NCBI GenBank assembly: GCA_014729815.1
Contig: WJJG01000349.1
Location: forward strand, 1 to 51,894
DNA length: 51,894 bases
From: Candidatus Eiseniibacteriota bacterium
GTDB taxonomy: Bacteria; Eisenbacteria; RBG-16-71-46; CAIMUX01; WJJG01
Direction: 5' to 3'
Numbering within the stretch: position 1 is the first letter of the stretch; every line of letters starts with the position of its first letter. This document shows, one piece after another, positions 1 to 51,894 of the stretch. The translations under genes and the position numbers were made by a program. The notes beneath the pieces are model-generated. The model made no database searches. It saw only the letters and a program-made list of their open reading frames with translations, and had not been told where the DNA came from.

Positions 1-138
1 ACTCCCTTCGAGCCTTTGTCAGATCGCTTAGACGGCTCGGTTACCCTTGCCGCCCGACCTCATGCTACGGGGCTGACGGGAACTTGCCCCGGTCGGCACC
101 TCTCAGCCGACAAGAAGAACGTGCCCTTGGCTGGGCAC

Positions 139-3100
139 TCATCTCACCAGCATCACCTGCGTGACCCGCTGCTTCCCATCCCAGCGCAGGCGGAAGAAGT
201 AGGTCCCACTGGGTAGCGGTTGGCCGGCCTCGTCACATCCATCCCAGACGAGATTCCGGGACGCCGGGGCCTCTCCAGGCCGCAGCAATGTGCGCACCAC
301 GCGCCCCGAGATGTCGTGCACGACCAGATCCAGCCCTTCGAGCTCGATCCTGCGATGGATCGTGTAGTGGATCCCCAACGGGGCGCGGCTGGGATTGGGC
401 GCGGCGGCCGCGATCTCACCTGCCGGCAGCTCGCCATCAGCGACACTCGAGAAGCCGGGATCGAAGATCGCGGCATCGGCATCACTCCACGCGCCCCCGC
501 AGGGCGGGACCGTGGCGGTGAAGGTGATCTCCTCGGGGTCGGGGCAGCCGCCGGGATCGGTGACCGTCGCCACATGCGTCTCCGGGTCGATTTCCACGAC
601 CAGGCAGCTCATCCCCGAAGCGGTCCAGCGCACCATCTCGGGCTGTGCGCCGCTCAGATAGTCATCCAACGGAATCGGTGTGAAGGGCGCCGTTTGATCC
701 GGGATGTCGCCCACCACCGGGTGCTCGCTGACCGTGAAGGTCGCATCGTCGCTGGCCAGCGTCCCGAGACCATCCTCGACCGTGAAAGTGATCGTCTCCT
801 GGCCGATCCATCCGGGTGGATAGGTGATCGTGACCACGTTGCCCGCATCGATCTCGACCGTCAGATCGACATTGCCCTCCCAGGACCAACTGAAGGGCGC
901 CACCCCGGTCACGTAGTCGTCGAGATCGAACGGCGTGAACGCATCGCCCGGCAGCACGCACTGGTCGGGGATCCCTTCGAAGGCGAGCTGCAGCGCCCCG
1001 CCGCCGATCTCGTAGAGGCCCGCGCCGCAGCCCGAGATCCAGATGTGGTGGTTCGGGTCGTATCCCAACCCCTCCACCGACGGCGTCGCGGAGTAGAAGA
1101 AGGTGTTGCTCGGCAGGTTGGGCGGGTCGATCAGATCGCCGGAATCATCGAGTCGGTACTGGATGATCACATCCGAGGTCATGTCCGAGATGAACAGCGA
1201 ACCGTTGATGATCTCCATGCCGTCGTGGTGCCCGCCGCCGAGTTGGGGGTGTGTGAAGTCATGGACCCAGGACGCGCCGTCCCAGCGGAAGACCCGGCGA
1301 TTGCCGGTCGTGGCCCACCAATCACCGGTGCGGTCGTTGCGCGCCAGGGTCTGGTTCCCGCCCGGCGCCGGGTCGGGCACTTCGCAGCCGATCGGGTCCC
1401 AGTCGAAGTCCCAGTGGTAGATCGCGCAGCCCATGTAGTCCGCCCATCCGGGCGCGTCGCCGCGGGCGTTGTTGGAGGGCCCGTAGTAGATCCCGGTTTC
1501 GTCGACGTAGAAGGCGTTGTCGTGATTGCTGGCGTAGTAGCCCATGTAGTGCGAGCTGACGAACGTGAAGGTGCGTGGCGCGACGGGCCCGGTGTTGTGC
1601 GGATTGTCCGGGTGCGTGTCCGGGTCGCCGTCCGTCTCCACCCGATAGATGTAGCCGGTCAGATCGCCCTCATAGACCGCTCCGGCAACGAAGAAGACGT
1701 AGTGGGCGCCGGGCAGGCCCTCGATTTGGCCCAGCTCGTCCACGAAGCCGTCGACGCCGCAGACGGCCCCGTGGCCGGGATCCCAGGTCAGATAGAGATA
1801 GAAGTCGTCGGGCGGATGAGGCAAGGCGCCGGCATCGTAGTAGATGTCGTAGTCGTTGTGGCCTTCGTAGCGGAAGTCGGTCCAGGCAATGCCGACCTCC
1901 TCGCTCGTCGCCTGAGTCGGGTCGACCAGCATCCCCGGGCGGCATTCGATGTCGGCGACGGTGTTGAGCGTGCTGATCGAATCCTCCCGTGCCCAGGTGA
2001 GCGGATCGTCGAAGGCCGCGCCGGCGTAGTCGACGTTGAACTCGCTCCAGAAGCCGGCATGCACCATGCCTTCGGAGCGGCTGGTGACCAGATTGACCAT
2101 CTTCTCCCATTCGGTGGTACACGAGATGCAGCGTGCTCCGCTCCAGAGGATCCCGTCCTGCGTGGCCCGGTACCAGACGTCCTCGTCCAGCTCGTCCCAG
2201 AAGCGCGTGTAGGCCACGACCACCGTCGGCACGGCCGCGGAGTTCTTGACCGCACCGATGGCCGGATCGTGCTCGTCGTCGGGATCACTGGTCAGCTGAT
2301 CCGCGGTGCCCCAGCTCGCGCCGTAGTCCGTGCTCGTCATGAAGAAGATGTCCCGACTGGTGGTCGAGCAGGGTGAAGGGTAGTTGTCGAAGGCCACGTG
2401 GAGGTTGCCGCTGCCGAAGGCGATGTCCGGATGGGCGTAGGTCGCGTCGTAGAACTCGCCGGGATAGCCGCAGTAGCCGGCGATCGCATCCGTCGCTTCC
2501 CAGCTAGCGCCGTAGTCCCGCGTGCGCGTGTGTAGCAGCACCCAGTTGTCCACGCCCATGGCGTTGAAGACCAGGTAGGCGTACCAGCCCGGATACTCCG
2601 CGCTGTCGGTGACGATGCGGGGATTGGAGACACCCGGAGCGTTCTCCAGGATCTCGGTCATATCCCAGGTGGCTGGATCGTCGAGATTGATGCGCAACAC
2701 GTAGATCGTCTGCAGCTCGATCGCATTGAATGCCACGAAGAGCCAGTTCTCGTAGCCTTCCCCGATGGCGATCGAGGGGCTGATGAGGTCGACGCCGTAG
2801 ACCGAGAAGATCTCCTGCCAGCGCTCGCCGCCGTCGGTCGACTTGTAGACCAGGCAGGAGCGATCCTCGCCCTCCGCGCCAGCCTCGAAGGCCGCGTAGA
2901 GGGTGCCGGCGGCATCGCTGGCCAGCGCGGGGCGGCATTCGCGGTAGTCCTCGCCCGCTACGAGAAACTCGTGCGGCAGCCAGCGGTCCTGCGCCCCGTC
3001 CTCGCCGCCGACTGCGACCTGCAACGGCAACTCGGTGCGCGGCACGGGACCGGACAGCAACTCGGCAGTCGCGCCGCGGTGGGCGGCCAGCGCCTCTTCG

Positions 3101-3369
3101 GCGCTGCGCATCGCCGCGGGATCGCCGATCTGCTTCGCGGCCCGTACCGCCGCGACCAGACGCGCCTCCTCCGCGCTGAACTGCGGGCGGGGCATCTCGA
3201 GGGTCGTCGCCGGCTCCGCCGCCAGGCGCTGGGCTTCGGCATCGGCGGCCCGAGCGCGCATCGCCGCCGCGCGCTCGGCCCTCTCGTGATCTGCTTCGAT
3301 GTCCACCTGGGCGAGAGCCGGGGTGAGAGACAGAAGAGACAGGAGTCCTAGGAGGGTCAGAGCCTTCAT
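139..3369 (-). CDS. Exported Asp-box (BNR) beta-propeller protein with two Ig-like modules and a FlgD-Ig/T9SS-type C-terminal domain (CTD)
   Basis: ORF 139..3474. I trimmed the start to ATG 3367-3369 (Met36). GGAGG lies 6 nt upstream on the minus strand, and the product then opens with the signal peptide MKALTLLGLLSLLSLTPALAQ. Asp-box motifs: STDGGERW, RTRDYGASW, TSTDYGASW. Tandem Ig-like modules: IPDQCVLPGDAFTPFDLDDYV.. and IPDQTAPFTPIPLDDYL... The C-terminus ..VVHDISGRVVRTLL..LVWDGCDEAGQPLPSGTYFFRLRW..VMLVR fits the CTD pattern shared with 8 other ORFs in this window. Confidence 0.8.
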   Translation of the reverse strand: MKALTLLGLLSLLSLTPALAQVDIEADHERAERAAAMRARAADAEAQRLAAEPATTLEMPRPQFSAEEARLVAAVRAAKQIGDPAAMRSAEEALAAHRGATAELLSGPVPRTELPLQVAVGGEDGAQDRWLPHEFLVAGEDYRECRPALASDAAGTLYAAFEAGAEGEDRSCLVYKSTDGGERWQEIFSVYGVDLISPSIAIGEGYENWLFVAFNAIELQTIYVLRINLDDPATWDMTEILENAPGVSNPRIVTDSAEYPGWYAYLVFNAMGVDNWVLLHTRTRDYGASWEATDAIAGYCGYPGEFYDATYAHPDIAFGSGNLHVAFDNYPSPCSTTSRDIFFMTSTDYGASWGTADQLTSDPDDEHDPAIGAVKNSAAVPTVVVAYTRFWDELDEDVWYRATQDGILWSGARCISCTTEWEKMVNLVTSRSEGMVHAGFWSEFNVDYAGAAFDDPLTWAREDSISTLNTVADIECRPGMLVDPTQATSEEVGIAWTDFRYEGHNDYDIYYDAGALPHPPDDFYLYLTWDPGHGAVCGVDGFVDELGQIEGLPGAHYVFFVAGAVYEGDLTGYIYRVETDGDPDTHPDNPHNTGPVAPRTFTFVSSHYMGYYASNHDNAFYVDETGIYYGPSNNARGDAPGWADYMGCAIYHWDFDWDPIGCEVPDPAPGGNQTLARNDRTGDWWATTGNRRVFRWDGASWVHDFTHPQLGGGHHDGMEIINGSLFISDMTSDVIIQYRLDDSGDLIDPPNLPSNTFFYSATPSVEGLGYDPNHHIWISGCGAGLYEIGGGALQLAFEGIPDQCVLPGDAFTPFDLDDYVTGVAPFSWSWEGNVDLTVEIDAGNVVTITYPPGWIGQETITFTVEDGLGTLASDDATFTVSEHPVVGDIPDQTAPFTPIPLDDYLSGAQPEMVRWTASGMSCLVVEIDPETHVATVTDPGGCPDPEEITFTATVPPCGGAWSDADAAIFDPGFSSVADGELPAGEIAAAAPNPSRAPLGIHYTIHRRIELEGLDLVVHDISGRVVRTLLRPGEAPASRNLVWDGCDEAGQPLPSGTYFFRLRWDGKQRVTQVMLVR

Positions 3370-3508
3370 GATCCACCTCCTGCGCAGCCGGACCGGAGCC
3401 GGAATGTACGATGCGTGACGCGCTGCGCCAATGGTTCCAGGCTGGAGACAAGGAAATGGTAGGCGTTCGAGCAATGAAGAACAAGCCAGCGGTCAGTGCG
3501 CTCTGTTG

Positions 3509-3530
3509 GGCGGGGAATCGCTTTCCCGCC
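3509..3530 (-). terminator. GC-rich hairpin between the pyruvate-kinase-like gene and the next gene (possible terminator or RNA structure)
   Basis: ggcggggaa-tcgc-tttcccgcc forms a 9-bp stem (one G-U pair) with a 4-nt loop. It lies ~180 nt downstream of the stop at 3712. No U-tract follows on the minus strand, so intrinsic-terminator function is uncertain. Confidence 0.2.
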
Positions 3531-3711
3531 AATGGGTTCCCGCTTCTCGCGGACAAGACATCCGATTCGCGAGGCCCCCAGTGACGCATGTGTCACGCTC
3601 GCGAGGCGTCAGCCATCCGATGCTCGTCGCCTGATTCCTTCGCCCGGTCCTGACCGCCGTATGCGGATCGCAGACTCCCTATCCCGACGCGCAGTCGTTG
3701 TCGTATGAAAC

Positions 3712-5901
3712 CTAACGTTCCTTGTACCGGAAGATGATGATGGCGCGATCGTATCCTGGTGAAGTTCCGATTCCCAGCAGTCCAAAAACGATCTGGTTGG
3801 GTTTGATCCGACTCAGTCGCTCGAGTGAGAAGGTGCAGAGTTCCCTCTCGTCCGGATTCCCCATGTGCGCATTCCTTCGCGCGGCGGTGATGATCCCGCT
3901 CAGGAACTCCTCATATCCCTGCCACTCACGCGGCAGCCGCACCGTCCCGTCTGCGACCGGGTCCTCTACGTCCTGTGCGATGACGATCGGAAAGACACCA
4001 TAATAGAAGAGCAGGTTGCGCGCGATCCATTCGCTGGTCGAAAGCGCAATGATTGCCCGACGGGGCCGGTACTTCGGGATCTTCATCACGCTTCCCCCGG
4101 TCAGTGCGTAGGAGAAGATCACGGGAGACCCCGACTGGTCCGAAATCTCGACCATCGGCTTGCCCAGAAGCTCCATGATAGTCGCCGCCTCCGGACTCGC
4201 CTCCGACGTCACACCCGACTCCGCACCGTAGGTCCGGAACTTCTCCAAGTATCTGTCTCGCCGTCTTGGCTCTTGAAGCTCCGCAGTCGCCTTCATGATC
4301 GTTCTCTGCATCTGCTCGAGGGCCTTGAGCGGATACTTTCCAGCCGCCGTCTCCTCCGACAACATCAGCACGTCAGCCCCACACAGCACAGCATTGCGCA
4401 TATCACTGACGTCCGCTCGCGAGGGTCGATCCGCGTTCATCATCGAAGTAAGCATCTGCGTGGCCACGATGACCGCTTTGCCCCTGATATTTGCTCGATC
4501 TGCAAGGCCCTCCTGGATCTCCGGTACGCGCTCGGGCTCGATCTCCGCACCCAGATCGCCGCGCGCGATCATGACGCCCCAGCAGAGCGGTCTGTCCAAT
4601 ATCTCCTCGTAGGGCGCGAACTCCGTGCTGTCTTGCTTGAATGTGCGTTTGCCGAATGCGACCTCCTGCTTCATGAAGCAGTGTGGGGATTCGATCTTGG
4701 CGATTAACTTGATCTTGTCTCGCACGGAGCGACATTCCGTTTCGATGAGATTCGCGACTTCGCGAAGATCGCCGTGTTCCCGCACGAACGAGACGGCCAC
4801 AGAGTCAATCGGCGGCTCTCCCAGAGTCTTCTCGTTCAGGACCCAGCGCAAATAGGCCCGATCAACATCGGATGTGGACCGCGTGACCGAGTCACGTGGA
4901 TTGTTGAAGAAGTTCATACTCTTGCGCAACGCGATGGTCTCTCCGCTCTTCACCACCATCAGTGGATGCAGATGGTCCTCATCAGATGCAAGCAGGAGGC
5001 GCACCCGTCCATTCTCGACGAAGATCGGATCGGACGGCACATGATGCTCAACGTCCAGGCCGAGATCACCCTCATAATCGACCAAGACAACTGAGCATTC
5101 CGAGGATCGGAACGCCCGGTCAGCAGTAACTCGAATCTTCATCCCAGGAGCCAATCGGAGGGCAGCTTGACGCACCTGTTTGACGATCACACTCATCCTG
5201 CGCGAACCCCTCGTTCGCTTGAGATCCAGTGCGGAGTCGTCTTCGATGTCGAGCGGCAGGTTCGACTCGGGCATCGTCTGCGTGACCTCGTACGACACCA
5301 TCGCCCGCATCTCACTCCGAATCCGTTCCACTCGAATGCTACGGGTCCGGCCGCCCACGTTCGCAGTGAAGGTCAGCTTGCGACCTCGCCCCTGCAGTTT
5401 GGTAATGGTCCGCTTGTCCACGACCAGGAGCGGGCGCTCGACCAGTAACCCAGAAGCTCTATCCACCTGCAAATTCTCCGGGACGAATGAGAACGTACTG
5501 CCTTGTGCCAGACGGAGTCGGCCGCGGTCCAAATCGTCGAGCGAGTGCACCCGAAACTTCGCCACCCGAATCTCGGGGCCTCTCAGATCGAACATGATAT
5601 TCACTGGCGTGCACAGCTTGTCGGAAACCTCGCGGATGCGTCGAATGAGATTCAGCAGCTTGTCGCGATCGGCAGGATGGGGCTCGCACTCCCCGGGCTT
5701 GTCCGACGCCAAGCGATAGTGGGAGAGGTTGATGCGCGCAATGTTCATGCCCCCGCGGATCAGCTCTTCGAGCAGGTCGGGTTGCGGGGGATTGTAGACA
5801 GCGGGACCGATCGTGCAGATCACCCCAACACGACGACGGGTACGGCGACTAGACCACTTGATGAGCGCATAGCGCGCATCGCCGACTTGGATGACTTCCA
5901 C
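3712..5901 (-). CDS. pyk: Atypical long pyruvate kinase family protein (729 aa) with an expanded lid (B) domain
   Basis: GTG start at 5899-5901, preceded by AGGAG plus a 6-nt spacer (minus strand). Pyruvate kinase motifs are present in canonical order: VGVICTIGP, MNIARINLSH, DLRGPEIR, IAKIESP, MIARGDLGAEIE, VIVATQMLTSMM, PSRADVSDMRNAV, DVLMLSEETAAGKYP. The segment between DLRGPEIR (aa ~105-112) and the return to the barrel (SVAVSFV, aa ~368) is ~250 aa by my count. Confidence 0.8.
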   Translation of the reverse strand: MEVIQVGDARYALIKWSSRRTRRRVGVICTIGPAVYNPPQPDLLEELIRGGMNIARINLSHYRLASDKPGECEPHPADRDKLLNLIRRIREVSDKLCTPVNIMFDLRGPEIRVAKFRVHSLDDLDRGRLRLAQGSTFSFVPENLQVDRASGLLVERPLLVVDKRTITKLQGRGRKLTFTANVGGRTRSIRVERIRSEMRAMVSYEVTQTMPESNLPLDIEDDSALDLKRTRGSRRMSVIVKQVRQAALRLAPGMKIRVTADRAFRSSECSVVLVDYEGDLGLDVEHHVPSDPIFVENGRVRLLLASDEDHLHPLMVVKSGETIALRKSMNFFNNPRDSVTRSTSDVDRAYLRWVLNEKTLGEPPIDSVAVSFVREHGDLREVANLIETECRSVRDKIKLIAKIESPHCFMKQEVAFGKRTFKQDSTEFAPYEEILDRPLCWGVMIARGDLGAEIEPERVPEIQEGLADRANIRGKAVIVATQMLTSMMNADRPSRADVSDMRNAVLCGADVLMLSEETAAGKYPLKALEQMQRTIMKATAELQEPRRRDRYLEKFRTYGAESGVTSEASPEAATIMELLGKPMVEISDQSGSPVIFSYALTGGSVMKIPKYRPRRAIIALSTSEWIARNLLFYYGVFPIVIAQDVEDPVADGTVRLPREWQGYEEFLSGIITAARRNAHMGNPDERELCTFSLERLSRIKPNQIVFGLLGIGTSPGYDRAIIIFRYKER

Positions 5902-6099
5902 GGCGCTCTCCTCTGATCATCTGACAGTCTCACGGTCACACGTTCCGGGCGAGTCGGGACCCGGCGGACAGCCTACCAGAGCAGACTTCTGATCGGCAAC
6001 AGCGGCCGGGAACCGGGGCCCTGTCTCGCGTCGTGGCTTCGACCCTCGACGCCACTGCATGATGCAACTACCTATTCGGGAAGGACTTCGGCCCGCGAC

Positions 6100-6129
6100 T
6101 TGTCAGGACATCTCGCGACGAAGTAGGAT
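6100..6129 (+). promoter_or_regulatory. Candidate sigma-70-type promoter for the PilZ membrane protein gene
   Basis: TTGTCA (6100-6105), an 18-nt spacer, then TAGGAT (6124-6129). It sits ~70 nt upstream of ATG 6200 in the 298-bp divergent intergenic region. Pattern match only. Confidence 0.2.
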
Positions 6130-6199
6130 TGTAGTTGGACTGCGAAGCGATCTGCAGCACATCGTCTCCTCAACGTCGCCGTGAGAGGGGCGAGCACGT

Positions 6200-7657
6200 A
6201 TGGAGTTTCGTTCCATCCGCCGGGCAGCCCCCAAGACCTTCTGGGTCGGTGTGGCGTTCCTCGGCCTGGTCCTCCTCTATGCTGTCTGGATGCACTCGAG
6301 AATCCCCGAGTCGGTCAACCACATCTTCCTCGTCCTGCTAGCCGTAGTCGGCGTGCACCTGCTCGATCGCGTGCTCCTGCTGAAGGAGGCGGAGGAATTC
6401 GCTGCAAGGCTGAAGGCGGAGGCGGCAGAAGAGCTCAGGGAGCGATTGGATGAATCCGCAGATCGCACCGAGGCCGCATTTCTTCGGAAGCTCAACTTCC
6501 TCAAGGCTGCACGTGAAAGCGCAATCGAGCGCATCTACGTCTCTCGAGCCGAGGCACGTAGCGACATACTGAAGGCAATCGAGGAGGCACGTGAGAAGGC
6601 CTGGATCCTCGCCGTCTCACTCGATCAGACCGTGCGTTTCGACGACATACATGCTGCGCTGGCCAAGAGCCGTTGTCCGGATGTCAACCAGCGCATCCTG
6701 CTACTCAATGGTCTGCGCAGTCCGGCGCTCTTCCGGGCGTTCCTCGAGGAGCCGCCGAGGCATATCCGCCGGATTCTAGAACACGATCGCACCGCGGAGC
6801 CTTCCTCCCGAGATCCCTACTTCGACACCCGCGTCTACGACTGCTTCGCGCGGGCCCTACGCGTGATCGCGCGATTCCCCGATCTGACCGAGAAGGTGCG
6901 CTTCTACTCGCATGCCCCCTCCTGCTGGCTCGTGATTGCCGATGGCGTGGCCTTCTTCGAGCCTTACACATTCGGTCGCGTGGGATCCGACGACCCGGTC
7001 GCACATCCACCGAAGCGCCCTACCCGCGCGCCGCTCTTTGCCTTCGCCGACTCCACACGCTCCGAGGCCTACCAGATCCTCTATCGTCACTTCGACCGTC
7101 TCTGGCGCACGTCAGATACCGATGCCTTCCATGCCAGAGTGACGCTCGAAGAGGACCGCCAGGTCCTGCGGCGCATGTTCGAGACGCGCAGTCGCTGGTT
7201 GCACGAAGTCTATGGCGCTCTCTACGGGGGAGGCGCCGACGGCACCTCCTTGCCCTTGGATCGGCGTCGTCATCCGCGCAAGCTCTGCGCACCGCAACTA
7301 GGGCCGCACATCCTGACGGTTCACTGGCAGGAGGATGGCCGTGACGCGCAGTTGCACGCCGAGGTGCGGGAATCTTCGCTCTCCGGTCTCAGCCTGCTGG
7401 TGCGCGGGGAGCAGTCGTCCCTGCCGACTGTAGGCACGGAGGTCTCCCTCAGTTGCGAGCAGGAGTGCGAGGACACGATCGTCGAGCGGATGACGAACTA
7501 CTTCACCTCGCGCGATCTGATCGTCGCGCGCGATGTACATATGCAGAGCGAGGGCACCGAGGAGGTCGGAATTCTCGCGCTCAAGGTTCTCGACCTGCCC
7601 TCCAGCGATGCTGGTGGAGAGGACGACCCGCTGGCGAGTGGCGGCCGGCCCGTGTAG
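6200..7657 (+). CDS. Membrane-anchored PilZ-domain protein (2 TM helices, coiled coil, unknown central domain, C-terminal PilZ)
   Basis: ATG at 6200. There are two hydrophobic helices (FWVGVAFLGLVLLYAVWM and VNHIFLVLLAVVGVHLL), then a charged helical stretch (KEAEEFAARLKAEAAEELRERL..). The C-terminus carries the bipartite PilZ signature RRxxxR (DRRRHPRK, nt ~7258-7281) and a [D/N]xSxxG-like motif (ESSLSGLS, nt ~7370-7393). Confidence 0.7.
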   Translation: MEFRSIRRAAPKTFWVGVAFLGLVLLYAVWMHSRIPESVNHIFLVLLAVVGVHLLDRVLLLKEAEEFAARLKAEAAEELRERLDESADRTEAAFLRKLNFLKAARESAIERIYVSRAEARSDILKAIEEAREKAWILAVSLDQTVRFDDIHAALAKSRCPDVNQRILLLNGLRSPALFRAFLEEPPRHIRRILEHDRTAEPSSRDPYFDTRVYDCFARALRVIARFPDLTEKVRFYSHAPSCWLVIADGVAFFEPYTFGRVGSDDPVAHPPKRPTRAPLFAFADSTRSEAYQILYRHFDRLWRTSDTDAFHARVTLEEDRQVLRRMFETRSRWLHEVYGALYGGGADGTSLPLDRRRHPRKLCAPQLGPHILTVHWQEDGRDAQLHAEVRESSLSGLSLLVRGEQSSLPTVGTEVSLSCEQECEDTIVERMTNYFTSRDLIVARDVHMQSEGTEEVGILALKVLDLPSSDAGGEDDPLASGGRPV

Positions 7658-8021
7658 CACGACCCGCCATCGTCACGCCCTGCGAAGCCGTTCCCGGCTT
7701 GGTTCCGCTCAGCAGGCCCATGCAGTTCCTGCTTGCCACCCGGCTCCAAGTCTGGTCGAATGGTCCTGCGGTCGGCAGGCTGTTGGACCCCACCCCCACG
7801 GGCATCGCACCAGGATCCGCCACCCCACACAGATCCGCTCGCCTGGGGCATGTGACGAAGTCCCCCGGTTTGCTGGGGCTCCGTGACGAAGTCCCCGGTT
7901 CGTTTGCCTGCCGAACCGAAGCGTCCGAGCCGCATCGACGCTTGCGGACAGAGGACCAGAATCGCCCCGGATGTCGAGGCTTTTGGCTCGCCATCCCGGC
8001 GGAGAGCCACGGAGGTCTACG

Positions 8022-9476
8022 ATGAAGAAGGATGAGCCCAAGCCCACGACCAACGATGCCGGCATGCCGGTACCCAGCGACGAGTTCTCGCTGACCGTCG
8101 GCCCGGACGGACCCATCCTGCTGCAGGATCACTACCTGATCGAGCAGATGGCCAACTTCAATCGCGAGCGGATCCCCGAGCGCCAGCCGCATGCCAAGGG
8201 CTCGGGCGCCTTCGGGCACTTCCAGGTGACCCAAGATGTCAGCGCCTTCACCAAGGCGGCGGTCTTCCAGCCCGGGACGAAGACCGACACGCTGATCCGC
8301 TTCTCCAGCGTCGCTGGTGAGCGCGGCAGCCCCGACACCTGGCGCGACCCGCGCGGCTTCGCGCTGAAGTTCTACACGCCCGAGGGCAACTACGACATGG
8401 TCGGCAACAACACCCCGGTCTTCTTCGTGCGCGATCCGATGAAGTTCCAGCACTTCATCCGCTCGCAGAAGCGGCGGGCCGACAACGGCCTGCGCGATCA
8501 CGACATGCAGTGGGACTTCTGGACGCTCTCCCCCGAATCCGCCCACCAGGTCACCTGGTTGATGGGCGATCGCGGGATCCCGAAGACCTGGCGCCACATG
8601 AACGGCTACTCGAGCCACACCTACATGTGGGTCAACGCCCAAGGCGAGCGCTTCTGGGTGAAGTACCACTTCAAGACGGATCAGGGCATCGACTTCCTCA
8701 CGCAGGAGGAAGCCGATCGCATCGCCGGCATCGACGCCGACTATCACCGCCGCGACCTGTTCGAGGCGATCAAGCGCGGGGAGTATCCAACGTGGACGCT
8801 GAAGGTGCAGATCATGCCCTTCGAGGAGGCCGAGAGCTACCGCTTCAATCCGTTCGATCTGACCAAGGTCTGGCCCCACGGCGACTACCCGCTGCACGAG
8901 GTCGGCCGGCTGACGCTGGACCGCAATCCAACCGACTTCCATACCGAGATCGAGCAGGCGGCCTTCGAGCCGAACAGCTTCGTTCCCGGCATCGGACCCA
9001 GTCCCGACAAGATGCTCCTGGCGCGCCTCTTCTCCTACGCCGATGCCCATCGCGCCCGCTTGGGCGTCAACTACAAGCAGATCCCGGTCAATCGTCCCAA
9101 GTGCCCGATGCACAGCTACAGCAAGGATGGAGCCATGCGTGTCGAGAACGTCTCGGATCCGGTCTACGCACCGAACTCGAAGGGTGGGCCCAAGGCCGAC
9201 GGGGAGCGCTATCCGCAGGTGGAAGTGTGGAAGGCCAGCGGTGATTTCGTGCGCGCCGCCTACACATTGCGCAAGGACGACGATGATTGGGGTCAGGCCG
9301 GCACCCTGGTGCGCAAGGTGATGGACGACGCCCAGCGCGACCGAGTGGTCTCCAATGTCGCCGGACATCTGCAGAAGGGCGTCACCGAGCCGGTTCTGAA
9401 GCGCGCGCTGGAGTACTGGCGCAACATCGATCAGCAGATCGGCGAGCGAATCGCCAAGGCCGTCGAAGCGCGCTAG
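8022..9476 (+). CDS. katA: Monofunctional heme catalase (small-subunit type, 484 aa)
   Basis: ORF 7971..9476. I trimmed the start to ATG 8022 because GGAGG lies at 8011-8015. Hallmark motifs: [20 protein letters not shown] (distal His region), VFFVRDP, and [17 protein letters not shown] (proximal Tyr ligand motif). Confidence 0.93.
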
Positions 9477-9750
9477 CCCCAGGCGGGGCGGGCGATATGC
9501 GGAGCGAGTGCGTCCAGGTGCGATCGGGGGGGCGGGTCGCGCGGCTTGCGTATCGCCCGCCCTGTGTCTCGCCTGCCCCGCTGGATGCATTCACGCCTCC
9601 TTCTCTGCCATCCCCGGCGCCCATGGGATCGGCTTCTCCCGCGGCGCCCCCCCTCGCCTCTCCTGTGCGGCCTTGCCGCACCTAGCGTATACTCACGGTG
9701 TACGCATGCTCGTTCTGCCGCCGCTCGTTCCGCCAGCAAGGAGAGACGCC

Positions 9751-12700
9751 ATGTCCGATGGCCCGATCCGCCCTCCCTTCGCCAAGACCGCCCGCCCCGG
9801 ATGGATCCGCAGGAGATCCCGCACGCCACGCGCCGGTGCCATGCTACGTGCTTGCGGCGTGGCCTTCGCCGGTGCCGTGCTACGTGCTTGCGGCGTGGCC
9901 TTCGCCGGTGCCGTGCTCCTCGCCTGCGCCGCGCTTCTGAGCCCCGCGCCCCGCGCCGAGCGCGCCACGTCGACCGAGATGCACCGCGTCTGCGAGAACT
10001 TCCTGCGCTACACCCTCGATCGGCAGGGGCACTGGGCCGGTTCCCGGGCGCCGCGGATCGTCGGCGGAGACGCGATCGTCGTCGGCCCCCACGGCGCCAC
10101 CGCACAGCTCCCGGCCGGCACGCTGCTGGCGCGCAACTACGAGATCTTCCCCAGCGGGCACATCGTCGTCCCCGCGCTCAAGGAGCTGCCGCCGATCAAG
10201 GCGTATTCGGAGCCGTTCGCACTCGAGGTCGCCGCAGCCGGCGGTTTCTCCGCGATGCTCCGACAGATCCTCACCGACCGGGCGCTGCGCTTCATCCACG
10301 CCTACGGAAGCCTCGATGCCGCACAACCGACGCTGGCCGAGGGCGGGGGCGATCCCGCAGCGGCCGGCCTGCTGTTCGGGCCCACGCACCGCCGACTGTG
10401 GGATCTGCTGCTCCGGGATCCGCCGCGCTTTCACGCTTCACTGGCGCGGAACGAGTTTGGCCGCCGGGAGGAGGTCGGCCCGCTCCTGACCACCTCCTGG
10501 CACCAGGCCGCGCCCTACTGGGACTACTGTCCGATGGGGGATGGCGGCCGCTGCGTGGTCGGCTGCGTGGCGACGGCCACCGCGCAGGTCATGCGCCACT
10601 GGGCGTGGCCGCCGCGGGGAAACGGCGAGTCCTGGCACTACTGGAATGGGGATCAGTCCTGCGGCGGCGACACGCCCGGCGAGAATCTCTTTGCCGACTA
10701 CTCGGACCCCTACGACTGGGAGAACATGCCCGACAACTGCCTCGGTGGATGTGTCGCCGAAGAGCGCGCAGCCCTGGCCGAGCTCAACTTCGAAGTCGGT
10801 GTGGGCGAGCTCATCGACTACGGACATTGCGGGTCCGGTGGGGTCATGGAGATGGTGATCCTCGCCCTGCGCGACTACTTCCACTACGAGCCGCAGATGG
10901 AGCTCGTATCGCGGGGAGAGTATACGGCGGATACATGGTTCGAACTGATCCGCGACGAGATCGACGCCGGCCGCCCGATGCCCTACGGGATCCCCGGCCA
11001 CGCGCTGGTCTGCGATGGGTGGAGAACCGACGCCTACACGCGCGAGATCCACATGAACTACGGCTGGGGCGGCAGCTACAACGCCTGGTACGTGCTCGAT
11101 GAGCTCTACGGTCTCCAGAATCCCCTGAACCAATCACTCATCGCCGGCGTGCGTCCGGTCGAGATCTTCCCCCTGCAACCCGACGGCAGCGGTCTCTTCC
11201 CCACGATCCAGGATGCCGTGGACATGGCGCGCGACGGCACGCGCATCGTGCTCGCCGATGGCACCTATACCGGTCCCGGCAATCGCGATATCGACCTGCT
11301 GGGCAAGCAGCTCACCATCCGCTCGCAGAGCGGCGACTACCGCACGTGCACGATCGATTGCCAGGGATCAGCCCAGGATCCGCACCGGGCTTTCGTCGCG
11401 CGCAGCGCAGAGACCGCGGCCACGGTGATCGAGGGCCTGACGATCCGCGGCGGGTACGCCGGAGAGCCCGATCCGAGCGGTGGGGCGATCGTCTGTATGG
11501 GCGCCGCGCCCACCTTGCGCGAGTGCCTGCTGATGGAGAATCGCGCCGCGGAGCGCGGCGGGGCGGTCTACTGCGGCGAGGGCGCAACGCCCGTACTGGA
11601 GCGCTGCATTTATCTCGGCAACCAAGCGCTCACCGAAGGCGGCGCGCTGGCCTGCGACGGCGCCGTCCCACAGATCGAGAACTGCTGTTTTCTGGAAGGC
11701 ACGGCCGCGGACGGCAGCGCGATCGCCGCCATCGGCGCGAGTGCGCTCTTGATCGACAGCACGATCCTGGCCTTCGGCGAAGCCGGCGAGCCGGTGGCCT
11801 GCATCGCCGGCGGATCCGCGCAGCTCGCCTGCTGCGATGTCTACGGCAACGCCGCGGGAGACTACGTCGGCTGCCTCGAGGGCCAATACGGGGTCGATGG
11901 CAACATCTCCGCCGACCCGATCTTCTGCAACCCCGACGCGCTCGACTTCACGCTCGCCGCCGAATCGCCCTGTCTGCCCCATACGCCGCCCAACGAGCCG
12001 TGCGAGCTGATCGGCGCATACGGGGCGGGTTGTGGGGCGATCGTGGTCTACCAAGACGGGTCCGGGCCCTTCCCCACGATCCAGTCGGCGATCGACGCGG
12101 CTGCCGAGGGCGCCACCATCCATCTGGCCGAGGGCGTCTTCACCGGGGAGGGGAATCGCGACATCGACTTCGGCGGTCGCTCGGTGACCGTTCGTTCGTT
12201 GAGCGGCGATCCCGCGACCTGCGCGATCGACTGCCAGGGCTCGGCCGAGACGTGGCATCGCGGCTTCGTCTTCGATTCGGATGAGGGTCCTGCCAGCGTG
12301 CTCGAAGGCGTCACGGTGCGCGGTGGCCACTACGACATCGCGGGCGCCGTCTGCATCGAGAGCTGCTCGCCCACGCTGCGGAACGTAGTGCTCGCCGACA
12401 ACTCCGCCGACTTCGGCGGCGCCGTGCGCGCGCGCAATGGCGCCACGCCGCTCTTCGAGCGCGTGGTCTTCCTGCGCAACAGTGCCCGCCTGGGGGCCGG
12501 CGCCTACTGCCTGGGCGGCTCGGACGCCACTTTCCGCAACTGCACCTTCCACGACAACGCGGCCAGCCACTACGGCGCCGGCCTGCGCGTGCACGATCAC
12601 ACCAACGCGATTCTCGAGAACACGATCATCGCCTTCAGCTCCCGCGGGGAGGCGGTCTCGTGCCACCTCGCCAGCTACCCGGTGCTCTCCTGCTGCGATC

Positions 12701-13242
12701 TATACGGCAACGCCGGCGGGGACTGGACCGGCCCAATCGCCGAACAGCTCGGCGTGAGCGGCAACATCTCGGAAGATCCGCTCTTCTGCGACGCCGCGGC
12801 GGGGGACGTCGGCCTGCAGCCCGGCTCCCCCTGCGCGCCCTACGCGCCCCCCAACGGAGCGTGTGGTCTGCTGGGCGCGCGGTATGTCGGGTGCGGAGTG
12901 AGCGACGCACAAAACCGCAACGAGCAGGGTGGCGATGGGGAGACATCGCTCGTAAACCGGCTGTGGCTGCGCCCGGCCTCGCCGAGTCCGATGCTACGGC
13001 AGACGCGGATCGAGTTCGGCATTCCCGCCACGCTCGACGAGGCTCGCGTGCACCTGGCGGTGATCGATCCGGCGGGGCGAAGAGTACGCTGCCTGTTGGA
13101 CGAGGTGCGCGGGGCCGGCCGGCATGTCACGCATTGGAACGGAACCGATGGGAGCGGACGGGCGGCGCCCGGGGGACTCTACTTTCTGCGCTTGACCGTG
13201 GGAGAGCGGGAGATCGTGCGGCGGATCGTGCGCGCGCGCTGA
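9751..13242 (+). CDS. Exported peptidase C10 (streptopain-like cysteine protease) fused to two beta-helix (PbH1-like) modules and a FlgD-Ig/T9SS-type CTD
   Basis: ORF 9508..13242. Start set to ATG 9751, with AAGGAGAG at 9738-9745. C10 active-site context: GCVATATAQVMRHWAWP (Cys codon 10564-10566) and GIPGHALVCDGW (His codon 10999-11001). Two ~290-aa repeats follow, each starting ..DGSG(L/P)FPTIQ(D/S)A(V/I)D.. and ending CCD(V/L)YGNA(A/G)GD..GNIS(A/E)DP(I/L)FC... CTD: ..VHLAVIDPAGRRVRCLL..HWNGTDGSGRAAPGGLYFLRLTV..RIVRAR. Confidence 0.8.
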   Translation: MSDGPIRPPFAKTARPGWIRRRSRTPRAGAMLRACGVAFAGAVLRACGVAFAGAVLLACAALLSPAPRAERATSTEMHRVCENFLRYTLDRQGHWAGSRAPRIVGGDAIVVGPHGATAQLPAGTLLARNYEIFPSGHIVVPALKELPPIKAYSEPFALEVAAAGGFSAMLRQILTDRALRFIHAYGSLDAAQPTLAEGGGDPAAAGLLFGPTHRRLWDLLLRDPPRFHASLARNEFGRREEVGPLLTTSWHQAAPYWDYCPMGDGGRCVVGCVATATAQVMRHWAWPPRGNGESWHYWNGDQSCGGDTPGENLFADYSDPYDWENMPDNCLGGCVAEERAALAELNFEVGVGELIDYGHCGSGGVMEMVILALRDYFHYEPQMELVSRGEYTADTWFELIRDEIDAGRPMPYGIPGHALVCDGWRTDAYTREIHMNYGWGGSYNAWYVLDELYGLQNPLNQSLIAGVRPVEIFPLQPDGSGLFPTIQDAVDMARDGTRIVLADGTYTGPGNRDIDLLGKQLTIRSQSGDYRTCTIDCQGSAQDPHRAFVARSAETAATVIEGLTIRGGYAGEPDPSGGAIVCMGAAPTLRECLLMENRAAERGGAVYCGEGATPVLERCIYLGNQALTEGGALACDGAVPQIENCCFLEGTAADGSAIAAIGASALLIDSTILAFGEAGEPVACIAGGSAQLACCDVYGNAAGDYVGCLEGQYGVDGNISADPIFCNPDALDFTLAAESPCLPHTPPNEPCELIGAYGAGCGAIVVYQDGSGPFPTIQSAIDAAAEGATIHLAEGVFTGEGNRDIDFGGRSVTVRSLSGDPATCAIDCQGSAETWHRGFVFDSDEGPASVLEGVTVRGGHYDIAGAVCIESCSPTLRNVVLADNSADFGGAVRARNGATPLFERVVFLRNSARLGAGAYCLGGSDATFRNCTFHDNAASHYGAGLRVHDHTNAILENTIIAFSSRGEAVSCHLASYPVLSCCDLYGNAGGDWTGPIAEQLGVSGNISEDPLFCDAAAGDVGLQPGSPCAPYAPPNGACGLLGARYVGCGVSDAQNRNEQGGDGETSLVNRLWLRPASPSPMLRQTRIEFGIPATLDEARVHLAVIDPAGRRVRCLLDEVRGAGRHVTHWNGTDGSGRAAPGGLYFLRLTVGEREIVRRIVRAR
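9835..9917 (+). repeat. 36-bp in-frame tandem duplication (2.3 copies) inside the signal-peptide region of the C10 protease gene
   Basis: Unit 1 is ggtgccatgctacgtgcttgcggcgtggccttcgcc (9835-9870). Unit 2 is ggtgccgtgctacgtgcttgcggcgtggccttcgcc (9871-9906), with 1 mismatch. A partial unit ggtgccgtgct follows. The encoded sequence is GAMLRACGVAFA-GAVLRACGVAFA-GAVL. Confidence 0.9.
11170..12900 (+). repeat. Protein-level tandem duplication of a ~290-aa beta-helix module within the C10 protease gene
   Basis: Module 1 starts PLQPDGSGLFPTIQDAVDMARDGTRIVLADGTYTGPGNRDIDLLGKQLTIRSQSGDYRTCTIDCQGSA. Module 2 starts VVYQDGSGPFPTIQSAIDAAAEGATIHLAEGVFTGEGNRDIDFGGRSVTVRSLSGDPATCAIDCQGSA. Both end with the same Cys-rich tail. 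Confidence 0.75.
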
Positions 13243-13306
13243 TCGAGGTTGGAGAGCGATCGTCGATCCGGCCGAATCGAGGTCGCGGGAGGACCGTCGA
13301 TCCGGG

Positions 13307-13906
13307 CTACGACGACGACTTCTCCCGCCGCTCGATGAGCACGACGGCGTAGCGGAGCTGCTCCTCGGTGACCCCCTCGAGCACCACTTCTCCACTCTCA
13401 CCCACCGCGAAGACGGGTCCCGCCGCACCGATGCGCAGCTTGAGCTGCGACGTGGGATCATCCCGGCCATCGATCACGTATGCGCACAGGCGGCCGTCCG
13501 CCTCCTGGCGGAAGCGCACGACGTAGTCTCCTTCCGCGCTGCGGAGTACGGGCAACCGTGACGCGCTCGCGGTGCCCGGATCGGCAGCCAGCGCGCGATA
13601 GTGATTGCGCGGTAGGATCGGTTGCAGCGGGATCAGCTCCGCGGGGGTGTGCTGCGCCGGGCGACTCCGCGACTTGCGGGAGAGGATGGCAAAGAGGCGC
13701 GTGAGCTCGGCGCGGATCGCGGGGGTGTGCAAGGCGGCCAGATCCTCCGCCGATGCCGTCCCGTGCTGGGTCAGGATGCGGAACGACTCGAGGCGTCGCC
13801 GGCATACCTCGCAACCTGCCAGATGCTCCTGCGTCTCCGGGCTGGGTTCAAACGATTCGCCACCGTCGATGATTCGCACGAGTTCCCGATCCTCGAGATG
13901 TCCCAT
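13307..13906 (-). CDS. Soluble zf-HC2 (anti-sigma-factor-like zinc finger) protein, 199 aa
   Basis: ORF 13307..13945, trimmed to ATG 13904-13906 with GAAGG upstream. The N-terminus MGHLEDRELVRIIDGG..HLAGCEVCRRRLESF matches the H-x3-C-x2-C putative zinc finger of anti-sigma factors. I see no hydrophobic TM segment. It lies 147 nt downstream of the Lon-like gene on the same strand. Confidence 0.6.
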   Translation of the reverse strand: MGHLEDRELVRIIDGGESFEPSPETQEHLAGCEVCRRRLESFRILTQHGTASAEDLAALHTPAIRAELTRLFAILSRKSRSRPAQHTPAELIPLQPILPRNHYRALAADPGTASASRLPVLRSAEGDYVVRFRQEADGRLCAYVIDGRDDPTSQLKLRIGAAGPVFAVGESGEVVLEGVTEEQLRYAVVLIERREKSSS

Positions 13907-14053
13907 CGATTGTACCTTCACTTGCGCGCTGCACAGTAGCGCCACGACGTCACTCGATTGCCCACTGCACGAGCCACCCCGTCACAGGATTTGCTGAAAC
14001 CTCGGTGGGCCCCGCAGGCCCCCTGGAGTGACTAGCAGAATCCTAGCAGATGG

Positions 14054-16300
14054 TCACTCCTCAGACCAGCGGTGCTGGATCCGATCGCCACAGAAGATTG
14101 CGCTGCGCCAGCGATCGAGAAACGCTTCCCCGCAGAGGTCGGCGACCAGGGGGCCCTGCGTCGCGACGAAGTGCTCCATATTCGCTGTCGGCAGAATGCG
14201 TAGCTCTCCGCAGGGGATGCCGGCCGCGATCAGGTAGTCGGGCACCCTTCGCGCGAGATGGGTGGCGCTGATCGCCAGCCGGGGCACGGTGGCCTTCCGC
14301 TCGGTGCCGACCAGCTCGAAGATCTCTCCCTCCGGCCACCATAGCTCCGTAATGCCTGATGCCGCAGTGAATTCGGGGATCAGGGGGACCACCAGATGCG
14401 TCAGGCAGAGGCCGTCGTGCACCTCGCCCGCGACCCGCGCGGCGCCCCCCTGCGTGCTAGGATCGGCCATCGACGCGGAGCTTCGGAACGGCGCGAACTG
14501 GTTGGCATGCAGTACCACGAGAGAAACGCCCTTGCTGGGAGTGTGATGCCCGGCCGCCAGGATCTCCGGCGTGCCATCGAAATCGAGATCGACGACCTCG
14601 ATCTGCTCGAAGTAGCCGATGTGCCGTACGACCCCGACCGGATCCCGCAGGCCATCGAAGAGCCAGAGCAGGCAGTCAGCCTCAGGATTCAGGGCCACCG
14701 CGAGGACGATCTCGTCATCCTCGTCTCCATCGCAGTCCGCGATCCGGCCGACCTTCGTCGAGTAGCTCACCCCGGGACGGTCGCGCAACGGATCACCCGG
14801 CAGGCCGGATTCGGTGAAGATGTATCGCCACACCGTCTCTTGCGCCAGCGGGTCGTAGACGACCAGACGTCCCGGATGCCCGCCGGCCTGCGCGGTGGCA
14901 TAGGCGATCCGTAGCGCCCCCCGCTCGTCCCCCGCGAGGCGATCGGTTTTCATGACGATCCGGACGGGGCCCTCGGTGGGTACCAGAAGCGGCGCGGTCT
15001 GACCGGGCCAGGTGACGCGCAGCTCGCGCTGCTCGTGAATCGTCTCGACGCGCAGGTCCGCCAGCGCGGGAGCCGGCTCGGCTCCGATTCCGGGGAGCGA
15101 CGATCGGTCCCCGTCTCCCCCGCGCAGGGCGAGGCCGATCAGGATCGCCGCAACGACCGCCGCGGCGATGAGGCCGCCCGCGAGCCACGGGGGTCGGCGG
15201 CGGATGCTCCTGCGCGCCCGATCGGCGCCGGGCCAGGGCTCGGTGATCTCGAAGGCCGTGGGTTCGGAAAGCAGGAAGCCGGAGACGTGCGCCAGCTCCG
15301 CCACCTGAAACCCGCTGCGCTCGGTCTCTGTCGCATCCGCCATGCCTGCGGGGATCACGATGCCCGCCACCCCCCCCTGCCGCGCGGCGCGGATCTTGTG
15401 CGCGAGTGAGAGTGCTTCGATCCTGCCCACCTCGCCCCTGGGCGAGATGCGCCCCGTCCAAGCCAGATCGCCCCGCGGCCGGCGATCCCAACCGCGGCCC
15501 GCACAAGCCTTCAGGGCGGCGGTGAAAGCGACGCACAGCCCCAAGCCGATCGAATCGCCCACGATCGGGGCTTCCTTCTCCGAGATCGAGATCTCGAAGC
15601 CCAGACCCTCCTCGCATGCTTGCGGCGCATCGGGGACGGCCTCGCACGCCGCCATGAAGGCGTCGGCCGCGACATCGTTCAGCGCACGCATGCCGCTGAG
15701 CGATTCGCCGGTATGTGCGTTGTTCCACGAGACGAGCGGGGCGCCCGGTACGCGCCGCCGGGGCACGAGCGTCAGTTCGGTGATCAGTCCCACCTGCCCG
15801 GGCGCCTCCGCGTCCCAGGACGGCGCGGGAATCGGATGCAGCAGCGGCACACGCAGCAGGATCTGCTGGCCGGGCGGCGCGCTTGCCATCGCCGCAGGAA
15901 CATCGGTCCCCTGCGTGCGACCGCTCCCTTCGGCGGCCGATGCGGCCAGCAACGCCCGCGCCACGCTGGTCTCGAGGAGTCCGTCGCGCACGAGTCGCTC
16001 GAGCGCGTCGCGGACCCAGGCCTGGTGCTTCGGGTCGCGGAAGCGATCGGTCATCCGCTCGAGCGCGGGAAGGAGGCGGGATGCCGATTCCTGCAGGTAG
16101 TATCGGCGGCCGCGCAGATCGTCCGGAAGCGCCGTTATGAAACGCGCCGTAGCCAGCGCGCGCACGTTCGGCAAGGCGCACTCGTCCCAGAGCATGCCCA
16201 GGTCTTCAAAGTAGTCATCGATCGCACGGACGTCTGGCACTCTCCGGCACTCCCGTTTGAACAGGTCCCTTCCGAAAGATGCTCGGGTCCAACGGCCCAT
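14054..16300 (-). CDS. Membrane protein: N-terminal helical domain, ATPase-less Lon-type (S16) Ser-Lys protease domain, 1 TM helix, extracytoplasmic FG-GAP/VCBS-like domain
   Basis: ATG at 16298-16300 with no clear RBS. The alternative start Met36 at 16195 is possible. Lon proteolytic-domain pattern: ..EISISEKEAPIVGDSIGLGLCVAFTAALKA.. (Ser codon 15551-15553), ..WTGRISPRGEVGRIEALSLAHKIRAARQGGVAGIVIPAG.. (Lys in AHKIRAA). There is no Walker A. An Arg-rich stretch ADRARRSIRRRPPW precedes the TM helix LAGGLIAAAVVAAILIGLAL. The C-terminal part has Ca-binding-like loops DCDGDEDDEIVL and DLDFDGTPEILAAG. Confidence 0.7.
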   Translation of the reverse strand: MGRWTRASFGRDLFKRECRRVPDVRAIDDYFEDLGMLWDECALPNVRALATARFITALPDDLRGRRYYLQESASRLLPALERMTDRFRDPKHQAWVRDALERLVRDGLLETSVARALLAASAAEGSGRTQGTDVPAAMASAPPGQQILLRVPLLHPIPAPSWDAEAPGQVGLITELTLVPRRRVPGAPLVSWNNAHTGESLSGMRALNDVAADAFMAACEAVPDAPQACEEGLGFEISISEKEAPIVGDSIGLGLCVAFTAALKACAGRGWDRRPRGDLAWTGRISPRGEVGRIEALSLAHKIRAARQGGVAGIVIPAGMADATETERSGFQVAELAHVSGFLLSEPTAFEITEPWPGADRARRSIRRRPPWLAGGLIAAAVVAAILIGLALRGGDGDRSSLPGIGAEPAPALADLRVETIHEQRELRVTWPGQTAPLLVPTEGPVRIVMKTDRLAGDERGALRIAYATAQAGGHPGRLVVYDPLAQETVWRYIFTESGLPGDPLRDRPGVSYSTKVGRIADCDGDEDDEIVLAVALNPEADCLLWLFDGLRDPVGVVRHIGYFEQIEVVDLDFDGTPEILAAGHHTPSKGVSLVVLHANQFAPFRSSASMADPSTQGGAARVAGEVHDGLCLTHLVVPLIPEFTAASGITELWWPEGEIFELVGTERKATVPRLAISATHLARRVPDYLIAAGIPCGELRILPTANMEHFVATQGPLVADLCGEAFLDRWRSAIFCGDRIQHRWSEE

Positions 16301-16693
16301 CTCGGGGAGAAGTTCGTCACTCGACTACATGGGAACAACCGCGTCATGGCGTACGCTGTTCCCCAGCCACAGGAGCCCGTGCGCGTAGTCGGGACGCTAG
16401 CACCGGATTGTCGCGGGGTCAACGAGGGCCGCCGCAGGGGCTGGCGGAAGACGCCGCGGCCTGGTTCGCTGCCTGGGGGCTTGGTTCGAGTGCCCACGCC
16501 CCATGGCCGAGTGCGGCCCGATCGGATCGCTTTGCGGAGGAAGGCACACCCACCTTCCGATACTATTGTAGTCGGCGATCATCCTATCGTCGGTGGCGTT
16601 CATTTCGATGATGCAACGATTTAGCGCTCAGTGTCGCCGCGCGACGCCTGTCCTCGCCGCGAGCGCGCGAGCCCCAGCCTGGGAGGAGATCCG

Positions 16694-19255
16694 ATGCCGC
16701 GCCGTTTCGCAGTGGCCTTCGTCCTGGTGCTCTTCATCATAGGCCTCTTCGCACTCCTCTGGTTCTCGCAGAACCAGGACGAGGAGGGCGAGTCGCGCGA
16801 CCCCTCCGGCCGCCCGAACGAATGGTTCTGGCATCAGCGCGCCTATCCCCACGGCGACATTCGCCTCTCCTCGGTGCGCCTGGCGCTCGAGCAGGCCGCG
16901 GCGCTGCGCGCCGCCGAGCGGGGGACGCGCGTGGCCTGGCAGCCCGAGGGGCCGGGCAACATTGGGGCTCGGGTGACCGACGTCGCGGTGCATCCCACCG
17001 ACCCGGACATCGTCTACGCAGCCATGGCCAGCGGCGGGGTCTTCAAGTCGACCGACGCCGGCGAGAGCTGGACCCCGACCTTTGACGAGCAGGCGGTGCT
17101 CTCGGTGGGCGCGGTGGCGATCGACCCCACCAATCCGGATCTGATCTGGGCCGGCACGGGCGAGGCCAACGCCGGCAGCTTCAGCTTCTTCGGGCTGGGC
17201 ATCTACCGCTCGACCGATGCCGGGGCGAGCTGGGAGCCGCGCGGACTCGAGGAGACCCGCTACATCGCGCGCATCGTCGTCGATCCACACAACGGGCAGC
17301 GCGTGTTCGCGGCCGCCACCGGTCGGCTCTTCGGTACCGGTCCCCATCGCGGCATCTATCGCACGAGCGACGGCGGGGAGAGCTGGGAGCGCGTCTTGGC
17401 CCTGACCGATTCGACTGCGGCGATCGACCTGGTCATGAATCCCACCGATCCGGACATCCTCTACGCCGCGATGTGGGAGCGTTCACGCGGTCTCAACTAC
17501 CGCAACTCCGGCGGTCCCTCGAGCGGCGTCTGGCGCAGCACCGACGGCGGGGAGAGCTGGAACGAGCTCATCAACGGTCTTCCCACGGGCAGTGACGTAG
17601 GACGCATCGGGCTGACGCTGTGTACCTCGCAGCCCGAAGTGCTCTATGCGATCTACGCCGATGCGACCGGCTACTTCGAAGGCGTCTACAAATCGACCGA
17701 CGGCGGCGATAGTTGGTCGGGCACCAATGACGGCGCTCTGGGCAACCTCTACAGCTCCTACGGCTGGTGGTTCGGCAACATCCGCGTCGATCCCAGCGAC
17801 CCGGACAACGTCCTGGCCCTGGGTCTCCCCTGCTATCGCTCGACCAATGGCGGGGCGAGCTGGTCGGAGACGGGGCCGAACATGCACGTCGACCACCACG
17901 GCATGGCCTTCGCCCCCTCGCGGCCGACGCGCGTCTACGACGGCAATGATGGCGGCGTCTACCGCTCGGAGGACTCCGGCGCCACCTGGACGAAGCTCTA
18001 CGACCAGCCCAGCTCGCAGTTCTACGCCATCGCGATCGACCCCCTCAATCCCCACCGCCTCTACGGCGGGACGCAGGACAACGGCACGCTGCGCACATGG
18101 AACGGGGGCACGGATGATTGGGAGATGATCCTTGGCGGCGACGGCTTCTACTGCATCGTCGATCCGACCAACTCGAACACGATCTACGCCGAGTACCAGT
18201 ACGGCAATCTCTACAAGTCGACCAACGGCGGCTACGGCTGGAGCGATGCGACCGACGGCATCAGCTACGGCGACCGGCGCAACTGGTCGACGCCGGTGGT
18301 GATGGATCCCAACTTCGAGCCGATCCTCTACTACGGCACGTTCCGGCTCTATCGCAGCGCGAATGCCGCCGGCTCCTGGTCGCCGATCAGCGGCGACTTG
18401 ACCGGCGGCAACCAGGGCGGCAACTACGGCACGATCACCACGATCGATGTGGCCCACACCGATCCGGATGTGATCTACGTCGGCACCGACGACGGACGCG
18501 TGTGGGTCACCAGCAACGCTGGAGACGATTGGACGCGCATCTCCGACGATTTGCCCGACCGCTGGATCACGCGTGTCGAGACCGACCCGAGCGATGCGGC
18601 GATCGTCTACGTGACCGTCTCCGGATTCCGCTGGGACTCGCCCGCGCCGCACGTCTTCCGCAGCGATGACATGGGCGCAAACTGGACCGACATCAGCGGC
18701 AACCTCCCCGAGGCGCCAGCCAACGTGATCGTCTGCGATCCCGACTACCCGAACGTGCTCTATGTGGGCACCGATATCGGCTGCTTCGTCAGCGCCACGA
18801 CCGGGGAGAGCTGGTCGGCGCTCGGCACCGGTCTGCCAGCCGCTCCGGTGCTCGACCTGAAGCTGCACGCGCCCACCCGCACACTCGTGGCCGGCACGCA
18901 CGGGCGCTCGATGTTCAGCCTGGATGTCTCCGATCTGGTGTCGTTGGTGCCGAATGCGCCGGCCGCCGCGGATCTGCGCCCGGCGCTTCGGCTCGCACCG
19001 CGCCGCAATCCGTTCGCCGAGGAGACCACGCTGCGCTACGAGCTCGAACGATCCGCCGGGGTGCGCTTGAGCATCCACGACGTCAGCGGCCGTGAGCTGA
19101 TCGTGCTGGTCGATGGCCGGCAGAGCGCGGGCCCGCACGAGGTGCGCTGGCGGGCGCGCGACCGCAACGGGCGATCGGTGCCGCCGGGCGTCTACTTTGC
19201 GCGGATCGCCGCGGATGGCCGCACCGCCGAGCGGAAGCTGGTGGTTCTGGAGTGA
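16694..19255 (+). CDS. Exported multi-Asp-box (BNR/sortilin-VPS10-like, GH74-like) beta-propeller protein with FlgD-Ig/T9SS-type CTD
   Basis: ORF 16631..19255 begins with GTG. I set the start to ATG 16694, with GGGAGGAG at 16681-16688. N-terminal TM/signal: FAVAFVLVLFIIGLFALLWF. Many Asp boxes: STDAGESW, STDAGASW, TSDGGESW, STDGGESW, STDGGDSW, STNGGASW, SEDSGATW, STNGGYGW, SNAGDDW, SDDMGANW, ATTGESW. CTD: ..VRLSIHDVSGRELIVLV..RWRARDRNGRSVPPGVYFARIAA..KLVVLE. Confidence 0.85.
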   Translation: MPRRFAVAFVLVLFIIGLFALLWFSQNQDEEGESRDPSGRPNEWFWHQRAYPHGDIRLSSVRLALEQAAALRAAERGTRVAWQPEGPGNIGARVTDVAVHPTDPDIVYAAMASGGVFKSTDAGESWTPTFDEQAVLSVGAVAIDPTNPDLIWAGTGEANAGSFSFFGLGIYRSTDAGASWEPRGLEETRYIARIVVDPHNGQRVFAAATGRLFGTGPHRGIYRTSDGGESWERVLALTDSTAAIDLVMNPTDPDILYAAMWERSRGLNYRNSGGPSSGVWRSTDGGESWNELINGLPTGSDVGRIGLTLCTSQPEVLYAIYADATGYFEGVYKSTDGGDSWSGTNDGALGNLYSSYGWWFGNIRVDPSDPDNVLALGLPCYRSTNGGASWSETGPNMHVDHHGMAFAPSRPTRVYDGNDGGVYRSEDSGATWTKLYDQPSSQFYAIAIDPLNPHRLYGGTQDNGTLRTWNGGTDDWEMILGGDGFYCIVDPTNSNTIYAEYQYGNLYKSTNGGYGWSDATDGISYGDRRNWSTPVVMDPNFEPILYYGTFRLYRSANAAGSWSPISGDLTGGNQGGNYGTITTIDVAHTDPDVIYVGTDDGRVWVTSNAGDDWTRISDDLPDRWITRVETDPSDAAIVYVTVSGFRWDSPAPHVFRSDDMGANWTDISGNLPEAPANVIVCDPDYPNVLYVGTDIGCFVSATTGESWSALGTGLPAAPVLDLKLHAPTRTLVAGTHGRSMFSLDVSDLVSLVPNAPAAADLRPALRLAPRRNPFAEETTLRYELERSAGVRLSIHDVSGRELIVLVDGRQSAGPHEVRWRARDRNGRSVPPGVYFARIAADGRTAERKLVVLE

Positions 19256-19264
19256 GGCGAGCGG

Positions 19265-20977
19265 CTATCGCAGCAGCGTCAGCTTCCCGCTGCTCGTGAA
19301 GTCGCCGATCCGCACGCCGTAGAGATAGACTCCGCTCGCGGCCCGCGAGCCGTCGCCGGTCCGTCCGTCCCAGGGGACGATGTGCTCGCCGGGCTTGCGC
19401 GATCCATCCCAGAGCGAGCGGATCGGGCGACCCTCGAGGTCGAAGACCGTGATCCGGACCGGCTGACTGGCTTTGCCGGGCACCGCGAAGCGGATCTGTG
19501 CGCGCGCACGCATCGGATTCGGTGCTGCGGGGAGCACGCGGGGCGTCGTCCAGCCCTCCATCCCGCCGGGCGCTCCATCGATGCCCGAGAGGAGTCCTTC
19601 GCCCCCGTTCTCGGTGTGCAGCATGACCGGCAGATCGGGCCACAGCGCGCCTGCAGCCCAGCCATGGTTGGCATCGACGAAGCAGAGATCCGCGATGACG
19701 ATCTGCTCGTCCCCGGTCCCGGTTTCCTGCACCTCCCAGAGCAGTCCGCCATCCTCGGTGTGCAGGATCACCGGGACGTAGTCGCCGAAGTCCACTCCGC
19801 CGATCCAGCCGGTCTGGTCGTCGACGAAGAAGACGGTGCGCAGCTCCGCCGAAGTGCCGGCCGTCTGGGCCGTCCAGGTCTCGCCTCCATCGGCCGTGTG
19901 CCGAATCGTGCCGTTGTCGCCCACGCACCACCCCGTTTGTGCATCGACGAAGCAGACATCATGCAGGGAGCTGCTGCTTGCAGGATCCTGCGGGAGCCAC
20001 GTGTCGCCACCGTCTGCGGTGGCCACGAGCACATCGGAGCCACCCACGGCCCAGCCGTGCTCGACATCGACGAAGTGCACCCGCTCGAGAGGACGGTCGT
20101 AGGGGTTGTAGTACTGGTGGTTCCAGGTCTGTCCGCCGTTCGAGGTGTGCTCGATGATCTGATGGTGACTGCTGCCAAAGAGGTCGCGGAACCCGCCCAC
20201 GGCCCAGCCATGCTGATCGTCGACGAAGAAGACGCCGTAGAACTCGTCCTCGCCATCCGGCTCCTGCTCGATCCAGGTCACACCACCGTCGGTCGTGTTC
20301 AGAATGGTGCCGCCGAGGGACCATCCGTGTCCCACGACCCATCCAGTCTGGGCGCCGACGAAGTGCACGTCGCGGTATTCGTGCGGGTAGTACTGCCCGT
20401 CGTCCTGGGGCACCCAGATGTCGCCGCCATCTTCCGTATGGATGATCTCGCGGTAGGACGAGACCGCCCAACCGCGCTGCGTATCGACAAAGGAGACGCC
20501 GGTCAGATCGAGCTCCGTGCCGGCAGACTGCGCGTACCAGCCGGCGGTGCCGGGCAGCTTCTCGAATTCGAAGCTGTCGCTGGCCCAGATTTGGTCGGGA
20601 TGCACGCCGGCGTACGCCGTGTATGTATAGATCCCCTCCGGCATGCCCCCGGAGATCGCCTGCGAGCGATCATCCTGCGCCGACCAGCCATCGGGCAGCT
20701 CCAGATGCGCCGGGCCGTACCCGGGCTCTTCGCCGCCGCCCGGCAGCGTGATCACCGTCCAGACGTCGAGTATCTGCGCCGTCGGCTCTTCGTTGTCCAC
20801 CGCCACGGCATAGCCGAAGTTGCCCCCCTCGTCGGGCAGCAGGATGGGTGGGTTGTAGGGGGTCAGGGTGATCCCGATCTCGGCGCGCGTCGTTGCCGGG
20901 CTCTGCGCCGGCGCGCGGGCGCCTGCCGCCAGCAGGATCAGGGCGGCGCAGCCGAACGCCTGCATTGCACGTACCAT
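19265..20977 (-). CDS. Exported Ycf48/BNR-like beta-propeller protein with FlgD-Ig/T9SS-type CTD
   Basis: ORF 19265..21001, trimmed to ATG 20975-20977. AAGGAGG lies 5 nt upstream on the minus strand. Signal peptide: MVRAMQAFGCAALILLAAGARAPAQ. Repeats of the form T(E/D/N)DGG(x)(T/I)W: TEDGGDIW, TTDGGVTW, TSNGGQTW, TADGGDTW, TADGGETW, TEDGGLLW. CTD: ..VRITVFDLEGRPIRSLW..PWDGRTGDGSRAASGVYLYGVRI..KLTLLR. It is convergent with the previous gene, with only 9 nt between the stops. Confidence 0.85.
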   Translation of the reverse strand: MVRAMQAFGCAALILLAAGARAPAQSPATTRAEIGITLTPYNPPILLPDEGGNFGYAVAVDNEEPTAQILDVWTVITLPGGGEEPGYGPAHLELPDGWSAQDDRSQAISGGMPEGIYTYTAYAGVHPDQIWASDSFEFEKLPGTAGWYAQSAGTELDLTGVSFVDTQRGWAVSSYREIIHTEDGGDIWVPQDDGQYYPHEYRDVHFVGAQTGWVVGHGWSLGGTILNTTDGGVTWIEQEPDGEDEFYGVFFVDDQHGWAVGGFRDLFGSSHHQIIEHTSNGGQTWNHQYYNPYDRPLERVHFVDVEHGWAVGGSDVLVATADGGDTWLPQDPASSSSLHDVCFVDAQTGWCVGDNGTIRHTADGGETWTAQTAGTSAELRTVFFVDDQTGWIGGVDFGDYVPVILHTEDGGLLWEVQETGTGDEQIVIADLCFVDANHGWAAGALWPDLPVMLHTENGGEGLLSGIDGAPGGMEGWTTPRVLPAAPNPMRARAQIRFAVPGKASQPVRITVFDLEGRPIRSLWDGSRKPGEHIVPWDGRTGDGSRAASGVYLYGVRIGDFTSSGKLTLLR

Positions 20978-21178
20978 GATTGCCTCCTTCTCCTTGCGCA
21001 TCCACCCTCCCGGTGGGTCACATTCATGCGGCTGTGGACGGGACGCCGATGCAGCCCGCGAATGTCATCGTGATTTGTCGTCGCAGAGACCGACACTCTT
21101 CGCTATTCCGAAGCCCTCTGGCAGAGCCAAGCCACCCCCGGTGGGATCCCTGGAGGAGGCTTGACGGATGCTGCCATA

Positions 21179-22876
21179 TCATCGCAGCAGCAGTGCACGC
21201 TGCACCTGGCTCCGGCCGTTCCATCGCAGCTCGAAGAAGTAGACGCCGCCCGGAACGCTCGCGCCGGTGTGGTCCGTCCCGTTCCAGGCGATGCTGTGTT
21301 CGCCGGCCGTCGGGACGCCTTCGACAAGGGTGCGCACCGGGCGTCCACTGATGTCGTAGACGGTCAGGACGGCAGGCGCGGCCTCGCCCGGCGGAATCGC
21401 ATAGCGCACCGCGAGATCCCCGCGGGCCGGATTGGGAATGCGCAGCGCCAGGCTGGATCGGGCCGCATGGCCGGGCACCTCCGGCGCCGAGCCGGTACCG
21501 CCCGTGAGATGAGCCACGTAGACATCCGCCGGCGCATTCACCGCGCCGGTGAAGTAGACGTCCTGATGGTTGGCGCCCAGCGTGACGCCATGGCCGGCGC
21601 TGGCCGAGTGGGACTGCTTGGTCACGGTGTAGACGACGTCGTTCCCGCCCGGATAGAACATCGTCACGAAGATCGAGGCGAATAGGTTGCCAGACCCCAG
21701 GAAATCCTCGGTGGTCGTACTTCCGACCACGTGGGCGCAGCCCAGCTCGTCCACCGCGATGGCAGTACTCTTGTCGACCGACTGGCCGCCGATGAAGGAA
21801 CTGTATATCAGCCCTGTGCCGTCGGTTGCCATCTTGGTGACGAAGCCGTCCTCGCAGTTGACGTCGTGGCCGGGGAAGCCCTCTTCGCAGGCGTCGATGC
21901 CGCCCACGAACTCCTCCTGGAAGGCGCCGGGCGTCGTGGGGAAGTCGATCGAGCGGGTGTAGCCGGTCAGATAGACATGACCCTCCGCGTCGAGCGCCAT
22001 GCCCCGCAAGCGGTCGTTGTCGCTTCCGCCCAGGACGGTGCTGAAGAGAAGCGTGCTTCCATCGCCGGAGAGCTTGGATGCGAACATCGAGTGCCCCGTC
22101 TGGATCGGGTCGACGAGCGGGAAGTCGTCCGCACGGGTCGTCCCGGAGAAGACGATGTCGCCGTTCGGATCGACGGCGATGTCCGTCGCGAAGTCGTCCT
22201 CGAAGCCGCCGAAGTAAGTGCTGTAGAGAATCTCATCGCCCGCCGGAGAGAGCTTGGTGATGAAGATGTCATTGTAGACGTACAGCGGAGCGCTGGGCTC
22301 GCTCTGATAGGCATCGTCGGTGGTCGGGAAGTCGGTCGAGCCGGTGGTGCCCACGATGTAGATCTCGCCGGTCTCGGCCACGAAGATTCCATCCCCCCAG
22401 TCGGTGTAGTCCCCACCGAGATACGTGCTGTACAGAATCGTCCCGTCGTCGGCGTCCAGCTTCATGACGAAGGCGTCCGTGAAACCGGTCAACGTATCGT
22501 CGAGGCCGTTTACGATCGGGAAGCTCTCGGAGCTGGTTCGGCCGGTGATCCACACGTCCCCGGCGGCATCGAGATCGATGCCCAGCGGGAAGTCGTGCTG
22601 GAGGTCGTCGCCCACGATCGGCACTTCCCAGACGGGATCCCCGTCGGGATCGAGCTTGACCACGAGCAGATCGAGATGCTGCCCATCCTCATACCAGGAG
22701 GCGATCACATAGGCGTTGCCGGCCGCATCGACCCGAATGCCGTTGCCATCCGAGAGGTAGTAGCCGTCGATCGTGGTTTCGTAATCGAACACGGGTCCCT
22801 GCGCCATGGCTGCCATCGGTAGTAGGCAGCCCAGCAACAGAGCCGCGATTCCAGAGAAGCTGCGAGTGTGACTCAT
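21179..22876 (-). CDS. Exported SBBP beta-propeller-repeat protein with FlgD-Ig/T9SS-type CTD
   Basis: ORF 21179..23110, trimmed to ATG 22874-22876 with AAGGAGA upstream. Signal peptide: MSHTRSFSGIAALLLGCLLPMAAMAQ. SBBP-type repeat signature: DAFVMKLDADDGTILYSTYLGG, IFITKLSPAGDEILYSTYFGG, MFASKLSGDGSTLLFSTVLGG, GFVTKMATDGTGLIYSSFIGG. CTD: ..AVLTVYDISGRPVRTLV..AWNGTDHTGASVPGGVYFFELRW..ALLLR. Confidence 0.85.
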   Translation of the reverse strand: MSHTRSFSGIAALLLGCLLPMAAMAQGPVFDYETTIDGYYLSDGNGIRVDAAGNAYVIASWYEDGQHLDLLVVKLDPDGDPVWEVPIVGDDLQHDFPLGIDLDAAGDVWITGRTSSESFPIVNGLDDTLTGFTDAFVMKLDADDGTILYSTYLGGDYTDWGDGIFVAETGEIYIVGTTGSTDFPTTDDAYQSEPSAPLYVYNDIFITKLSPAGDEILYSTYFGGFEDDFATDIAVDPNGDIVFSGTTRADDFPLVDPIQTGHSMFASKLSGDGSTLLFSTVLGGSDNDRLRGMALDAEGHVYLTGYTRSIDFPTTPGAFQEEFVGGIDACEEGFPGHDVNCEDGFVTKMATDGTGLIYSSFIGGQSVDKSTAIAVDELGCAHVVGSTTTEDFLGSGNLFASIFVTMFYPGGNDVVYTVTKQSHSASAGHGVTLGANHQDVYFTGAVNAPADVYVAHLTGGTGSAPEVPGHAARSSLALRIPNPARGDLAVRYAIPPGEAAPAVLTVYDISGRPVRTLVEGVPTAGEHSIAWNGTDHTGASVPGGVYFFELRWNGRSQVQRALLLR

Positions 22877-23122
22877 TGGCTCGTCTCCTTTCCATCGGGG
22901 CACTGACCCATCGGATTCGCTCCCTGCAGGGCGCGGCCCCCGAACCGCCGGGCCCGCCTGACATGTGCTCGCGACTCCCAACGACGGCCAGGCTCGATCG
23001 CCGATGGCCCAGACCGCGCGGACGGCAAGCACCTGCTTGCCCTGCATCATGCTGCCGCCCGCGGGTCTCGACGTGGCTCCTGACTGCCGATCACACGCCT
23101 TCACTCTCAAGCGCTGAACAGA

Positions 23123-23833
23123 CTACTGAAACAGCGACTTCACGGTTCCCCACGTATCCTGCTCGGCCGGTGACGGATCGAGCGCGGTCACCGTGATGCG
23201 TGCCGACGGGGGGAATTCATACTCGAGGAGACCGTAGTCGGGATCATCGACCACCTCGTAGTAGGTGATCGCCGCGATCGGATTCTCTTCATCGGGTCCT
23301 ACGAAGGTGTTGCCGTAGAAGGGAATGTGCGCGACCAGACCGGTGTTCTCCTCGGTTCCGGCATCGTAGACGTCCACGTCGACGTAGGCCATGCTGTCTC
23401 CGCAGCAGGGAAGCGTGATATCGTGGATGCCCGTGATCAGATCGTTGCTGCGTGCGAGCATGGTCACCAATGAGAGCAGCTCGCCGGGATTGCCTTCGAT
23501 CATGAAGGTCACCGCATCGACGAAGGGACCATCTCCCACCACCACCTGGTAGACGTCCGGATCGGATTCCGCTTCCATCACCAGGTCGTCCGTCATGCCT
23601 TCTTCGGCCAGCAACTCCAGTCCGGGGGTCGCCATGTCCCCCGCGGCAAAGAGCGTGTAGCCGGGTCCATGAACGACGGCCACCGGCGGGGTCATCGGCT
23701 GACCGGTCTCCGCGCCGCCGGGGATCATGTTCTCCACGACGATCTCATACTCAACGGCAGCGGTCATCGATCCGAACCCGGATGCGGCGATGAAGCAGAT
23801 GGAAGCGAACAGGAACTTCTTCGTTCTCGACAT
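23123..23833 (-). CDS. Exported spondin_N-like domain protein (236 aa)
   Basis: ORF 23123..23869, trimmed to ATG 23831-23833 with AAGGAGG upstream. Signal peptide: MSRTKKFLFASICFIAASGFGSMTAA. YEIVVENMIPGGAETGQPMTPPVAVVHGPGYTLFAAGDMATPGLELLAEEGMTDDL matches my recollection of the spondin N-terminal domain pattern (..sP.v..vH...f.lF..G..As.GLe.lAEdG..). Confidence 0.6.
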   Translation of the reverse strand: MSRTKKFLFASICFIAASGFGSMTAAVEYEIVVENMIPGGAETGQPMTPPVAVVHGPGYTLFAAGDMATPGLELLAEEGMTDDLVMEAESDPDVYQVVVGDGPFVDAVTFMIEGNPGELLSLVTMLARSNDLITGIHDITLPCCGDSMAYVDVDVYDAGTEENTGLVAHIPFYGNTFVGPDEENPIAAITYYEVVDDPDYGLLEYEFPPSARITVTALDPSPAEQDTWGTVKSLFQ

Positions 23834-24419
23834 CGGTACCTCCTTGGGCCTCGGCTGCCGGCGACTCATGATCGCGCAGTCGAACCGGACCTTTGATTTC
23901 TGATGCTCTCTGAACCTACTTGTGCGTAGTCCTCCCTTGACGTCACGACTGCGGCGATTCTGGAGCGCGCAAGCGGTGGTCGGTATCGGGGGGGATGCGG
24001 GGATCGCGACCGGACATCTCCCCAGGTTGGGGAGCGCAACTGCGTGGCGTGCAGAGCGCTAGCTCCCCTGCGTTCGACTTCGCCCGGTACCCGCAAATCA
24101 GTGTCACCGGGCGCGAGACCGCGCGGGCAGCGCGCACCAGTATTTGCCATCGCGTGCTGCCGCCCGCGGGTCCCGAGGCAAGACGTGACCGCAGGCTGCG
24201 TGTGATCGCACCGTGTGCGCGGCGCCATGTCCGCCGTGGACGCAACCAACTGTATGTCCCTCCGCTTGCTTTCTCCCGACTCCTCATCCGTGACCCTGCG
24301 TGGAGTACGCGAGCCGCAGCACGCTGTGACGGTCTTTCGAGGTGCCACGCCGCGCCGCTGTCGAGGATCTCCGTGCGTCACAGATCCCAGGCCGACGCGT
24401 ACTGTGCCGATGGCATGCG

Positions 24420-24448
24420 TTGCGCTCGCCGGCTTCGTGGGCTACGAT
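24420..24448 (+). promoter_or_regulatory. Candidate sigma-70-type promoter upstream of the ECF sigma gene
   Basis: TTGCGC (24420-24425), a 17-nt spacer, then TACGAT (24443-24448). It lies ~38 nt upstream of the GTG at 24486. Pattern match only. Confidence 0.25.
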
Positions 24449-24485
24449 CCGCTGCGCACATGTCTGCCGAAAGCGAGGGTCGTCC

Positions 24486-25145
24486 GTGAAGCCGCAGGGC
24501 GATCGCGAGAAGCGGAGCACAGGGCGCCGCGAGACCGAACGTCATCGGGATGTGGATGACCTCGGATCCCAACGGCGCGGTCTCGAGCCCCCTCCCCGGG
24601 CCCTGCTCGAGGGCGTGCGGTGCCGTGACGCCCGCGCCCTGGGGGCGTTCTTCGATCACTACTTTCCGGCGATCTATGGCTTGGCCTACCGGTTTCTTTC
24701 GAATCGGCAGCAGGCCGAGGATGCGTCGCAGGAGATCTTCCTCAAGATCCACCGCGGCGCCGACCGCCTCGATCCCGATCGCGATCCAGCGCCCTGGCTC
24801 TTGACGATCACTTTGAACACGTGTCGTTCACTGGTCCGCTCGGGCGCACACCGCATGTCGCAGCAGGCGGTGATGGCCAACGGCTCGACCGATCACCTGA
24901 ACGCTCTGACCGATCCGGGACGCAACCCGGAAGAGACGCGCGATGCCGCCGAGAGCGAGAGGGCTGTACAAGAAGCCTTGCGGAGATTGCCCGACGCGTT
25001 GCGCGAAGTGGTGATCCTGCGCGACTACCAGGGACTGGCGCACAAGAAGATCGCCGGGATTCTCGACCTCAAGCCCGATGCAGTGCGCAAACGCTACTCG
25101 CGCGCGCTCGCGGAGCTGGCCGAGATGCTGAAGGATGCGTCGTGA
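24486..25145 (+). CDS. ECF-type RNA polymerase sigma-70 family factor
   Basis: The frame is that of ORF 24342..25145. The start is uncertain. GTG 24486 has GAGGG 6 nt upstream and is preferred. GTG 24552 is the alternative. Region 2: FFDHYFPAIYGLAYRFLSNRQQAEDASQEIFLKIHR, PWLLTITLNTCRS. Region 4 HTH: LREVVILRDYQGLAHKKIAGILDLKPDAVRKRYSRALAEL. Confidence 0.85.
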   Translation: MKPQGDREKRSTGRRETERHRDVDDLGSQRRGLEPPPRALLEGVRCRDARALGAFFDHYFPAIYGLAYRFLSNRQQAEDASQEIFLKIHRGADRLDPDRDPAPWLLTITLNTCRSLVRSGAHRMSQQAVMANGSTDHLNALTDPGRNPEETRDAAESERAVQEALRRLPDALREVVILRDYQGLAHKKIAGILDLKPDAVRKRYSRALAELAEMLKDAS

Positions 25146-25972
25146 TGCGTGACGAAGACCGCTACAGCGCCGAGATGCAGCGCGCCGGGGCGATGGTGCG
25201 CGCGTTGCCGACGCCGGCTCCGCGGCCGGACTTCGCGCAGCGACTGCGGAGCGACTTCGTCTCGGGCACGCTTGCGACGACGCGTGAGCAGGACGCCGCG
25301 CGGGCCCGTGAACGCCGCTCGGCGCTGCGCCTTTGGATGACGGCCGGGGCGGCAGCCGTGGCGATCCTGGCCCTCATTGTCCTCAGTGGTCTCAACCGCG
25401 GACCGCAGTGGCAGCCGGTGGCTCCGGCGCAGCCGGGCCGGGTCCTGATCGACGATCAGCCCCTGGCGCTCGACGACCTGGAAACCCTCGCCCGCCACCT
25501 GCGTCCCGGAGCGCATCTGGTCTGCAGCGACTCGACCGGATTCGAGCTGTTCGCCGGCGAGCAGCTCTGGATCGAGATGACGCCCGGGAGCGATATGATC
25601 CTGCCACCGACGGCGGGACGCTGGTGGGGGCGCAGCCCCCGCGGCCGGGTCGAGGATGGGGAGGTGCGCTTCACGACCGGCGCGGGCTTCGCCGGCACGG
25701 AGCTGCGCATTGCCACCGCCATCGCGGAGGTCGAGGTGCGCGGCACGACCATCGCGGTGATCGACTCGCCCGAGGCGACCTGCGTGTGCGTCTACGAGGG
25801 AGAAGTGCGCATGGGGCCGCGCGATGCGGCGATGCAACGCCTCGATGCCGGCCGTCGCAGGATCCTCTACGGGGACGACCGCGCACCGCTGGAGGAGGAG
25901 ATCCTCCCGATGGAGCGCATGAAGCTGCAGATGCTGCGCGACCGAGCGTTTCCGGCATCGGAGCGGCCGTAG
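25145..25972 (+). CDS. Anti-sigma factor, single TM helix with FecR-like extracytoplasmic domain
   Basis: ATG 25145 shares its A with the sigma gene stop TGA 25143-25145, which suggests translational coupling. TM helix: LRLWMTAGAAAVAILALIVLSGL. The C-terminal FecR-like beta domain is ..GEVRFTTGAGFAGTELRIATAIAEVEVRGTTIAVIDSPEATCVCVYEGEVRM... Confidence 0.75.
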   Translation: MRDEDRYSAEMQRAGAMVRALPTPAPRPDFAQRLRSDFVSGTLATTREQDAARARERRSALRLWMTAGAAAVAILALIVLSGLNRGPQWQPVAPAQPGRVLIDDQPLALDDLETLARHLRPGAHLVCSDSTGFELFAGEQLWIEMTPGSDMILPPTAGRWWGRSPRGRVEDGEVRFTTGAGFAGTELRIATAIAEVEVRGTTIAVIDSPEATCVCVYEGEVRMGPRDAAMQRLDAGRRRILYGDDRAPLEEEILPMERMKLQMLRDRAFPASERP

Positions 25973-26071
25973 GCCTCGCGCTCGGCCCCCATACCCGCGC
26001 GCCCGGCGCGACACCCTCTCGCTACCAGCCTGCCGGAGTGCTAGCATCCCGAGATCTCATGCGCTGCGCGC

Positions 26072-26111
26072 GCCCCTCGCGCGGGGCTGTGCCTCGGGAC
26101 GCCTTCCCGAG
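26072..26111 (+). terminator. Two adjacent GC hairpins in the spacer between the anti-sigma gene and the first transglutaminase-like gene
   Basis: Hairpin 1: GCCCC (26072-76), loop tcgcgc, GGGGC (26083-87). Hairpin 2: ctcggga (26093-99), loop cgcct, tcccgag (26105-11), a perfect 7-bp stem. No U-tract follows. This could be a terminator, an attenuator or a leader structure. Confidence 0.2.
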
Positions 26112-26153
26112 AGCGGCCCGGGGGTGGTGCGCGGCATCAGAAAGGAGGCCTCC

Positions 26154-28436
26154 TTGCCAGAGCCTGCCGTTCGATTCTCACGAGGCTCCCGATCGTTGGC
26201 CCGCCCGATGCTTCTTCTGGGCCTGCTGGTCCTGGCCGGGCTGCCGATGGTCCTCGCCGGGCTGCCGATGGTCCTCTCGTCCGCTGCGATGCCGCCGCTC
26301 CCGGTTGGCGGACTGGCGGTGGCTCGCGCCGACGAGGCCGATCCTTCTCCCCGCGACACGCTTGATCTCCCCCCGGGCGACGCGCCGCCTCCCACCGCCT
26401 TCTCGCGCCTGGATGAGGCCGGCACGGCCGACGATCACGACGGCGCCGATCACCTGATCGTCCATCAGGTGACCGTCAACCGGGTCAAACCGACCGGCGT
26501 GGCGGTGGGCGAGGAGTACGTCCTATATAAGGTGCTGACTCCTGCCGGCGCGCGCGATCTCGCCGTGCAGACCTGGCGCTACGAGCCCTGGTCGAGCACG
26601 ATCGAGGTGCGCGAGGCGAACCTCCTGCGCGATGGCCAGCGGATCGCCGTCGATGTCGGCCAGTTGCGCGACCTGCCCGCGCCGCAGTACGGGATCTACT
26701 GGAACGCGCGGCACATGACCCTGCAGCTCCCGCGCCTCTTCGTGGGAGATGGTATCGAGCTGCGGGTCTATCGCAAGGGGTACAGCTACGCCCTGCTCGA
26801 AGGCCGGCAGGCCGGCGCGGGCAGCGATGACACCGGCCGAGGAGGCGGCGGAGACGGCGCGAGCGGCGGGCGCATCGCCGATCCGGCCACCGCCGACCTC
26901 GCGGGCGAGACGACCTTCGAGCCGGAGCCGGGCGATGAGAAATACATCCCCCCGATGCCCGGCGAGTATTTCGATATCATCCTCTTCGAGGCCAACGTGC
27001 CGATCCTCGAGAAGCGCTACACGCTGATCCTGCCGCCCCAGAAGCGCCTGCACTCGGAGATCTACAACGCGCCGCTCTACGCCAACACGACCTACAACGC
27101 CGAGGAGACGCACTACGCCTGGTGGGCGCTGGATATGCCCGCCCGCCCGCGCGAAGCGCGCCGCGCGGCGCTCTCGGATGTGGCCGCCAAGGTGGTCGTG
27201 GCCACGGTGGAGAGCTGGGAGGCGAAGAGCCGCTGGTTCTTCGATGCCAATCGCAATCAGTTCGAGGTCACGCCCGAGATTCAGGCCAAGGTCGACGAGA
27301 TCCTCACCGAAGCCGGGGTGGCCGACGGCACCGATGCCGAGAAGGGCGAGGTGCTGGTGCACTGGGTGGCACAGAACATTCGCTACAGCGGGCAGACGAT
27401 GGGCGAGGGTGAGGGATTCACGCTGCACCCGGGATCGATGATCTTCGAGCAGCGCAGCGGCGTGTGCAAGGACATCGCCGGGATGCTGGTCACCATGATG
27501 CGCGCGGCGGGGATGGACTCCTACGCGGCAATGACCATGGCCGGCAGCCGCATCGAGGCCGTGCCCGCCGATCAGTTCAACCATTGCGTCTGCGCTCTGC
27601 GCTGCGCCGACGGCAGCTTCGAGATGTACGACCCGACCTGGGTGCCCTACATGAACGACATCTGGTCGAAGTACGAGACCGAGCAGCAGTACCTGATCGG
27701 CACGCCCGAGGGCGAGCCGCTCGCCTCGATCCCCTACAGCCCGCCGGAGGAGTCGCCGCTGCGCATCTCGCATGAAGCCGTGCTCGCCGAGGACGGTACG
27801 CTCACCGGCACGATCACTCTGCGCGGGGAGGGGGTGATGGACTCGCGCCTGCGCGGCCTGGTCGGCATGCGGCGCGAACAGGACGTGGGACACGACATCG
27901 CCGCGCTGCTCTCCCACTTCAGCCCCGCCGTGCGCGCGGTCGACTTCGAGCACCCGTCGCGCGACGACTTCAGCCAGAAGATGTGGATCCGCATCCGCTA
28001 CGAGGCGCCCGAGTTCGCGCTGCCGGCCGACCGGGGCCTGGAATTCCGCAGCCCGATGATGGCGATGACGATGAACGACGGCTGGCTCTTCCGTGCCGGC
28101 ACGACCGAGTGGGAGGAAGAGCGCACCAGCGACGTCTTCTTCTATTTCACGCAGCTCATCGAGGGTACCGAGCGGATACGCCTGCCGGCGGGGTACGCCG
28201 CCATGGAGACCCCCACATCCGACACGGTCGATGAGACCTACGCCTACTTTCGCGGCGTGAGCGAGATGGATGGGCCGGACCTGCTCATCAGGCAGCATGC
28301 CGAAGTGCGCAGGAGGCAGATCCCCCCGGACGGCTTCGCGGGATTGCGCCGTGCGGTCGAGGAAGCCCACGAATGGGAGGCTGTGCTCTACCGCGTGGCG
28401 CCCGAGGAAAAGAGCGCGGAAGGAGGTGCGCGATGA
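26154..28436 (+). CDS. Exported DUF3857-like plus transglutaminase-core (Cys-His-Asp) protein
   Basis: The frame is that of ORF 26124..28436. The preferred start is TTG 26154, with AAAGGAGG at 26141-26148 and a 5-nt spacer. ATG 26208 is the alternative. Signal peptide: ..MLLLGLLVLAGLPMVLAGLPMVLSSAA. The N-terminal beta-rich domain is like DUF3857. Transglutaminase core: SGVCKDIAGMLVTMMRAAGMDSY (Cys codon 27465-27467), ..FNHCVCAL.., ..FEMYDPTW... Confidence 0.8.
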   Translation: MPEPAVRFSRGSRSLARPMLLLGLLVLAGLPMVLAGLPMVLSSAAMPPLPVGGLAVARADEADPSPRDTLDLPPGDAPPPTAFSRLDEAGTADDHDGADHLIVHQVTVNRVKPTGVAVGEEYVLYKVLTPAGARDLAVQTWRYEPWSSTIEVREANLLRDGQRIAVDVGQLRDLPAPQYGIYWNARHMTLQLPRLFVGDGIELRVYRKGYSYALLEGRQAGAGSDDTGRGGGGDGASGGRIADPATADLAGETTFEPEPGDEKYIPPMPGEYFDIILFEANVPILEKRYTLILPPQKRLHSEIYNAPLYANTTYNAEETHYAWWALDMPARPREARRAALSDVAAKVVVATVESWEAKSRWFFDANRNQFEVTPEIQAKVDEILTEAGVADGTDAEKGEVLVHWVAQNIRYSGQTMGEGEGFTLHPGSMIFEQRSGVCKDIAGMLVTMMRAAGMDSYAAMTMAGSRIEAVPADQFNHCVCALRCADGSFEMYDPTWVPYMNDIWSKYETEQQYLIGTPEGEPLASIPYSPPEESPLRISHEAVLAEDGTLTGTITLRGEGVMDSRLRGLVGMRREQDVGHDIAALLSHFSPAVRAVDFEHPSRDDFSQKMWIRIRYEAPEFALPADRGLEFRSPMMAMTMNDGWLFRAGTTEWEEERTSDVFFYFTQLIEGTERIRLPAGYAAMETPTSDTVDETYAYFRGVSEMDGPDLLIRQHAEVRRRQIPPDGFAGLRRAVEEAHEWEAVLYRVAPEEKSAEGGAR
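26235..26276 (+). repeat. Perfect 21-bp in-frame tandem duplication inside the signal peptide of the transglutaminase-like gene
   Basis: gccgggctgccgatggtcctc occurs at 26235-26255 and again at 26256-26276. The encoded sequence is AGLPMVL-AGLPMVL. Confidence 0.95.
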
Positions 28437-30505
28437 GAACGCCAGGCCCGACCCACCCGCGATCTCTCGGCGCCGCAGTCCCGCGGCTTCGGGATGCGCT
28501 GCCCGGTTGCTTCGCACTGGCCGCCATGGCCCTCGTGCTCGCCTGCGCGGGTGCGCCGGCTCTGGGGGCTCCGCTGGACGCATCCGGCGACTACGACATC
28601 GGCGCATTGCTGCGCGAGGCCGACGCCGAGTTCGATCTCGCGCAGCAGGATGCGGTGGTCCTGCTCAAGCGCCAGGATCTGCGCATCGCACCCGATGGCG
28701 CGCGCCGCACGACGGTCCATCGCATCGTCTGGATGCGCACCGAGCTGGCGATGGAGACCTACGCCGACCTGCGCGTACCCTACCGCTCCGATCGCGCCGA
28801 GCTGGAGGTGCACACGCTGCGCACCTGGCGCGACGAGCGCTGGTGGCCCGATTCGGTGCGCGTCAGTCCGACCGCCGTGGTCGAGACGCTGCCCGGCGCG
28901 GTGGCCGGCGCCGACGCATACACGGCCCTGCGCGAGACGATGCTGCTGCACGACGGCGTCGAGCTGCCCTGCATCGTCGAGACGCGCTACACGATCTCCG
29001 AGGCGCCGCCGCTGACGGACGATCTGGCCCGCGCCGGTGCGCGTATCACCGGACTGGCGGCCTTCGCGCACGATGGGCTGTGGCGCTTCGCGCAGCACGA
29101 TCCGGTGGTGCGCTCGGAGCTGCGCATCACGGTGCCCGATGAGAGCAGCCTCCAGCAGATCTCGCGCAGCGGCGCCGCGGGACTGGATACGTCCCAATCC
29201 CGTCGCGTGGAGGGCGGGCATCTCTACGTATGGCACATGCGCAACGTGCCGCGCATTCCACAGCCCACCCCAGCCGATCCACTGCAGGTCACGCCGCACG
29301 TCGTCTGGTCGCGCTGGCCTTCGTGGGAAACGTTGGGGCGCATCTATCACACGGCGTTCGAAAGTGCCGCGCGACTCGAATGCCCCTCGCTGGGGAGGGT
29401 GCTGTGCGACTCGCTGCGGGCGGCCATCGCGCGTGAGCCGGGCCCCCGCGCGGTAGCCGGCGCGGTGGCCGACTTCATCGGCCGCTGGACGCGGCACGTG
29501 GGAGCCGATGCCGACTTCTGGGCGCTGCAGCCGCGTTCCGCGCTGCGCACCTGGGAGACGGCCTACGGGCATGCGTACGATCGGGCCGTGTTGGCCGCCG
29601 CGCTCTTCCGGGAGGCCGGCCTGCAGGCCGAACCGATGCTGCGCAGTCGGGGTCGGGGGGAGATCGCCGAGCGCATCCCCGCGCTGAGCTGGTTCGGTCC
29701 TCTGCTGGTGCGCGTGCGCGCCGCCGGTCCGAGCGGCGGGATCGAGAGCGACTACGAAGGCATCTACGATCCGGCCCACGGGACTCTGCAGGAGGGCCTG
29801 GCAACTGCGGCGGGATACACGATCTGGATCCCGGGTGAAAACCCGCAACGGATCGCCGCGCCGCAGAGGGGCCACCTGCAGGTCTCGCTGCGGCTCGAGC
29901 CGGGCGAGGAGGAGCAGTGGACGGGCCAGGGCTACCTGCGCGCCAGTGGTGGTCTGGCGCCGCATGCGGCGATGACCGGGCTGGGCACGCAGGCCCAGGA
30001 TCATCTCGCGGCGGTGGCCGGGGTGATCGAAGGCGCGGAGCTCCGCGATCACAACGTCTCGCGGCTGCAGCCCGACCGGGTCGTGGCGGGATTCGAGTTT
30101 GGATGGAAGGAGCCGGAGCCGGACGATCACGGTCGCGTGCGCCTATCGCTCGGCGAACCCGCGGGAGGTGTGCTGGCGCAGCTTCCCAGCGACGTCTCGC
30201 TCTTCGATGAAGATCGCGAGTCCCCGGTGCTGCTGCCCTTTCCGATGACGCAGACGCTCGAGCTGTGGATCAAGGTCGGCGAGGAGGCCGAGCGGGTGGT
30301 CTACGTCCCGGAGGCGTACGGAGGCGAGCACAGCCTGGGCACCGCGCGTCTGGCGGTCGAGCAGGAGGGCGACTGGCTGCACCTGACGCGCGAGATCGCC
30401 ATCGTTCGCGCCGAGATCGCCGCGCGGACCTGGCCCCAGCTACGGGCGCTGCTGCTGCGCGAGACGCTGGAGCGGAACCGGGTGGTGCTGCTGGAGGCGG
30501 AGTAA
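28433..30505 (+). CDS. Exported DUF3857/DUF3858-like protein with a degenerate (Cys-less, His-less) transglutaminase-like core
   Basis: ATG 28433 overlaps the upstream stop (ATGA, 28433-28436). GGAAGGAGG lies at 28418-28426. Signal peptide: ..CFALAAMALVLACAGAPALGAP. The N-terminal part matches the DUF3857-like pattern (VVLLKRQDLRIAPDGARRTTVHRIVWMRTE..). The region aligned to the catalytic Cys reads AYGHAYDRAVLAAALFREAGLQAEP, with no Cys. The His position reads WFGPLLVRV. ..IYDPAHG is retained. Confidence 0.75.
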   Translation: MRTPGPTHPRSLGAAVPRLRDALPGCFALAAMALVLACAGAPALGAPLDASGDYDIGALLREADAEFDLAQQDAVVLLKRQDLRIAPDGARRTTVHRIVWMRTELAMETYADLRVPYRSDRAELEVHTLRTWRDERWWPDSVRVSPTAVVETLPGAVAGADAYTALRETMLLHDGVELPCIVETRYTISEAPPLTDDLARAGARITGLAAFAHDGLWRFAQHDPVVRSELRITVPDESSLQQISRSGAAGLDTSQSRRVEGGHLYVWHMRNVPRIPQPTPADPLQVTPHVVWSRWPSWETLGRIYHTAFESAARLECPSLGRVLCDSLRAAIAREPGPRAVAGAVADFIGRWTRHVGADADFWALQPRSALRTWETAYGHAYDRAVLAAALFREAGLQAEPMLRSRGRGEIAERIPALSWFGPLLVRVRAAGPSGGIESDYEGIYDPAHGTLQEGLATAAGYTIWIPGENPQRIAAPQRGHLQVSLRLEPGEEEQWTGQGYLRASGGLAPHAAMTGLGTQAQDHLAAVAGVIEGAELRDHNVSRLQPDRVVAGFEFGWKEPEPDDHGRVRLSLGEPAGGVLAQLPSDVSLFDEDRESPVLLPFPMTQTLELWIKVGEEAERVVYVPEAYGGEHSLGTARLAVEQEGDWLHLTREIAIVRAEIAARTWPQLRALLLRETLERNRVVLLEAE

Positions 30506-30531
30506 CCCTGTCGCAGGTCAGTTGGTGAGTG

Positions 30532-31296
30532 ATGTGTCCGATTTCGACCCGCGATGACACCCTCACTCCCGAGACGCGGATCTTCGTGTCCTATGCCTCT
30601 GAGGACGAGAAGGTCGCTTCGGGAGTCTGCCGCGCTCTGGAGCAGGCCGGATTCAGCTGCTGGCTGTCGTCACGGGACCTGGATCCGGGCAAGGACTACG
30701 CCGATCAGATCCTGCGGGCCATCCAGCACTCGCAGACCCTGGTGGTGATTCTGTCTCCGGCCGCGGTGGACTCCCCACACGTCGTGCGAGAAGTCGATCT
30801 CTCGGTGTCCCGCAGGATTCCGACGCTCGTGATGCGCCTCGCCGAGATCGAGCTCTCCGGATCACTGGCCTACTACCTTCGCACGACACACTGGCTCGAT
30901 GCGTTTGAGGGGGAGCCGTCGGAGCACTATGGGAGCCTGGTCTGGTCACTGTGCGGCCTGCTTGGCCTCGGCCGCACTCGCTCGGCCGCAGAGATCCTCG
31001 CCTCGGAAGACATCTCAGAACTCTGGAGGCGACTGATTCAGGCCCATTCCCGAGACGGCATCCGTGGTGTCCGCTATGAGATCGAGCAGGTGCGCAGCCG
31101 TGCACCGAACGATCCTCAACTCCGACGCTTGTTGGATAGCGCCATCGAGGCCGAACGACGGATGTCGAGCCCAGCCGAGCGAAGATCTTCCTCCCCCATT
31201 GGGTCCGGCCCGCAGGGCAGCGGAACCTCCGGCTCGGGCTGTCTGGTGTTCATCATTCTCGCCGTGATTCTGGCAATCGTCCTCGCACTTGTGTGA
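30532..31296 (+). CDS. Tail-anchored TIR-domain protein (TIR, helical linker, Ser/Gly-rich spacer, C-terminal TM helix)
   Basis: ATG 30532 (GTG 30529 is also in frame), 26 nt after the upstream stop. TIR pattern: RIFVSYASEDEKVASGVCRALEQAGFSCWLSSRDLDPGKDYADQILRAIQHSQTLVVILSPAAVDSPHVVREVDLSV. The conserved Glu candidate is in VVREVD, codon 30790-30792. The extreme C-terminus CLVFIILAVILAIVLALV-stop is a hydrophobic helix with no residues after it. Confidence 0.8.
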   Translation: MCPISTRDDTLTPETRIFVSYASEDEKVASGVCRALEQAGFSCWLSSRDLDPGKDYADQILRAIQHSQTLVVILSPAAVDSPHVVREVDLSVSRRIPTLVMRLAEIELSGSLAYYLRTTHWLDAFEGEPSEHYGSLVWSLCGLLGLGRTRSAAEILASEDISELWRRLIQAHSRDGIRGVRYEIEQVRSRAPNDPQLRRLLDSAIEAERRMSSPAERRSSSPIGSGPQGSGTSGSGCLVFIILAVILAIVLALV

Positions 31297-31619
31297 GCAG
31301 AGCCGGCATCCGCAGGCGCCTGTTCCGACCAGTCACATGACGAATGGTGCGCCAGCAAAGCAGTCTGGCGACCAGCTACCTCACCTCCAACGCCGCAGCC
31401 GCTCTGCGGGTCCGCCGACCCCCCCTCCGCTCGCTCCGCTTCCAGTCGCCGATAGACCCGCAGCCAGTCGTCGAAATGCACCCCGCGCAGCTCGGCAGGC
31501 GGCGGCGCGTCATCGTGGGGGACGAGCGGGACCGAGTCGATCCTCGCGATCTCCTTCCGGTCGAGCGCATGTCGCCCCTACTCGTCCGATTGCATGGAGG
31601 CTCGATAGGCGCGCCATCC

Positions 31620-32147
31620 TCACCGCGCCATGCGTCGGATCTGCGCCAGATCCAGATCGCCTTTGGCGCCCCACCCGCGGCGGCCGGGCGGGATGGCGGG
31701 GCGGAACTTCTCGTACAGCGCGAACGCGATCTCGCTGAGCTCGTCCAGATCGTGTGCGCATGCCAGCTTCTCCATCGCCTTGCGGACGCGGGCGAGGTCG
31801 TCGCCGAACTTCTGCTTCAGGTAGGCGGTGGTCTTCTCGGGGTCGACCGGTTGATCCTTGACCACCGCACGTACGCCGTCGTCGGTCTCCTGAGCCGGGA
31901 CCGTGCGGCCGCACAGCTCGACCCAGAACTCCTCGCCCAGTCCGTGCTTGGGAGCCGGATGGCCGTCCTTGGTGTAGCGACGCTTGTACACCCCGAGCCG
32001 ACGGCCCTTCGACTGCGCCGTCAGGCCCGCCATCGCCTTGCCCAGTGAGAGCGCCTCGTCGGGCTCGAAGCCCAGTCGCTCGGCGACCACACTCGCCCAG
32101 AGGGTGAGCACCGGAGCCCGATTGATCTGTATCACGCTGCCGGGCAT
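31620..32147 (-). CDS. Conserved hypothetical protein (175 aa), function unknown
   Basis: ATG 32145-32147. MPGSVIQINRAPVLTLWASVVAERLGFEPDEALSLGKAMAGLTAQSKGRRLG.. resembles an uncharacterised family I recall from actinobacterial and cyanobacterial genomes. No name is assigned. The composition is coding-like. It is convergent with the TIR gene. Confidence 0.7.
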   Translation of the reverse strand: MPGSVIQINRAPVLTLWASVVAERLGFEPDEALSLGKAMAGLTAQSKGRRLGVYKRRYTKDGHPAPKHGLGEEFWVELCGRTVPAQETDDGVRAVVKDQPVDPEKTTAYLKQKFGDDLARVRKAMEKLACAHDLDELSEIAFALYEKFRPAIPPGRRGWGAKGDLDLAQIRRMAR

Positions 32148-32530
32148 ATCCGTCTTTCGACTGGGGCCATGGGACCCCGGGGTTCGGTCTGTGCGATCCC
32201 TAGGGCCTGACAGAGACGATACAGGGCCGGCTTCCGAGCGCCAACCGCCGGATGCGGGGACCGGTCAGGGCTCATTCTCCGGATCGCGTGTCCCCCACGC
32301 CCAGGGGCTCATCCGGATCGAACTTGCTCCACGGGCGCGTCCGGGAGTATGCTTGAAGAGGTAGGAGAGCCATCATCGCACCGTTCAGGCTGCTCCCCAT
32401 AACCGCTTGTGGTGCAGTATATTGTGGGCCAAGGACGGTGCCCGATTCCAGTGCAGTTGCCTGTCGCGACCCGTGGGGCTCGGCCCCGGTCCGGGCCGGC
32501 GGCTGAGATCAGCCAGGAGAACCGCACGGA

Positions 32531-35488
32531 ATGAATCCACATCGAGCGCTGATCTTGCTCCTCGCGCTGCTCGCTCTGCCGGCGAGCGGGGCCGCCGCAT
32601 GGGGCGGCTTCATCGAGAACCGCGGGCAGATCGATCCGCGCGCGGCGTTCCACGGCTCGGCCGGTGCGAGCGAGCTCTACTTCACCGCGGACGGATTCGT
32701 CATCGATCTCCCGCTGCCCGCCCCCCCGGGCGGGGAGGGAGCGTGGGACGGGTCCGGACCTTCCGTGGCGCGCTGCGCCATCCGCTTCACCTTCGTGGAT
32801 CCGCTGCACCAGAAGCTCGGTGCAGATGCGCACCGGGGTGCAGCGATCGAACCGCGCCGCCCAAGCGGGGCCGAGTACAACTTCCTGATCGGCCGCGATC
32901 CGGCAGGGTGGCAGACGAACGTGCGGTGCTACGACGAGCTCGTCTATCGCGGGCTTTGGCCCGGTATCGATCTGCACTTCTTCGCTGATGGGCACGGGCT
33001 GTCGTACGCCGCATCCGACGATGCGGGGGCGCCGCTTCCCGATTCGCTCTTCCGCATAGAGGGCGCCGACCGAATCGCGGCCACCATGCGCGGCGGACGG
33101 CAGGTGCAAGAGATGGCGACCGCCGCAGGTGTGCTGCGGCACGAGCAGGCGCGCGGGGCTGATGGCGTAATCCGCGGGCGGATCGTTCGGGCCACCCCCG
33201 GAAGCGGTGACGGGATCGGGGGACGCGCCGCTGCGCCTTCCGGCCGTGCGGCGGGATGGCGGAGCGCGGTGGGATCCCACAGCGCGGTCGCGCTGCACGG
33301 CGCGGCTGACGGCGACCGCTCGATCTTCTACTGGAGCACCTTCCTGGGCGGCAGCGGCAGCGAACGCTGCAACGACATCGTCGTCGACAGCCTCGATCGG
33401 CCGATTCTCACCGGACGCACCTCCTCGCTGGACTTCCCCACGACCGCCGGCGCCTATCAGGAGGAGTTCGGCGCGCGGCATGCGCACGCCTTTGTCGCCA
33501 AGCTCGATGCGGACGGCAGTCAGCTTCTCTGGTGCACCTATCTGGGCGGAGGGATCGAGGACACCGGACACCGTCTGGTTCTGGATACGGGCGAGAATGT
33601 GATCGTCACCGGCTGGACCGAGTCGCTCGACTTCCCCACCACCGCCGGCGCGTTCGCCGAAGGCTACGGCGGTGGCCCGGAGGACGGCTTTGTGGCCAAG
33701 CTGGATGCGAGCGGCAGCACTCTGCTGTGGGGCAGCTACCTGGGCGGCGAGCTGGCCGATCGGGTCTACGGCCTGGCGATCGGCGAAGATGGCGGTCCAA
33801 TCCTCACTGGCAGTACCGCCTCGGGCGACTTCCCGACCACGCCGGGCGCCTTCGGGGAGGAGTTCGGCGGCGGCGGCGAGGATGGCTTCGTCGCCAAGCT
33901 CGACGCCCTCGGCACGCAGCTCCTCTGGAGCACCTACCTGGGCGGCGGGGCGCAGGAGTACGGCTACGAAGTGGTGCTCGAGGCCGACGGCCGGCCGCTG
34001 GTGAGCGGACAGACCGAATCGATCGACTTCCCGACTACCGGCGGCGCCTACAGCGAAACGCACAACGGCGGATACGACGCCTTCCTGACCCTTTTGAGCG
34101 CCGATGGCAGCGCTCTGGTGTGGAGCAGCTTCCTGGGAGGAGCGGCCACCGACACCGGGCACGGGCTGGCGCTGGATGCGCTGGGCAATCCGCTCGTTTC
34201 GGGGCGCACCAGCTCGAGCGATTTCCCCACGACCGGCGGCGCCTTCGATGAGACGCACAACGGCGCCTACGACGGGTTCGTCGCCAAGTTCGACTCGCTG
34301 GGAACACAGCTTCTCTGGAGCACCTACTTGGGCGGGAGTGAAGCCGAGCAGAACTACCCGCTGGCGCTTGATGCGGGCGGCAATCCGCTGATCGCCGGCA
34401 TGACCGCCTCGACCGACTTCCCGGTCGGCAGCGGCGCGCAGGACGACACATTCAACGGCGGCTACTACGATGCCTTCCTGGCCAGGCTCAGCGCGGCGGG
34501 GGATTCGTTGCTCTGGGGCAGCTACCTTGGTGGTGAGGCTTCGGATTGGGGCCTGGCACTGGCGTTGACCTCGGATGGGCTGCCGATCGTGGGCGGCGGC
34601 GCCGAATCGGCCGACTTTCCCACCACGCCGGGCGCCTTCGCGGAGGAGTATGGCGGCGGACATCGCGATGCGTTCGTGACGATGCTCGCGGTGCAGCTCG
34701 TAGCGGCGTGCTGCTTCCCCGACGGCTCTTGTGCGCTGCACACCTCTGCGGCGTGCGGTGATCTGGGCGGCGAATGGATGCCGGAGTGGAACCAGTGCGA
34801 CCCGAATCCCTGCCCGATGCCCGAGCGGGCCTGCTGTGTGGAAGTCGAGTGCACGGTGGTCACCGAGGACTCCTGCCTGACCTTGGGCGGCACCTGGTAC
34901 AGCGAGCTGGAGAGCTGCGATCCAAACCCGTGTCCGGCAGCCTGCTGCTTCTGGAACGGCGACTGCACGCTTCTTAGCGAGGACGAATGCCTGGCCCTCG
35001 ATGGGCTGTGGATCTCGGAGATGCTCTCGTGCGATCCGAATCCCTGTCCCCCGGGGGTGGGTGTCTGCTGCGTGGGGGCGACCTGCTCGGTGGTGACCGA
35101 GGACTCGTGTGCTGTGCTGGGCGGGGAGTGGTACAGCGAGCTCGAGAGCTGCGACCCGAATCCCTGCCAGGAAGAGTCTCCGATGGATGCCGGCGATGCC
35201 CGGGCTACGGTGCGCACCGAGCTGCTCGGGATCCATCCCAACCCAACCCATTCGCTCGCGCTGGTGCGTTTCGCCCTGGCCGCGGAGTCCCGCGTCACGG
35301 TGCGCATCTATGACGTGACCGGGCGCGAGGTGCGCACGCTGCACGATCGCACGACCGCGCCGGGCACACACACGCTGCTCTGGGACGGCCGCGGCAGCGA
35401 CGGCGCGCGCGTGAGCGGGGGGATCTACCTCTGCCGCTTCGTGGCCGCGGGGCGGGAGGATGCCCGGAAGCTATTCGTGTTCCGGTGA
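32531..35488 (+). CDS. Exported SBBP beta-propeller-repeat protein with 4 Cys-rich repeats and a FlgD-Ig/T9SS-type CTD
   Basis: ATG 32531. Signal peptide: MNPHRALILLLALLALPASGAAA. There are at least 6 SBBP-type repeats: AFVAKLDADGSQLLWCTYLGG, GFVAKLDASGSTLLWGSYLGG, GFVAKLDALGTQLLWSTYLGG, AFLTLLSADGSALVWSSFLGG, GFVAKFDSLGTQLLWSTYLGG, AFLARLSAAGDSLLWGSYLGG. Four 6-Cys repeats follow. CTD: ..VTVRIYDVTGREVRTLH..LWDGRGSDGARVSGGIYLCRFVA..KLFVFR. Confidence 0.88.
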   Translation: MNPHRALILLLALLALPASGAAAWGGFIENRGQIDPRAAFHGSAGASELYFTADGFVIDLPLPAPPGGEGAWDGSGPSVARCAIRFTFVDPLHQKLGADAHRGAAIEPRRPSGAEYNFLIGRDPAGWQTNVRCYDELVYRGLWPGIDLHFFADGHGLSYAASDDAGAPLPDSLFRIEGADRIAATMRGGRQVQEMATAAGVLRHEQARGADGVIRGRIVRATPGSGDGIGGRAAAPSGRAAGWRSAVGSHSAVALHGAADGDRSIFYWSTFLGGSGSERCNDIVVDSLDRPILTGRTSSLDFPTTAGAYQEEFGARHAHAFVAKLDADGSQLLWCTYLGGGIEDTGHRLVLDTGENVIVTGWTESLDFPTTAGAFAEGYGGGPEDGFVAKLDASGSTLLWGSYLGGELADRVYGLAIGEDGGPILTGSTASGDFPTTPGAFGEEFGGGGEDGFVAKLDALGTQLLWSTYLGGGAQEYGYEVVLEADGRPLVSGQTESIDFPTTGGAYSETHNGGYDAFLTLLSADGSALVWSSFLGGAATDTGHGLALDALGNPLVSGRTSSSDFPTTGGAFDETHNGAYDGFVAKFDSLGTQLLWSTYLGGSEAEQNYPLALDAGGNPLIAGMTASTDFPVGSGAQDDTFNGGYYDAFLARLSAAGDSLLWGSYLGGEASDWGLALALTSDGLPIVGGGAESADFPTTPGAFAEEYGGGHRDAFVTMLAVQLVAACCFPDGSCALHTSAACGDLGGEWMPEWNQCDPNPCPMPERACCVEVECTVVTEDSCLTLGGTWYSELESCDPNPCPAACCFWNGDCTLLSEDECLALDGLWISEMLSCDPNPCPPGVGVCCVGATCSVVTEDSCAVLGGEWYSELESCDPNPCQEESPMDAGDARATVRTELLGIHPNPTHSLALVRFALAAESRVTVRIYDVTGREVRTLHDRTTAPGTHTLLWDGRGSDGARVSGGIYLCRFVAAGREDARKLFVFR
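34706..35170 (+). repeat. Four tandem ~37-40-aa Cys-rich repeats (CC-x5-C-x7-C-x13-C-x4-C, each ending CDPNPC)
   Basis: The four units are ACCFPDGSCALHTSAACGDLGGEWMPEWNQCDPNPCP, ACCVEVECTVVTEDSCLTLGGTWYSELESCDPNPCP, ACCFWNGDCTLLSEDECLALDGLWISEMLSCDPNPCP and VCCVGATCSVVTEDSCAVLGGEWYSELESCDPNPCQ. Units 2 and 4 are also very similar at the nucleotide level. Confidence 0.9.
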
Positions 35489-35966
35489 TATGGAACGGCT
35501 GCGATGCCGCCCCGCGCTCTCCCCTTCTCTTCGGCGCATGCCGGCCAGAGGCTGGCTCCGGCTGGGTCGGCTCGCGCCATGCTCCTCTGAGGTCGCCACC
35601 GGGCGATCCTCCCAAGTAGCCGCACCCCTCAAGTGGGACGCTCCCACGCAGCGCACGCCGTCTGCGTTCCTTTGCTTGGGTGTAGCCTCGCTCTGGCTCG
35701 TTGAACCCTGATCCTGGGTGCGCTCGAGCCCGGGATCGCGGCTCGATGGAAGCCCGAAGACGCCCCCGGGAGTCAGGCCAGCGGCAGCGGGGCGTGACCC
35801 CCTGACTCGAGTTGCTGCCTGACGGGCGGCTCCGTGATACCTTCCTCTGACGCAGCGGTGGGGAGTGGATGCGAAGGCACGTGCAGGAGTTCGCCGCCGA
35901 ACAGCTCTTGCCGGCCGATTGCGCTTCCCACCAGGCCTGGGACCTTGCCGACGAGGATCCTCTCCG

Positions 35967-37049
35967 ATGCGTAGCACCTCGAACCCCTCGCCCCAGCGCG
36001 CCGAATACGTCGCGCGGATCAACCGGGTGATCGACTACATCGAGGTCCACCTGGGCGAAGAGCTTCCGCTGAGCCGACTGGCGAAGGTAGCCTACTTCTC
36101 GCCGTTCCACTTCCACCGCATCTTTCGCGCCTTCGTTGGCGAGACGGTGGGGCAGTTCCTGCGGCGGGTGCGTCTCGAGCGGGCCGCCAGCCGGCTGGTC
36201 TACAGTCCCGACGTGCCGATCACCGAGATCGCGCTCGACTGTGGATTCTCGGGTTCGGAAACCTTCGCGCGGGCCTTCCGCGACGCCTTCGGGATGACCG
36301 CCAGCGAGTGGCGGGCGGGCGGGCACCGGACGGCGCAAGGCGAGACTGCTTGGGGTGACGCGCCGACTGGCGGATCGCCCTCCGACGCCGAGTGCCGCGA
36401 CATCATGGACGGCGCCCCGCGGCAGGAGCGCAAGATCGGCAAGCTCGAGCGCAAGCCGGATCATACGCTTCGCAAGCAGCGCCAGGATTTCCAGCTCTCC
36501 TCCCCGTATCTTGATCCCATCACCCGCAACATGAAATGGAGGATGAGCATGAAGACGAACCAGGAGATCCAAGTCGAGGTCAAGCAGATGCCGGAGATGC
36601 ACGTCGCCTACGTGCGCCACATCGGCCCCTACGCAGGAGACGACAAACTCTTCCGCGGGCTCTTCGAGAAGCTGATGAAGTGGGCCGGACCACGGGGACT
36701 CTTGCGCTTCCCCGAGACGCAGATGCTCTCGGTCTACCACGACGATCCGGAAGTCACCGAGGAGGAGAAGCTGCGGGTCAGCGTCTGCATCACGGTCCCG
36801 AAGGGCACACCGGTCGAGGGCGAGATCGGCGAGATGACGATCCCCGCCGGGCAATACGCGGTGGGGCACTTCGAGCTCTTGCCCTCCGAGTTCGGCGACG
36901 CCTGGCAGGCGCTCTACGGCGGCTGGCTGCCCGACAGCGGGTACGCACCCGACGAGCGGCCCTGTTACGAGCTGTATCTCAACGATCCGAACGAGCATCC
37001 GGAGGGGAAGCACATCGTCGAGATCTGCATTCCGGTGAGGGCGCGGTAG
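35967..37049 (+). CDS. AraC-family transcriptional regulator with C-terminal GyrI-like effector-binding domain
   Basis: ORF 35865..37049, trimmed to ATG 35967. AraC HTH: LSRLAKVAYFSPFHFHRIFRAFVGETVGQFLRRVRLERAASRL..ITEIALDCGFSGSETFARAFRDAFGMTASEWR. GyrI-like: VEVKQMPEMHVAYVRHIGPY.., ..CYELYLNDPNEHPEGKHIVEICIPVR. Confidence 0.85.
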   Translation: MRSTSNPSPQRAEYVARINRVIDYIEVHLGEELPLSRLAKVAYFSPFHFHRIFRAFVGETVGQFLRRVRLERAASRLVYSPDVPITEIALDCGFSGSETFARAFRDAFGMTASEWRAGGHRTAQGETAWGDAPTGGSPSDAECRDIMDGAPRQERKIGKLERKPDHTLRKQRQDFQLSSPYLDPITRNMKWRMSMKTNQEIQVEVKQMPEMHVAYVRHIGPYAGDDKLFRGLFEKLMKWAGPRGLLRFPETQMLSVYHDDPEVTEEEKLRVSVCITVPKGTPVEGEIGEMTIPAGQYAVGHFELLPSEFGDAWQALYGGWLPDSGYAPDERPCYELYLNDPNEHPEGKHIVEICIPVRAR

Positions 37050-37394
37050 GGGGGCGGACTTCTCGCGGGAGGATCAGAGCCTGGCGCAGCTGCCGAGGAA
37101 CGCATGCAGCAGCTCGCAGCTAGGTGGATGGCGCGATCGGCCGATTTCCTTGAGCCGATCCGGGAAGGAGGAGCTGGGGCGTACATGTTTCGACTTCTGC
37201 GCTGGCAAGCTCACAGGTGAAAGGGCTTCTAGTCTGCGGCCGCACAAGCGGGCACGTCTCGCAGGCAAGCACCCGAGCGGAGATCGCTCCTGCCGACTGC
37301 CGCGTCAGGGCATCGTGATCGCGATATCCTCTCGGGCCGAAGCACGTTCCGACGAGCAAACAGTTCAATCGCGGAGCTTGACGCATTCACGCTC

Positions 37395-37410
37395 AGGGGA
37401 GAATCTTGCT
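37395..37410 (+). promoter_or_regulatory. Weak sigma-54 (-24/-12)-like element upstream of the beta-propeller lipoprotein gene
   Basis: The sequence is AGGGGAGAATCTTGCT. GG lies at 37396-97 and GC at 37408-09, giving the correct 12-nt register. The -12 TTGCT is perfect. The -24 element has only GG rather than TGGCAC. It lies ~40 nt upstream of ATG 37451, and a sigma-54 activator is encoded 1.7 kb downstream. Confidence 0.15.
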
Positions 37411-37450
37411 CGTGACATCGCTCTCATGAAGCCTCCAGACGAGGTCTCCA

Positions 37451-38734
37451 ATGAAATGCCTCCCACTCTCATGGTATGAGCGCTTGCGCGGAAATCGGGT
37501 CCTATCTCTGCATTTGGTGCTTTTGCCTGTAGTCCTAGCGTTCACGTGTCCTGAAGCGGACACATCTCAGGTCGGACAAGTCGACGACGGACATGTTGAC
37601 CGCATTATCAGCTCCGACCCCCTGGAGCCTACCGTTTCCTACAACCTGGTGGAAAGGTGGCGTGCTTCGGTTGATGCCGCGGGCAGCCCCCTCTTCGGTT
37701 CGGTCACCGATGTCGTGACCGACTCGAGCGGTAACCTCTACATTCTCGATTCACAGCTCCAACAGGTGTTGGTGATCTCTCAAGACGGAAGAGTATTGCG
37801 TCGGCTTGGGGCATACGGAGAAGGACCGGGCGAGTTTCTGTTCGCGGCAGACCTTACCATGGTCGGTGATGGGCTATTGGGAATCGTGGATGCGCAGAAA
37901 GGTACGGTCGTGCTCATGCAATCGGATGGAACCCCGCTCGGAACGTGGGTCCCACATTGGGAGCCGGAATCACGCCTGGAGCCGCTCATGGCCAGCGCAA
38001 TCTCAGACGGCTTCGTGATTTCATGTAAGACCCGGGAACGAACAGATGAAGAGATGATCTATCGATACTTCCTTGGCCTCTTCAATAGCGAATCTTCTCA
38101 TCCGAGAATCCTGCTAGAGAGACGATCCAAGCGCCGCCTTGGAAGACCACTACATTTCGATGAACGGGAGTCCGAGTCGTTTGCTGTCTTCGCTACAAGC
38201 GATGTGGGCGAAATCTACGCGGCACCCGAATTCGCAGCGTACCGCATTCACGTATTCGGCGCCGGCGGCAAGCTAGAACGGATCATAGGGCGCGAATACG
38301 AGTCTGTTGCACGCACACAGCAGCGCAAAGCTGCCATCCGTGAGGTGTGGGAGGCGTACTTCTCTCAATGGAGGGGGACGACTGTTTCCGTGGCTAGCTC
38401 AGAGCGTGATGTTCAGAATATTAACATTAGGCCTGATGGGCAGCTCTGGATTGAAACGAGTCAGGGTTGGTTCCGGAATCCCGACGGAGTAGCCCTGACG
38501 CTCGATGAATTCGATTGCAGCGGTCGCTTTCGGCGACATGTGCAGTTGCTTGGCGAGATCGACGCGGCCAACGACTTCCTCCTTATCCGAGGCTCTGTTG
38601 CCCTGCGGATCACATCTGGGGTCGAATCCCTCGGTGGCTGGCTTGGAAGTGAACCTGACGAGCCACAGGACTCAGTGGGCGAAGACGTCCCCGCACTCAT
38701 CCTCTACGATCTCTGTCTCGTCACAGACCAATGA
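37451..38734 (+). CDS. Putative lipoprotein with 6-bladed beta-propeller (NHL/TolB-like) fold
   Basis: ATG 37451 with GAGGT upstream. Signal/lipobox-like: LSLHLVLLPVVLAFTC. The repeat flavour is ..DSSGNLYILDSQLQQVLVISQDGRVLRRLGAYGEGPGEFLFAADL... G+C is visibly lower than the surroundings. Confidence 0.65.
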   Translation: MKCLPLSWYERLRGNRVLSLHLVLLPVVLAFTCPEADTSQVGQVDDGHVDRIISSDPLEPTVSYNLVERWRASVDAAGSPLFGSVTDVVTDSSGNLYILDSQLQQVLVISQDGRVLRRLGAYGEGPGEFLFAADLTMVGDGLLGIVDAQKGTVVLMQSDGTPLGTWVPHWEPESRLEPLMASAISDGFVISCKTRERTDEEMIYRYFLGLFNSESSHPRILLERRSKRRLGRPLHFDERESESFAVFATSDVGEIYAAPEFAAYRIHVFGAGGKLERIIGREYESVARTQQRKAAIREVWEAYFSQWRGTTVSVASSERDVQNINIRPDGQLWIETSQGWFRNPDGVALTLDEFDCSGRFRRHVQLLGEIDAANDFLLIRGSVALRITSGVESLGGWLGSEPDEPQDSVGEDVPALILYDLCLVTDQ

Positions 38735-38870
38735 AGTCCCTCCGAGCTGAGCGCAACCATGACGGGGCTAGTCAGTTGACCCCGATGGCAAGCAATGGTA
38801 TCGTTTGCGCGATGGTTGGCTGCCGATTGTGATCGGACGCTTGGTGCTCGCGGGTCCGTGGAGGCTTGCC

Positions 38871-39173
38871 ATGTGGAAGCTTATCCCCCTCAGTCGAGGC
38901 CATCTCGTCTCTCTTTGCTGCCTCGCCCTTGCTGGGCTTCTATTGCTTGCGGGCGTGGCCGAAGGGGCACCGCTGCCGGTTGCTCAAGGACCCAGAACAC
39001 CCGACGGAGACATCGACGACTACCCCACACTCGTTTCCCCACCGTCTTCGTCTTCTGCTCTGGCGAGCCACCCTGCTCGTCTGAGTGTTGCGGTCGCCGC
39101 TTTGTGGGACGACCAACTTCCAGCAGTTCCGCGTCGGATTCGTCATGCTGGTTGCGTCCGCAAATGCGCGTGA
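38871..39173 (+). CDS. Possible small secreted protein (100 aa)
   Basis: ATG 38871 is preceded by GTGGAGG (38858-64) with a 6-nt spacer. Signal peptide: MWKLIPLSRGHLVSLCCLALAGLLLLAGVAEGAP. I recognise no homology. It ends 20 nt before the GTG 39193 start proposed for the activator. Confidence 0.35.
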   Translation: MWKLIPLSRGHLVSLCCLALAGLLLLAGVAEGAPLPVAQGPRTPDGDIDDYPTLVSPPSSSSALASHPARLSVAVAALWDDQLPAVPRRIRHAGCVRKCA

Positions 39174-39192
39174 CTTCCGCGAAGAGGTCCTT

Positions 39193-41742
39193 GTGCCTGC
39201 AGCTGGATCTACAAAGCGTACTGCTCCGAGGCCACTCAAGGCCGATCATCTTGAGTGGCCAGACCTCTGCGCCAGAGCACAAGTGCTTCTATCCTCCGGT
39301 GCATGGCCAAAGGTCCATGATCTTCTATGGCCCAACCTTAGACGAGTCTGGCAGCGCGAGTCGAACTCACCCTCGGAGATCCTCGCACTGGGCCTCGCGC
39401 TTACGGCTTGTACGCATTTGGATCACACTTCGCATCTTCGGGACGGAGTTGATCGACTCCGCAGACTGGTCGCGGCCAACACCCCGATGTCATCTGATGC
39501 TCGTGCATACTGCATCTACCATGTTTCTAGGCACATGGCCGAACGCGGAATGTACTCAGAGGCGAGGAGCCTCTTGGAGGAGAACGACTCTGCGCTTGCA
39601 GAGGCGAGTCCTCACCCGGCAGCATACTCACTGATGGTTCTAGCCCGTGTCTGTGCTAGAAGAGGGGACCTCGAAGCCGCGGCGAGAGCGAGCCTTGACG
39701 CTTCCGTTCTGGCATCGCGATCGGGCAGTGACGTGCTGATGGGTGATGCGCTGATAGGTCTGGGGAGTGTCTCGCGTTTTCGCAGGGAGCTGGACTCCGC
39801 ACAACGCCTCTACGCCCGAGCAGCTAGCTGCTATTGGAAGGCTGGCGACTTCATCGGTCGCAGTGTGGCCCTTGTGAACCGCGCGGCACTTCTGAACGGC
39901 GCGGGTCTTCTCTCGGCAAGCATGTCTGTCTTCCGCGAGGCCCTAGAGGCGGCCGCTCACGCCAGCCGGCCTGTCACTGATCTTCGCGCACGCCTCGGTG
40001 TGGGCTGGGTCTCCGCCCGAGCCGGCGATCTACATTCAGCGCGACGCATTCTACTCTCCGCGTGGCGTCATGCACGTCGCCTGCATCTGCCTCGAGAAGA
40101 AGCTCTCGCGCTCGAGTATCTCTCCGAGTGTTCTCTCCTCGCCCGCCGACTTCCCCAGGCACGTGTAGCCATTCGCCTTTGCACAAGTCTCGCAGAACGC
40201 ATTGCCCCCGACGGGGATATCGCCCTGGAGATCAAGATCAAGGAGGCGACGCTTTGCCTGTCGGAAGGGGACCCGAGACGTGCGGCTCGGCGCGCTGGGG
40301 ATGCCCTACGGCACGCCGAGCGCACAAAGATGAGATGGGAGGCCGCCCAGGCGCTGCGAGTTCTCGGGGTCGCCCGGGCCTACGCCGGACAGAAGAGGCA
40401 GCGCGCCCGATCCGCCTTTGTCCGTGCGCGGGACCTACTCTCCGAGATGGGAGAGAAGCTCGAGATCCGCGCCGTCGAGGCATGGATCGAAGCACTCGAT
40501 GCCCCGCGGGGCTGGCTTCCGGGCACGGCCAAGCTGGCGCCCGATTCCGGCGAGAGAGAACCGGTCACCGGCGATGATCTCCAAGCCCGGGCGGTGCGAT
40601 TTTGGCTCGATCATCCGCTTCTCGGTCCCCACGCTTGGCTGCGCAAGCGCGCCCGGATCCCCGTGGGCCGTGTTTCTTCCAGACGCATCCGGAGCGGTAT
40701 CACTACAACTCCTGACAGCTCAACCGCTTCCCGGCCAGGCACTATCCGGCCCGATCCTCCGGTCGAGCCCCTTTGGGCCGATCTCGGTCTGGTCTCTCGC
40801 ACGCCGCTCGTCCTGGACCTTCTGCGTCTTGCCGAGACCTACGCGCGGGGGAAGATCCCGGTGCTGATCCTCGGAGAGACAGGAAGCGGCAAGGACCTGA
40901 TCGCCCAAGGGCTTCATCGGTTCAGCGGACGCACAGGACGTTTCGTACCGGTCAACTGCGCGGCGGCGCACCGCGAGCTCTTCGTGGCGGAGCTCTTTGG
41001 CTCTCGCAGAGGGGCCTATACCGGGGCCTCTGAAAGCCGTGGTGGACTGATCCGCGAGGCCGAAGGCGGAACGCTATTCCTCGACGAGATCGCCGACCTG
41101 GATGCTGCCGCTCAGGGATACCTGTTGCGCTTTCTCGACTCCGGGGAGGTGCGGCCCCTCGGAGAGAGCCGCAGCTTCAAGGTTGAGACGCGCGTGGTGG
41201 CGGCCACGTGTCGCGATCTGGCAGCCATGGTGCGTGAGGGCCTATTGCGCCGAGATCTCTACGCTCGCCTCGCCGCCGCTGTCCTGCAGGTTCCCCCCCT
41301 GCGCGAGCGTCTTGAAGATCTTGAGCTCCTGATCGAGATGCTCTGGAGGCGCGCTGGTGGAAGGCCAGAGGACTGGACAGAAGCTTTCACTCCAGCCGCG
41401 ATTGAGATGCTTCGGCAGCGAACCTGGCCGGGCAATGTCCGTGATCTGGCGCATCTGGTTGCTCAGACGCAGCTCTTCGTGCAGGCCGGCGCGGGGGTAG
41501 GTGCGGTCGAGCGCGTGTTGGAGCAGGCCGGGCCGGAGTGGGACCCGATTGGATCGGATGTGCCCGCAAAGGAAGAGCCAGCGCGTCCCGCATGGGTAGA
41601 GGCTCTCAGCCCTGCTGAACGCCGTCGCCCCAAAGCCCTGCACCGGGCCCGCCAGGAGGCCGGCGGCAGCATCCCGCGTGCCGCCCGCCTGCTCGGCATC
41701 TCCCGCACGCACGCCTACCGGCTCTACAAGCAGCTCTCCTGA
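39193..41742 (+). CDS. Sigma-54-dependent transcriptional activator (bEBP) with a long TPR-like N-terminal domain and no receiver domain
   Basis: The frame is that of ORF 39085..41742. The start is uncertain. GTG 39193 has GAAGAGG 5 nt upstream and is preferred. ATG 39145 and GTG 39085 are alternatives. AAA+ core: VLILGETGSGKDLIAQGLH (Walker A, nt ~40873), ELFGSRRGAYTGA (GAFTGA variant GAYTGA, nt 41011-41028), GGTLFLDEIADL (Walker B), RVVAATCRDL. C-terminal Fis-type HTH: IPRAARLLGISRTHAYRLYKQL. The N-terminal ~500 aa are helical-repeat-like. Confidence 0.85.
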   Translation: MPAAGSTKRTAPRPLKADHLEWPDLCARAQVLLSSGAWPKVHDLLWPNLRRVWQRESNSPSEILALGLALTACTHLDHTSHLRDGVDRLRRLVAANTPMSSDARAYCIYHVSRHMAERGMYSEARSLLEENDSALAEASPHPAAYSLMVLARVCARRGDLEAAARASLDASVLASRSGSDVLMGDALIGLGSVSRFRRELDSAQRLYARAASCYWKAGDFIGRSVALVNRAALLNGAGLLSASMSVFREALEAAAHASRPVTDLRARLGVGWVSARAGDLHSARRILLSAWRHARRLHLPREEALALEYLSECSLLARRLPQARVAIRLCTSLAERIAPDGDIALEIKIKEATLCLSEGDPRRAARRAGDALRHAERTKMRWEAAQALRVLGVARAYAGQKRQRARSAFVRARDLLSEMGEKLEIRAVEAWIEALDAPRGWLPGTAKLAPDSGEREPVTGDDLQARAVRFWLDHPLLGPHAWLRKRARIPVGRVSSRRIRSGITTTPDSSTASRPGTIRPDPPVEPLWADLGLVSRTPLVLDLLRLAETYARGKIPVLILGETGSGKDLIAQGLHRFSGRTGRFVPVNCAAAHRELFVAELFGSRRGAYTGASESRGGLIREAEGGTLFLDEIADLDAAAQGYLLRFLDSGEVRPLGESRSFKVETRVVAATCRDLAAMVREGLLRRDLYARLAAAVLQVPPLRERLEDLELLIEMLWRRAGGRPEDWTEAFTPAAIEMLRQRTWPGNVRDLAHLVAQTQLFVQAGAGVGAVERVLEQAGPEWDPIGSDVPAKEEPARPAWVEALSPAERRRPKALHRARQEAGGSIPRAARLLGISRTHAYRLYKQLS

Positions 41743-41752
41743 TCCACCCGCC

Positions 41753-42046
41753 GTGCGCCTCTGGCACGTCTTGCGGTTCTCCCGCTCAGGGGTCGGGCGC
41801 CCCCCTGGGGGATGGCACGTCGCACATCTCCCGCAATGCGACACCTTCGCAATCGCGAGGTGCTCGAGACATCTTCGATGGGGGGAGCGTCCGGTGCAGC
41901 CCAGCGCGTCCGCCGGGCCGCGATCTGGCCGGTGGCGCGGAGGAGGAGACGATCTCTGCAGCATCCACGTCCACGATCCGCACCGCGTCTGCCTTCGGTG
42001 GAGAAAGGACCATGCCGAAGAAGCCGAAATCACGGACGACCACTAG
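41753..42046 (+). CDS. higB: Degenerate HigB-like (RelE/ParE superfamily, 'plasmid maintenance system killer' type) toxin homologue, possibly inactive
   Basis: The frame is that of ORF 41678..42046. Possible starts are GTG 41753 or TTG 41771. The C-terminal half ..AGPRSGRWRGGGDDLCSIHVHDPHRVCLRWRKDHAEEAEITDDH-stop aligns by eye with the family pattern ..PPGNRLEALKGDRKGQ.SIRINDQWRICFRW.DG.A.DVEIVDYH. Several conserved positions are replaced: SIR to SIH, DYH to DDH. Confidence 0.4.
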   Translation: MRLWHVLRFSRSGVGRPPGGWHVAHLPQCDTFAIARCSRHLRWGERPVQPSASAGPRSGRWRGGGDDLCSIHVHDPHRVCLRWRKDHAEEAEITDDH

Positions 42047-42336
42047 GCGCGCGCGAAGCCGTCGCCCGCGACGACGCATCCCGCGAAGCGAACACCGCCG
42101 CCTTCCCAGCGAACGCCCCCACGCACCCTGGTGAGATGCTCCGCGAAGCGTTCCTCGAGCCGCTCGGCATCACCCAGACAGAGATGGCCACACATCTCGG
42201 GATCTCCTTCCAGTGGCTCAATGAGATCGTGCGCGGGCGACGCGGCGTCACCTCTGGCACCGCTTCGCGGCTCGAGCGCGTCCTTGGCGCCTCGGTCGGA
42301 TTCTGGCTGGGGCTGCGGCAGGACCGGGACCTCTGA
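41998..42336 (+). CDS. higA: HigA-family antitoxin (XRE-type HTH)
   Basis: THPGEMLREAFLEPLGITQTEMATHLGISFQWLNEIVRGRRGVTSGTASRLERVLGASVGFWLGLRQDRDL matches the HigA/VapI pattern (HPGE.L.E.FL.PLG.sq..lA..lGvs...i.eiv.G.r.it.d.AlrL...fG.s.efWlnLQ..yDL). The only in-frame start downstream of 41880 and upstream of HPGE is GTG 41998. That start overlaps the higB-like ORF by 49 nt and gives an unusually long 41-aa N-terminal extension. Confidence 0.7.
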   Translation: MEKGPCRRSRNHGRPLGAREAVARDDASREANTAAFPANAPTHPGEMLREAFLEPLGITQTEMATHLGISFQWLNEIVRGRRGVTSGTASRLERVLGASVGFWLGLRQDRDL

Positions 42337-42658
42337 CATGCGCTATGGGGAGCAAGGCCTCCGAGATCACCAAGCTTTGCGACTGCGAAGGCGCTGATCC
42401 TGGCAGTCGCATCCTACGCCCTGCGCACAGACGTCAATGTCCGAACGCCCGGAGGCGAGCATCCCCTGCAGGCGCCTCGTCTTCGCAGTCAACGGATGCG
42501 GCGCCCGGGGCATCCCGCCGGGTCGCCGATTCGGGCGCACGCCCTGGTCGGACGATGACCCGCTTCCCCTACTACACTCCGAATGCAGTATTCCCATCGG
42601 CCCGCGCAAGGCACCCGCAACGCACGAGCTGGGCAACCGATCTGTGGAGGAAGGACCC

Positions 42659-42979
42659 ATGTTCGGCTTCGACAACATCCTCTGGTTCATCGTGATCTCG
42701 ATCCTGGTCATCATCCCCAACTGGCAGATCTTCAAGAAGGCCGGTTTCGATCCACGCCTGAGCCTGCTCGTCGTCGTCCCCATCGTGAACATCTGCCTGA
42801 TCTACTACGTGGCTTTCTCTCGCTGGCGTCCAAGAGCGGCTCAGTACCCCCGGGCCCGCGCCCACCTGCAGGCCGAAGGGCGCTTCCCATTGACCCCCCA
42901 GCCCTTCGCTGCTAGCATGCCTCCCCTACGCAGCTTCTGTCAGAGCAATCAGTTGCGGCGCTACACGGAGGTGCGCGCG
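42659..42979 (+). other. Two-TM small-membrane-protein module with its own strong RBS and ATG, in frame with the downstream DD-carboxypeptidase and with no intervening stop
   Basis: GGAGGAAGGA lies at 42646-42655, then ATG 42659. The product begins MFGFDNILWFIVISILVIIPNWQIFKKAGFDPRLSLLVVVPIVNICLIYYVAFSRW. An Arg-rich linker runs without a stop into Met at 42980. Confidence 0.5.
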
Positions 42980-44164
42980 ATGCGCAGATCGCATCTGGCC
43001 ACAGGCCTGATCCTGCCCGCTCTTCTCGTCGCGGCGGCCCTGCTGGCCCCGCTCCACACCCAAGCCCAGCTCCCGCCGGGGCCCGCCAACCACTGGCAGA
43101 TCGACATCACCCCGGTGCGGGCCGACGCCGCCATCCTGCTCGAGCCTTCGACCGGCCAGATCCTCTACGAGCAGGAGGCCGACCTACCCCACACCCCGGC
43201 CAGCATCGTCAAGCTGATGCTCGAGCTGCTGGTCGTCGAACGCCTGGCCGACGGCACCCTCTCGCTGGACGATTCGATCCGCACCTCGCGCGCGGCCAGC
43301 CAGATGGGCGGCTCGCAGGTCTATCTGGCCGAGGGCGAGGTTTTCGCGCTCGATGACCTCATGCGCGCGATCACGATCGCCTCGGCCAACGACGCCTGCG
43401 TGGCCGTGGCCGAACACGTCGCCGGCACCGAAGAGGGCTTCGTCGATCTAATGAACCAGCGCGCGCGCCAACTCGGGCTGACCAACACGCACTACGTCGA
43501 CTGCACCGGCCTCGAGGACGATCCCGATGACGGCAACATCAGCACCGCGCGCGATATCGCCGCCACCGCCCAGCGCCTGATCGACTACCCCCACATCCTG
43601 GCCTGGTCGGCGATCGAGGTGGCCCCCTTCCGCGACGGCAAGTTCACCCTGTACAACACCAACAAGCTGCTCGGACGCTTCTCCGGCCTCGACGGCCTCA
43701 AGACCGGCTACACCGAGCACGCCGGCTACTGCCTCTGCGCCACCGCCGAGCGCGGCGGACTGCGCATGGTCTCCGTCGTCCTCGGCGCCGAATCCGAAGA
43801 AGCACGCTTCGAGGAGACCGCCCGCCTGCTCGGCTCCGGCTTCGCCCAGCTGCGTCGCGAGACGCTGGCGCGGCGGGGCGAGGCGCTGCCCGGGGAGGTG
43901 ACGATCTCCGGCGGCCATCCCAAGCGGGTCGGGGCGGTCCTGGGCGAAGACCTGACCGCCGTGCTCCCGCGCGGTGTGGAAGCCCCCGCCCTGCATCTGG
44001 TGCCCTACGGGGAGCTGCGTGCTCCGGTGGCCAAGGGCGATACGATCGGTCTGGCCGAGGTGCGCATCGGAGGGACCGGGCCGGTGCAGGTGCCGGCCCT
44101 CGCCGCAGCGTCCGTCGCCAAGGCCAACATCTTCCAGCAGCTCATCGGGCTCTTTCAGAAGTAG
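42980..44164 (+). CDS. D-alanyl-D-alanine carboxypeptidase (peptidase S11, PBP5/6-like)
   Basis: ATG 42980 with GGAGG at 42967-71. Signal peptide: MRRSHLATGLILPALLVAAALLAPLHTQAQ. SxxK: PASIVKLM. SxN: ASANDAC. KTG: LKTGYT. It has a PBP5-type C-terminal beta domain and an amphipathic tail, ANIFQQLIGLFQK. The translated product may instead start at 42659 (see the 42659-42979 feature). Confidence 0.88.
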   Translation: MRRSHLATGLILPALLVAAALLAPLHTQAQLPPGPANHWQIDITPVRADAAILLEPSTGQILYEQEADLPHTPASIVKLMLELLVVERLADGTLSLDDSIRTSRAASQMGGSQVYLAEGEVFALDDLMRAITIASANDACVAVAEHVAGTEEGFVDLMNQRARQLGLTNTHYVDCTGLEDDPDDGNISTARDIAATAQRLIDYPHILAWSAIEVAPFRDGKFTLYNTNKLLGRFSGLDGLKTGYTEHAGYCLCATAERGGLRMVSVVLGAESEEARFEETARLLGSGFAQLRRETLARRGEALPGEVTISGGHPKRVGAVLGEDLTAVLPRGVEAPALHLVPYGELRAPVAKGDTIGLAEVRIGGTGPVQVPALAAASVAKANIFQQLIGLFQK

Positions 44165-44211
44165 GCGGGGGACGCGGCGCAGCGATCTGCCGAAGCAGGC
44201 CGGAGACCGAC

Positions 44212-44531
44212 TCACCGGCGCCGCCGCCAAGCCTCCTCAGAGGCCTTCTCCTCCCCCGTGCCATGGGAGAAGTGCATCTGCACGATCACCCAGCGCTCAT
44301 CGCGCTTCTCCAGCACGCCCCCTTCTCCTGCGCCCATCCGATCGAGTCATCGATCACCCGCGCGATGGTTTCCCTCTCGGCCGTCTGCTCGGCCTCCTTT
44401 CTCGCCTGCGCTTCGAGCTGGTTCTCGGCGTTCACATCGGCCTCCCTTTCCGCACTGCACGAGGGCCGGGTTGGCAGAAGAAGTACGGATAGAGCCAGGG
44501 TCACTCCGGGGAACTTCGTCGCATCCTCCAC
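44212..44531 (-). pseudogene. Remnant of a SnoaL/DUF4440-like lipoprotein gene with an internal deletion and frameshift
   Basis: The N-terminal piece (frame of ORF 44286..44723, GTG 44529-44531) reads MEDATKFPGVTLALSVLLLPTRPSCSAEREADVNAEN..ETIARVIDDSIGWAQEKG and then stops after 12 more codons. A different frame continues GVLEKRDERWVIVQMHFSHGTGEEKASEEAWRRRR-stop (stop at 44212-14), which looks like the C-terminal strand of the same fold. The expected ~80 middle residues are missing. Confidence 0.4.
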
Positions 44532-44757
44532 GGCCTTCACCAGCGGACGATCCCCCGGCAGCCCGCTTTCCCGAGTCGCACAGCCGGCCCCTACAGAAGA
44601 AGGGCCGGGATGCGGCAGGTTCTCCACGCACGAAACTCGACCCCTGCTGGCCGCTCGAGCATGCGCGGCCAGCCTACGCGCCAACGAGCCAGACCAGCCT
44701 GCGCGCCGCCCCGGTAGCTGCAAGCCCCAGCGCGAGGCGCTCTTGCGCGCACGCGGA

Positions 44758-44796
44758 TTGACAGCCCGGCTCGCAACCTGCTACTGTTGTTACAAT
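44758..44796 (+). promoter_or_regulatory. Candidate sigma-70-type promoter in an AT-richer patch upstream of the beta-helix CTD protein gene
   Basis: TTGACA (44758-63), an 18-nt spacer, then TACTGT (44782-87). An extended -10-like TGtTACAAT also lies at 44788-96. It is 55-95 nt upstream of ATG 44852. Confidence 0.3.
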
Positions 44797-44851
44797 TAGC
44801 CCGCCCGAGAAACCGGCGGATCGGATCTCGACTCGACACCAGGAGCCTGCC

Positions 44852-46696
44852 ATGACCTCGTCGAACCGTTGCAGCCTGATCCCCCTGATCTTGTGGGCCT
44901 CGATCCTGGCCTTGGTCGCGCTGGTCGCTTCCGCCGCCTTCGCCGAACAGGTCACCTGGAGCGGCGCTGGGGGCAACCAGAACTGGGACAACCCCGACAA
45001 CTGGGACGGCGGCCGCGTGCCCGGCCTGCAGGATGATGTCACCATCCCGGCCGACACGCCGACCTGCAACGTCAACACGGCTGTCGATGTCAACAGCCTC
45101 ACCAACGCCGGTGGCATGACGTCCACCGGATACGTCACGATCAGTTCCTTCGGCCCGGTGCAGAACAGCGGCAACATGGATGCCGGCGGACATCTCTCGA
45201 TCGGTTGCGCATCGGGGGATTTCACGAACTCTGGCACGGTGACGGGCGGGTCGGTGGACGTCAACGCGTCGAACGTGGCCAATCAGGGTTCCATCGTATC
45301 CGACGGATCCGATGTCGATCCGCTCGATCATGGTATCGTCATCGAAGCCAACCACGACTTCAGCAACGAGGGCAGCATCTTCTGTGGCGCCACGGATACC
45401 AACGGAGATGCCTCGAGCTGCTTCCTCAAGGCCTGGGAGACCTTCGACAACTATAGCGACATCGCCACCGCGCATGGTCAGGGCACTGGCAACGGCGGTG
45501 ATCTGGTCATCGTCGGTATAGGTGAGATCCGTCAACATCCGTTCAGCACGATCTATGCTGGCAATGCGGGACCCGAAGGGTCCCACGCCGGTGAGCTGAG
45601 ACTCCTGGGACGCACCGTGCGCATGTCCGGCTCGGCCAAGAGCGGCGATTCCGACGATAAGCTGCGCGAGGGCGCGGCATCGGAAGCGCGAGCGGGCGGC
45701 GACCTCACGCTGGCGGGTCATGACCGTCCCCTGGGCGGCATCGAGGTGATCGGCCGCACGATCGAGATCCATATGGGCAGCACCGAGCGCGCCCTCGAGG
45801 GCGCCGGGATCCACCTGCGCGGGCGCTTCTTCGACATCCACGATCTGACGCGCTTCGGGGCGATCTACTCCTACCAGGACGAGATCCAGTTCTACTCCTG
45901 CCCCTGCGGCGAGGTCGACTTCTCTGGCACCCACACCGACGGCGCCATCTTCGCCTGGCAGAGCAGCGTCGGCATCCACACGCCGGTCCTGATCGAGCCG
46001 GCCGAAGGGATCGACTACATCATCGAGCCCGATCCGATCATCGAAGATGTCGATCCTTCCTGGATCGACAGCTACGCGCACGTCCCCACGCCGATGGCGC
46101 CGGCGGGCACGGTCGACTCCTTCGAGGTCAAGTACCAGAACCTCTGCACCGAGCCCCAGCTCCTCGAGTTCGAGATCTCCTCGGCCTTCGGCTGGGTCAC
46201 CGCCGATACCACCAGCGCCGACTTGCGCTCCTTCGATTTCGACAGCCTCTTCGTGCACTTCCAGATCCCTCCGGGCACCCCCTCGGGCACCGAGGACGAG
46301 ATCACCGTCACGATCACGATCGATCCCGACTACGAAGAGCAGTTCACCGCTTCCCTGGTCGTCTTCCCCGGCGACGACTCGGGCGTGGACGATCCGCTGC
46401 CGACCGCACGACTCGCCCTGCGCGCCACACCGATGCCGTTCACCTCTTCGTGCCAGATCTTCGCGCGCGACAGCTTCCGGCCGATCGAGGCGCTGCGCAT
46501 CCACGATCTCGCGGGGCGGAGGGTCTGGTCCTGGAAGGCGGAGGGTGCCGCTGCGAATGGCGGCGGTCACGCCCGCGGGGGGGCGAGCGGGCCGGTCACC
46601 TGGCGTCCCGACCCCTCGCTGCCCGGCGGCGTCTACATCGTTACCGCACGCGCGGGCGATGCGCGGCTCGGGGGCAGGCTGGTCTACGTGCGATAG
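44852..46696 (+). CDS. Exported beta-helix/adhesin-like protein with FlgD-Ig/T9SS-type CTD
   Basis: ATG 44852 with AGGAG at 44841-45. Signal peptide: CSLIPLILWASILALVALVASAAFAEQ. The N-terminal VTWSGAGGNQNWDNPDNWDGGRVPGLQDDVTIPAD resembles autotransporter-associated beta-strand repeats. Gly/Asn/Ser-rich beta-helix-like repeats follow. The CTD ..ALRIHDLAGRRVWSW..(Gly-rich insertion)..PGGVYIVTARAGD..RLVYVR is divergent. Confidence 0.75.
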   Translation: MTSSNRCSLIPLILWASILALVALVASAAFAEQVTWSGAGGNQNWDNPDNWDGGRVPGLQDDVTIPADTPTCNVNTAVDVNSLTNAGGMTSTGYVTISSFGPVQNSGNMDAGGHLSIGCASGDFTNSGTVTGGSVDVNASNVANQGSIVSDGSDVDPLDHGIVIEANHDFSNEGSIFCGATDTNGDASSCFLKAWETFDNYSDIATAHGQGTGNGGDLVIVGIGEIRQHPFSTIYAGNAGPEGSHAGELRLLGRTVRMSGSAKSGDSDDKLREGAASEARAGGDLTLAGHDRPLGGIEVIGRTIEIHMGSTERALEGAGIHLRGRFFDIHDLTRFGAIYSYQDEIQFYSCPCGEVDFSGTHTDGAIFAWQSSVGIHTPVLIEPAEGIDYIIEPDPIIEDVDPSWIDSYAHVPTPMAPAGTVDSFEVKYQNLCTEPQLLEFEISSAFGWVTADTTSADLRSFDFDSLFVHFQIPPGTPSGTEDEITVTITIDPDYEEQFTASLVVFPGDDSGVDDPLPTARLALRATPMPFTSSCQIFARDSFRPIEALRIHDLAGRRVWSWKAEGAAANGGGHARGGASGPVTWRPDPSLPGGVYIVTARAGDARLGGRLVYVR

Positions 46697-46700
46697 CGCA

Positions 46701-46718
46701 GCGGGCGGGCTGGCCCGC
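46701..46718. terminator. GC hairpin between convergent genes (possible bidirectional terminator)
   Basis: gcgggc (46701-06), loop gggctg, gcccgc (46713-18). It lies 5 nt after the stop at 46696 and ~105 nt from the convergent stop at 46824. No U-tract. Confidence 0.2.
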
Positions 46719-46823
46719 GCCGGGCGATGCGGCTAGCCCCTCGGCCCCAGTACGCGTGCCAGGGCGCGGGCCCGTGTGCGCTGACCTGGCTCCTATGCGC
46801 GGACGTGTGAGAGAAAGTGCGCC

Positions 46824-47603
46824 CTAGTGAAGGATCAGCACGCGCGCACAGTCCCAGCGTGCACCTTGCCGCACCATCCAGAAGTAGAGGCCGGCGGGCG
46901 CATGCAATGGGTCGGCGAACACCTCACCCTCGGAGCCCGGGGATCGCGTCCCCTGCCAGACGCGCCGGCCATCCGGCCCGTAGAGCGCCAGCGAGATCGG
47001 CTTGACCCCTTGCGGGCAGAGACGGATCGAAGATGCCCCGCGCACCACGCTCGGCACGTGATCGATCAGGCGTTTACTGGGTCGCTCTGCCGATTCCTCA
47101 TCGATTGCTTGCGGTCCGTGCACGATGGTCACCCGCCCATCGTGGGTCTCGGTTTCCGGGCTGCCCTCGTTCAGCGTGGCGGCGAGCTCGATCACGCTCT
47201 CTGATCCGGGGGGGCCGACCGCTAGGAAGGACACACTCGCCAACGATCCCTCGCCGCTCGCCTCACCGGGGCTGATGATCAGGATCGTCAGCCGGCGCAG
47301 CCCGCCCCCGGCGTCCTCGTCCGTCCATGTCAACAGCGCCTCCGGCGGCCAGACGCTGCCCAGCGTGGGCTCGCCCGAGCAGATGATCACATCACTGCAG
47401 TAGATCAGCTCCAACCGGCTCGAGAGGACGAAGAGTTCCGTCAGGTCGGACACCTCGATCGGGATCGTGAGGCTCTCGCCATCGGTGATCTCGTGCTCGC
47501 CGATCGCGACGTCGACGACCTGTGCAGCAGCGATGCCCGAAGCGCCCGAGAGACACAGCAGCATCGCGACCCATGCCAGCATGCGTCGCTCGTTGCGAAA
47601 CAT
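46824..47603 (-). CDS. Exported cohesin-like domain protein with (divergent) FlgD-Ig/T9SS-type CTD
   Basis: ATG 47601-47603 with GAGGAGGAG upstream. Signal peptide: MLAWVAMLLCLSGASGIAAAQ. VVDVAIGEHEITDGESLTIPIEVSDLTELFVLSSRLELIYCSDVI..GSLASVSFLAVGPPGSESVIELAATLNEG..DGRVTIV follows the cohesin beta-sandwich pattern as I recall it. CTD: ..ISLALYGPDGRRVWQG..APAGLYFWMVRQG..RVLILH. Confidence 0.65.
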   Translation of the reverse strand: MFRNERRMLAWVAMLLCLSGASGIAAAQVVDVAIGEHEITDGESLTIPIEVSDLTELFVLSSRLELIYCSDVIICSGEPTLGSVWPPEALLTWTDEDAGGGLRRLTILIISPGEASGEGSLASVSFLAVGPPGSESVIELAATLNEGSPETETHDGRVTIVHGPQAIDEESAERPSKRLIDHVPSVVRGASSIRLCPQGVKPISLALYGPDGRRVWQGTRSPGSEGEVFADPLHAPAGLYFWMVRQGARWDCARVLILH

Positions 47604-47679
47604 GATCTCCTCCTCTAGGCGCGAGCGGCCCGGCGGGGGAGGGCATCCCCCGCCAGGTCCGCTGCCCCGCAGAATGGGT

Positions 47680-49434
47680 CTACCGGATCTTCAGCAGACG
47701 CTGCTCGAGAACCGTCTCCCCCGCGCGCAGACGGGCGAAATAGATCCCCGAACCCAGATCGATGCCGCGGTCGGCCCGACCATCCCAATCGATCGCATGG
47801 TCGCCGCTGCCCAGCGGCCCCGCGATGAGGGTGCGCACCCGCCGTCCGCTGACGTCGAAGATCGCCAGATCGACATCCATCGCCGCGCTGAGCGAGAAGT
47901 TCACGGTCGAGGTCGAGAACTCCTGCACCGGATTGGGCGAGGTATGGAATCCCGCAATCGGTCCCTTCTTCAGACCCGGCCGCAGTCCGTGCGCCAGGTC
48001 GTCGGCGGGCAGGAAGATCGACCCGTCGACCAGCGTAGCATCTAGCTGGATGTTGTCGAAGGCCACGAACTCCAGATCGATCGGCACCTCTCCGCCCGAA
48101 TCATCCCAGGTGAAGACGAGATCCGCGAGATGCTCGGGCATCGGCATGTAGTCGCCATAGGCGAAGACCAGCACGACCCGATCGCCCTCTTGATGCCAGC
48201 GCCAGTAGCCGAAGCCCGGCTCCTCGAAGCCCGGGGTCATCTCGACCAGAGTCACCCGCGAAGCATCGTAGTTGAAGCAAAGCGCCCCGCTGCGGATCTC
48301 CTCTACGCCACCGTCGACATTAATAGAGAGCGGCATGCCCTCGGTCCAGGCCAACTCCTCTGCAGTGACCGTGACGGGCACCGGATCATCAGTCAACAGT
48401 GGAGGTTCGTAGCCGCTGTAGCTGCCGTTCGGGTCGCCGACGAGCCACCACTCGATCGCGCGCTCGACGTTCTCGTCGACACATACGTCACAGCCGCCCA
48501 CGCATTCATGGATCCACTCCCCGGCGTGATTCTGGGGCGGGCCCGAGAAGCTGCCTGGGAAGAATCCATTGAAGATCCAGCGCATAACCAGGCCGGCGTC
48601 GTACTCGGTCACCGATCCGTTCTGGCTCACATCGCCGCATGTGATCTGGTCGGAGTTCCAGTTGGTGCCGTTGAGGACATGGTCCAGAATGAAGGAGACG
48701 TCATCCCAGTCGATGGCCATCTGAAACTCATCGAACTCGAAGTCCGCCTTGTACGGCGTGTACTCGTAGCAGCAGCCCGGACAAAGGACGAACTCAGCCC
48801 ACCCGCTTTCGTCCGTCATGCCGCCTTCTTCGTAGTCACACGTGTATCCGACCAGGTCCACGACAACGTCGGGCACCGGAACGCTCGGAGCGTTGTTCCA
48901 GTAGTAGCAGTGGATCCCCAGGTCGACCGGCGTGCCACCGTGCCAGGTCCCCGGTGTGGGCGTGCCACACAGGTGATCCTCGTTGAGGACGAACTCCGCA
49001 CCGCCATCCACCCAAATCGTGGATTCGGTGAAGCAGTCGGCACCTTCCCCTACGATGAACGCGAAGTCGAGAAAGCTCCCCGGACCCTCGAGAAACTCCC
49101 AGCCGCTCCAGAGATACCGCACCCAGCCGGCTCCGGAGCCAACTACCTCGAGCACGCCCTGCGGCTCACCGAGCTGGTTGGTGGGAATCGCGGAACCCGG
49201 GAGCGTCTCATCCAGGGTCAAGTACGTAGGATCCCAGTGTAGCGTGAACTGGAATGACAGAATGCTCTCCTCGCCAAAGTTCAGGTCATGCGGCGTGGAC
49301 ACGGTCAAAACGGCCGTCTCGCCCGGACCCGCATAGGTGTCATCGACGAACACCGGGAAGTCGTAACAGGCGCTGGCAGCCATCGGTCCTGCAATCATCA
49401 AGACCATGGCCATAGCGAACGCTTTGCTGCGCAT
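47680..49434 (-). CDS. Exported scaffoldin-like protein: cohesin-like, CarboxypepD_reg-like, dockerin-like and second cohesin-like modules, then a FlgD-Ig/T9SS-type CTD
   Basis: ORF 47680..49527, trimmed to ATG 49432-49434 with GAGGAGGG 8 nt upstream. Signal peptide: MRSKAFAMAMVLMIAGPMAASA. Cohesin-like: GETAVLTVSTPHDLNFGEESILSFQFTLHWDPTYLTLDE..GSFLDFAFIVGEG... Dockerin-like pair: IDWDDVSFILDHVLNG and CGDVSQNGSVTEYDAGLVMRWI. The second loop fits D-x-S-x-N-G-x-V-x-x-x-D. Second cohesin-like module: ..SGALCFNYDASRVTLVEMTPG..LADLVFTWDDSGGEVPIDLEFVAFDN... CTD: ..VDLAIFDVSGRRVRTLI..DWDGRADRGIDLGSGIYFARLRA..RLLKIR. Confidence 0.7.
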   Translation of the reverse strand: MRSKAFAMAMVLMIAGPMAASACYDFPVFVDDTYAGPGETAVLTVSTPHDLNFGEESILSFQFTLHWDPTYLTLDETLPGSAIPTNQLGEPQGVLEVVGSGAGWVRYLWSGWEFLEGPGSFLDFAFIVGEGADCFTESTIWVDGGAEFVLNEDHLCGTPTPGTWHGGTPVDLGIHCYYWNNAPSVPVPDVVVDLVGYTCDYEEGGMTDESGWAEFVLCPGCCYEYTPYKADFEFDEFQMAIDWDDVSFILDHVLNGTNWNSDQITCGDVSQNGSVTEYDAGLVMRWIFNGFFPGSFSGPPQNHAGEWIHECVGGCDVCVDENVERAIEWWLVGDPNGSYSGYEPPLLTDDPVPVTVTAEELAWTEGMPLSINVDGGVEEIRSGALCFNYDASRVTLVEMTPGFEEPGFGYWRWHQEGDRVVLVFAYGDYMPMPEHLADLVFTWDDSGGEVPIDLEFVAFDNIQLDATLVDGSIFLPADDLAHGLRPGLKKGPIAGFHTSPNPVQEFSTSTVNFSLSAAMDVDLAIFDVSGRRVRTLIAGPLGSGDHAIDWDGRADRGIDLGSGIYFARLRAGETVLEQRLLKIR

Positions 49435-50327
49435 CTCGTCTACCCTCCTCTTCTGATCACACGGGCGCCTCTTGCGAGAAACAACTTCTCGGGCTCGACC
49501 GCCCGACCTGAGTCGCGATCCGATCACCCCCCTGTCTCCGACTCAGGGCTCAAAAGGACAAGGTCGGCCAAGGTGCGCTAAGCCTGCCCATGGCGGGGAA
49601 ATGGCGGGCGGGAGATCAGGTTGACCAAGGAAGCGAGTGAGGATAGACTGACCCACATGGGGCGCGATGCGTTTCTTGACGCACTCTCGTCCCAACAACC
49701 CCGGGCCGGAGGTCATCGCTTCAACAGAGATCTCCGGCTCGGCTCGTTTTGTCTCTTCGCTCTAGCTCGCCTTGCCTCTCTCCCGCCCAGCTTCGCTAAA
49801 CCGGACGCACCTGGCTGCCTATGACGGGAAGGAGCCTCTGCTCGGAGAGACAGAGACCCCGGCTTCTCCTCCTCGGGATACTCCGGATGGTGGAAAGGCA
49901 CACCTGCGAGAGTTGTCGTGCGCAGAAGCAGCACGGCCGATCCTGAATCGCTGCCCACCGATCTGCTGCAAGGTCGATCTACCTCGCGGAATGACACTCA
50001 AACCCACAGTCTACGCCCCGCACCAGACGCGATAGAATCCGAATCCGCACGATCGTTGGGCTGATTCGCGCCGCTTGCGACGCGCAGCCTTCCTCAGTAG
50101 CCGGCAAGATAACAAGCAGAAGTTTGACTTTCAACGCTTTTGTTGCCGATCACGGATTGCGTGTTGCGATCTGCGCGGTGCATGCAAAGCGGCGTCGGCG
50201 AAGTGACTCATGTGCAGCTCATCGATTGTCAGAAGCACGCCAGCGCCGAGTTGCGAAGCGCCGGAGATCGCAGGGGAAGCCGGAAGATTTCCATTTTCGT
50301 TGAGCCGCAGCGCCCAGCCACCGCCTT

Positions 50328-50789
50328 TCAGCCCCTCGGCCCCAGCACCCGCGCCAGCGCGTGCGGCGAGATTCGGTAGCGCGAGCCGCGGCCCTGGAAG
50401 AAGCCGTGCGCGGCGATCATATGGACCGAAAGCGGCGTGAAGCGCAGCGTCTCGCTGCAGGATGTATCGGTCAGCTCCACTTCGCCCTTGGGGAAGCGCG
50501 CGCCATCGCCGAAGGGGCAGGGAATGCGGCCCATCGACTCGCGATAGACCGCTTCCAGGTGCAGTCCCACGCGGACCGGGGCGCCCATGCCCTCCATGGC
50601 CGCCTCGAGGATCTCCTGCAGACGCGCTGCGAGCGTCGCCTGATCGAAGCCCAACGTGAGTACACTCGAGCGATCGGCGTCGATGATCTCGCCCAGTGAG
50701 CGGCGATCCTCGCCCAGGAAGCCGTCGCGCGAGAGCACGCCGGGCTGCATCCGCTCGGTGATCCGGCGCTCTTCGGGGCTGGTCTTCAT
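50328..50789 (-). CDS. Conserved hypothetical protein (153 aa), function unknown
   Basis: ORF 50328..50807, trimmed to ATG 50787-50789 with GGAGAG 5 nt upstream. MKTSPEERRITERMQPGVLSRDGFLGEDRRSLGEII...CPFGDGARFPKGEVEL...HMIAAHGFFQGRGSRYRISP. The composition is coding-like. I cannot name the family. It lies 84 nt downstream of the NqrF-like gene on the same strand. Confidence 0.65.
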   Translation of the reverse strand: MKTSPEERRITERMQPGVLSRDGFLGEDRRSLGEIIDADRSSVLTLGFDQATLAARLQEILEAAMEGMGAPVRVGLHLEAVYRESMGRIPCPFGDGARFPKGEVELTDTSCSETLRFTPLSVHMIAAHGFFQGRGSRYRISPHALARVLGPRG

Positions 50790-50873
50790 GGCAGCTCTCC
50801 GATCCATTGGCCTTGCACGTGCCCGCGCGATCCCGGGCCGCGGGCATCTCGGCGACGGCCCGGCACGCAGAGC

Positions 50874-51894
50874 CTATGCGAACTTGTCATAGTAGACCCG
50901 CTCGTCCGGGATCCCGTGCTCGTTGAGCACACGGATCGAGGCATCGATCATCCCCGGCGAGCCGCACAGATATCCCTCGCGCTCGGCCGGGTTGCCCTCA
51001 AGGTGCCGGCCGACCACATCGGTGATCAGCCCGCGCTCCCCCTGGTAGGCGTCGCTGACCTCCCCGGAGAGCGCCGAGACGAAGCGGAACCAGGGCAGCT
51101 TTTCGGCATACGCCTCGAGCTCCTCGACCAGGAAGAGATCGCGTTCGGTGACCGCGCCGAAGAAGTAGGTCGTCGGACGCCCAGCGCCCTGGCGTTCCAG
51201 ATGCCGCAGGATCGACCAGAAGGGCGCCATCCCCGATCCCCCCGCGATCCAGATCATCTCCAGCTCGGTGTCGCTCAGCCGGAACTCTCCGAACGGTCCG
51301 GTGAAGGTGACCTCGTCGCCCTCCTTCAGATGCTCGAAGACCCAGGTCGTGCAGATCCCTTCGGGCACCAGACGGATCATCAGCTCGATGTATCCCTCGT
51401 CCTCCGGCGGACTGGCGATGCTGTAGGCGCGGAAGACGGTCTCCTTGCTCTTGCCGTAGGGCGGCGCCTCGAGCTGGATGTACTGCCCCGGTACGAAGCG
51501 GATCTGCTGCGGCTCGAGCAGCTTGATGCGCAGCAGCTTGATGTCGTGCGTCAGGTCCTCGATCTTCTCGACCCGCCCGCGGAACTCGCGCACATTGAGC
51601 AAGGCTTCGGGCACCGCGATGCGCATGTCGTTGCGCACCTTGACTTGACAGGTGATGCGCACCTGCTCGGCGATCTCCTGGGCCGAGAGCAGCGGCTCTT
51701 CGGTCGGACCGACGGGTCCGCCGCCTTCGAGGATCTTGGCCTTGCAGAAGGCACACGTGCCGCGCCCCCCGCACGCCGAGGCCAGGTAGAGCCCCTCCTT
51801 GCGCAGGGCGATCAGCAGCGAGTCGCCGCCGATGACTTCCAGTTCGCGCGAGCCGTCGTTGATGTCGATTGTGCAGGGACCGTAGTTGGCCAGG
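50874..51894 (-). CDS. NqrF-like 2Fe-2S ferredoxin / FAD / NAD(P)H oxidoreductase, 5'-partial (runs off the window end)
   Basis: The reading frame stays open upstream of the listed ORF (50874..51662) to position 51894. It reads ..LANYGPCTIDINDGSRELEVIGGDSLLIALRKEGLYLASACGGRGTCAFCKAKILEGGG..RITCQVKV.., a 2Fe-2S C-x5-C-x2-C...C pattern. FAD and NAD motifs: RAYSIAS (RxYS), IAGGSGMAPF (GGxGxxP), YLCGSPGM (CGPxxM). Confidence 0.85.
   Translation of the reverse strand, partial: LANYGPCTIDINDGSRELEVIGGDSLLIALRKEGLYLASACGGRGTCAFCKAKILEGGGPVGPTEEPLLSAQEIAEQVRITCQVKVRNDMRIAVPEALLNVREFRGRVEKIEDLTHDIKLLRIKLLEPQQIRFVPGQYIQLEAPPYGKSKETVFRAYSIASPPEDEGYIELMIRLVPEGICTTWVFEHLKEGDEVTFTGPFGEFRLSDTELEMIWIAGGSGMAPFWSILRHLERQGAGRPTTYFFGAVTERDLFLVEELEAYAEKLPWFRFVSALSGEVSDAYQGERGLITDVVGRHLEGNPAEREGYLCGSPGMIDASIRVLNEHGIPDERVYYDKFA

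What the first reader, a model, noticed from the sequence alone, without database searches (positions are those of the whole stretch)
13307..16300. Transmembrane protein joining a cytoplasmic ATPase-less Lon-type protease domain to an extracytoplasmic FG-GAP-like domain, followed by a soluble zf-HC2 protein
Seen in sequence:
- The Lon_C-like Ser-Lys dyad context is present (IVGDSIGLG, Ser codon 15551-15553; LAHKIRAARQGG). There is no Walker motif anywhere in the 748 aa.
- An Arg-rich segment precedes the single TM helix, so by the positive-inside rule the protease domain is cytoplasmic.
- The C-terminal ~370 aa carry DxDxDG-type loops (DCDGDEDDEIV, DLDFDGTPEIL).
- 147 nt downstream on the same strand is a 199-aa protein with the H-x3-C-x2-C anti-sigma zinc-finger motif and no TM segment.

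Established knowledge:
- Regulated proteolysis of anti-sigma factors is a common signalling logic.
- Lon-like S16 domains without an ATPase occur in YlbL/LonC-like and BrxL-type proteins.

Inference: this may be a one-polypeptide outside-in signalling protease whose substrate is the adjacent zf-HC2 protein. I do not recall this domain architecture being described.
Basis: partly seen in the sequence, partly recalled or inferred. Interest (0 to 1): 0.65.

Follow-up and report, generated by a model that had tools for sequence, protein, structure and literature searches.

The report
Membrane sensor protease with anti-sigma partner
This is a rare, undescribed membrane protein with a Lon-type protease domain inside the cell and a sensor-like domain outside; in most relatives its gene sits beside an ECF sigma factor and a soluble zinc-finger anti-sigma-like protein, so it probably signals across the membrane by cutting that protein, although this window lacks the sigma factor gene.

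Summary

**Protease gene (14054-16300, minus strand):**
- It has an N-terminal helical domain, a complete Lon (S16) protease fold with Ser250/Lys302 aligned to E. coli Lon S679/K722, no ATPase, one TM helix (N-in) and an FG-GAP-like ectodomain.
- It belongs to a rare family: 54 cluster representatives among 1.84 billion. Named genome hits are Candidatus Eisenbacteria MAGs.

**Partner gene (13307-13906):**
- It encodes a soluble protein with a zinc-binding anti-sigma (ZAS)-type H/C...HxxxCxxC motif.
- A nearly invariant LAA motif sits in an otherwise unconserved, predicted-disordered linker, followed by a conserved small beta domain.

**Gene neighbourhood:**
- In 15 of 19 loci examined the protease lies next to an ECF sigma factor. 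Most also carry this zf-HC2 protein, in three different gene arrangements.

**Best reading (confidence about 0.55, inferred and untested):**
- This is a one-polypeptide receptor-protease that cleaves the soluble anti-sigma, possibly at LAA to expose an ssrA-like degron.
- It is functionally analogous to CalpL-CalpT-CalpS, but the sensor is outside the cell.

**Caveat:** the window and its closest relative lack the module's sigma gene.

**Novelty:** new variant of a known kind.

The parts
14054..16300 (-). Gene for the Lon-type transmembrane protease. The ORF is 748 aa from ATG 16300. The likely start is GTG 16240, giving 728 aa.
   Evidence: The ORF is listed. The database gene call is 728 aa. 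Homologue N-termini and a GGAG conserved with L001 support the GTG start.
16394..16422 (-). Promoter-like element: TTGACC (16422-16417), a 17-nt spacer, then TGCTAGCGT with TAGCGT at 16399-16394. It is conserved with locus L001.
   Evidence: In the window/L001 upstream alignment, identity peaks at TCGTTGAC and TGCTAGCGTC around a variable spacer. The consensus scanner did not call it, so this is a putative element only.
15923..16231 (-). N-terminal cytoplasmic helical bundle (residues 24-126). Function unknown; proposed substrate-docking domain.
   Evidence: The AF2 model shows helices 24-126 with pLDDT mostly above 90. Conserved residues are R47, A50, F54 and D89-P90. No Pfam or PDB homology was found.
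15236..15862 (-). Lon (S16) proteolytic domain without an ATPase (residues 147-355).
   Evidence: The family profile hits 1rr9 at E=5e-9. Foldseek gives TM-score 0.64-0.73 (normalised to target) to 6x27, 8dvh and 1rr9. No Walker A motif was found.
15551..15553 (-). Codon of the predicted catalytic Ser250 (in the GDS motif).
   Evidence: Ser250 is invariant in 25/25 family members. It aligns with E. coli Lon position 679.
15395..15397 (-). Codon of the predicted catalytic Lys302 (K-I-R-A-A).
   Evidence: Lys302 is conserved in 24/25 members; P0007 has Gln. It aligns with E. coli Lon K722.
15125..15187 (-). Single transmembrane helix (residues 372-392), with the Arg-rich cytoplasmic flank just upstream.
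   Evidence: The 19-residue KD mean is 2.55. There are 6 K/R in the 15 residues upstream against 2 downstream. A TM segment is present in all 25 members. It is helical in the AF2 model.
14081..15052 (-). Extracytoplasmic beta-rich domain (residues 417-740) containing FG-GAP-like repeats.
   Evidence: 17/25 members hit FG-GAP_3 and 11/25 hit FG-GAP. The family profile hits the YesX/YesW PL11 propellers and CRTAC1. AF2 models this region as strands with high pLDDT.
14705..14737 (-). First DxDxDG-type loop (DCDGDEDDEIV, residues 522-532).
   Evidence: Conserved family columns include D524, D526 and E530.
14558..14590 (-). Second DxDxDG-type loop (DLDFDGTPEIL, residues 571-581).
   Evidence: D571 is nearly invariant in 25 sequences. 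D573, D575 and G576 are invariant in the six closest sequences.
13307..13906 (-). Gene for the soluble zf-HC2 (ZAS-like) protein, 199 aa.
   Evidence: The ORF is listed. AAGG lies 9-12 nt before the ATG. Homologues were found in 13 loci.
13802..13825 (-). H28-x3-C32-x2-C35 zinc-finger motif. The probable fourth ligand is H3 (codon 13898-13900).
   Evidence: H28, C32 and C35 are invariant in 12/12 sequences. Position 3 is His or Cys in 12/12.
13583..13591 (-). L106-A107-A108: a conserved short motif in the disordered linker, proposed as a cleavage site or degron.
   Evidence: Each of the three columns is conserved in 11/12 sequences, while no other column between 95 and 117 exceeds 5/12. The motif is also present in the L016 homologue. 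Residues 99-116 have pLDDT below 50.
13319..13558 (-). Conserved C-terminal beta domain of the zf-HC2 protein (residues 117-196). Fold unassigned.
   Evidence: Conserved motifs are LPxLxSxDG, VxFR and RAYV. AF2 strands have pLDDT about 80. Foldseek found no significant match.

Best explanation
The 748-aa (probably 728-aa) protein is a single-pass receptor-protease.

**Proposed anatomy**
- The extracytoplasmic FG-GAP-like domain senses an unknown signal.
- The cytoplasmic ATP-independent Lon-type Ser-Lys protease domain is the output.
- The substrate is the soluble ZAS-type anti-sigma-like protein encoded next to it.

**Proposed steps (all inferred)**
1. A signal at the ectodomain changes the oligomeric state or orientation of the cytoplasmic Lon domains.
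2. The partner protein is docked, perhaps through its conserved C-terminal beta domain on the protease's N-terminal helical bundle.
3. It is cut in its disordered linker at or next to the conserved LAA motif.
4. The N-terminal zinc-finger fragment then ends in an ssrA-like -LAA and is removed by housekeeping AAA+ proteases.
5. In the complete three-gene modules of relatives, this frees the cognate ECF sigma factor.

**What differs in this window**
- The module's sigma gene is missing here and in the closest relative.
- The sigma may be encoded elsewhere in the genome, or the pair may have been rewired to another target.

**Shown versus inferred**
- Shown: domain identities, catalytic residues, topology signals, conserved gene linkage, and the conserved motif.
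- Inferred: cleavage, the cleavage site, the degron, the activating signal, and sigma binding.
For: **Protease domain**
- The family profile hits E. coli Lon 1rr9 at E=5e-9, with the Ser/Lys dyad aligned.
- The fold match has TM-score 0.64-0.73 normalised to target, probability 1.00, on a model with pLDDT 83.7.
- G248 and S250 are invariant. K302, R304, A306 and the A280-W281-(T)-G283 motif (Lon's AMTG) are conserved in 25 sequences.

**Topology**
- There is one TM segment in 25/25 members.
- There is no hydrophobic N-terminal segment of signal-peptide type (one borderline member).
- In most members, K/R residues are in excess on the N-terminal side of the TM segment.

**Gene linkage**
- Protease -> ECF sigma -> zf-HC2 protein is found in P0005, L002, L004, L005, L007, L008, L010, L012, L013 and L014. 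In L006 and L011 the contig ends in or after the sigma gene.
- L015 has the order sigma -> zf-HC2 -> protease.
- P0026 and L016 have a convergent sigma -> zf-HC2 pair.
- The four module sigmas scanned against NCBIfam pass the TIGR02937 ECF cut-off.

**Partner protein**
- It has ZAS-type ligands: H/C at position 3 plus HxxxCxxC, in 12/12 sequences.
- LAA is conserved in 11/12 sequences per column, inside an otherwise unconserved and predicted-disordered linker.

**Precedent**
- The ATPase-less Lon protease CalpL cleaves the anti-sigma CalpT at LAA|A.
- That cut exposes a C-degron which leads to release of the ECF-like sigma CalpS (bioRxiv 10.1101/2024.05.08.593097, read).

**Other support**
- Three family members (P0026, P0031, P0037) keep the cytoplasmic module but have divergent ectodomains, as expected for a modular sensor. 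The two whose loci were looked up (P0026, P0037) also keep the sigma/anti-sigma neighbours.
- No terminator was detected between the two window genes.
Against: - There is no experimental or structural evidence that the two proteins interact or that cleavage occurs.
- The window and L001 have no module-type sigma. The only sigma hit in the window scores 43.5 bits, against 188-274 bits for module sigmas, and it has its own FecR-type anti-sigma.
- In these two sigma-less loci the zinc-finger region has diverged more than the rest of the protein. Identity to sigma-linked members is 25%, against 39% among the sigma-linked members themselves.
- Two loci (L003, L009) have the protease with neither partner.
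- One member (P0007) has Gln in place of the catalytic Lys and Ile in place of the conserved Thr, yet keeps the full module.
- The window's own Pfam scores are all below the gathering cut-offs.
- The partner's model is poor (pLDDT 60), and its anti-sigma fold is not verified.
Confidence: 0.55

Rival explanations
1. The same three-part module works without cleaving the zf-HC2 protein. The membrane protein would act as a signal-controlled docking partner (partner switching) that sequesters the anti-sigma's C-terminal domain. Alternatively, the zf-HC2 protein would be an adaptor or inhibitor of the protease, whose real substrate is the sigma factor or something else.
For: - Gene linkage shows functional coupling but not its direction.
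- P0007 lacks the catalytic Lys and the conserved Thr, yet keeps the sigma and the zf-HC2 neighbour.
- The conserved C-terminal beta domain of the partner and the conserved helical bundle of the protease look like docking surfaces.
Against: - Ser250 is invariant in 25/25 members and Lys302 is conserved in 24/25. This is hard to explain without catalysis.
- A nearly invariant LAA in a disordered linker fits a cleavage or degron site better than a docking site.
- In the CalpL precedent, the anti-sigma is the substrate.
Confidence: 0.2
2. In this window the pair is a decaying or functionally silent remnant of the three-gene module. The sigma gene was lost, and the remaining two genes no longer signal.
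For: - There is no module-type sigma in the 51.9-kb window or in the 15-kb L001 locus.
- The N-terminal zinc-finger region is the most diverged part of the partner in the two sigma-less loci. Window versus L001 identity is 46% in that region and 66% in the C-terminal part.
Against: - Both ORFs are intact in two lineages that are only 55-58% identical at the protein level.
- The catalytic Ser/Lys, all zinc ligands, LAA and the TM helix are retained.
- A promoter-like element and a Shine-Dalgarno sequence are conserved between the two loci.
- The sigma could lie elsewhere in the genome, which cannot be checked from this window.
Confidence: 0.12
3. The protease is an envelope or membrane quality-control or processing enzyme unrelated to sigma control, and its neighbours are there by coincidence.
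For: - The window neighbourhood is full of secreted proteins with FlgD_ig C-terminal domains.
- Other ATPase-less Lon_C proteins act in housekeeping proteolysis (background knowledge, not tested here).
Against: - Sigma and zf-HC2 neighbours persist across three gene arrangements while the flanking genes differ completely.
- The protease domain is predicted to be cytoplasmic, not in the envelope.
Confidence: 0.05

Closest known systems
CalpL-CalpT-CalpS (type III CRISPR-associated SAVED-Lon protease, its anti-sigma and ECF-like sigma)
   Same: - It has an ATPase-less Lon-type Ser-Lys protease fused to a sensor domain in one polypeptide.
- It is encoded with an anti-sigma and an ECF-type sigma.
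- The known cut lies in a poorly structured Ala-rich LAA|A site and exposes a C-degron. Here an LAA motif is nearly invariant in a disordered linker.
- An N-terminal helical domain precedes the Lon domain in both. For CalpL this rests on the paper read.
   Different: - The sensor here is an extracytoplasmic FG-GAP-like domain behind a TM helix, not a cytoplasmic cA4-binding SAVED domain.
- The partner is a zf-HC2 protein with a small beta domain, not MazF-like plus DUF2080.
- No cas or CBASS genes were seen in the flanks, and there are no PADLOC hits.
- CalpL is not among the PDB chains matched by the family profile at E<=1, nor among the 50 Foldseek matches listed. The likeness is therefore functional, not close homology.
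Regulated proteolysis of membrane anti-sigma factors (RseA with DegS, RseP and ClpXP; RsiW/PrsW; RsiV)
   Same: - An outside signal leads to proteolysis of an anti-sigma and release of an ECF sigma.
- RseA cleavage exposes a VAA degron for ClpXP, as cited in the paper read.
   Different: - In those systems the anti-sigma spans the membrane and is cut in turn by separate site-1 and site-2 proteases.
- Here the anti-sigma-like protein has no TM segment.
- Here the membrane-spanning component is the protease itself, with its active site in the cytoplasm.
Canonical Lon proteases (LonA, LonB; MEROPS S16, Pfam Lon_C)
   Same: - The proteolytic-domain fold, the Ser-Lys dyad and the AMTG-like and K-x-x-A-A motifs are shared.
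   Different: - There is no AAA+ module and no Walker A motif.
- The TM helix follows the protease domain rather than being inserted in an ATPase.
- A large ectodomain is present.
- The window sequence scores below the Pfam Lon_C cut-off.
Soluble zinc-binding anti-sigma factors (ZAS: RsrA, ChrR)
   Same: - They are soluble.
- They have the N-terminal H/C...HxxxCxxC motif.
- Like ChrR, there is a C-terminal beta-rich domain after the anti-sigma domain. The ChrR architecture is recalled from background knowledge.
   Different: - There is no significant sequence or fold match; ChrR 2q1z is at Foldseek E=0.33.
- The window sequence is below the zf-HC2 cut-off.
- No sigma gene is adjacent in this window.
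YlbL-type ATPase-less Lon_C proteins (TM + PDZ + Lon_C)
   Same: - It is membrane-anchored.
- It has a Lon_C domain without an ATPase.
   Different: - In YlbL the TM segment is N-terminal, so PDZ and Lon_C follow it on the outside.
- Here Lon_C precedes the TM segment and is predicted to be cytoplasmic.
- No PDZ domain was found.
- This comparison was not tested here beyond Pfam.

Membership tests
Lon protease proteolytic domain (Pfam PF05362 Lon_C, MEROPS S16) | Score at or above the Pfam gathering cut-off | tested here: not met
   The window protein scores 16.6 bits against a cut-off of 21.1. Only 8/25 family members match at E<=0.01, the best at 7e-8.
Lon protease proteolytic domain (Pfam PF05362 Lon_C, MEROPS S16) | Significant profile similarity to solved Lon proteolytic domains | tested here: met
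   The family profile hits 1rr9 at E=5.4e-9 and about 40 further Lon chains.
Lon protease proteolytic domain (Pfam PF05362 Lon_C, MEROPS S16) | Lon proteolytic-domain fold | tested here: met
   Foldseek gives probability 1.00 and TM-score 0.64-0.73 (normalised to target) over about 205 columns to 6x27, 8dvh, 1rr9 and 3wu6. The model has pLDDT 83.7.
Lon protease proteolytic domain (Pfam PF05362 Lon_C, MEROPS S16) | Catalytic Ser-Lys dyad at the homologous positions | tested here: met
   S250 aligns to position 679 and K302 to K722 of E. coli Lon. Ser is invariant and Lys is conserved in 24/25 members.
Lon protease proteolytic domain (Pfam PF05362 Lon_C, MEROPS S16) | Proteolytic activity | not testable with these tools
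   This needs an enzyme assay with an S250A control.
ATP-dependent Lon (LonA/LonB) | AAA+ ATPase module with Walker A/B motifs | tested here: not met
   No Walker A pattern was found. There are no AAA Pfam hits. Residues 24-126 form a helical bundle with no homology to anything.
ZAS-type anti-sigma factor (Pfam PF13490 zf-HC2) | HxxxCxxC with an upstream Cys/His ligand | tested here: met
   H28, C32 and C35 are invariant in 12/12 sequences, and position 3 is H or C in 12/12.
ZAS-type anti-sigma factor (Pfam PF13490 zf-HC2) | Score at or above the Pfam gathering cut-off | tested here: not met
   The window protein scores 13.4 bits against a cut-off of 22.2. The L015 homologue passes with 25.1 bits.
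ZAS-type anti-sigma factor (Pfam PF13490 zf-HC2) | Encoded next to its cognate ECF sigma factor | tested here: not met
   This is not met in the window or in L001. It is met for homologues in L002, L004, L005, L007, L008, L010, L012-L016.
ZAS-type anti-sigma factor (Pfam PF13490 zf-HC2) | Binds and inhibits a sigma factor; binds zinc | not testable with these tools
   This needs pull-down or two-hybrid assays and metal analysis.
FG-GAP / VCBS-type repeat domain | Repeat profile match and DxDxDG calcium-type loops | tested here: inconclusive
   The window scores 17.3 bits against a cut-off of 26.9. However, 17/25 members hit FG-GAP_3 (best 1.3e-7) and 11/25 hit FG-GAP. The family profile hits the YesX/YesW propellers and CRTAC1. 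Two DxDxDG loops are present. Whether the domain is a closed propeller was not determined.
CalpL-CalpT-CalpS system | SAVED (or CARF) cyclic-nucleotide sensor fused to the Lon domain | tested here: not met
   There is no SAVED or CARF hit in Pfam. The sensor position is occupied by the TM helix plus the FG-GAP-like ectodomain.
CalpL-CalpT-CalpS system | Association with type III CRISPR-Cas | tested here: not met
   None of the gene tables of the loci looked up lists a cas gene. There are no PADLOC hits. The flanks were short in several loci.
CalpL-CalpT-CalpS system | Protease encoded with an anti-sigma and an ECF-type sigma | tested here: met
   This holds in 15 of 19 loci of the family, though not in the window itself.
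Regulated intramembrane proteolysis of anti-sigma factors | Membrane-spanning anti-sigma cut by site-1 and site-2 proteases | tested here: not met
   The partner has no TM segment. The 13 homologues aligned or scanned are read as soluble from their sequences; no hydropathy scan was run on them. No S2P/RseP-type gene appears in the modules.

The most novel reading that the evidence does not exclude
This family would define a previously undescribed mode of bacterial transmembrane signalling.
- It is a single-pass receptor whose cytoplasmic output domain is an ATP-independent Lon-type protease.
- Ligand binding outside the cell triggers one cut in a soluble ZAS anti-sigma factor at a conserved LAA.
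- The cut creates an ssrA-like degron and so releases a dedicated ECF sigma factor.
- This would be a cell-surface counterpart of the CRISPR-associated CalpL-CalpT-CalpS cascade.
- Sensor ectodomains would be interchangeable between family members.
Probability: 0.4. Interest if true: 0.85.

Novelty: new variant of a known kind. Interest (0 to 1): 0.68.

Why it matters
ECF sigma factors are one of the main bacterial signalling systems. The known ways of activating them are cascades of separate proteases acting on membrane anti-sigmas, partner switching, phosphorylation, and sigma-factor extensions.

A receptor that carries its own cytoplasmic Lon-type protease and acts on a soluble anti-sigma would add a compact route: one protein from signal to cut.

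It would also show that the protease/anti-sigma/sigma logic recently found in CRISPR-associated systems (CalpL, Craspase) is used for sensing outside the cell as well.

The module is small, apparently self-contained, and has a predicted defined cut site. That makes it directly testable in E. coli and potentially useful as an orthogonal synthetic switch.

It also gives a first functional handle on regulation in Candidatus Eisenbacteria, a phylum known here only from metagenome-assembled genomes.

Tried and rejected
- **Word-indexed homologue searches.** All three returned only the window protein and one 55-58% identical relative. The third search, run with the family alignment, was wasted. The index-free HMMER search was what revealed the family.
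- **Locus scans.** The search for related loci with the 25-sequence alignment failed for lack of a conserved stretch. A 6-sequence alignment worked. The metagenome scan gave only one locus.
- **Structure prediction of the partner.** The 2-sequence model is poor (pLDDT 60), and its Foldseek search gave nothing significant. The anti-sigma fold of the partner is therefore unverified.
- **N-terminal helical bundle.** Profile search against PDB and Pfam gave only designed helical repeats and noise. The longer Foldseek alignments that include the LonA alpha-subdomain have rmsd of about 9-19 Å and add almost nothing to the TM-score. The idea that the bundle is a remnant of the AAA+ lid was dropped as unsupported.
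- **The window's other ECF sigma (about 24.6-25.1 kb) as the missing partner.** Rejected. It scores 43.5 bits against the module sigma profile and has its own FecR-type TM anti-sigma starting at its stop codon.
- **Defence-system link.** There are no PADLOC hits, including BrxL-type models.
- **ECF-type autoregulated promoter.** None is evident upstream of the operons. Several loci instead show housekeeping-like TTGAC-N17-TAnnnT elements.
- **The NCBIfam CU044_5270 hit (E=2.6e-4).** It covers only the TM region and was disregarded.
- **Literature.** The searches and the ECF re-classification paper contain no description of a Lon/FG-GAP/ECF module. Its supplements were not available.
- **Public sequencing runs.** No run holding the stretch could be listed.

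Full report
**1. What is in the sequence**

The minus strand carries an ORF at 14054-16300 (748 aa from ATG 16300). A second ORF begins 147 nt downstream; its ATG at 13906 gives a 199-aa product ending at 13307.

- IVGDSIGLG is at residue 246, with the Ser250 codon TCG at 15551-15553.
- LAHKIRAARQGG is at residue 299 (Lys302).
- There is no Walker A pattern.
- One strongly hydrophobic segment spans about 372-392, preceded by ADRARRSIRRRPPW.
- DCDGDEDDEIV is at residue 522 and DLDFDGTPEIL at residue 571.
- The small protein has H28-x3-C32-x2-C35 and no hydrophobic segment.

The likely start of the large gene is GTG 16240 (728 aa). Three things point to it:
- The public gene call has that length.
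- Homologues begin at the equivalent residue.
- A GGAG conserved with the related locus L001 precedes it.

No terminator-like site lies between the two genes. Upstream of the large gene, the window and L001 share two islands of identity around a variable 17-nt spacer: TCGTTGAC and TGCTAGCGTC. This looks like a housekeeping-type promoter. It is only a putative element, because the consensus scanner did not call it.

**2. Are the domain calls real?**

On the single sequence they are only suggestive. All Pfam scores fall below the gathering cut-offs:

| Family | E-value | Bits | Cut-off |
|---|---|---|---|
| Lon_C | 0.006 | 16.6 | 21.1 |
| FG-GAP_3 | 0.0076 | 17.3 | 26.9 |
| zf-HC2 | 0.087 | 13.4 | 22.2 |

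The word-indexed protein search found only one relative, 55% identical. An index-free HMMER search of 1.84 billion cluster representatives found 54 proteins at E<=0.001. About 25 are full-length with the same layout, 690-800 aa long.

In a 25-sequence alignment:
- G248 and S250 are invariant.
- K302, R304, A306 and A280-W281-(T)-G283 are conserved in at least 90% of sequences. These correspond to Lon's GxS, K-x-x-A-A and AMTG motifs.

A profile of this alignment hits the E. coli Lon proteolytic domain 1rr9 at E=5.4e-9, plus about 40 other Lon chains. The family Ser sits on position 679 and the family Lys on K722.

An AlphaFold model built on the alignment has mean pLDDT 83.7. It resolves four parts:
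- a helical bundle (residues 24-126)
- an alpha/beta domain (147-355)
- a TM helix (372-392)
- a beta-rich domain (417-740)

Foldseek against the PDB puts the alpha/beta domain on Lon proteolytic domains, with probability 1.00 and target-normalised TM-scores of 0.64-0.73.

For the C-terminal half:
- FG-GAP_3 is matched by 17/25 members and FG-GAP by 11/25.
- The profile also hits the FG-GAP-type propellers YesX and YesW, and CRTAC1.

The helical bundle has no detectable relatives.

**3. Topology**

The large protein has no hydrophobic N-terminal segment of the kind a signal peptide needs, and the same holds for its relatives (one borderline member). All 25 aligned members have one TM segment at the same place. 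In most of them Lys/Arg residues are more numerous in the 15 residues before it than in the 15 residues after it; the window has 6 against 2.

With a single TM segment and no signal peptide, the first ~370 residues, including the protease domain, stay in the cytoplasm. The FG-GAP-like domain is outside. The 199-aa protein has neither a signal peptide nor a TM segment, so it shares a compartment with the protease domain.

**4. The neighbourhood is the key result**

I examined 19 loci of the family:
- genome and metagenome loci L001-L007
- contigs encoding twelve representatives

The arrangements found were:

| Arrangement | Loci |
|---|---|
| protease -> ECF sigma -> ~200-240-aa protein, often with 4-nt overlaps | P0005, L002, L004, L005, L007, L008, L010, L012, L013, L014 |
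| same, but contig ends in or after the sigma gene | L011, L006 |
| sigma -> zf-HC2 protein -> protease | L015 |
| sigma -> ~200-aa pair convergent with the protease | P0026, L016 |
| protease -> zf-HC2 protein, no sigma | window, L001 |
| protease alone | L003, L009 |

- The sigmas have Sigma70_r2 and r4_2 domains, and the four scanned against NCBIfam pass the TIGR02937 ECF cut-off.
- They form one coherent group, scoring 144-274 bits against their own profile.
- The small proteins are homologues of the window's 199-aa protein, with HMM E-values from 1e-35 to 1e-81.
- Flanking genes differ completely from locus to locus.
- P0026, P0031 and P0037 have ectodomains that do not align with the FG-GAP-like one. 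P0026 and P0037 (the two whose loci were looked up) still keep the sigma and the small protein next door. This is the pattern expected of a conserved cytoplasmic output module with exchangeable sensor domains.

**5. The small protein**

An alignment of 12 homologues shows:
- H28, C32 and C35 are invariant.
- Position 3 is His or Cys in every sequence. This gives the spacing of a zinc-binding anti-sigma (ZAS) motif.
- A variable linker follows.
- The C-terminal domain is conserved, with motifs LPxLxSxDG, VxFR and RAYV.

Inside the linker, L106-A107-A108 is conserved in 11/12 sequences at each column. No other column between 95 and 117 exceeds 5/12. The L016 homologue also has it, as PLAAH.

In the low-confidence model of the protein, residues 99-116 are disordered (pLDDT below 50). 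The C-terminal beta domain has pLDDT of about 80. Foldseek gave no significant match.

**6. How it most likely works**

The best-supported reading is a one-polypeptide receptor-protease. The ectodomain senses a signal, and the cytoplasmic Lon-type domain cuts the soluble anti-sigma-like protein. In complete modules, this frees the ECF sigma.

The closest functional precedent is CalpL-CalpT-CalpS, as described in bioRxiv 10.1101/2024.05.08.593097 (read):
- CalpL is an ATPase-less Lon protease fused to a SAVED sensor.
- It cleaves the anti-sigma CalpT in a poorly structured LAA|A site.
- That cut exposes a C-degron, which leads to removal of the fragment and release of the sigma.
- Activation works through oligomerisation, with cleavage in trans.
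- The same paper notes the analogous VAA degron of RseA.

By analogy I propose the following steps:
1. Signal-dependent oligomerisation of the membrane protein.
2. Docking of the partner's beta domain on the helical bundle.
3. A cut at the conserved LAA.

All of these steps are inference. What is shown is the protease fold with an intact dyad, the topology signals, the conserved three-gene linkage, and the conserved motif in a disordered linker.

**7. What does not fit**

- The window and its closest relative L001 lack the sigma gene. The small protein follows the protease directly.
- The only sigma-like ORF in the window (24342-25145) scores 43.5 bits against the module sigma profile. It is followed at its stop codon by its own FecR-type TM anti-sigma at 25145-25972.
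- In these two sigma-less loci, the zinc-finger region has diverged more from the sigma-linked homologues than those have from each other (25% against 39% identity). The C-terminal part has not (30% against 30%).
- So the sigma is either elsewhere in the genome, or this lineage has rewired or is losing the output.
- Both genes are nonetheless intact in two lineages only 55-58% identical. All catalytic residues, zinc ligands and the LAA motif are preserved.
- One family member (P0007) has Gln for the catalytic Lys and Ile for the conserved Thr while keeping the module. This leaves some room for a non-catalytic, partner-switching variant.
- Two loci have the protease alone.

**8. Comparison with what is known, and novelty**

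By fold and catalytic residues, the cytoplasmic domain belongs to the Lon S16 proteolytic-domain superfamily. It is not an ATP-dependent Lon.

It is not a CalpL homologue in any close sense:
- There is no SAVED domain.
- There is no CRISPR context.
- There are no PADLOC hits.
- CalpL is absent from the profile's PDB hits at E<=1.

It is not a regulated-intramembrane-proteolysis system, because the anti-sigma is soluble.

Full-text searches found no description of a Lon/FG-GAP/ECF module. The main text of the ECF re-classification paper does not mention Lon or protease in any group context. Its supplements were not available.

I therefore rate it a new variant of a known kind. The logic of protease, anti-sigma and sigma is known. 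A transmembrane receptor with a cytoplasmic Lon-type output domain is not.

The family is rare: 54 representatives in 1.84 billion. The only named genomes are Candidatus Eisenbacteria MAGs.

**9. Verdict**

- The mechanism is untested, and the window's copy lacks its sigma.
- Interest is 0.68.

Noticed in passing
window 9508-13242 (+), 16631-19255 (+), 19265-21001 (-), 21179-23110 (-), 32531-35488 (+): Five large predicted secreted proteins all end in a FlgD_ig-like C-terminal domain. Their other domains are Peptidase_C10 plus beta-helix; Sortilin/BNR; PSII_BNR (Ycf48-like); SBBP; and DUF7948 plus SBBP. This looks like a shared sorting or anchoring tag. The same tag appears on neighbours in related loci (P0005 contig, L015).
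   Followed up: partly
window 24342-25145 (+) and 25145-25972 (+): A separate ECF sigma factor (Sigma70_r2 and r4_2) has a stop codon that overlaps the start of a single-TM FecR-domain protein. This is a conventional sigma/anti-sigma pair, unrelated to the Lon module.
   Followed up: yes
window 30529-31296 (+): This 255-aa protein has a TIR domain (TIR_2, E=1.4e-21). It is followed by a 234-aa ORF with no Pfam match. It could be a defence or NADase-type element.
   Followed up: no
window 26124-28436 (+) and 28373-30505 (+): Two adjacent paralogous genes encode DUF3857 proteins. One also has a transglutaminase core and the other has DUF3858.
   Followed up: no
window 3712-5901 (-): The pyruvate kinase ORF is 729 aa long. 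The PK barrel match starts only at residue 244, so the ORF either has a long N-terminal extension or its start is over-called.
   Followed up: no
L002 about 5660-5800 (upstream of the protease gene): A unit of roughly 45 nt (…TCGTCGGAGATATGAAGAGTGACGCGGATCATCTCCTCGCC…) is repeated three to four times in tandem just upstream of the protease gene of this Eisenbacteria MAG. It is absent from the window.
   Followed up: no
L008 (protein P0007): This family member has Gln in place of the catalytic Lys and Ile in place of the conserved Thr of the AWTG motif. It still keeps GDS, the sigma gene and the zf-HC2 gene. It may be an inactive or differently acting variant.
   Followed up: partly
window 39085-41742 (+): This 885-aa sigma-54-dependent activator (Sigma54_activat, AAA lid, HTH) has a long N-terminal region of about 570 aa with no match at E<=0.001.
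   Followed up: no

What the first reader, a model, noticed from the sequence alone, without database searches (positions are those of the whole stretch)
30532..31296. TIR domain with a C-terminal tail-anchor transmembrane helix and no recognisable sensor or partner domain
Seen in sequence:
- A ~125-aa TIR-like N-terminal domain (RIFVSYASEDEK...SPHVVREVDLSV).
- A helical region (..ISELWRRLIQAHSRDGIRGVRYEIEQVRSRAPNDPQLRRLLDSAIEAERR..).
- A Ser/Gly-rich spacer (SSPIGSGPQGSGTSGSG).
- A terminal hydrophobic helix CLVFIILAVILAIVLALV ending at the stop codon.

Established knowledge: catalytic bacterial and eukaryotic TIR NADases use a conserved Glu after a small hydrophobic stretch. Glu87 (codon 30790-30792) is positioned like it.

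Inference: a cytoplasm-facing TIR is tethered to the membrane by a tail anchor. The TIR effectors I recall usually pair TIR with STING, SLOG/Macro partners, cNMP-binding or APAZ modules. A bare TIR plus tail anchor is unusual.
Basis: partly seen in the sequence, partly recalled or inferred. Interest (0 to 1): 0.7.

Follow-up and report, generated by a model that had tools for sequence, protein, structure and literature searches.

The report
Tail-anchored bacterial TIR-domain protein
This gene really does encode a TIR domain tethered to the membrane by one helix at its very end, but membrane tethering is the commonest layout among its nearest relatives, so it is a short member of a large, untested bacterial family rather than an oddity.

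Summary
ORF 30532-31296 (+) encodes 254 aa: a TIR_2 domain (Pfam E=1.4e-21; the model matches only TIR structures), a low-confidence helical stretch, a Ser/Gly linker, and an 18-residue very hydrophobic helix that ends at the stop codon. Glu87 lies on the canonical TIR catalytic column. It aligns with the mutationally tested E74 of Cat1 and is Glu in 96% of 450 related TIR domains.

The claim that this is unusual does not hold. The TIR subfamily has about 26,000 representative clusters. With the TIR alone as query, 26 of the 40 best relatives carry a TM helix after the TIR, usually followed by TPR, FGE-sulfatase, WD40 or beta-helix domains. Complete tail-anchored forms recur (P0071, P0086, and the P0176/P0191/P0251 orthologues, whose TIR dN/dS is 0.07-0.15).

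No sensor or partner gene is conserved. The upstream DUF3857 gene pair occurs without a TIR gene in three related MAGs. There is no defence island, and the subfamily is almost absent from plasmid and phage records.

Most likely it is a cytoplasm-facing, tail-anchored TIR enzyme that acts on NAD+ and depends on self-association at the membrane. Its biological role (defence or signalling) is unknown. I rate it a new variant of a known kind, of modest interest.

The parts
30532..31296 (+). Complete ORF, 254 aa plus stop codon: the tail-anchored TIR protein
   Evidence: ORF list and translation. Codon-position GC is 0.64/0.50/0.75, a coding-like pattern but with lower GC3 than the flanking genes at 0.84-0.88.
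30577..30963 (+). TIR domain, residues 16-144
   Evidence: Pfam TIR_2 E=1.4e-21. AF2 gives strands and helices over 16-144 at high pLDDT. Foldseek top hits are all TIR domains.
30790..30792 (+). Codon of Glu87, at the canonical catalytic Glu column of TIR enzymes
   Evidence: Invariant in alignments A1 and A2. Glu in 431 of 450 related TIR domains. Aligns with Cat1 E74, whose E74A mutant loses function (PMC12162218).
30589..30591 (+). Codon of Ser20 (strand beta-A, F-x-S-Y motif), aligned with the Cat1 active-site residue S7
   Evidence: Ser in 373 of 450 domains. Alignment to Cat1. Cat1 pocket residues are listed in PMC12162218.
30772..30774 (+). Codon of Ser81, aligned with the Cat1 active-site residue S68
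   Evidence: Ser in 418 of 450 domains. Alignment. S68A is defective in PMC12162218.
30889..30906 (+). H-W-L-D-A-F motif (residues 120-125), the signature of this TIR subfamily near the end of the domain
   Evidence: H120, W121, L122, D123 and A124 are invariant in alignment A3 and invariant or nearly so in A1 and A2. W is present in 295 of 450 domains, and most of the rest are gaps.
30985..31188 (+). Alpha-helical juxtamembrane region, residues 152-219, with a weak TPR-like hairpin signature (..APNDPQLRRLL..)
   Evidence: AF2 helices 152-219 with pLDDT 51-75. Weak collinear similarity to the same region of P0071 and P0083. No Pfam family matches.
31189..31239 (+). Ser/Gly/Pro-rich flexible linker, residues 220-236
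   Evidence: Composition. No secondary structure predicted over about residues 220-234.
31240..31293 (+). C-terminal transmembrane helix (tail anchor), residues 237-254, followed directly by stop codon 31294-31296
   Evidence: Kyte-Doolittle 19-mer mean 3.37 and Hessa sum about -6.5. AF2 helix 235-253. Equivalent terminal helices occur in the complete relatives P0071, P0086 and P0176.
26124..30505 (+). Context only: two tandem DUF3857/transglutaminase-like genes on the same strand, ending 26 bases before the TIR start codon. Probably co-transcribed, but not a conserved partner.
   Evidence: Pfam. The pair is conserved in L004-L006 without any TIR gene. No promoter-like or terminator-like site in 30200-31800.

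Best explanation
The gene encodes a tail-anchored inner-membrane protein.

**Layout (shown or directly inferred).** There is no signal peptide, and the only hydrophobic segment is the last 18 residues. The protein must therefore be inserted after translation, as known bacterial tail-anchored proteins are (YidC/SRP-type routes). The TIR domain then faces the cytoplasm. It is held on a stalk of about 70 helical residues plus a flexible Ser/Gly linker of about 20 residues.

**Family (shown).** The TIR belongs to a very large bacterial TIR_2 subfamily marked by F-x-S-Y, C-W, S-x5-E and H-W-L-D-A motifs. In this subfamily the TIR is typically N-terminal and cytoplasmic, followed by one TM helix and an extracytoplasmic TPR, FGE-sulfatase, WD40, beta-helix or solute-binding domain. 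The window protein is the minimal form: TIR plus anchor, with no outside domain.

**Activity (inferred).** The best-conserved columns are those that line the NAD+ pocket in Cat1 (Ser20, Ser81, Glu87). I therefore infer that the TIR is catalytically competent: an NAD+ glycohydrolase or cyclase. Like all studied TIR enzymes, it would become active only when TIR domains pack against each other.

**Role of the anchor (inferred).** Tethering confines the protein to two dimensions, so it sets the conditions for that self-association. The anchor could hold monomers apart until they cluster, or until the linker is cut, as proposed for Dictyostelium TirC. It could instead let the protein co-assemble with full-length TIR-TM receptors.

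**Biological role (open).** The output, whether NAD+ depletion and growth arrest or a signalling nucleotide, and the trigger are not known. The gene acts without a conserved neighbouring partner.
For: **Architecture**
- ORF, TIR profile and fold, linker and terminal helix.

**Catalytic site**
- Glu87 is invariant or Glu in 96% of related domains, and aligns with Cat1 E74.
- Ser20 and Ser81 align with Cat1 S7 and S68 and are Ser in 83% and 93% of domains. PMC12162218 lists both as pocket residues and reports the S68A and E74A mutants as defective in vivo.
- Glu in helix alpha-C is the defining feature of catalytic TIRs (10.64898/2026.04.20.719644).

**Family context**
- 25,966 representative clusters match at E<=1e-3.
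- A TM helix follows the TIR in 71 of 149 representatives and in 45 of the 62 with a single TIR.
- A TM helix follows the TIR in 26 of the 40 best hits when the TIR alone is the query.
- The query's own C-terminal half adds a median of -1.9 bits, so the ranking is not biased by its TM helix.
- Outside domains in relatives are TPR, SBP_bac_3, WD40, FGE-sulfatase, beta-helix, DUF4189 and OmpA.

**Tail-anchored relatives are real genes**
- P0071, P0086, P0176, P0191 and P0251 are complete genes inside their contigs.
- P0071 aligns with the query through TIR plus helical region.
- The three 216-aa orthologues show dN/dS of 0.07-0.15 in the TIR. They keep a hydrophobic C-terminal anchor.

**Stand-alone status**
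- Relatives share no conserved neighbours.
- The DUF3857 pair is conserved without a TIR gene.

**Precedents**
- Single-gene TIR systems in E. coli defend against phage and need the catalytic Glu (PMC11350192).
- A TM tether restrains the TirC NADase (PMC13142454).
- Bacterial tail-anchored proteins and their insertion routes are documented (PMC6794478, PMC3087755, PMC3426401).
Against: - No enzymatic, localisation or phenotype data exist for this protein or for any member of its subfamily that I could find.
- The aromatic Trp four residues before the catalytic Glu in TIR-STING, Cat1 and TLR6, which from my own knowledge corresponds to W204 of AbTir and W638 of SARM1, is His83 here. It is Q/Y/H/F across the family and never the majority Trp.
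- Most TLR-type TIRs that keep a Glu at this column have been regarded as scaffolds.
- The Cat1 pocket residue D33 aligns with Ser46 here.
- I could not inspect model coordinates, so the geometry of Glu87 is untested.
- The subfamily sits in housekeeping neighbourhoods and is almost absent from plasmids (2 of 72,556 records) and phages (1 of 50,697). This argues against a classical mobile defence role, though not against enzymatic activity.
- No close homologue of the full-length protein exists in the databases searched. The best shares 44% identity over the TIR only, so selection on this particular gene cannot be measured.
Confidence: 0.5

Rival explanations
1. Non-catalytic adaptor or co-receptor. 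The protein is a ligand-blind, membrane-bound TIR that joins the TIR domains of full-length TIR-TM-sensor receptors encoded elsewhere in the genome. It would act as a scaffold, amplifier or dominant-negative, as adaptor TIRs do in animals, with Glu87 conserved for structural reasons.
For: The nearest relatives are mostly receptor-like TIR-TM-outside-domain proteins. Many relatives carry 2-7 tandem TIRs, which shows a strong tendency for TIR-TIR assembly. The best PDB sequence match is Hydra TRR-2, and PMC7075850 notes a membrane-anchored Hydra TIR protein without a ligand-binding domain. The family lacks the Trp at position -4.
Against: No second TIR gene lies in the 52-kb window. The three most conserved columns coincide with NAD-pocket residues rather than with known interface loops. 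Recent work finds that even some TLR TIRs are catalytic (10.64898/2026.04.20.719644).
Confidence: 0.2
2. Functional unit with the upstream genes. The TIR gene is the third gene of an operon with the two DUF3857/transglutaminase-like envelope proteins, and it provides their cytoplasmic output.
For: Same strand. Only 26 bases separate the upstream stop from the TIR start. No promoter-like or terminator-like site was found between or after them.
Against: The DUF3857 pair is conserved in tandem in three related MAGs, with 53-60% and 36-40% identity, and none has a TIR gene. None of the six relatives whose contigs were examined has DUF3857 neighbours. The TIR gene's GC3 is 0.75 against 0.85-0.88 for the pair, which suggests later acquisition.
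Confidence: 0.1
3. Decaying remnant. The ORF is what is left of a longer TIR-TM-sensor gene after a deletion or nonsense mutation just after the TM helix, and it no longer has a function.
For: The stop codon follows the helix immediately, with no polar tail. The layout equals the first third of the common TIR-TM-sensor proteins. The gene has no close full-length homologue and lower GC3 than its neighbours.
Against: tblastn with 270 relatives finds no trace of an outside domain in the 323 bases downstream or anywhere nearby. All TIR signature residues are intact. Complete tail-anchored relatives exist, and one group of orthologues is under purifying selection. P0053 and P0089 also end exactly at the helix.
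Confidence: 0.1
4. The C-terminal hydrophobic stretch is a sorting signal (PEP-CTERM, GlyGly-CTERM or LPXTG type) on an exported protein, not a membrane anchor.
For: A Gly/Ser-rich segment directly precedes the hydrophobic helix, which superficially resembles GlyGly-CTERM signals.
Against: There is no N-terminal signal peptide or other hydrophobic segment. No basic cluster follows the helix. NCBIfam finds no sorting-domain model at E<=0.1. TIR domains act in the cytoplasm on NAD+.
Confidence: 0.02

Closest known systems
Uncharacterised bacterial TIR_2 (PF13676) subfamily with N-terminal cytoplasmic TIR, one TM helix and an outside TPR, FGE-sulfatase, WD40 or beta-helix domain; tail-anchored members include P0071 (Pyrinomonadaceae MAG), P0086 and P0176/P0191/P0251
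   Same: The TIR signature motifs are the same (F-x-S-Y, C-W, S-x5-E, H-W-L-D-A), with 35-48% identity over the TIR. The TIR is at the N-terminus and a TM helix follows it. P0071 also shares the helical juxtamembrane region and the terminal anchor.
   Different: The window protein has no extracytoplasmic domain at all and ends exactly at the helix. Its spacer between TIR and helix is longer (about 90 residues against about 30-70). No member has been studied experimentally, so the family gives no function.
Dictyostelium TirC: a TIR NADase of bacterial origin with a single transmembrane helix (PMC13142454)
   Same: A TIR domain plus one hydrophobic tether helix and a low-complexity linker, with no sensor domain. 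There the tether restrains an NADase that forms filaments and depends on its catalytic Glu. This is a working model for how an anchor can regulate a TIR.
   Different: The TirC helix is N-terminal and targets the ER of a eukaryote. Its TIR belongs to the TIR-STING clade. Membership of that clade was not tested and is unlikely.
[quoted passage not shown]
   Same: Stand-alone TIR proteins with no recognisable sensor domain that still sense phage proteins (portal, tail fibre) and need the catalytic Glu. This shows that a 'bare' TIR can be a complete system.
   Different: The E. coli genes lie in variable defence loci, whereas this gene and its relatives lie among housekeeping or envelope genes.
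Cat1, TIR-STING, TIR-SAVED, ThsB and SPARTA TIR-APAZ (characterised prokaryotic TIR enzymes)
   Same: The TIR fold is shared. Glu87, Ser20 and Ser81 align with Cat1 E74, S7 and S68. PADLOC and NCBIfam models of these systems match the TIR part only.
   Different: There is no CARF, STING, SAVED or APAZ domain, and no thsA, cyclase, pAgo or CRISPR genes nearby. All matches fall far below the family cutoffs, for example ThcB4 at 30.9 bits against 220.
Bacterial tail-anchored membrane proteins such as TssL, DjlC and Flk (PMC3426401, PMC6794478, PMC3087755)
   Same: A single TM helix at the extreme C-terminus, no signal peptide, and a cytoplasmic N-terminal domain.
   Different: The cytoplasmic domains are unrelated. 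Most described examples keep a few polar residues after the helix, whereas this protein has none.

Membership tests
TIR domain superfamily (Pfam TIR_2, PF13676) | Profile match above the curated gathering score | tested here: met
   77.7 bits against a cutoff of 28, E=1.4e-21, residues 17-132. PF01582 also passes, 41.8 against 21.3.
TIR domain superfamily (Pfam TIR_2, PF13676) | Flavodoxin-like beta-alpha fold of five strands, matching solved TIR structures | tested here: met
   AF2 predicts strands at 16-20, 42-45, 69-74, 98-102 and 120-123 with helices between them. The 50 best Foldseek PDB hits are TIR domains apart from two CMP N-glycosidases (MilB, BcmB).
Catalytic (NAD+-processing) TIR enzymes | Glutamate at the start of helix alpha-C, at the column of the validated catalytic Glu | tested here: met
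   Glu87 aligns with Cat1 E74 and with the Glu of TIR-STING in a profile alignment. It is Glu in 96% of 450 related domains.
Catalytic (NAD+-processing) TIR enzymes | Glu C-alpha within 3 Å of ThsB E85 after structural superposition (criterion of 10.64898/2026.04.20.719644) | not testable with these tools
Catalytic (NAD+-processing) TIR enzymes | Aromatic Trp four residues before the Glu (W-x-x-x-E, as in TIR-STING, Cat1 and TLR6; from my own knowledge also AbTir W204 and SARM1 W638) | tested here: not met
   The position is His83. The family has Q 147, Y 115, H 77 and F 36 of 450, and W is not among the six commonest residues. This is a frequent feature of such enzymes, not a universal one.
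Catalytic (NAD+-processing) TIR enzymes | NAD+ cleavage or cyclisation that depends on the Glu and on self-association | not testable with these tools
   Needs biochemistry.
Tail-anchored membrane proteins | A single TM helix within about 30 residues of the C-terminus, with no signal peptide or other TM segment | tested here: met
   The only segment with a Kyte-Doolittle 19-mer mean above 1.9 is at the C-terminus (peak window 236-254, mean 3.37). The next highest elsewhere is about 1.06, inside the TIR. AF2 predicts a helix at 235-253.
Tail-anchored membrane proteins | Post-translational insertion with the N-terminal domain in the cytoplasm | not testable with these tools
   Inferred from the lack of a signal peptide and from four Arg residues upstream of the helix.
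Thoeris (ThsB TIR with ThsA effector) | An adjacent thsA gene (SIR2-SLOG or Macro-TM) and a full-length match to a ThsB model | tested here: not met
   No SIR2, SLOG or Macro gene lies in the window. ThsB_TIR scores 19.5 bits, below its cutoff of 21.2. PADLOC ThsB hits are partial, with E from 3e-5 to 6e-3.
CBASS, Pycsar or type III CRISPR TIR effectors | TIR fused to a SAVED, STING, cNMP-binding or CARF sensor, with a cyclase or Cas10 locus nearby | tested here: not met
   Only the TIR part matches the SAVED_TIR model, at positions 5-86 of 404. No such domains or genes were found.
SPARTA (TIR-APAZ with short pAgo) | An APAZ domain and a neighbouring short Argonaute | tested here: not met
   PADLOC Aga_TIR models match over the TIR only, positions 4-84 of 430. 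No pAgo gene is present.
C-terminal sorting signals (PEP-CTERM, GlyGly-CTERM, LPXTG) | An N-terminal signal peptide, a signature motif, a TM helix and a basic tail | tested here: not met
   No signal peptide and no residues after the helix. No NCBIfam sorting model matches at E<=0.1.
TIR-TM-sensor receptor-like clade (uncharacterised) | An N-terminal TIR of the H-W-L-D-A type followed by a TM helix | tested here: met
   The motifs are present. A TM helix follows the TIR.
TIR-TM-sensor receptor-like clade (uncharacterised) | An extracytoplasmic C-terminal domain of 50 aa or more beyond the helix | tested here: not met
   The stop codon directly follows the helix, and no remnant of such a domain lies downstream.

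The most novel reading that the evidence does not exclude
The tail anchor is itself the regulatory device of a one-protein suicide or alarm module. Tethering keeps the TIR monomers too dispersed, or wrongly oriented, to form the composite active site. Perturbation of the membrane would then release or cluster the TIR domains and switch on NAD+ cleavage or synthesis of a signalling nucleotide. Such perturbation could come from phage entry or lysis proteins, lipid-domain reorganisation, or cutting of the exposed Ser/Gly linker by a protease. If so, the large TIR-TM-sensor clade would be a bacterial counterpart of Toll-like receptors with the orientation reversed. The tail-anchored forms would be its ligand-independent members that sense the state of the membrane.
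Probability: 0.15. Interest if true: 0.65.

Novelty: new variant of a known kind. Interest (0 to 1): 0.33.

Why it matters
TIR domains are central to immunity in animals, plants and bacteria. How their enzymatic activity is held in check is a current question. A TIR whose only added feature is a membrane tether is the simplest case for testing whether confinement to the membrane regulates TIR assembly, as was recently proposed for Dictyostelium TirC.

The more useful result is at the level of the family. Tens of thousands of bacterial proteins carry this TIR type at the cytoplasmic end of a single-pass membrane protein, with varied outside domains. None appears to have been studied. They are chromosomal rather than carried on mobile elements, and at least one tail-anchored lineage is under strong purifying selection. 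If these are transmembrane receptors with a TIR output, they would be a signalling class that has been overlooked.

For this particular gene the stakes are modest. It is one short member of that family, without close relatives and without informative neighbours.

Tried and rejected
**Searches and scans that did not explain the gene**
- PADLOC, NCBIfam and PHROGs gave only partial matches to the TIR part, so the gene belongs to no known defence system.
- The metagenome-contig scan with the full protein found no close relative.
- The viral-contig scan found eight weak relatives. The best, L007, is a TIR-TM-propeller protein.
- Plasmid and phage records gave 2 and 1 weak hits.
- Scans for promoters, terminators, tRNAs and repeats around the gene found no boundary or scar of a mobile element.
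- The downstream convergent 175-aa gene (31620-32147, minus strand) has no hit in Pfam, PADLOC, NCBIfam, PHROGs or the PDB, and no homologue next to TIR relatives. I rejected it as a partner.
- Literature searches for 'TIR-TM', for an N-terminal TIR with a periplasmic domain, and for membrane-anchored bacterial TIRs found no description of this architecture.

**Ideas considered and dropped**
- Truncated receptor. tblastn with 270 relatives found no leftover outside-domain coding sequence.
- The helical region as a death-like or EAD adaptor domain. There is no profile hit, and the only signal is a weak TPR-like hairpin similarity to P0071, P0083 and P0154.
- P0124 as a tail-anchored relative. 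Its gene runs off the contig end, so it is a fragment.
- Bias from the query's own TM helix in the architecture census. The C-terminal half adds a median of -1.9 bits, and a TIR-only re-ranking gives the same picture.

**Limits**
- The lower GC3 of the TIR gene is suggestive of acquisition but not decisive, because other parts of the window also have lower GC.
Full report
**1. The observation**

It encodes 254 residues from an ATG. A GTG one codon upstream is an alternative start.

- **TIR domain.** Pfam TIR_2 matches residues 17-132 at E=1.4e-21, 77.7 bits against a gathering score of 28. The classical TIR model also passes. An AlphaFold2 model built on a 12-sequence alignment gives a confident five-strand beta-alpha domain over residues 16-144. 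Every leading Foldseek match in the PDB is a TIR domain, including the enzymes AbTir, SARM1, SPARTA and RUN1.
- **C-terminal half.** After the TIR the model predicts helices over residues 152-219 at low to moderate confidence. An unstructured Ser/Gly/Pro stretch follows, and a final helix spans 235-253.
- **Terminal helix.** The last 18 residues, CLVFIILAVILAIVLALV, are by far the most hydrophobic part of the protein. The Kyte-Doolittle 19-mer mean is 3.37 and the summed Hessa-scale value is about -6.5. They run straight into the stop codon. No other segment could serve as a signal peptide or TM helix.
- **Glu87.** It is encoded at 30790-30792, as stated.

**2. The catalytic site**

Glu87 is invariant in two independent homologue alignments. 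The column is Glu in 431 of them.

A profile of the family aligned to PDB sequences puts this Glu on the Glu of the W-x-x-E-L motif of TIR-STING, Cat1 and TLR6. In Cat1 that residue is E74, and the pocket is lined by S7, H8, N9, N10, D33, S68 and E74. The E74A and S68A mutants are defective in vivo (PMC12162218). In the same alignment Cat1 S7 and S68 correspond to Ser20 and Ser81 of the window protein. These are Ser in 83% and 93% of the family. Conservation in this subfamily is therefore concentrated on NAD-pocket positions, which favours catalytic competence.

Two points weigh against this.
- The Trp four residues before the Glu in TIR-STING, Cat1 and TLR6, which I recall also applies to AbTir and SARM1, is His83 here. 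It is Q/Y/H/F across the family.
- A Glu at this column is necessary but not sufficient. A recent preprint does report cADPR production by some TLR TIRs (10.64898/2026.04.20.719644).

I could not inspect model coordinates, so the geometric criterion used in that preprint (C-alpha within 3 Å of ThsB E85) remains untested.

**3. How unusual the architecture is**

It is not unusual. A word-index-free search of 1.84 billion representative proteins found 25,966 clusters at E<=1e-3 and 10,862 at E<=1e-10.

I scanned the 149 best representatives for hydrophobic helices outside the TIR domains.
- 71 have a TM helix after the TIR.
- Of the 62 with a single TIR, 45 have a TM helix after it.
- Six look tail-anchored. 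One of these (P0124) later proved to be a contig-end fragment.

Two controls address bias from the query's own helix. The query's C-terminal half contributes a median of -1.9 bits to these scores. Re-ranking with the TIR domain alone leaves 26 of the 40 best with a TM helix, typically 30-70 residues after the TIR.

The longer relatives continue beyond the membrane with TPR repeats, a solute-binding domain, WD40 propellers, FGE-sulfatase, beta-helix, DUF4189 or OmpA domains. The subfamily is thus mainly a set of single-pass membrane proteins with a cytoplasmic N-terminal TIR. The window protein is its minimal form.

**4. Tail-anchored relatives are real genes**

- P0071 (244 aa, a Pyrinomonadaceae MAG) aligns with the query from the TIR through the helical region and ends in a TM helix. 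It is a complete gene inside a 23.9-kb contig.
- P0086 is likewise complete.
- P0176, P0191 and P0251 are 216-aa orthologues at 74-80% identity with a conserved terminal helix. Two of them lie next to ATP synthase F0 genes.
- For these three orthologues, dN/dS is 0.07-0.15 in the TIR, 0.5-0.7 in the linker and 0.4-0.6 in the anchor.

Tail-anchored solo TIRs are therefore maintained by selection in at least one lineage.

**5. Genomic context**

The window is a chromosomal stretch from a high-GC bacterium.
- Its genes include catalase, pyruvate kinase, a D-Ala-D-Ala carboxypeptidase, a sigma-54 activator and an AraC/GyrI-like regulator.
- Six large secreted proteins end in a FlgD_ig domain.
- The nearest genome matches are uncultured MAGs, one of them labelled Candidatus Latescibacteria.
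- I found no tRNA, repeat scar, defence gene or mobile-element gene near the TIR gene.

Two DUF3857/transglutaminase-like genes lie upstream on the same strand and end 26 bases before the TIR start. No promoter-like or terminator-like site separates them, so co-transcription is plausible. That pair is conserved in tandem in three related MAGs with no TIR gene anywhere in those loci. None of the six TIR relatives whose contigs I examined has such neighbours or shares any neighbour with the others.

The TIR gene has GC3 of 0.75 against 0.84-0.88 in the flanking genes. This is compatible with later acquisition but not decisive. The window holds no second TIR gene and no remnant of an outside domain downstream. 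The subfamily is nearly absent from plasmid and phage records.

**6. Mechanism**

*Shown here:* a TIR fold, conserved pocket residues, a single extreme C-terminal hydrophobic helix, no signal peptide, and no partner.

*Inferred from established knowledge of tail-anchored proteins* (PMC6794478, PMC3087755, PMC3426401): post-translational insertion that leaves the TIR in the cytoplasm.

*Inferred from what is known of TIR enzymes* (PMC12162218, PMC11350192, 10.64898/2026.04.20.719644): activity needs TIR-TIR packing to complete the active site. The membrane tether, the helical stalk and the flexible linker of about 20 residues would therefore set the conditions for assembly.

Dictyostelium TirC is a direct precedent for a TIR NADase restrained by one TM helix (PMC13142454). 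[quoted passage not shown]

I put about 0.5 on 'tail-anchored, catalytically competent TIR acting alone'. The structural part is near certain and the biological role is open. The rivals are a non-catalytic adaptor for TIR-TM receptors encoded elsewhere (0.2), functional coupling to the DUF3857 pair (0.1), a decaying remnant (0.1) and a sorting signal (0.02).

**7. Comparison with known systems, and novelty**

The protein is a member of the TIR_2 superfamily and fits the definition of a tail-anchored protein. It fails the membership tests for Thoeris, CBASS/Pycsar/Cat1-type effectors and SPARTA. Those systems need extra domains or partner genes that are absent here.

It works most like TirC and the solo E. 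coli TIR systems. It belongs by sequence to the uncharacterised TIR-TM clade.

In the searchable literature I found no description of tail-anchored bacterial TIRs or of the TIR-TM-outside-domain clade. The architecture is nonetheless common in sequence databases. I therefore rate it a new variant of a known kind, with modest interest (0.33).

Noticed in passing
window 139-3474(-), 9508-13242(+), 16631-19255(+), 19265-21001(-), 21179-23110(-), 32531-35488(+): Six large predicted secreted proteins (BNR/sortilin, SBBP propeller, peptidase C10 plus beta-helix, YCF48-like) all end in a FlgD_ig domain. One also has a weak Por_Secre_tail match. This looks like a lineage-specific C-terminal sorting tag used by many proteins of this organism.
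   Followed up: no
window 26124-28436(+) and 28373-30505(+); L004, L005, L006: A tandem pair of DUF3857/transglutaminase-like proteins (the second also has DUF3858) is conserved as a pair in three MAGs, at 53-60% and 36-40% identity. As listed, the two ORFs overlap by 64 bases, so the true start of the second gene is probably further downstream.
   Followed up: partly
window 31620-32147(-): A 175-aa gene convergent with the TIR gene has host-like GC3 (0.86). It has no match in Pfam, PADLOC, NCBIfam, PHROGs or PDB sequences, and no homologue near TIR relatives.
   Followed up: partly
L002 8001-8651; L015 2730-3380; L016 1156-1806: Orthologous 216-aa tail-anchored TIR proteins (74-80% identical) lie beside the ATP synthase F0 genes (atpE and two atpF) in two contigs. 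Their TIR dN/dS is 0.07-0.15. This is a stable chromosomal position that is unusual for a defence-type gene.
   Followed up: partly
proteins P0014-P0048: The highest-scoring relatives carry 2-7 tandem TIR domains in proteins of up to 2,330 aa, some followed by TM helices. This multi-TIR architecture was not explored.
   Followed up: no
proteins P0002-P0008, P0011, P0013: The closest relatives in the 90% clusters replace the membrane anchor with a small C-terminal helical domain recorded as PF26309 (motif L..LE..LA.YIGP.AK.LVKRAA). That family is newer than the local Pfam copy, so its nature could not be checked.
   Followed up: no
window 3712-5901(-): A pyruvate kinase homologue of 729 aa. The kinase barrel starts only at residue 244, so it has a long unassigned N-terminal extension. 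It lies in a stretch of lower GC (0.58-0.60).
   Followed up: no
window 37000-40000: A second stretch of lower GC (0.57-0.61) covers a DUF5128-like propeller gene (37451-38734), an unassigned ORF (38795-39634) and the start of an 885-aa sigma-54 activator ORF (39085-41742). The last two overlap as listed, so the gene starts are uncertain.
   Followed up: no
L007 5989-7464 (IMG/VR contig): The best viral-collection relative is a 491-aa TIR-TM protein whose C-terminal part looks like a repeated beta-propeller. This shows that the receptor-like form occasionally occurs on predicted viral or prophage contigs.
   Followed up: no
L018 2409-2958 (P0124): This apparent tail-anchored relative is cut by the contig end and is annotated as partial. 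Short TIR-TM entries in metagenome-derived sets can mimic tail anchors, so the census figure of about 4-6% is an upper estimate.
   Followed up: yes
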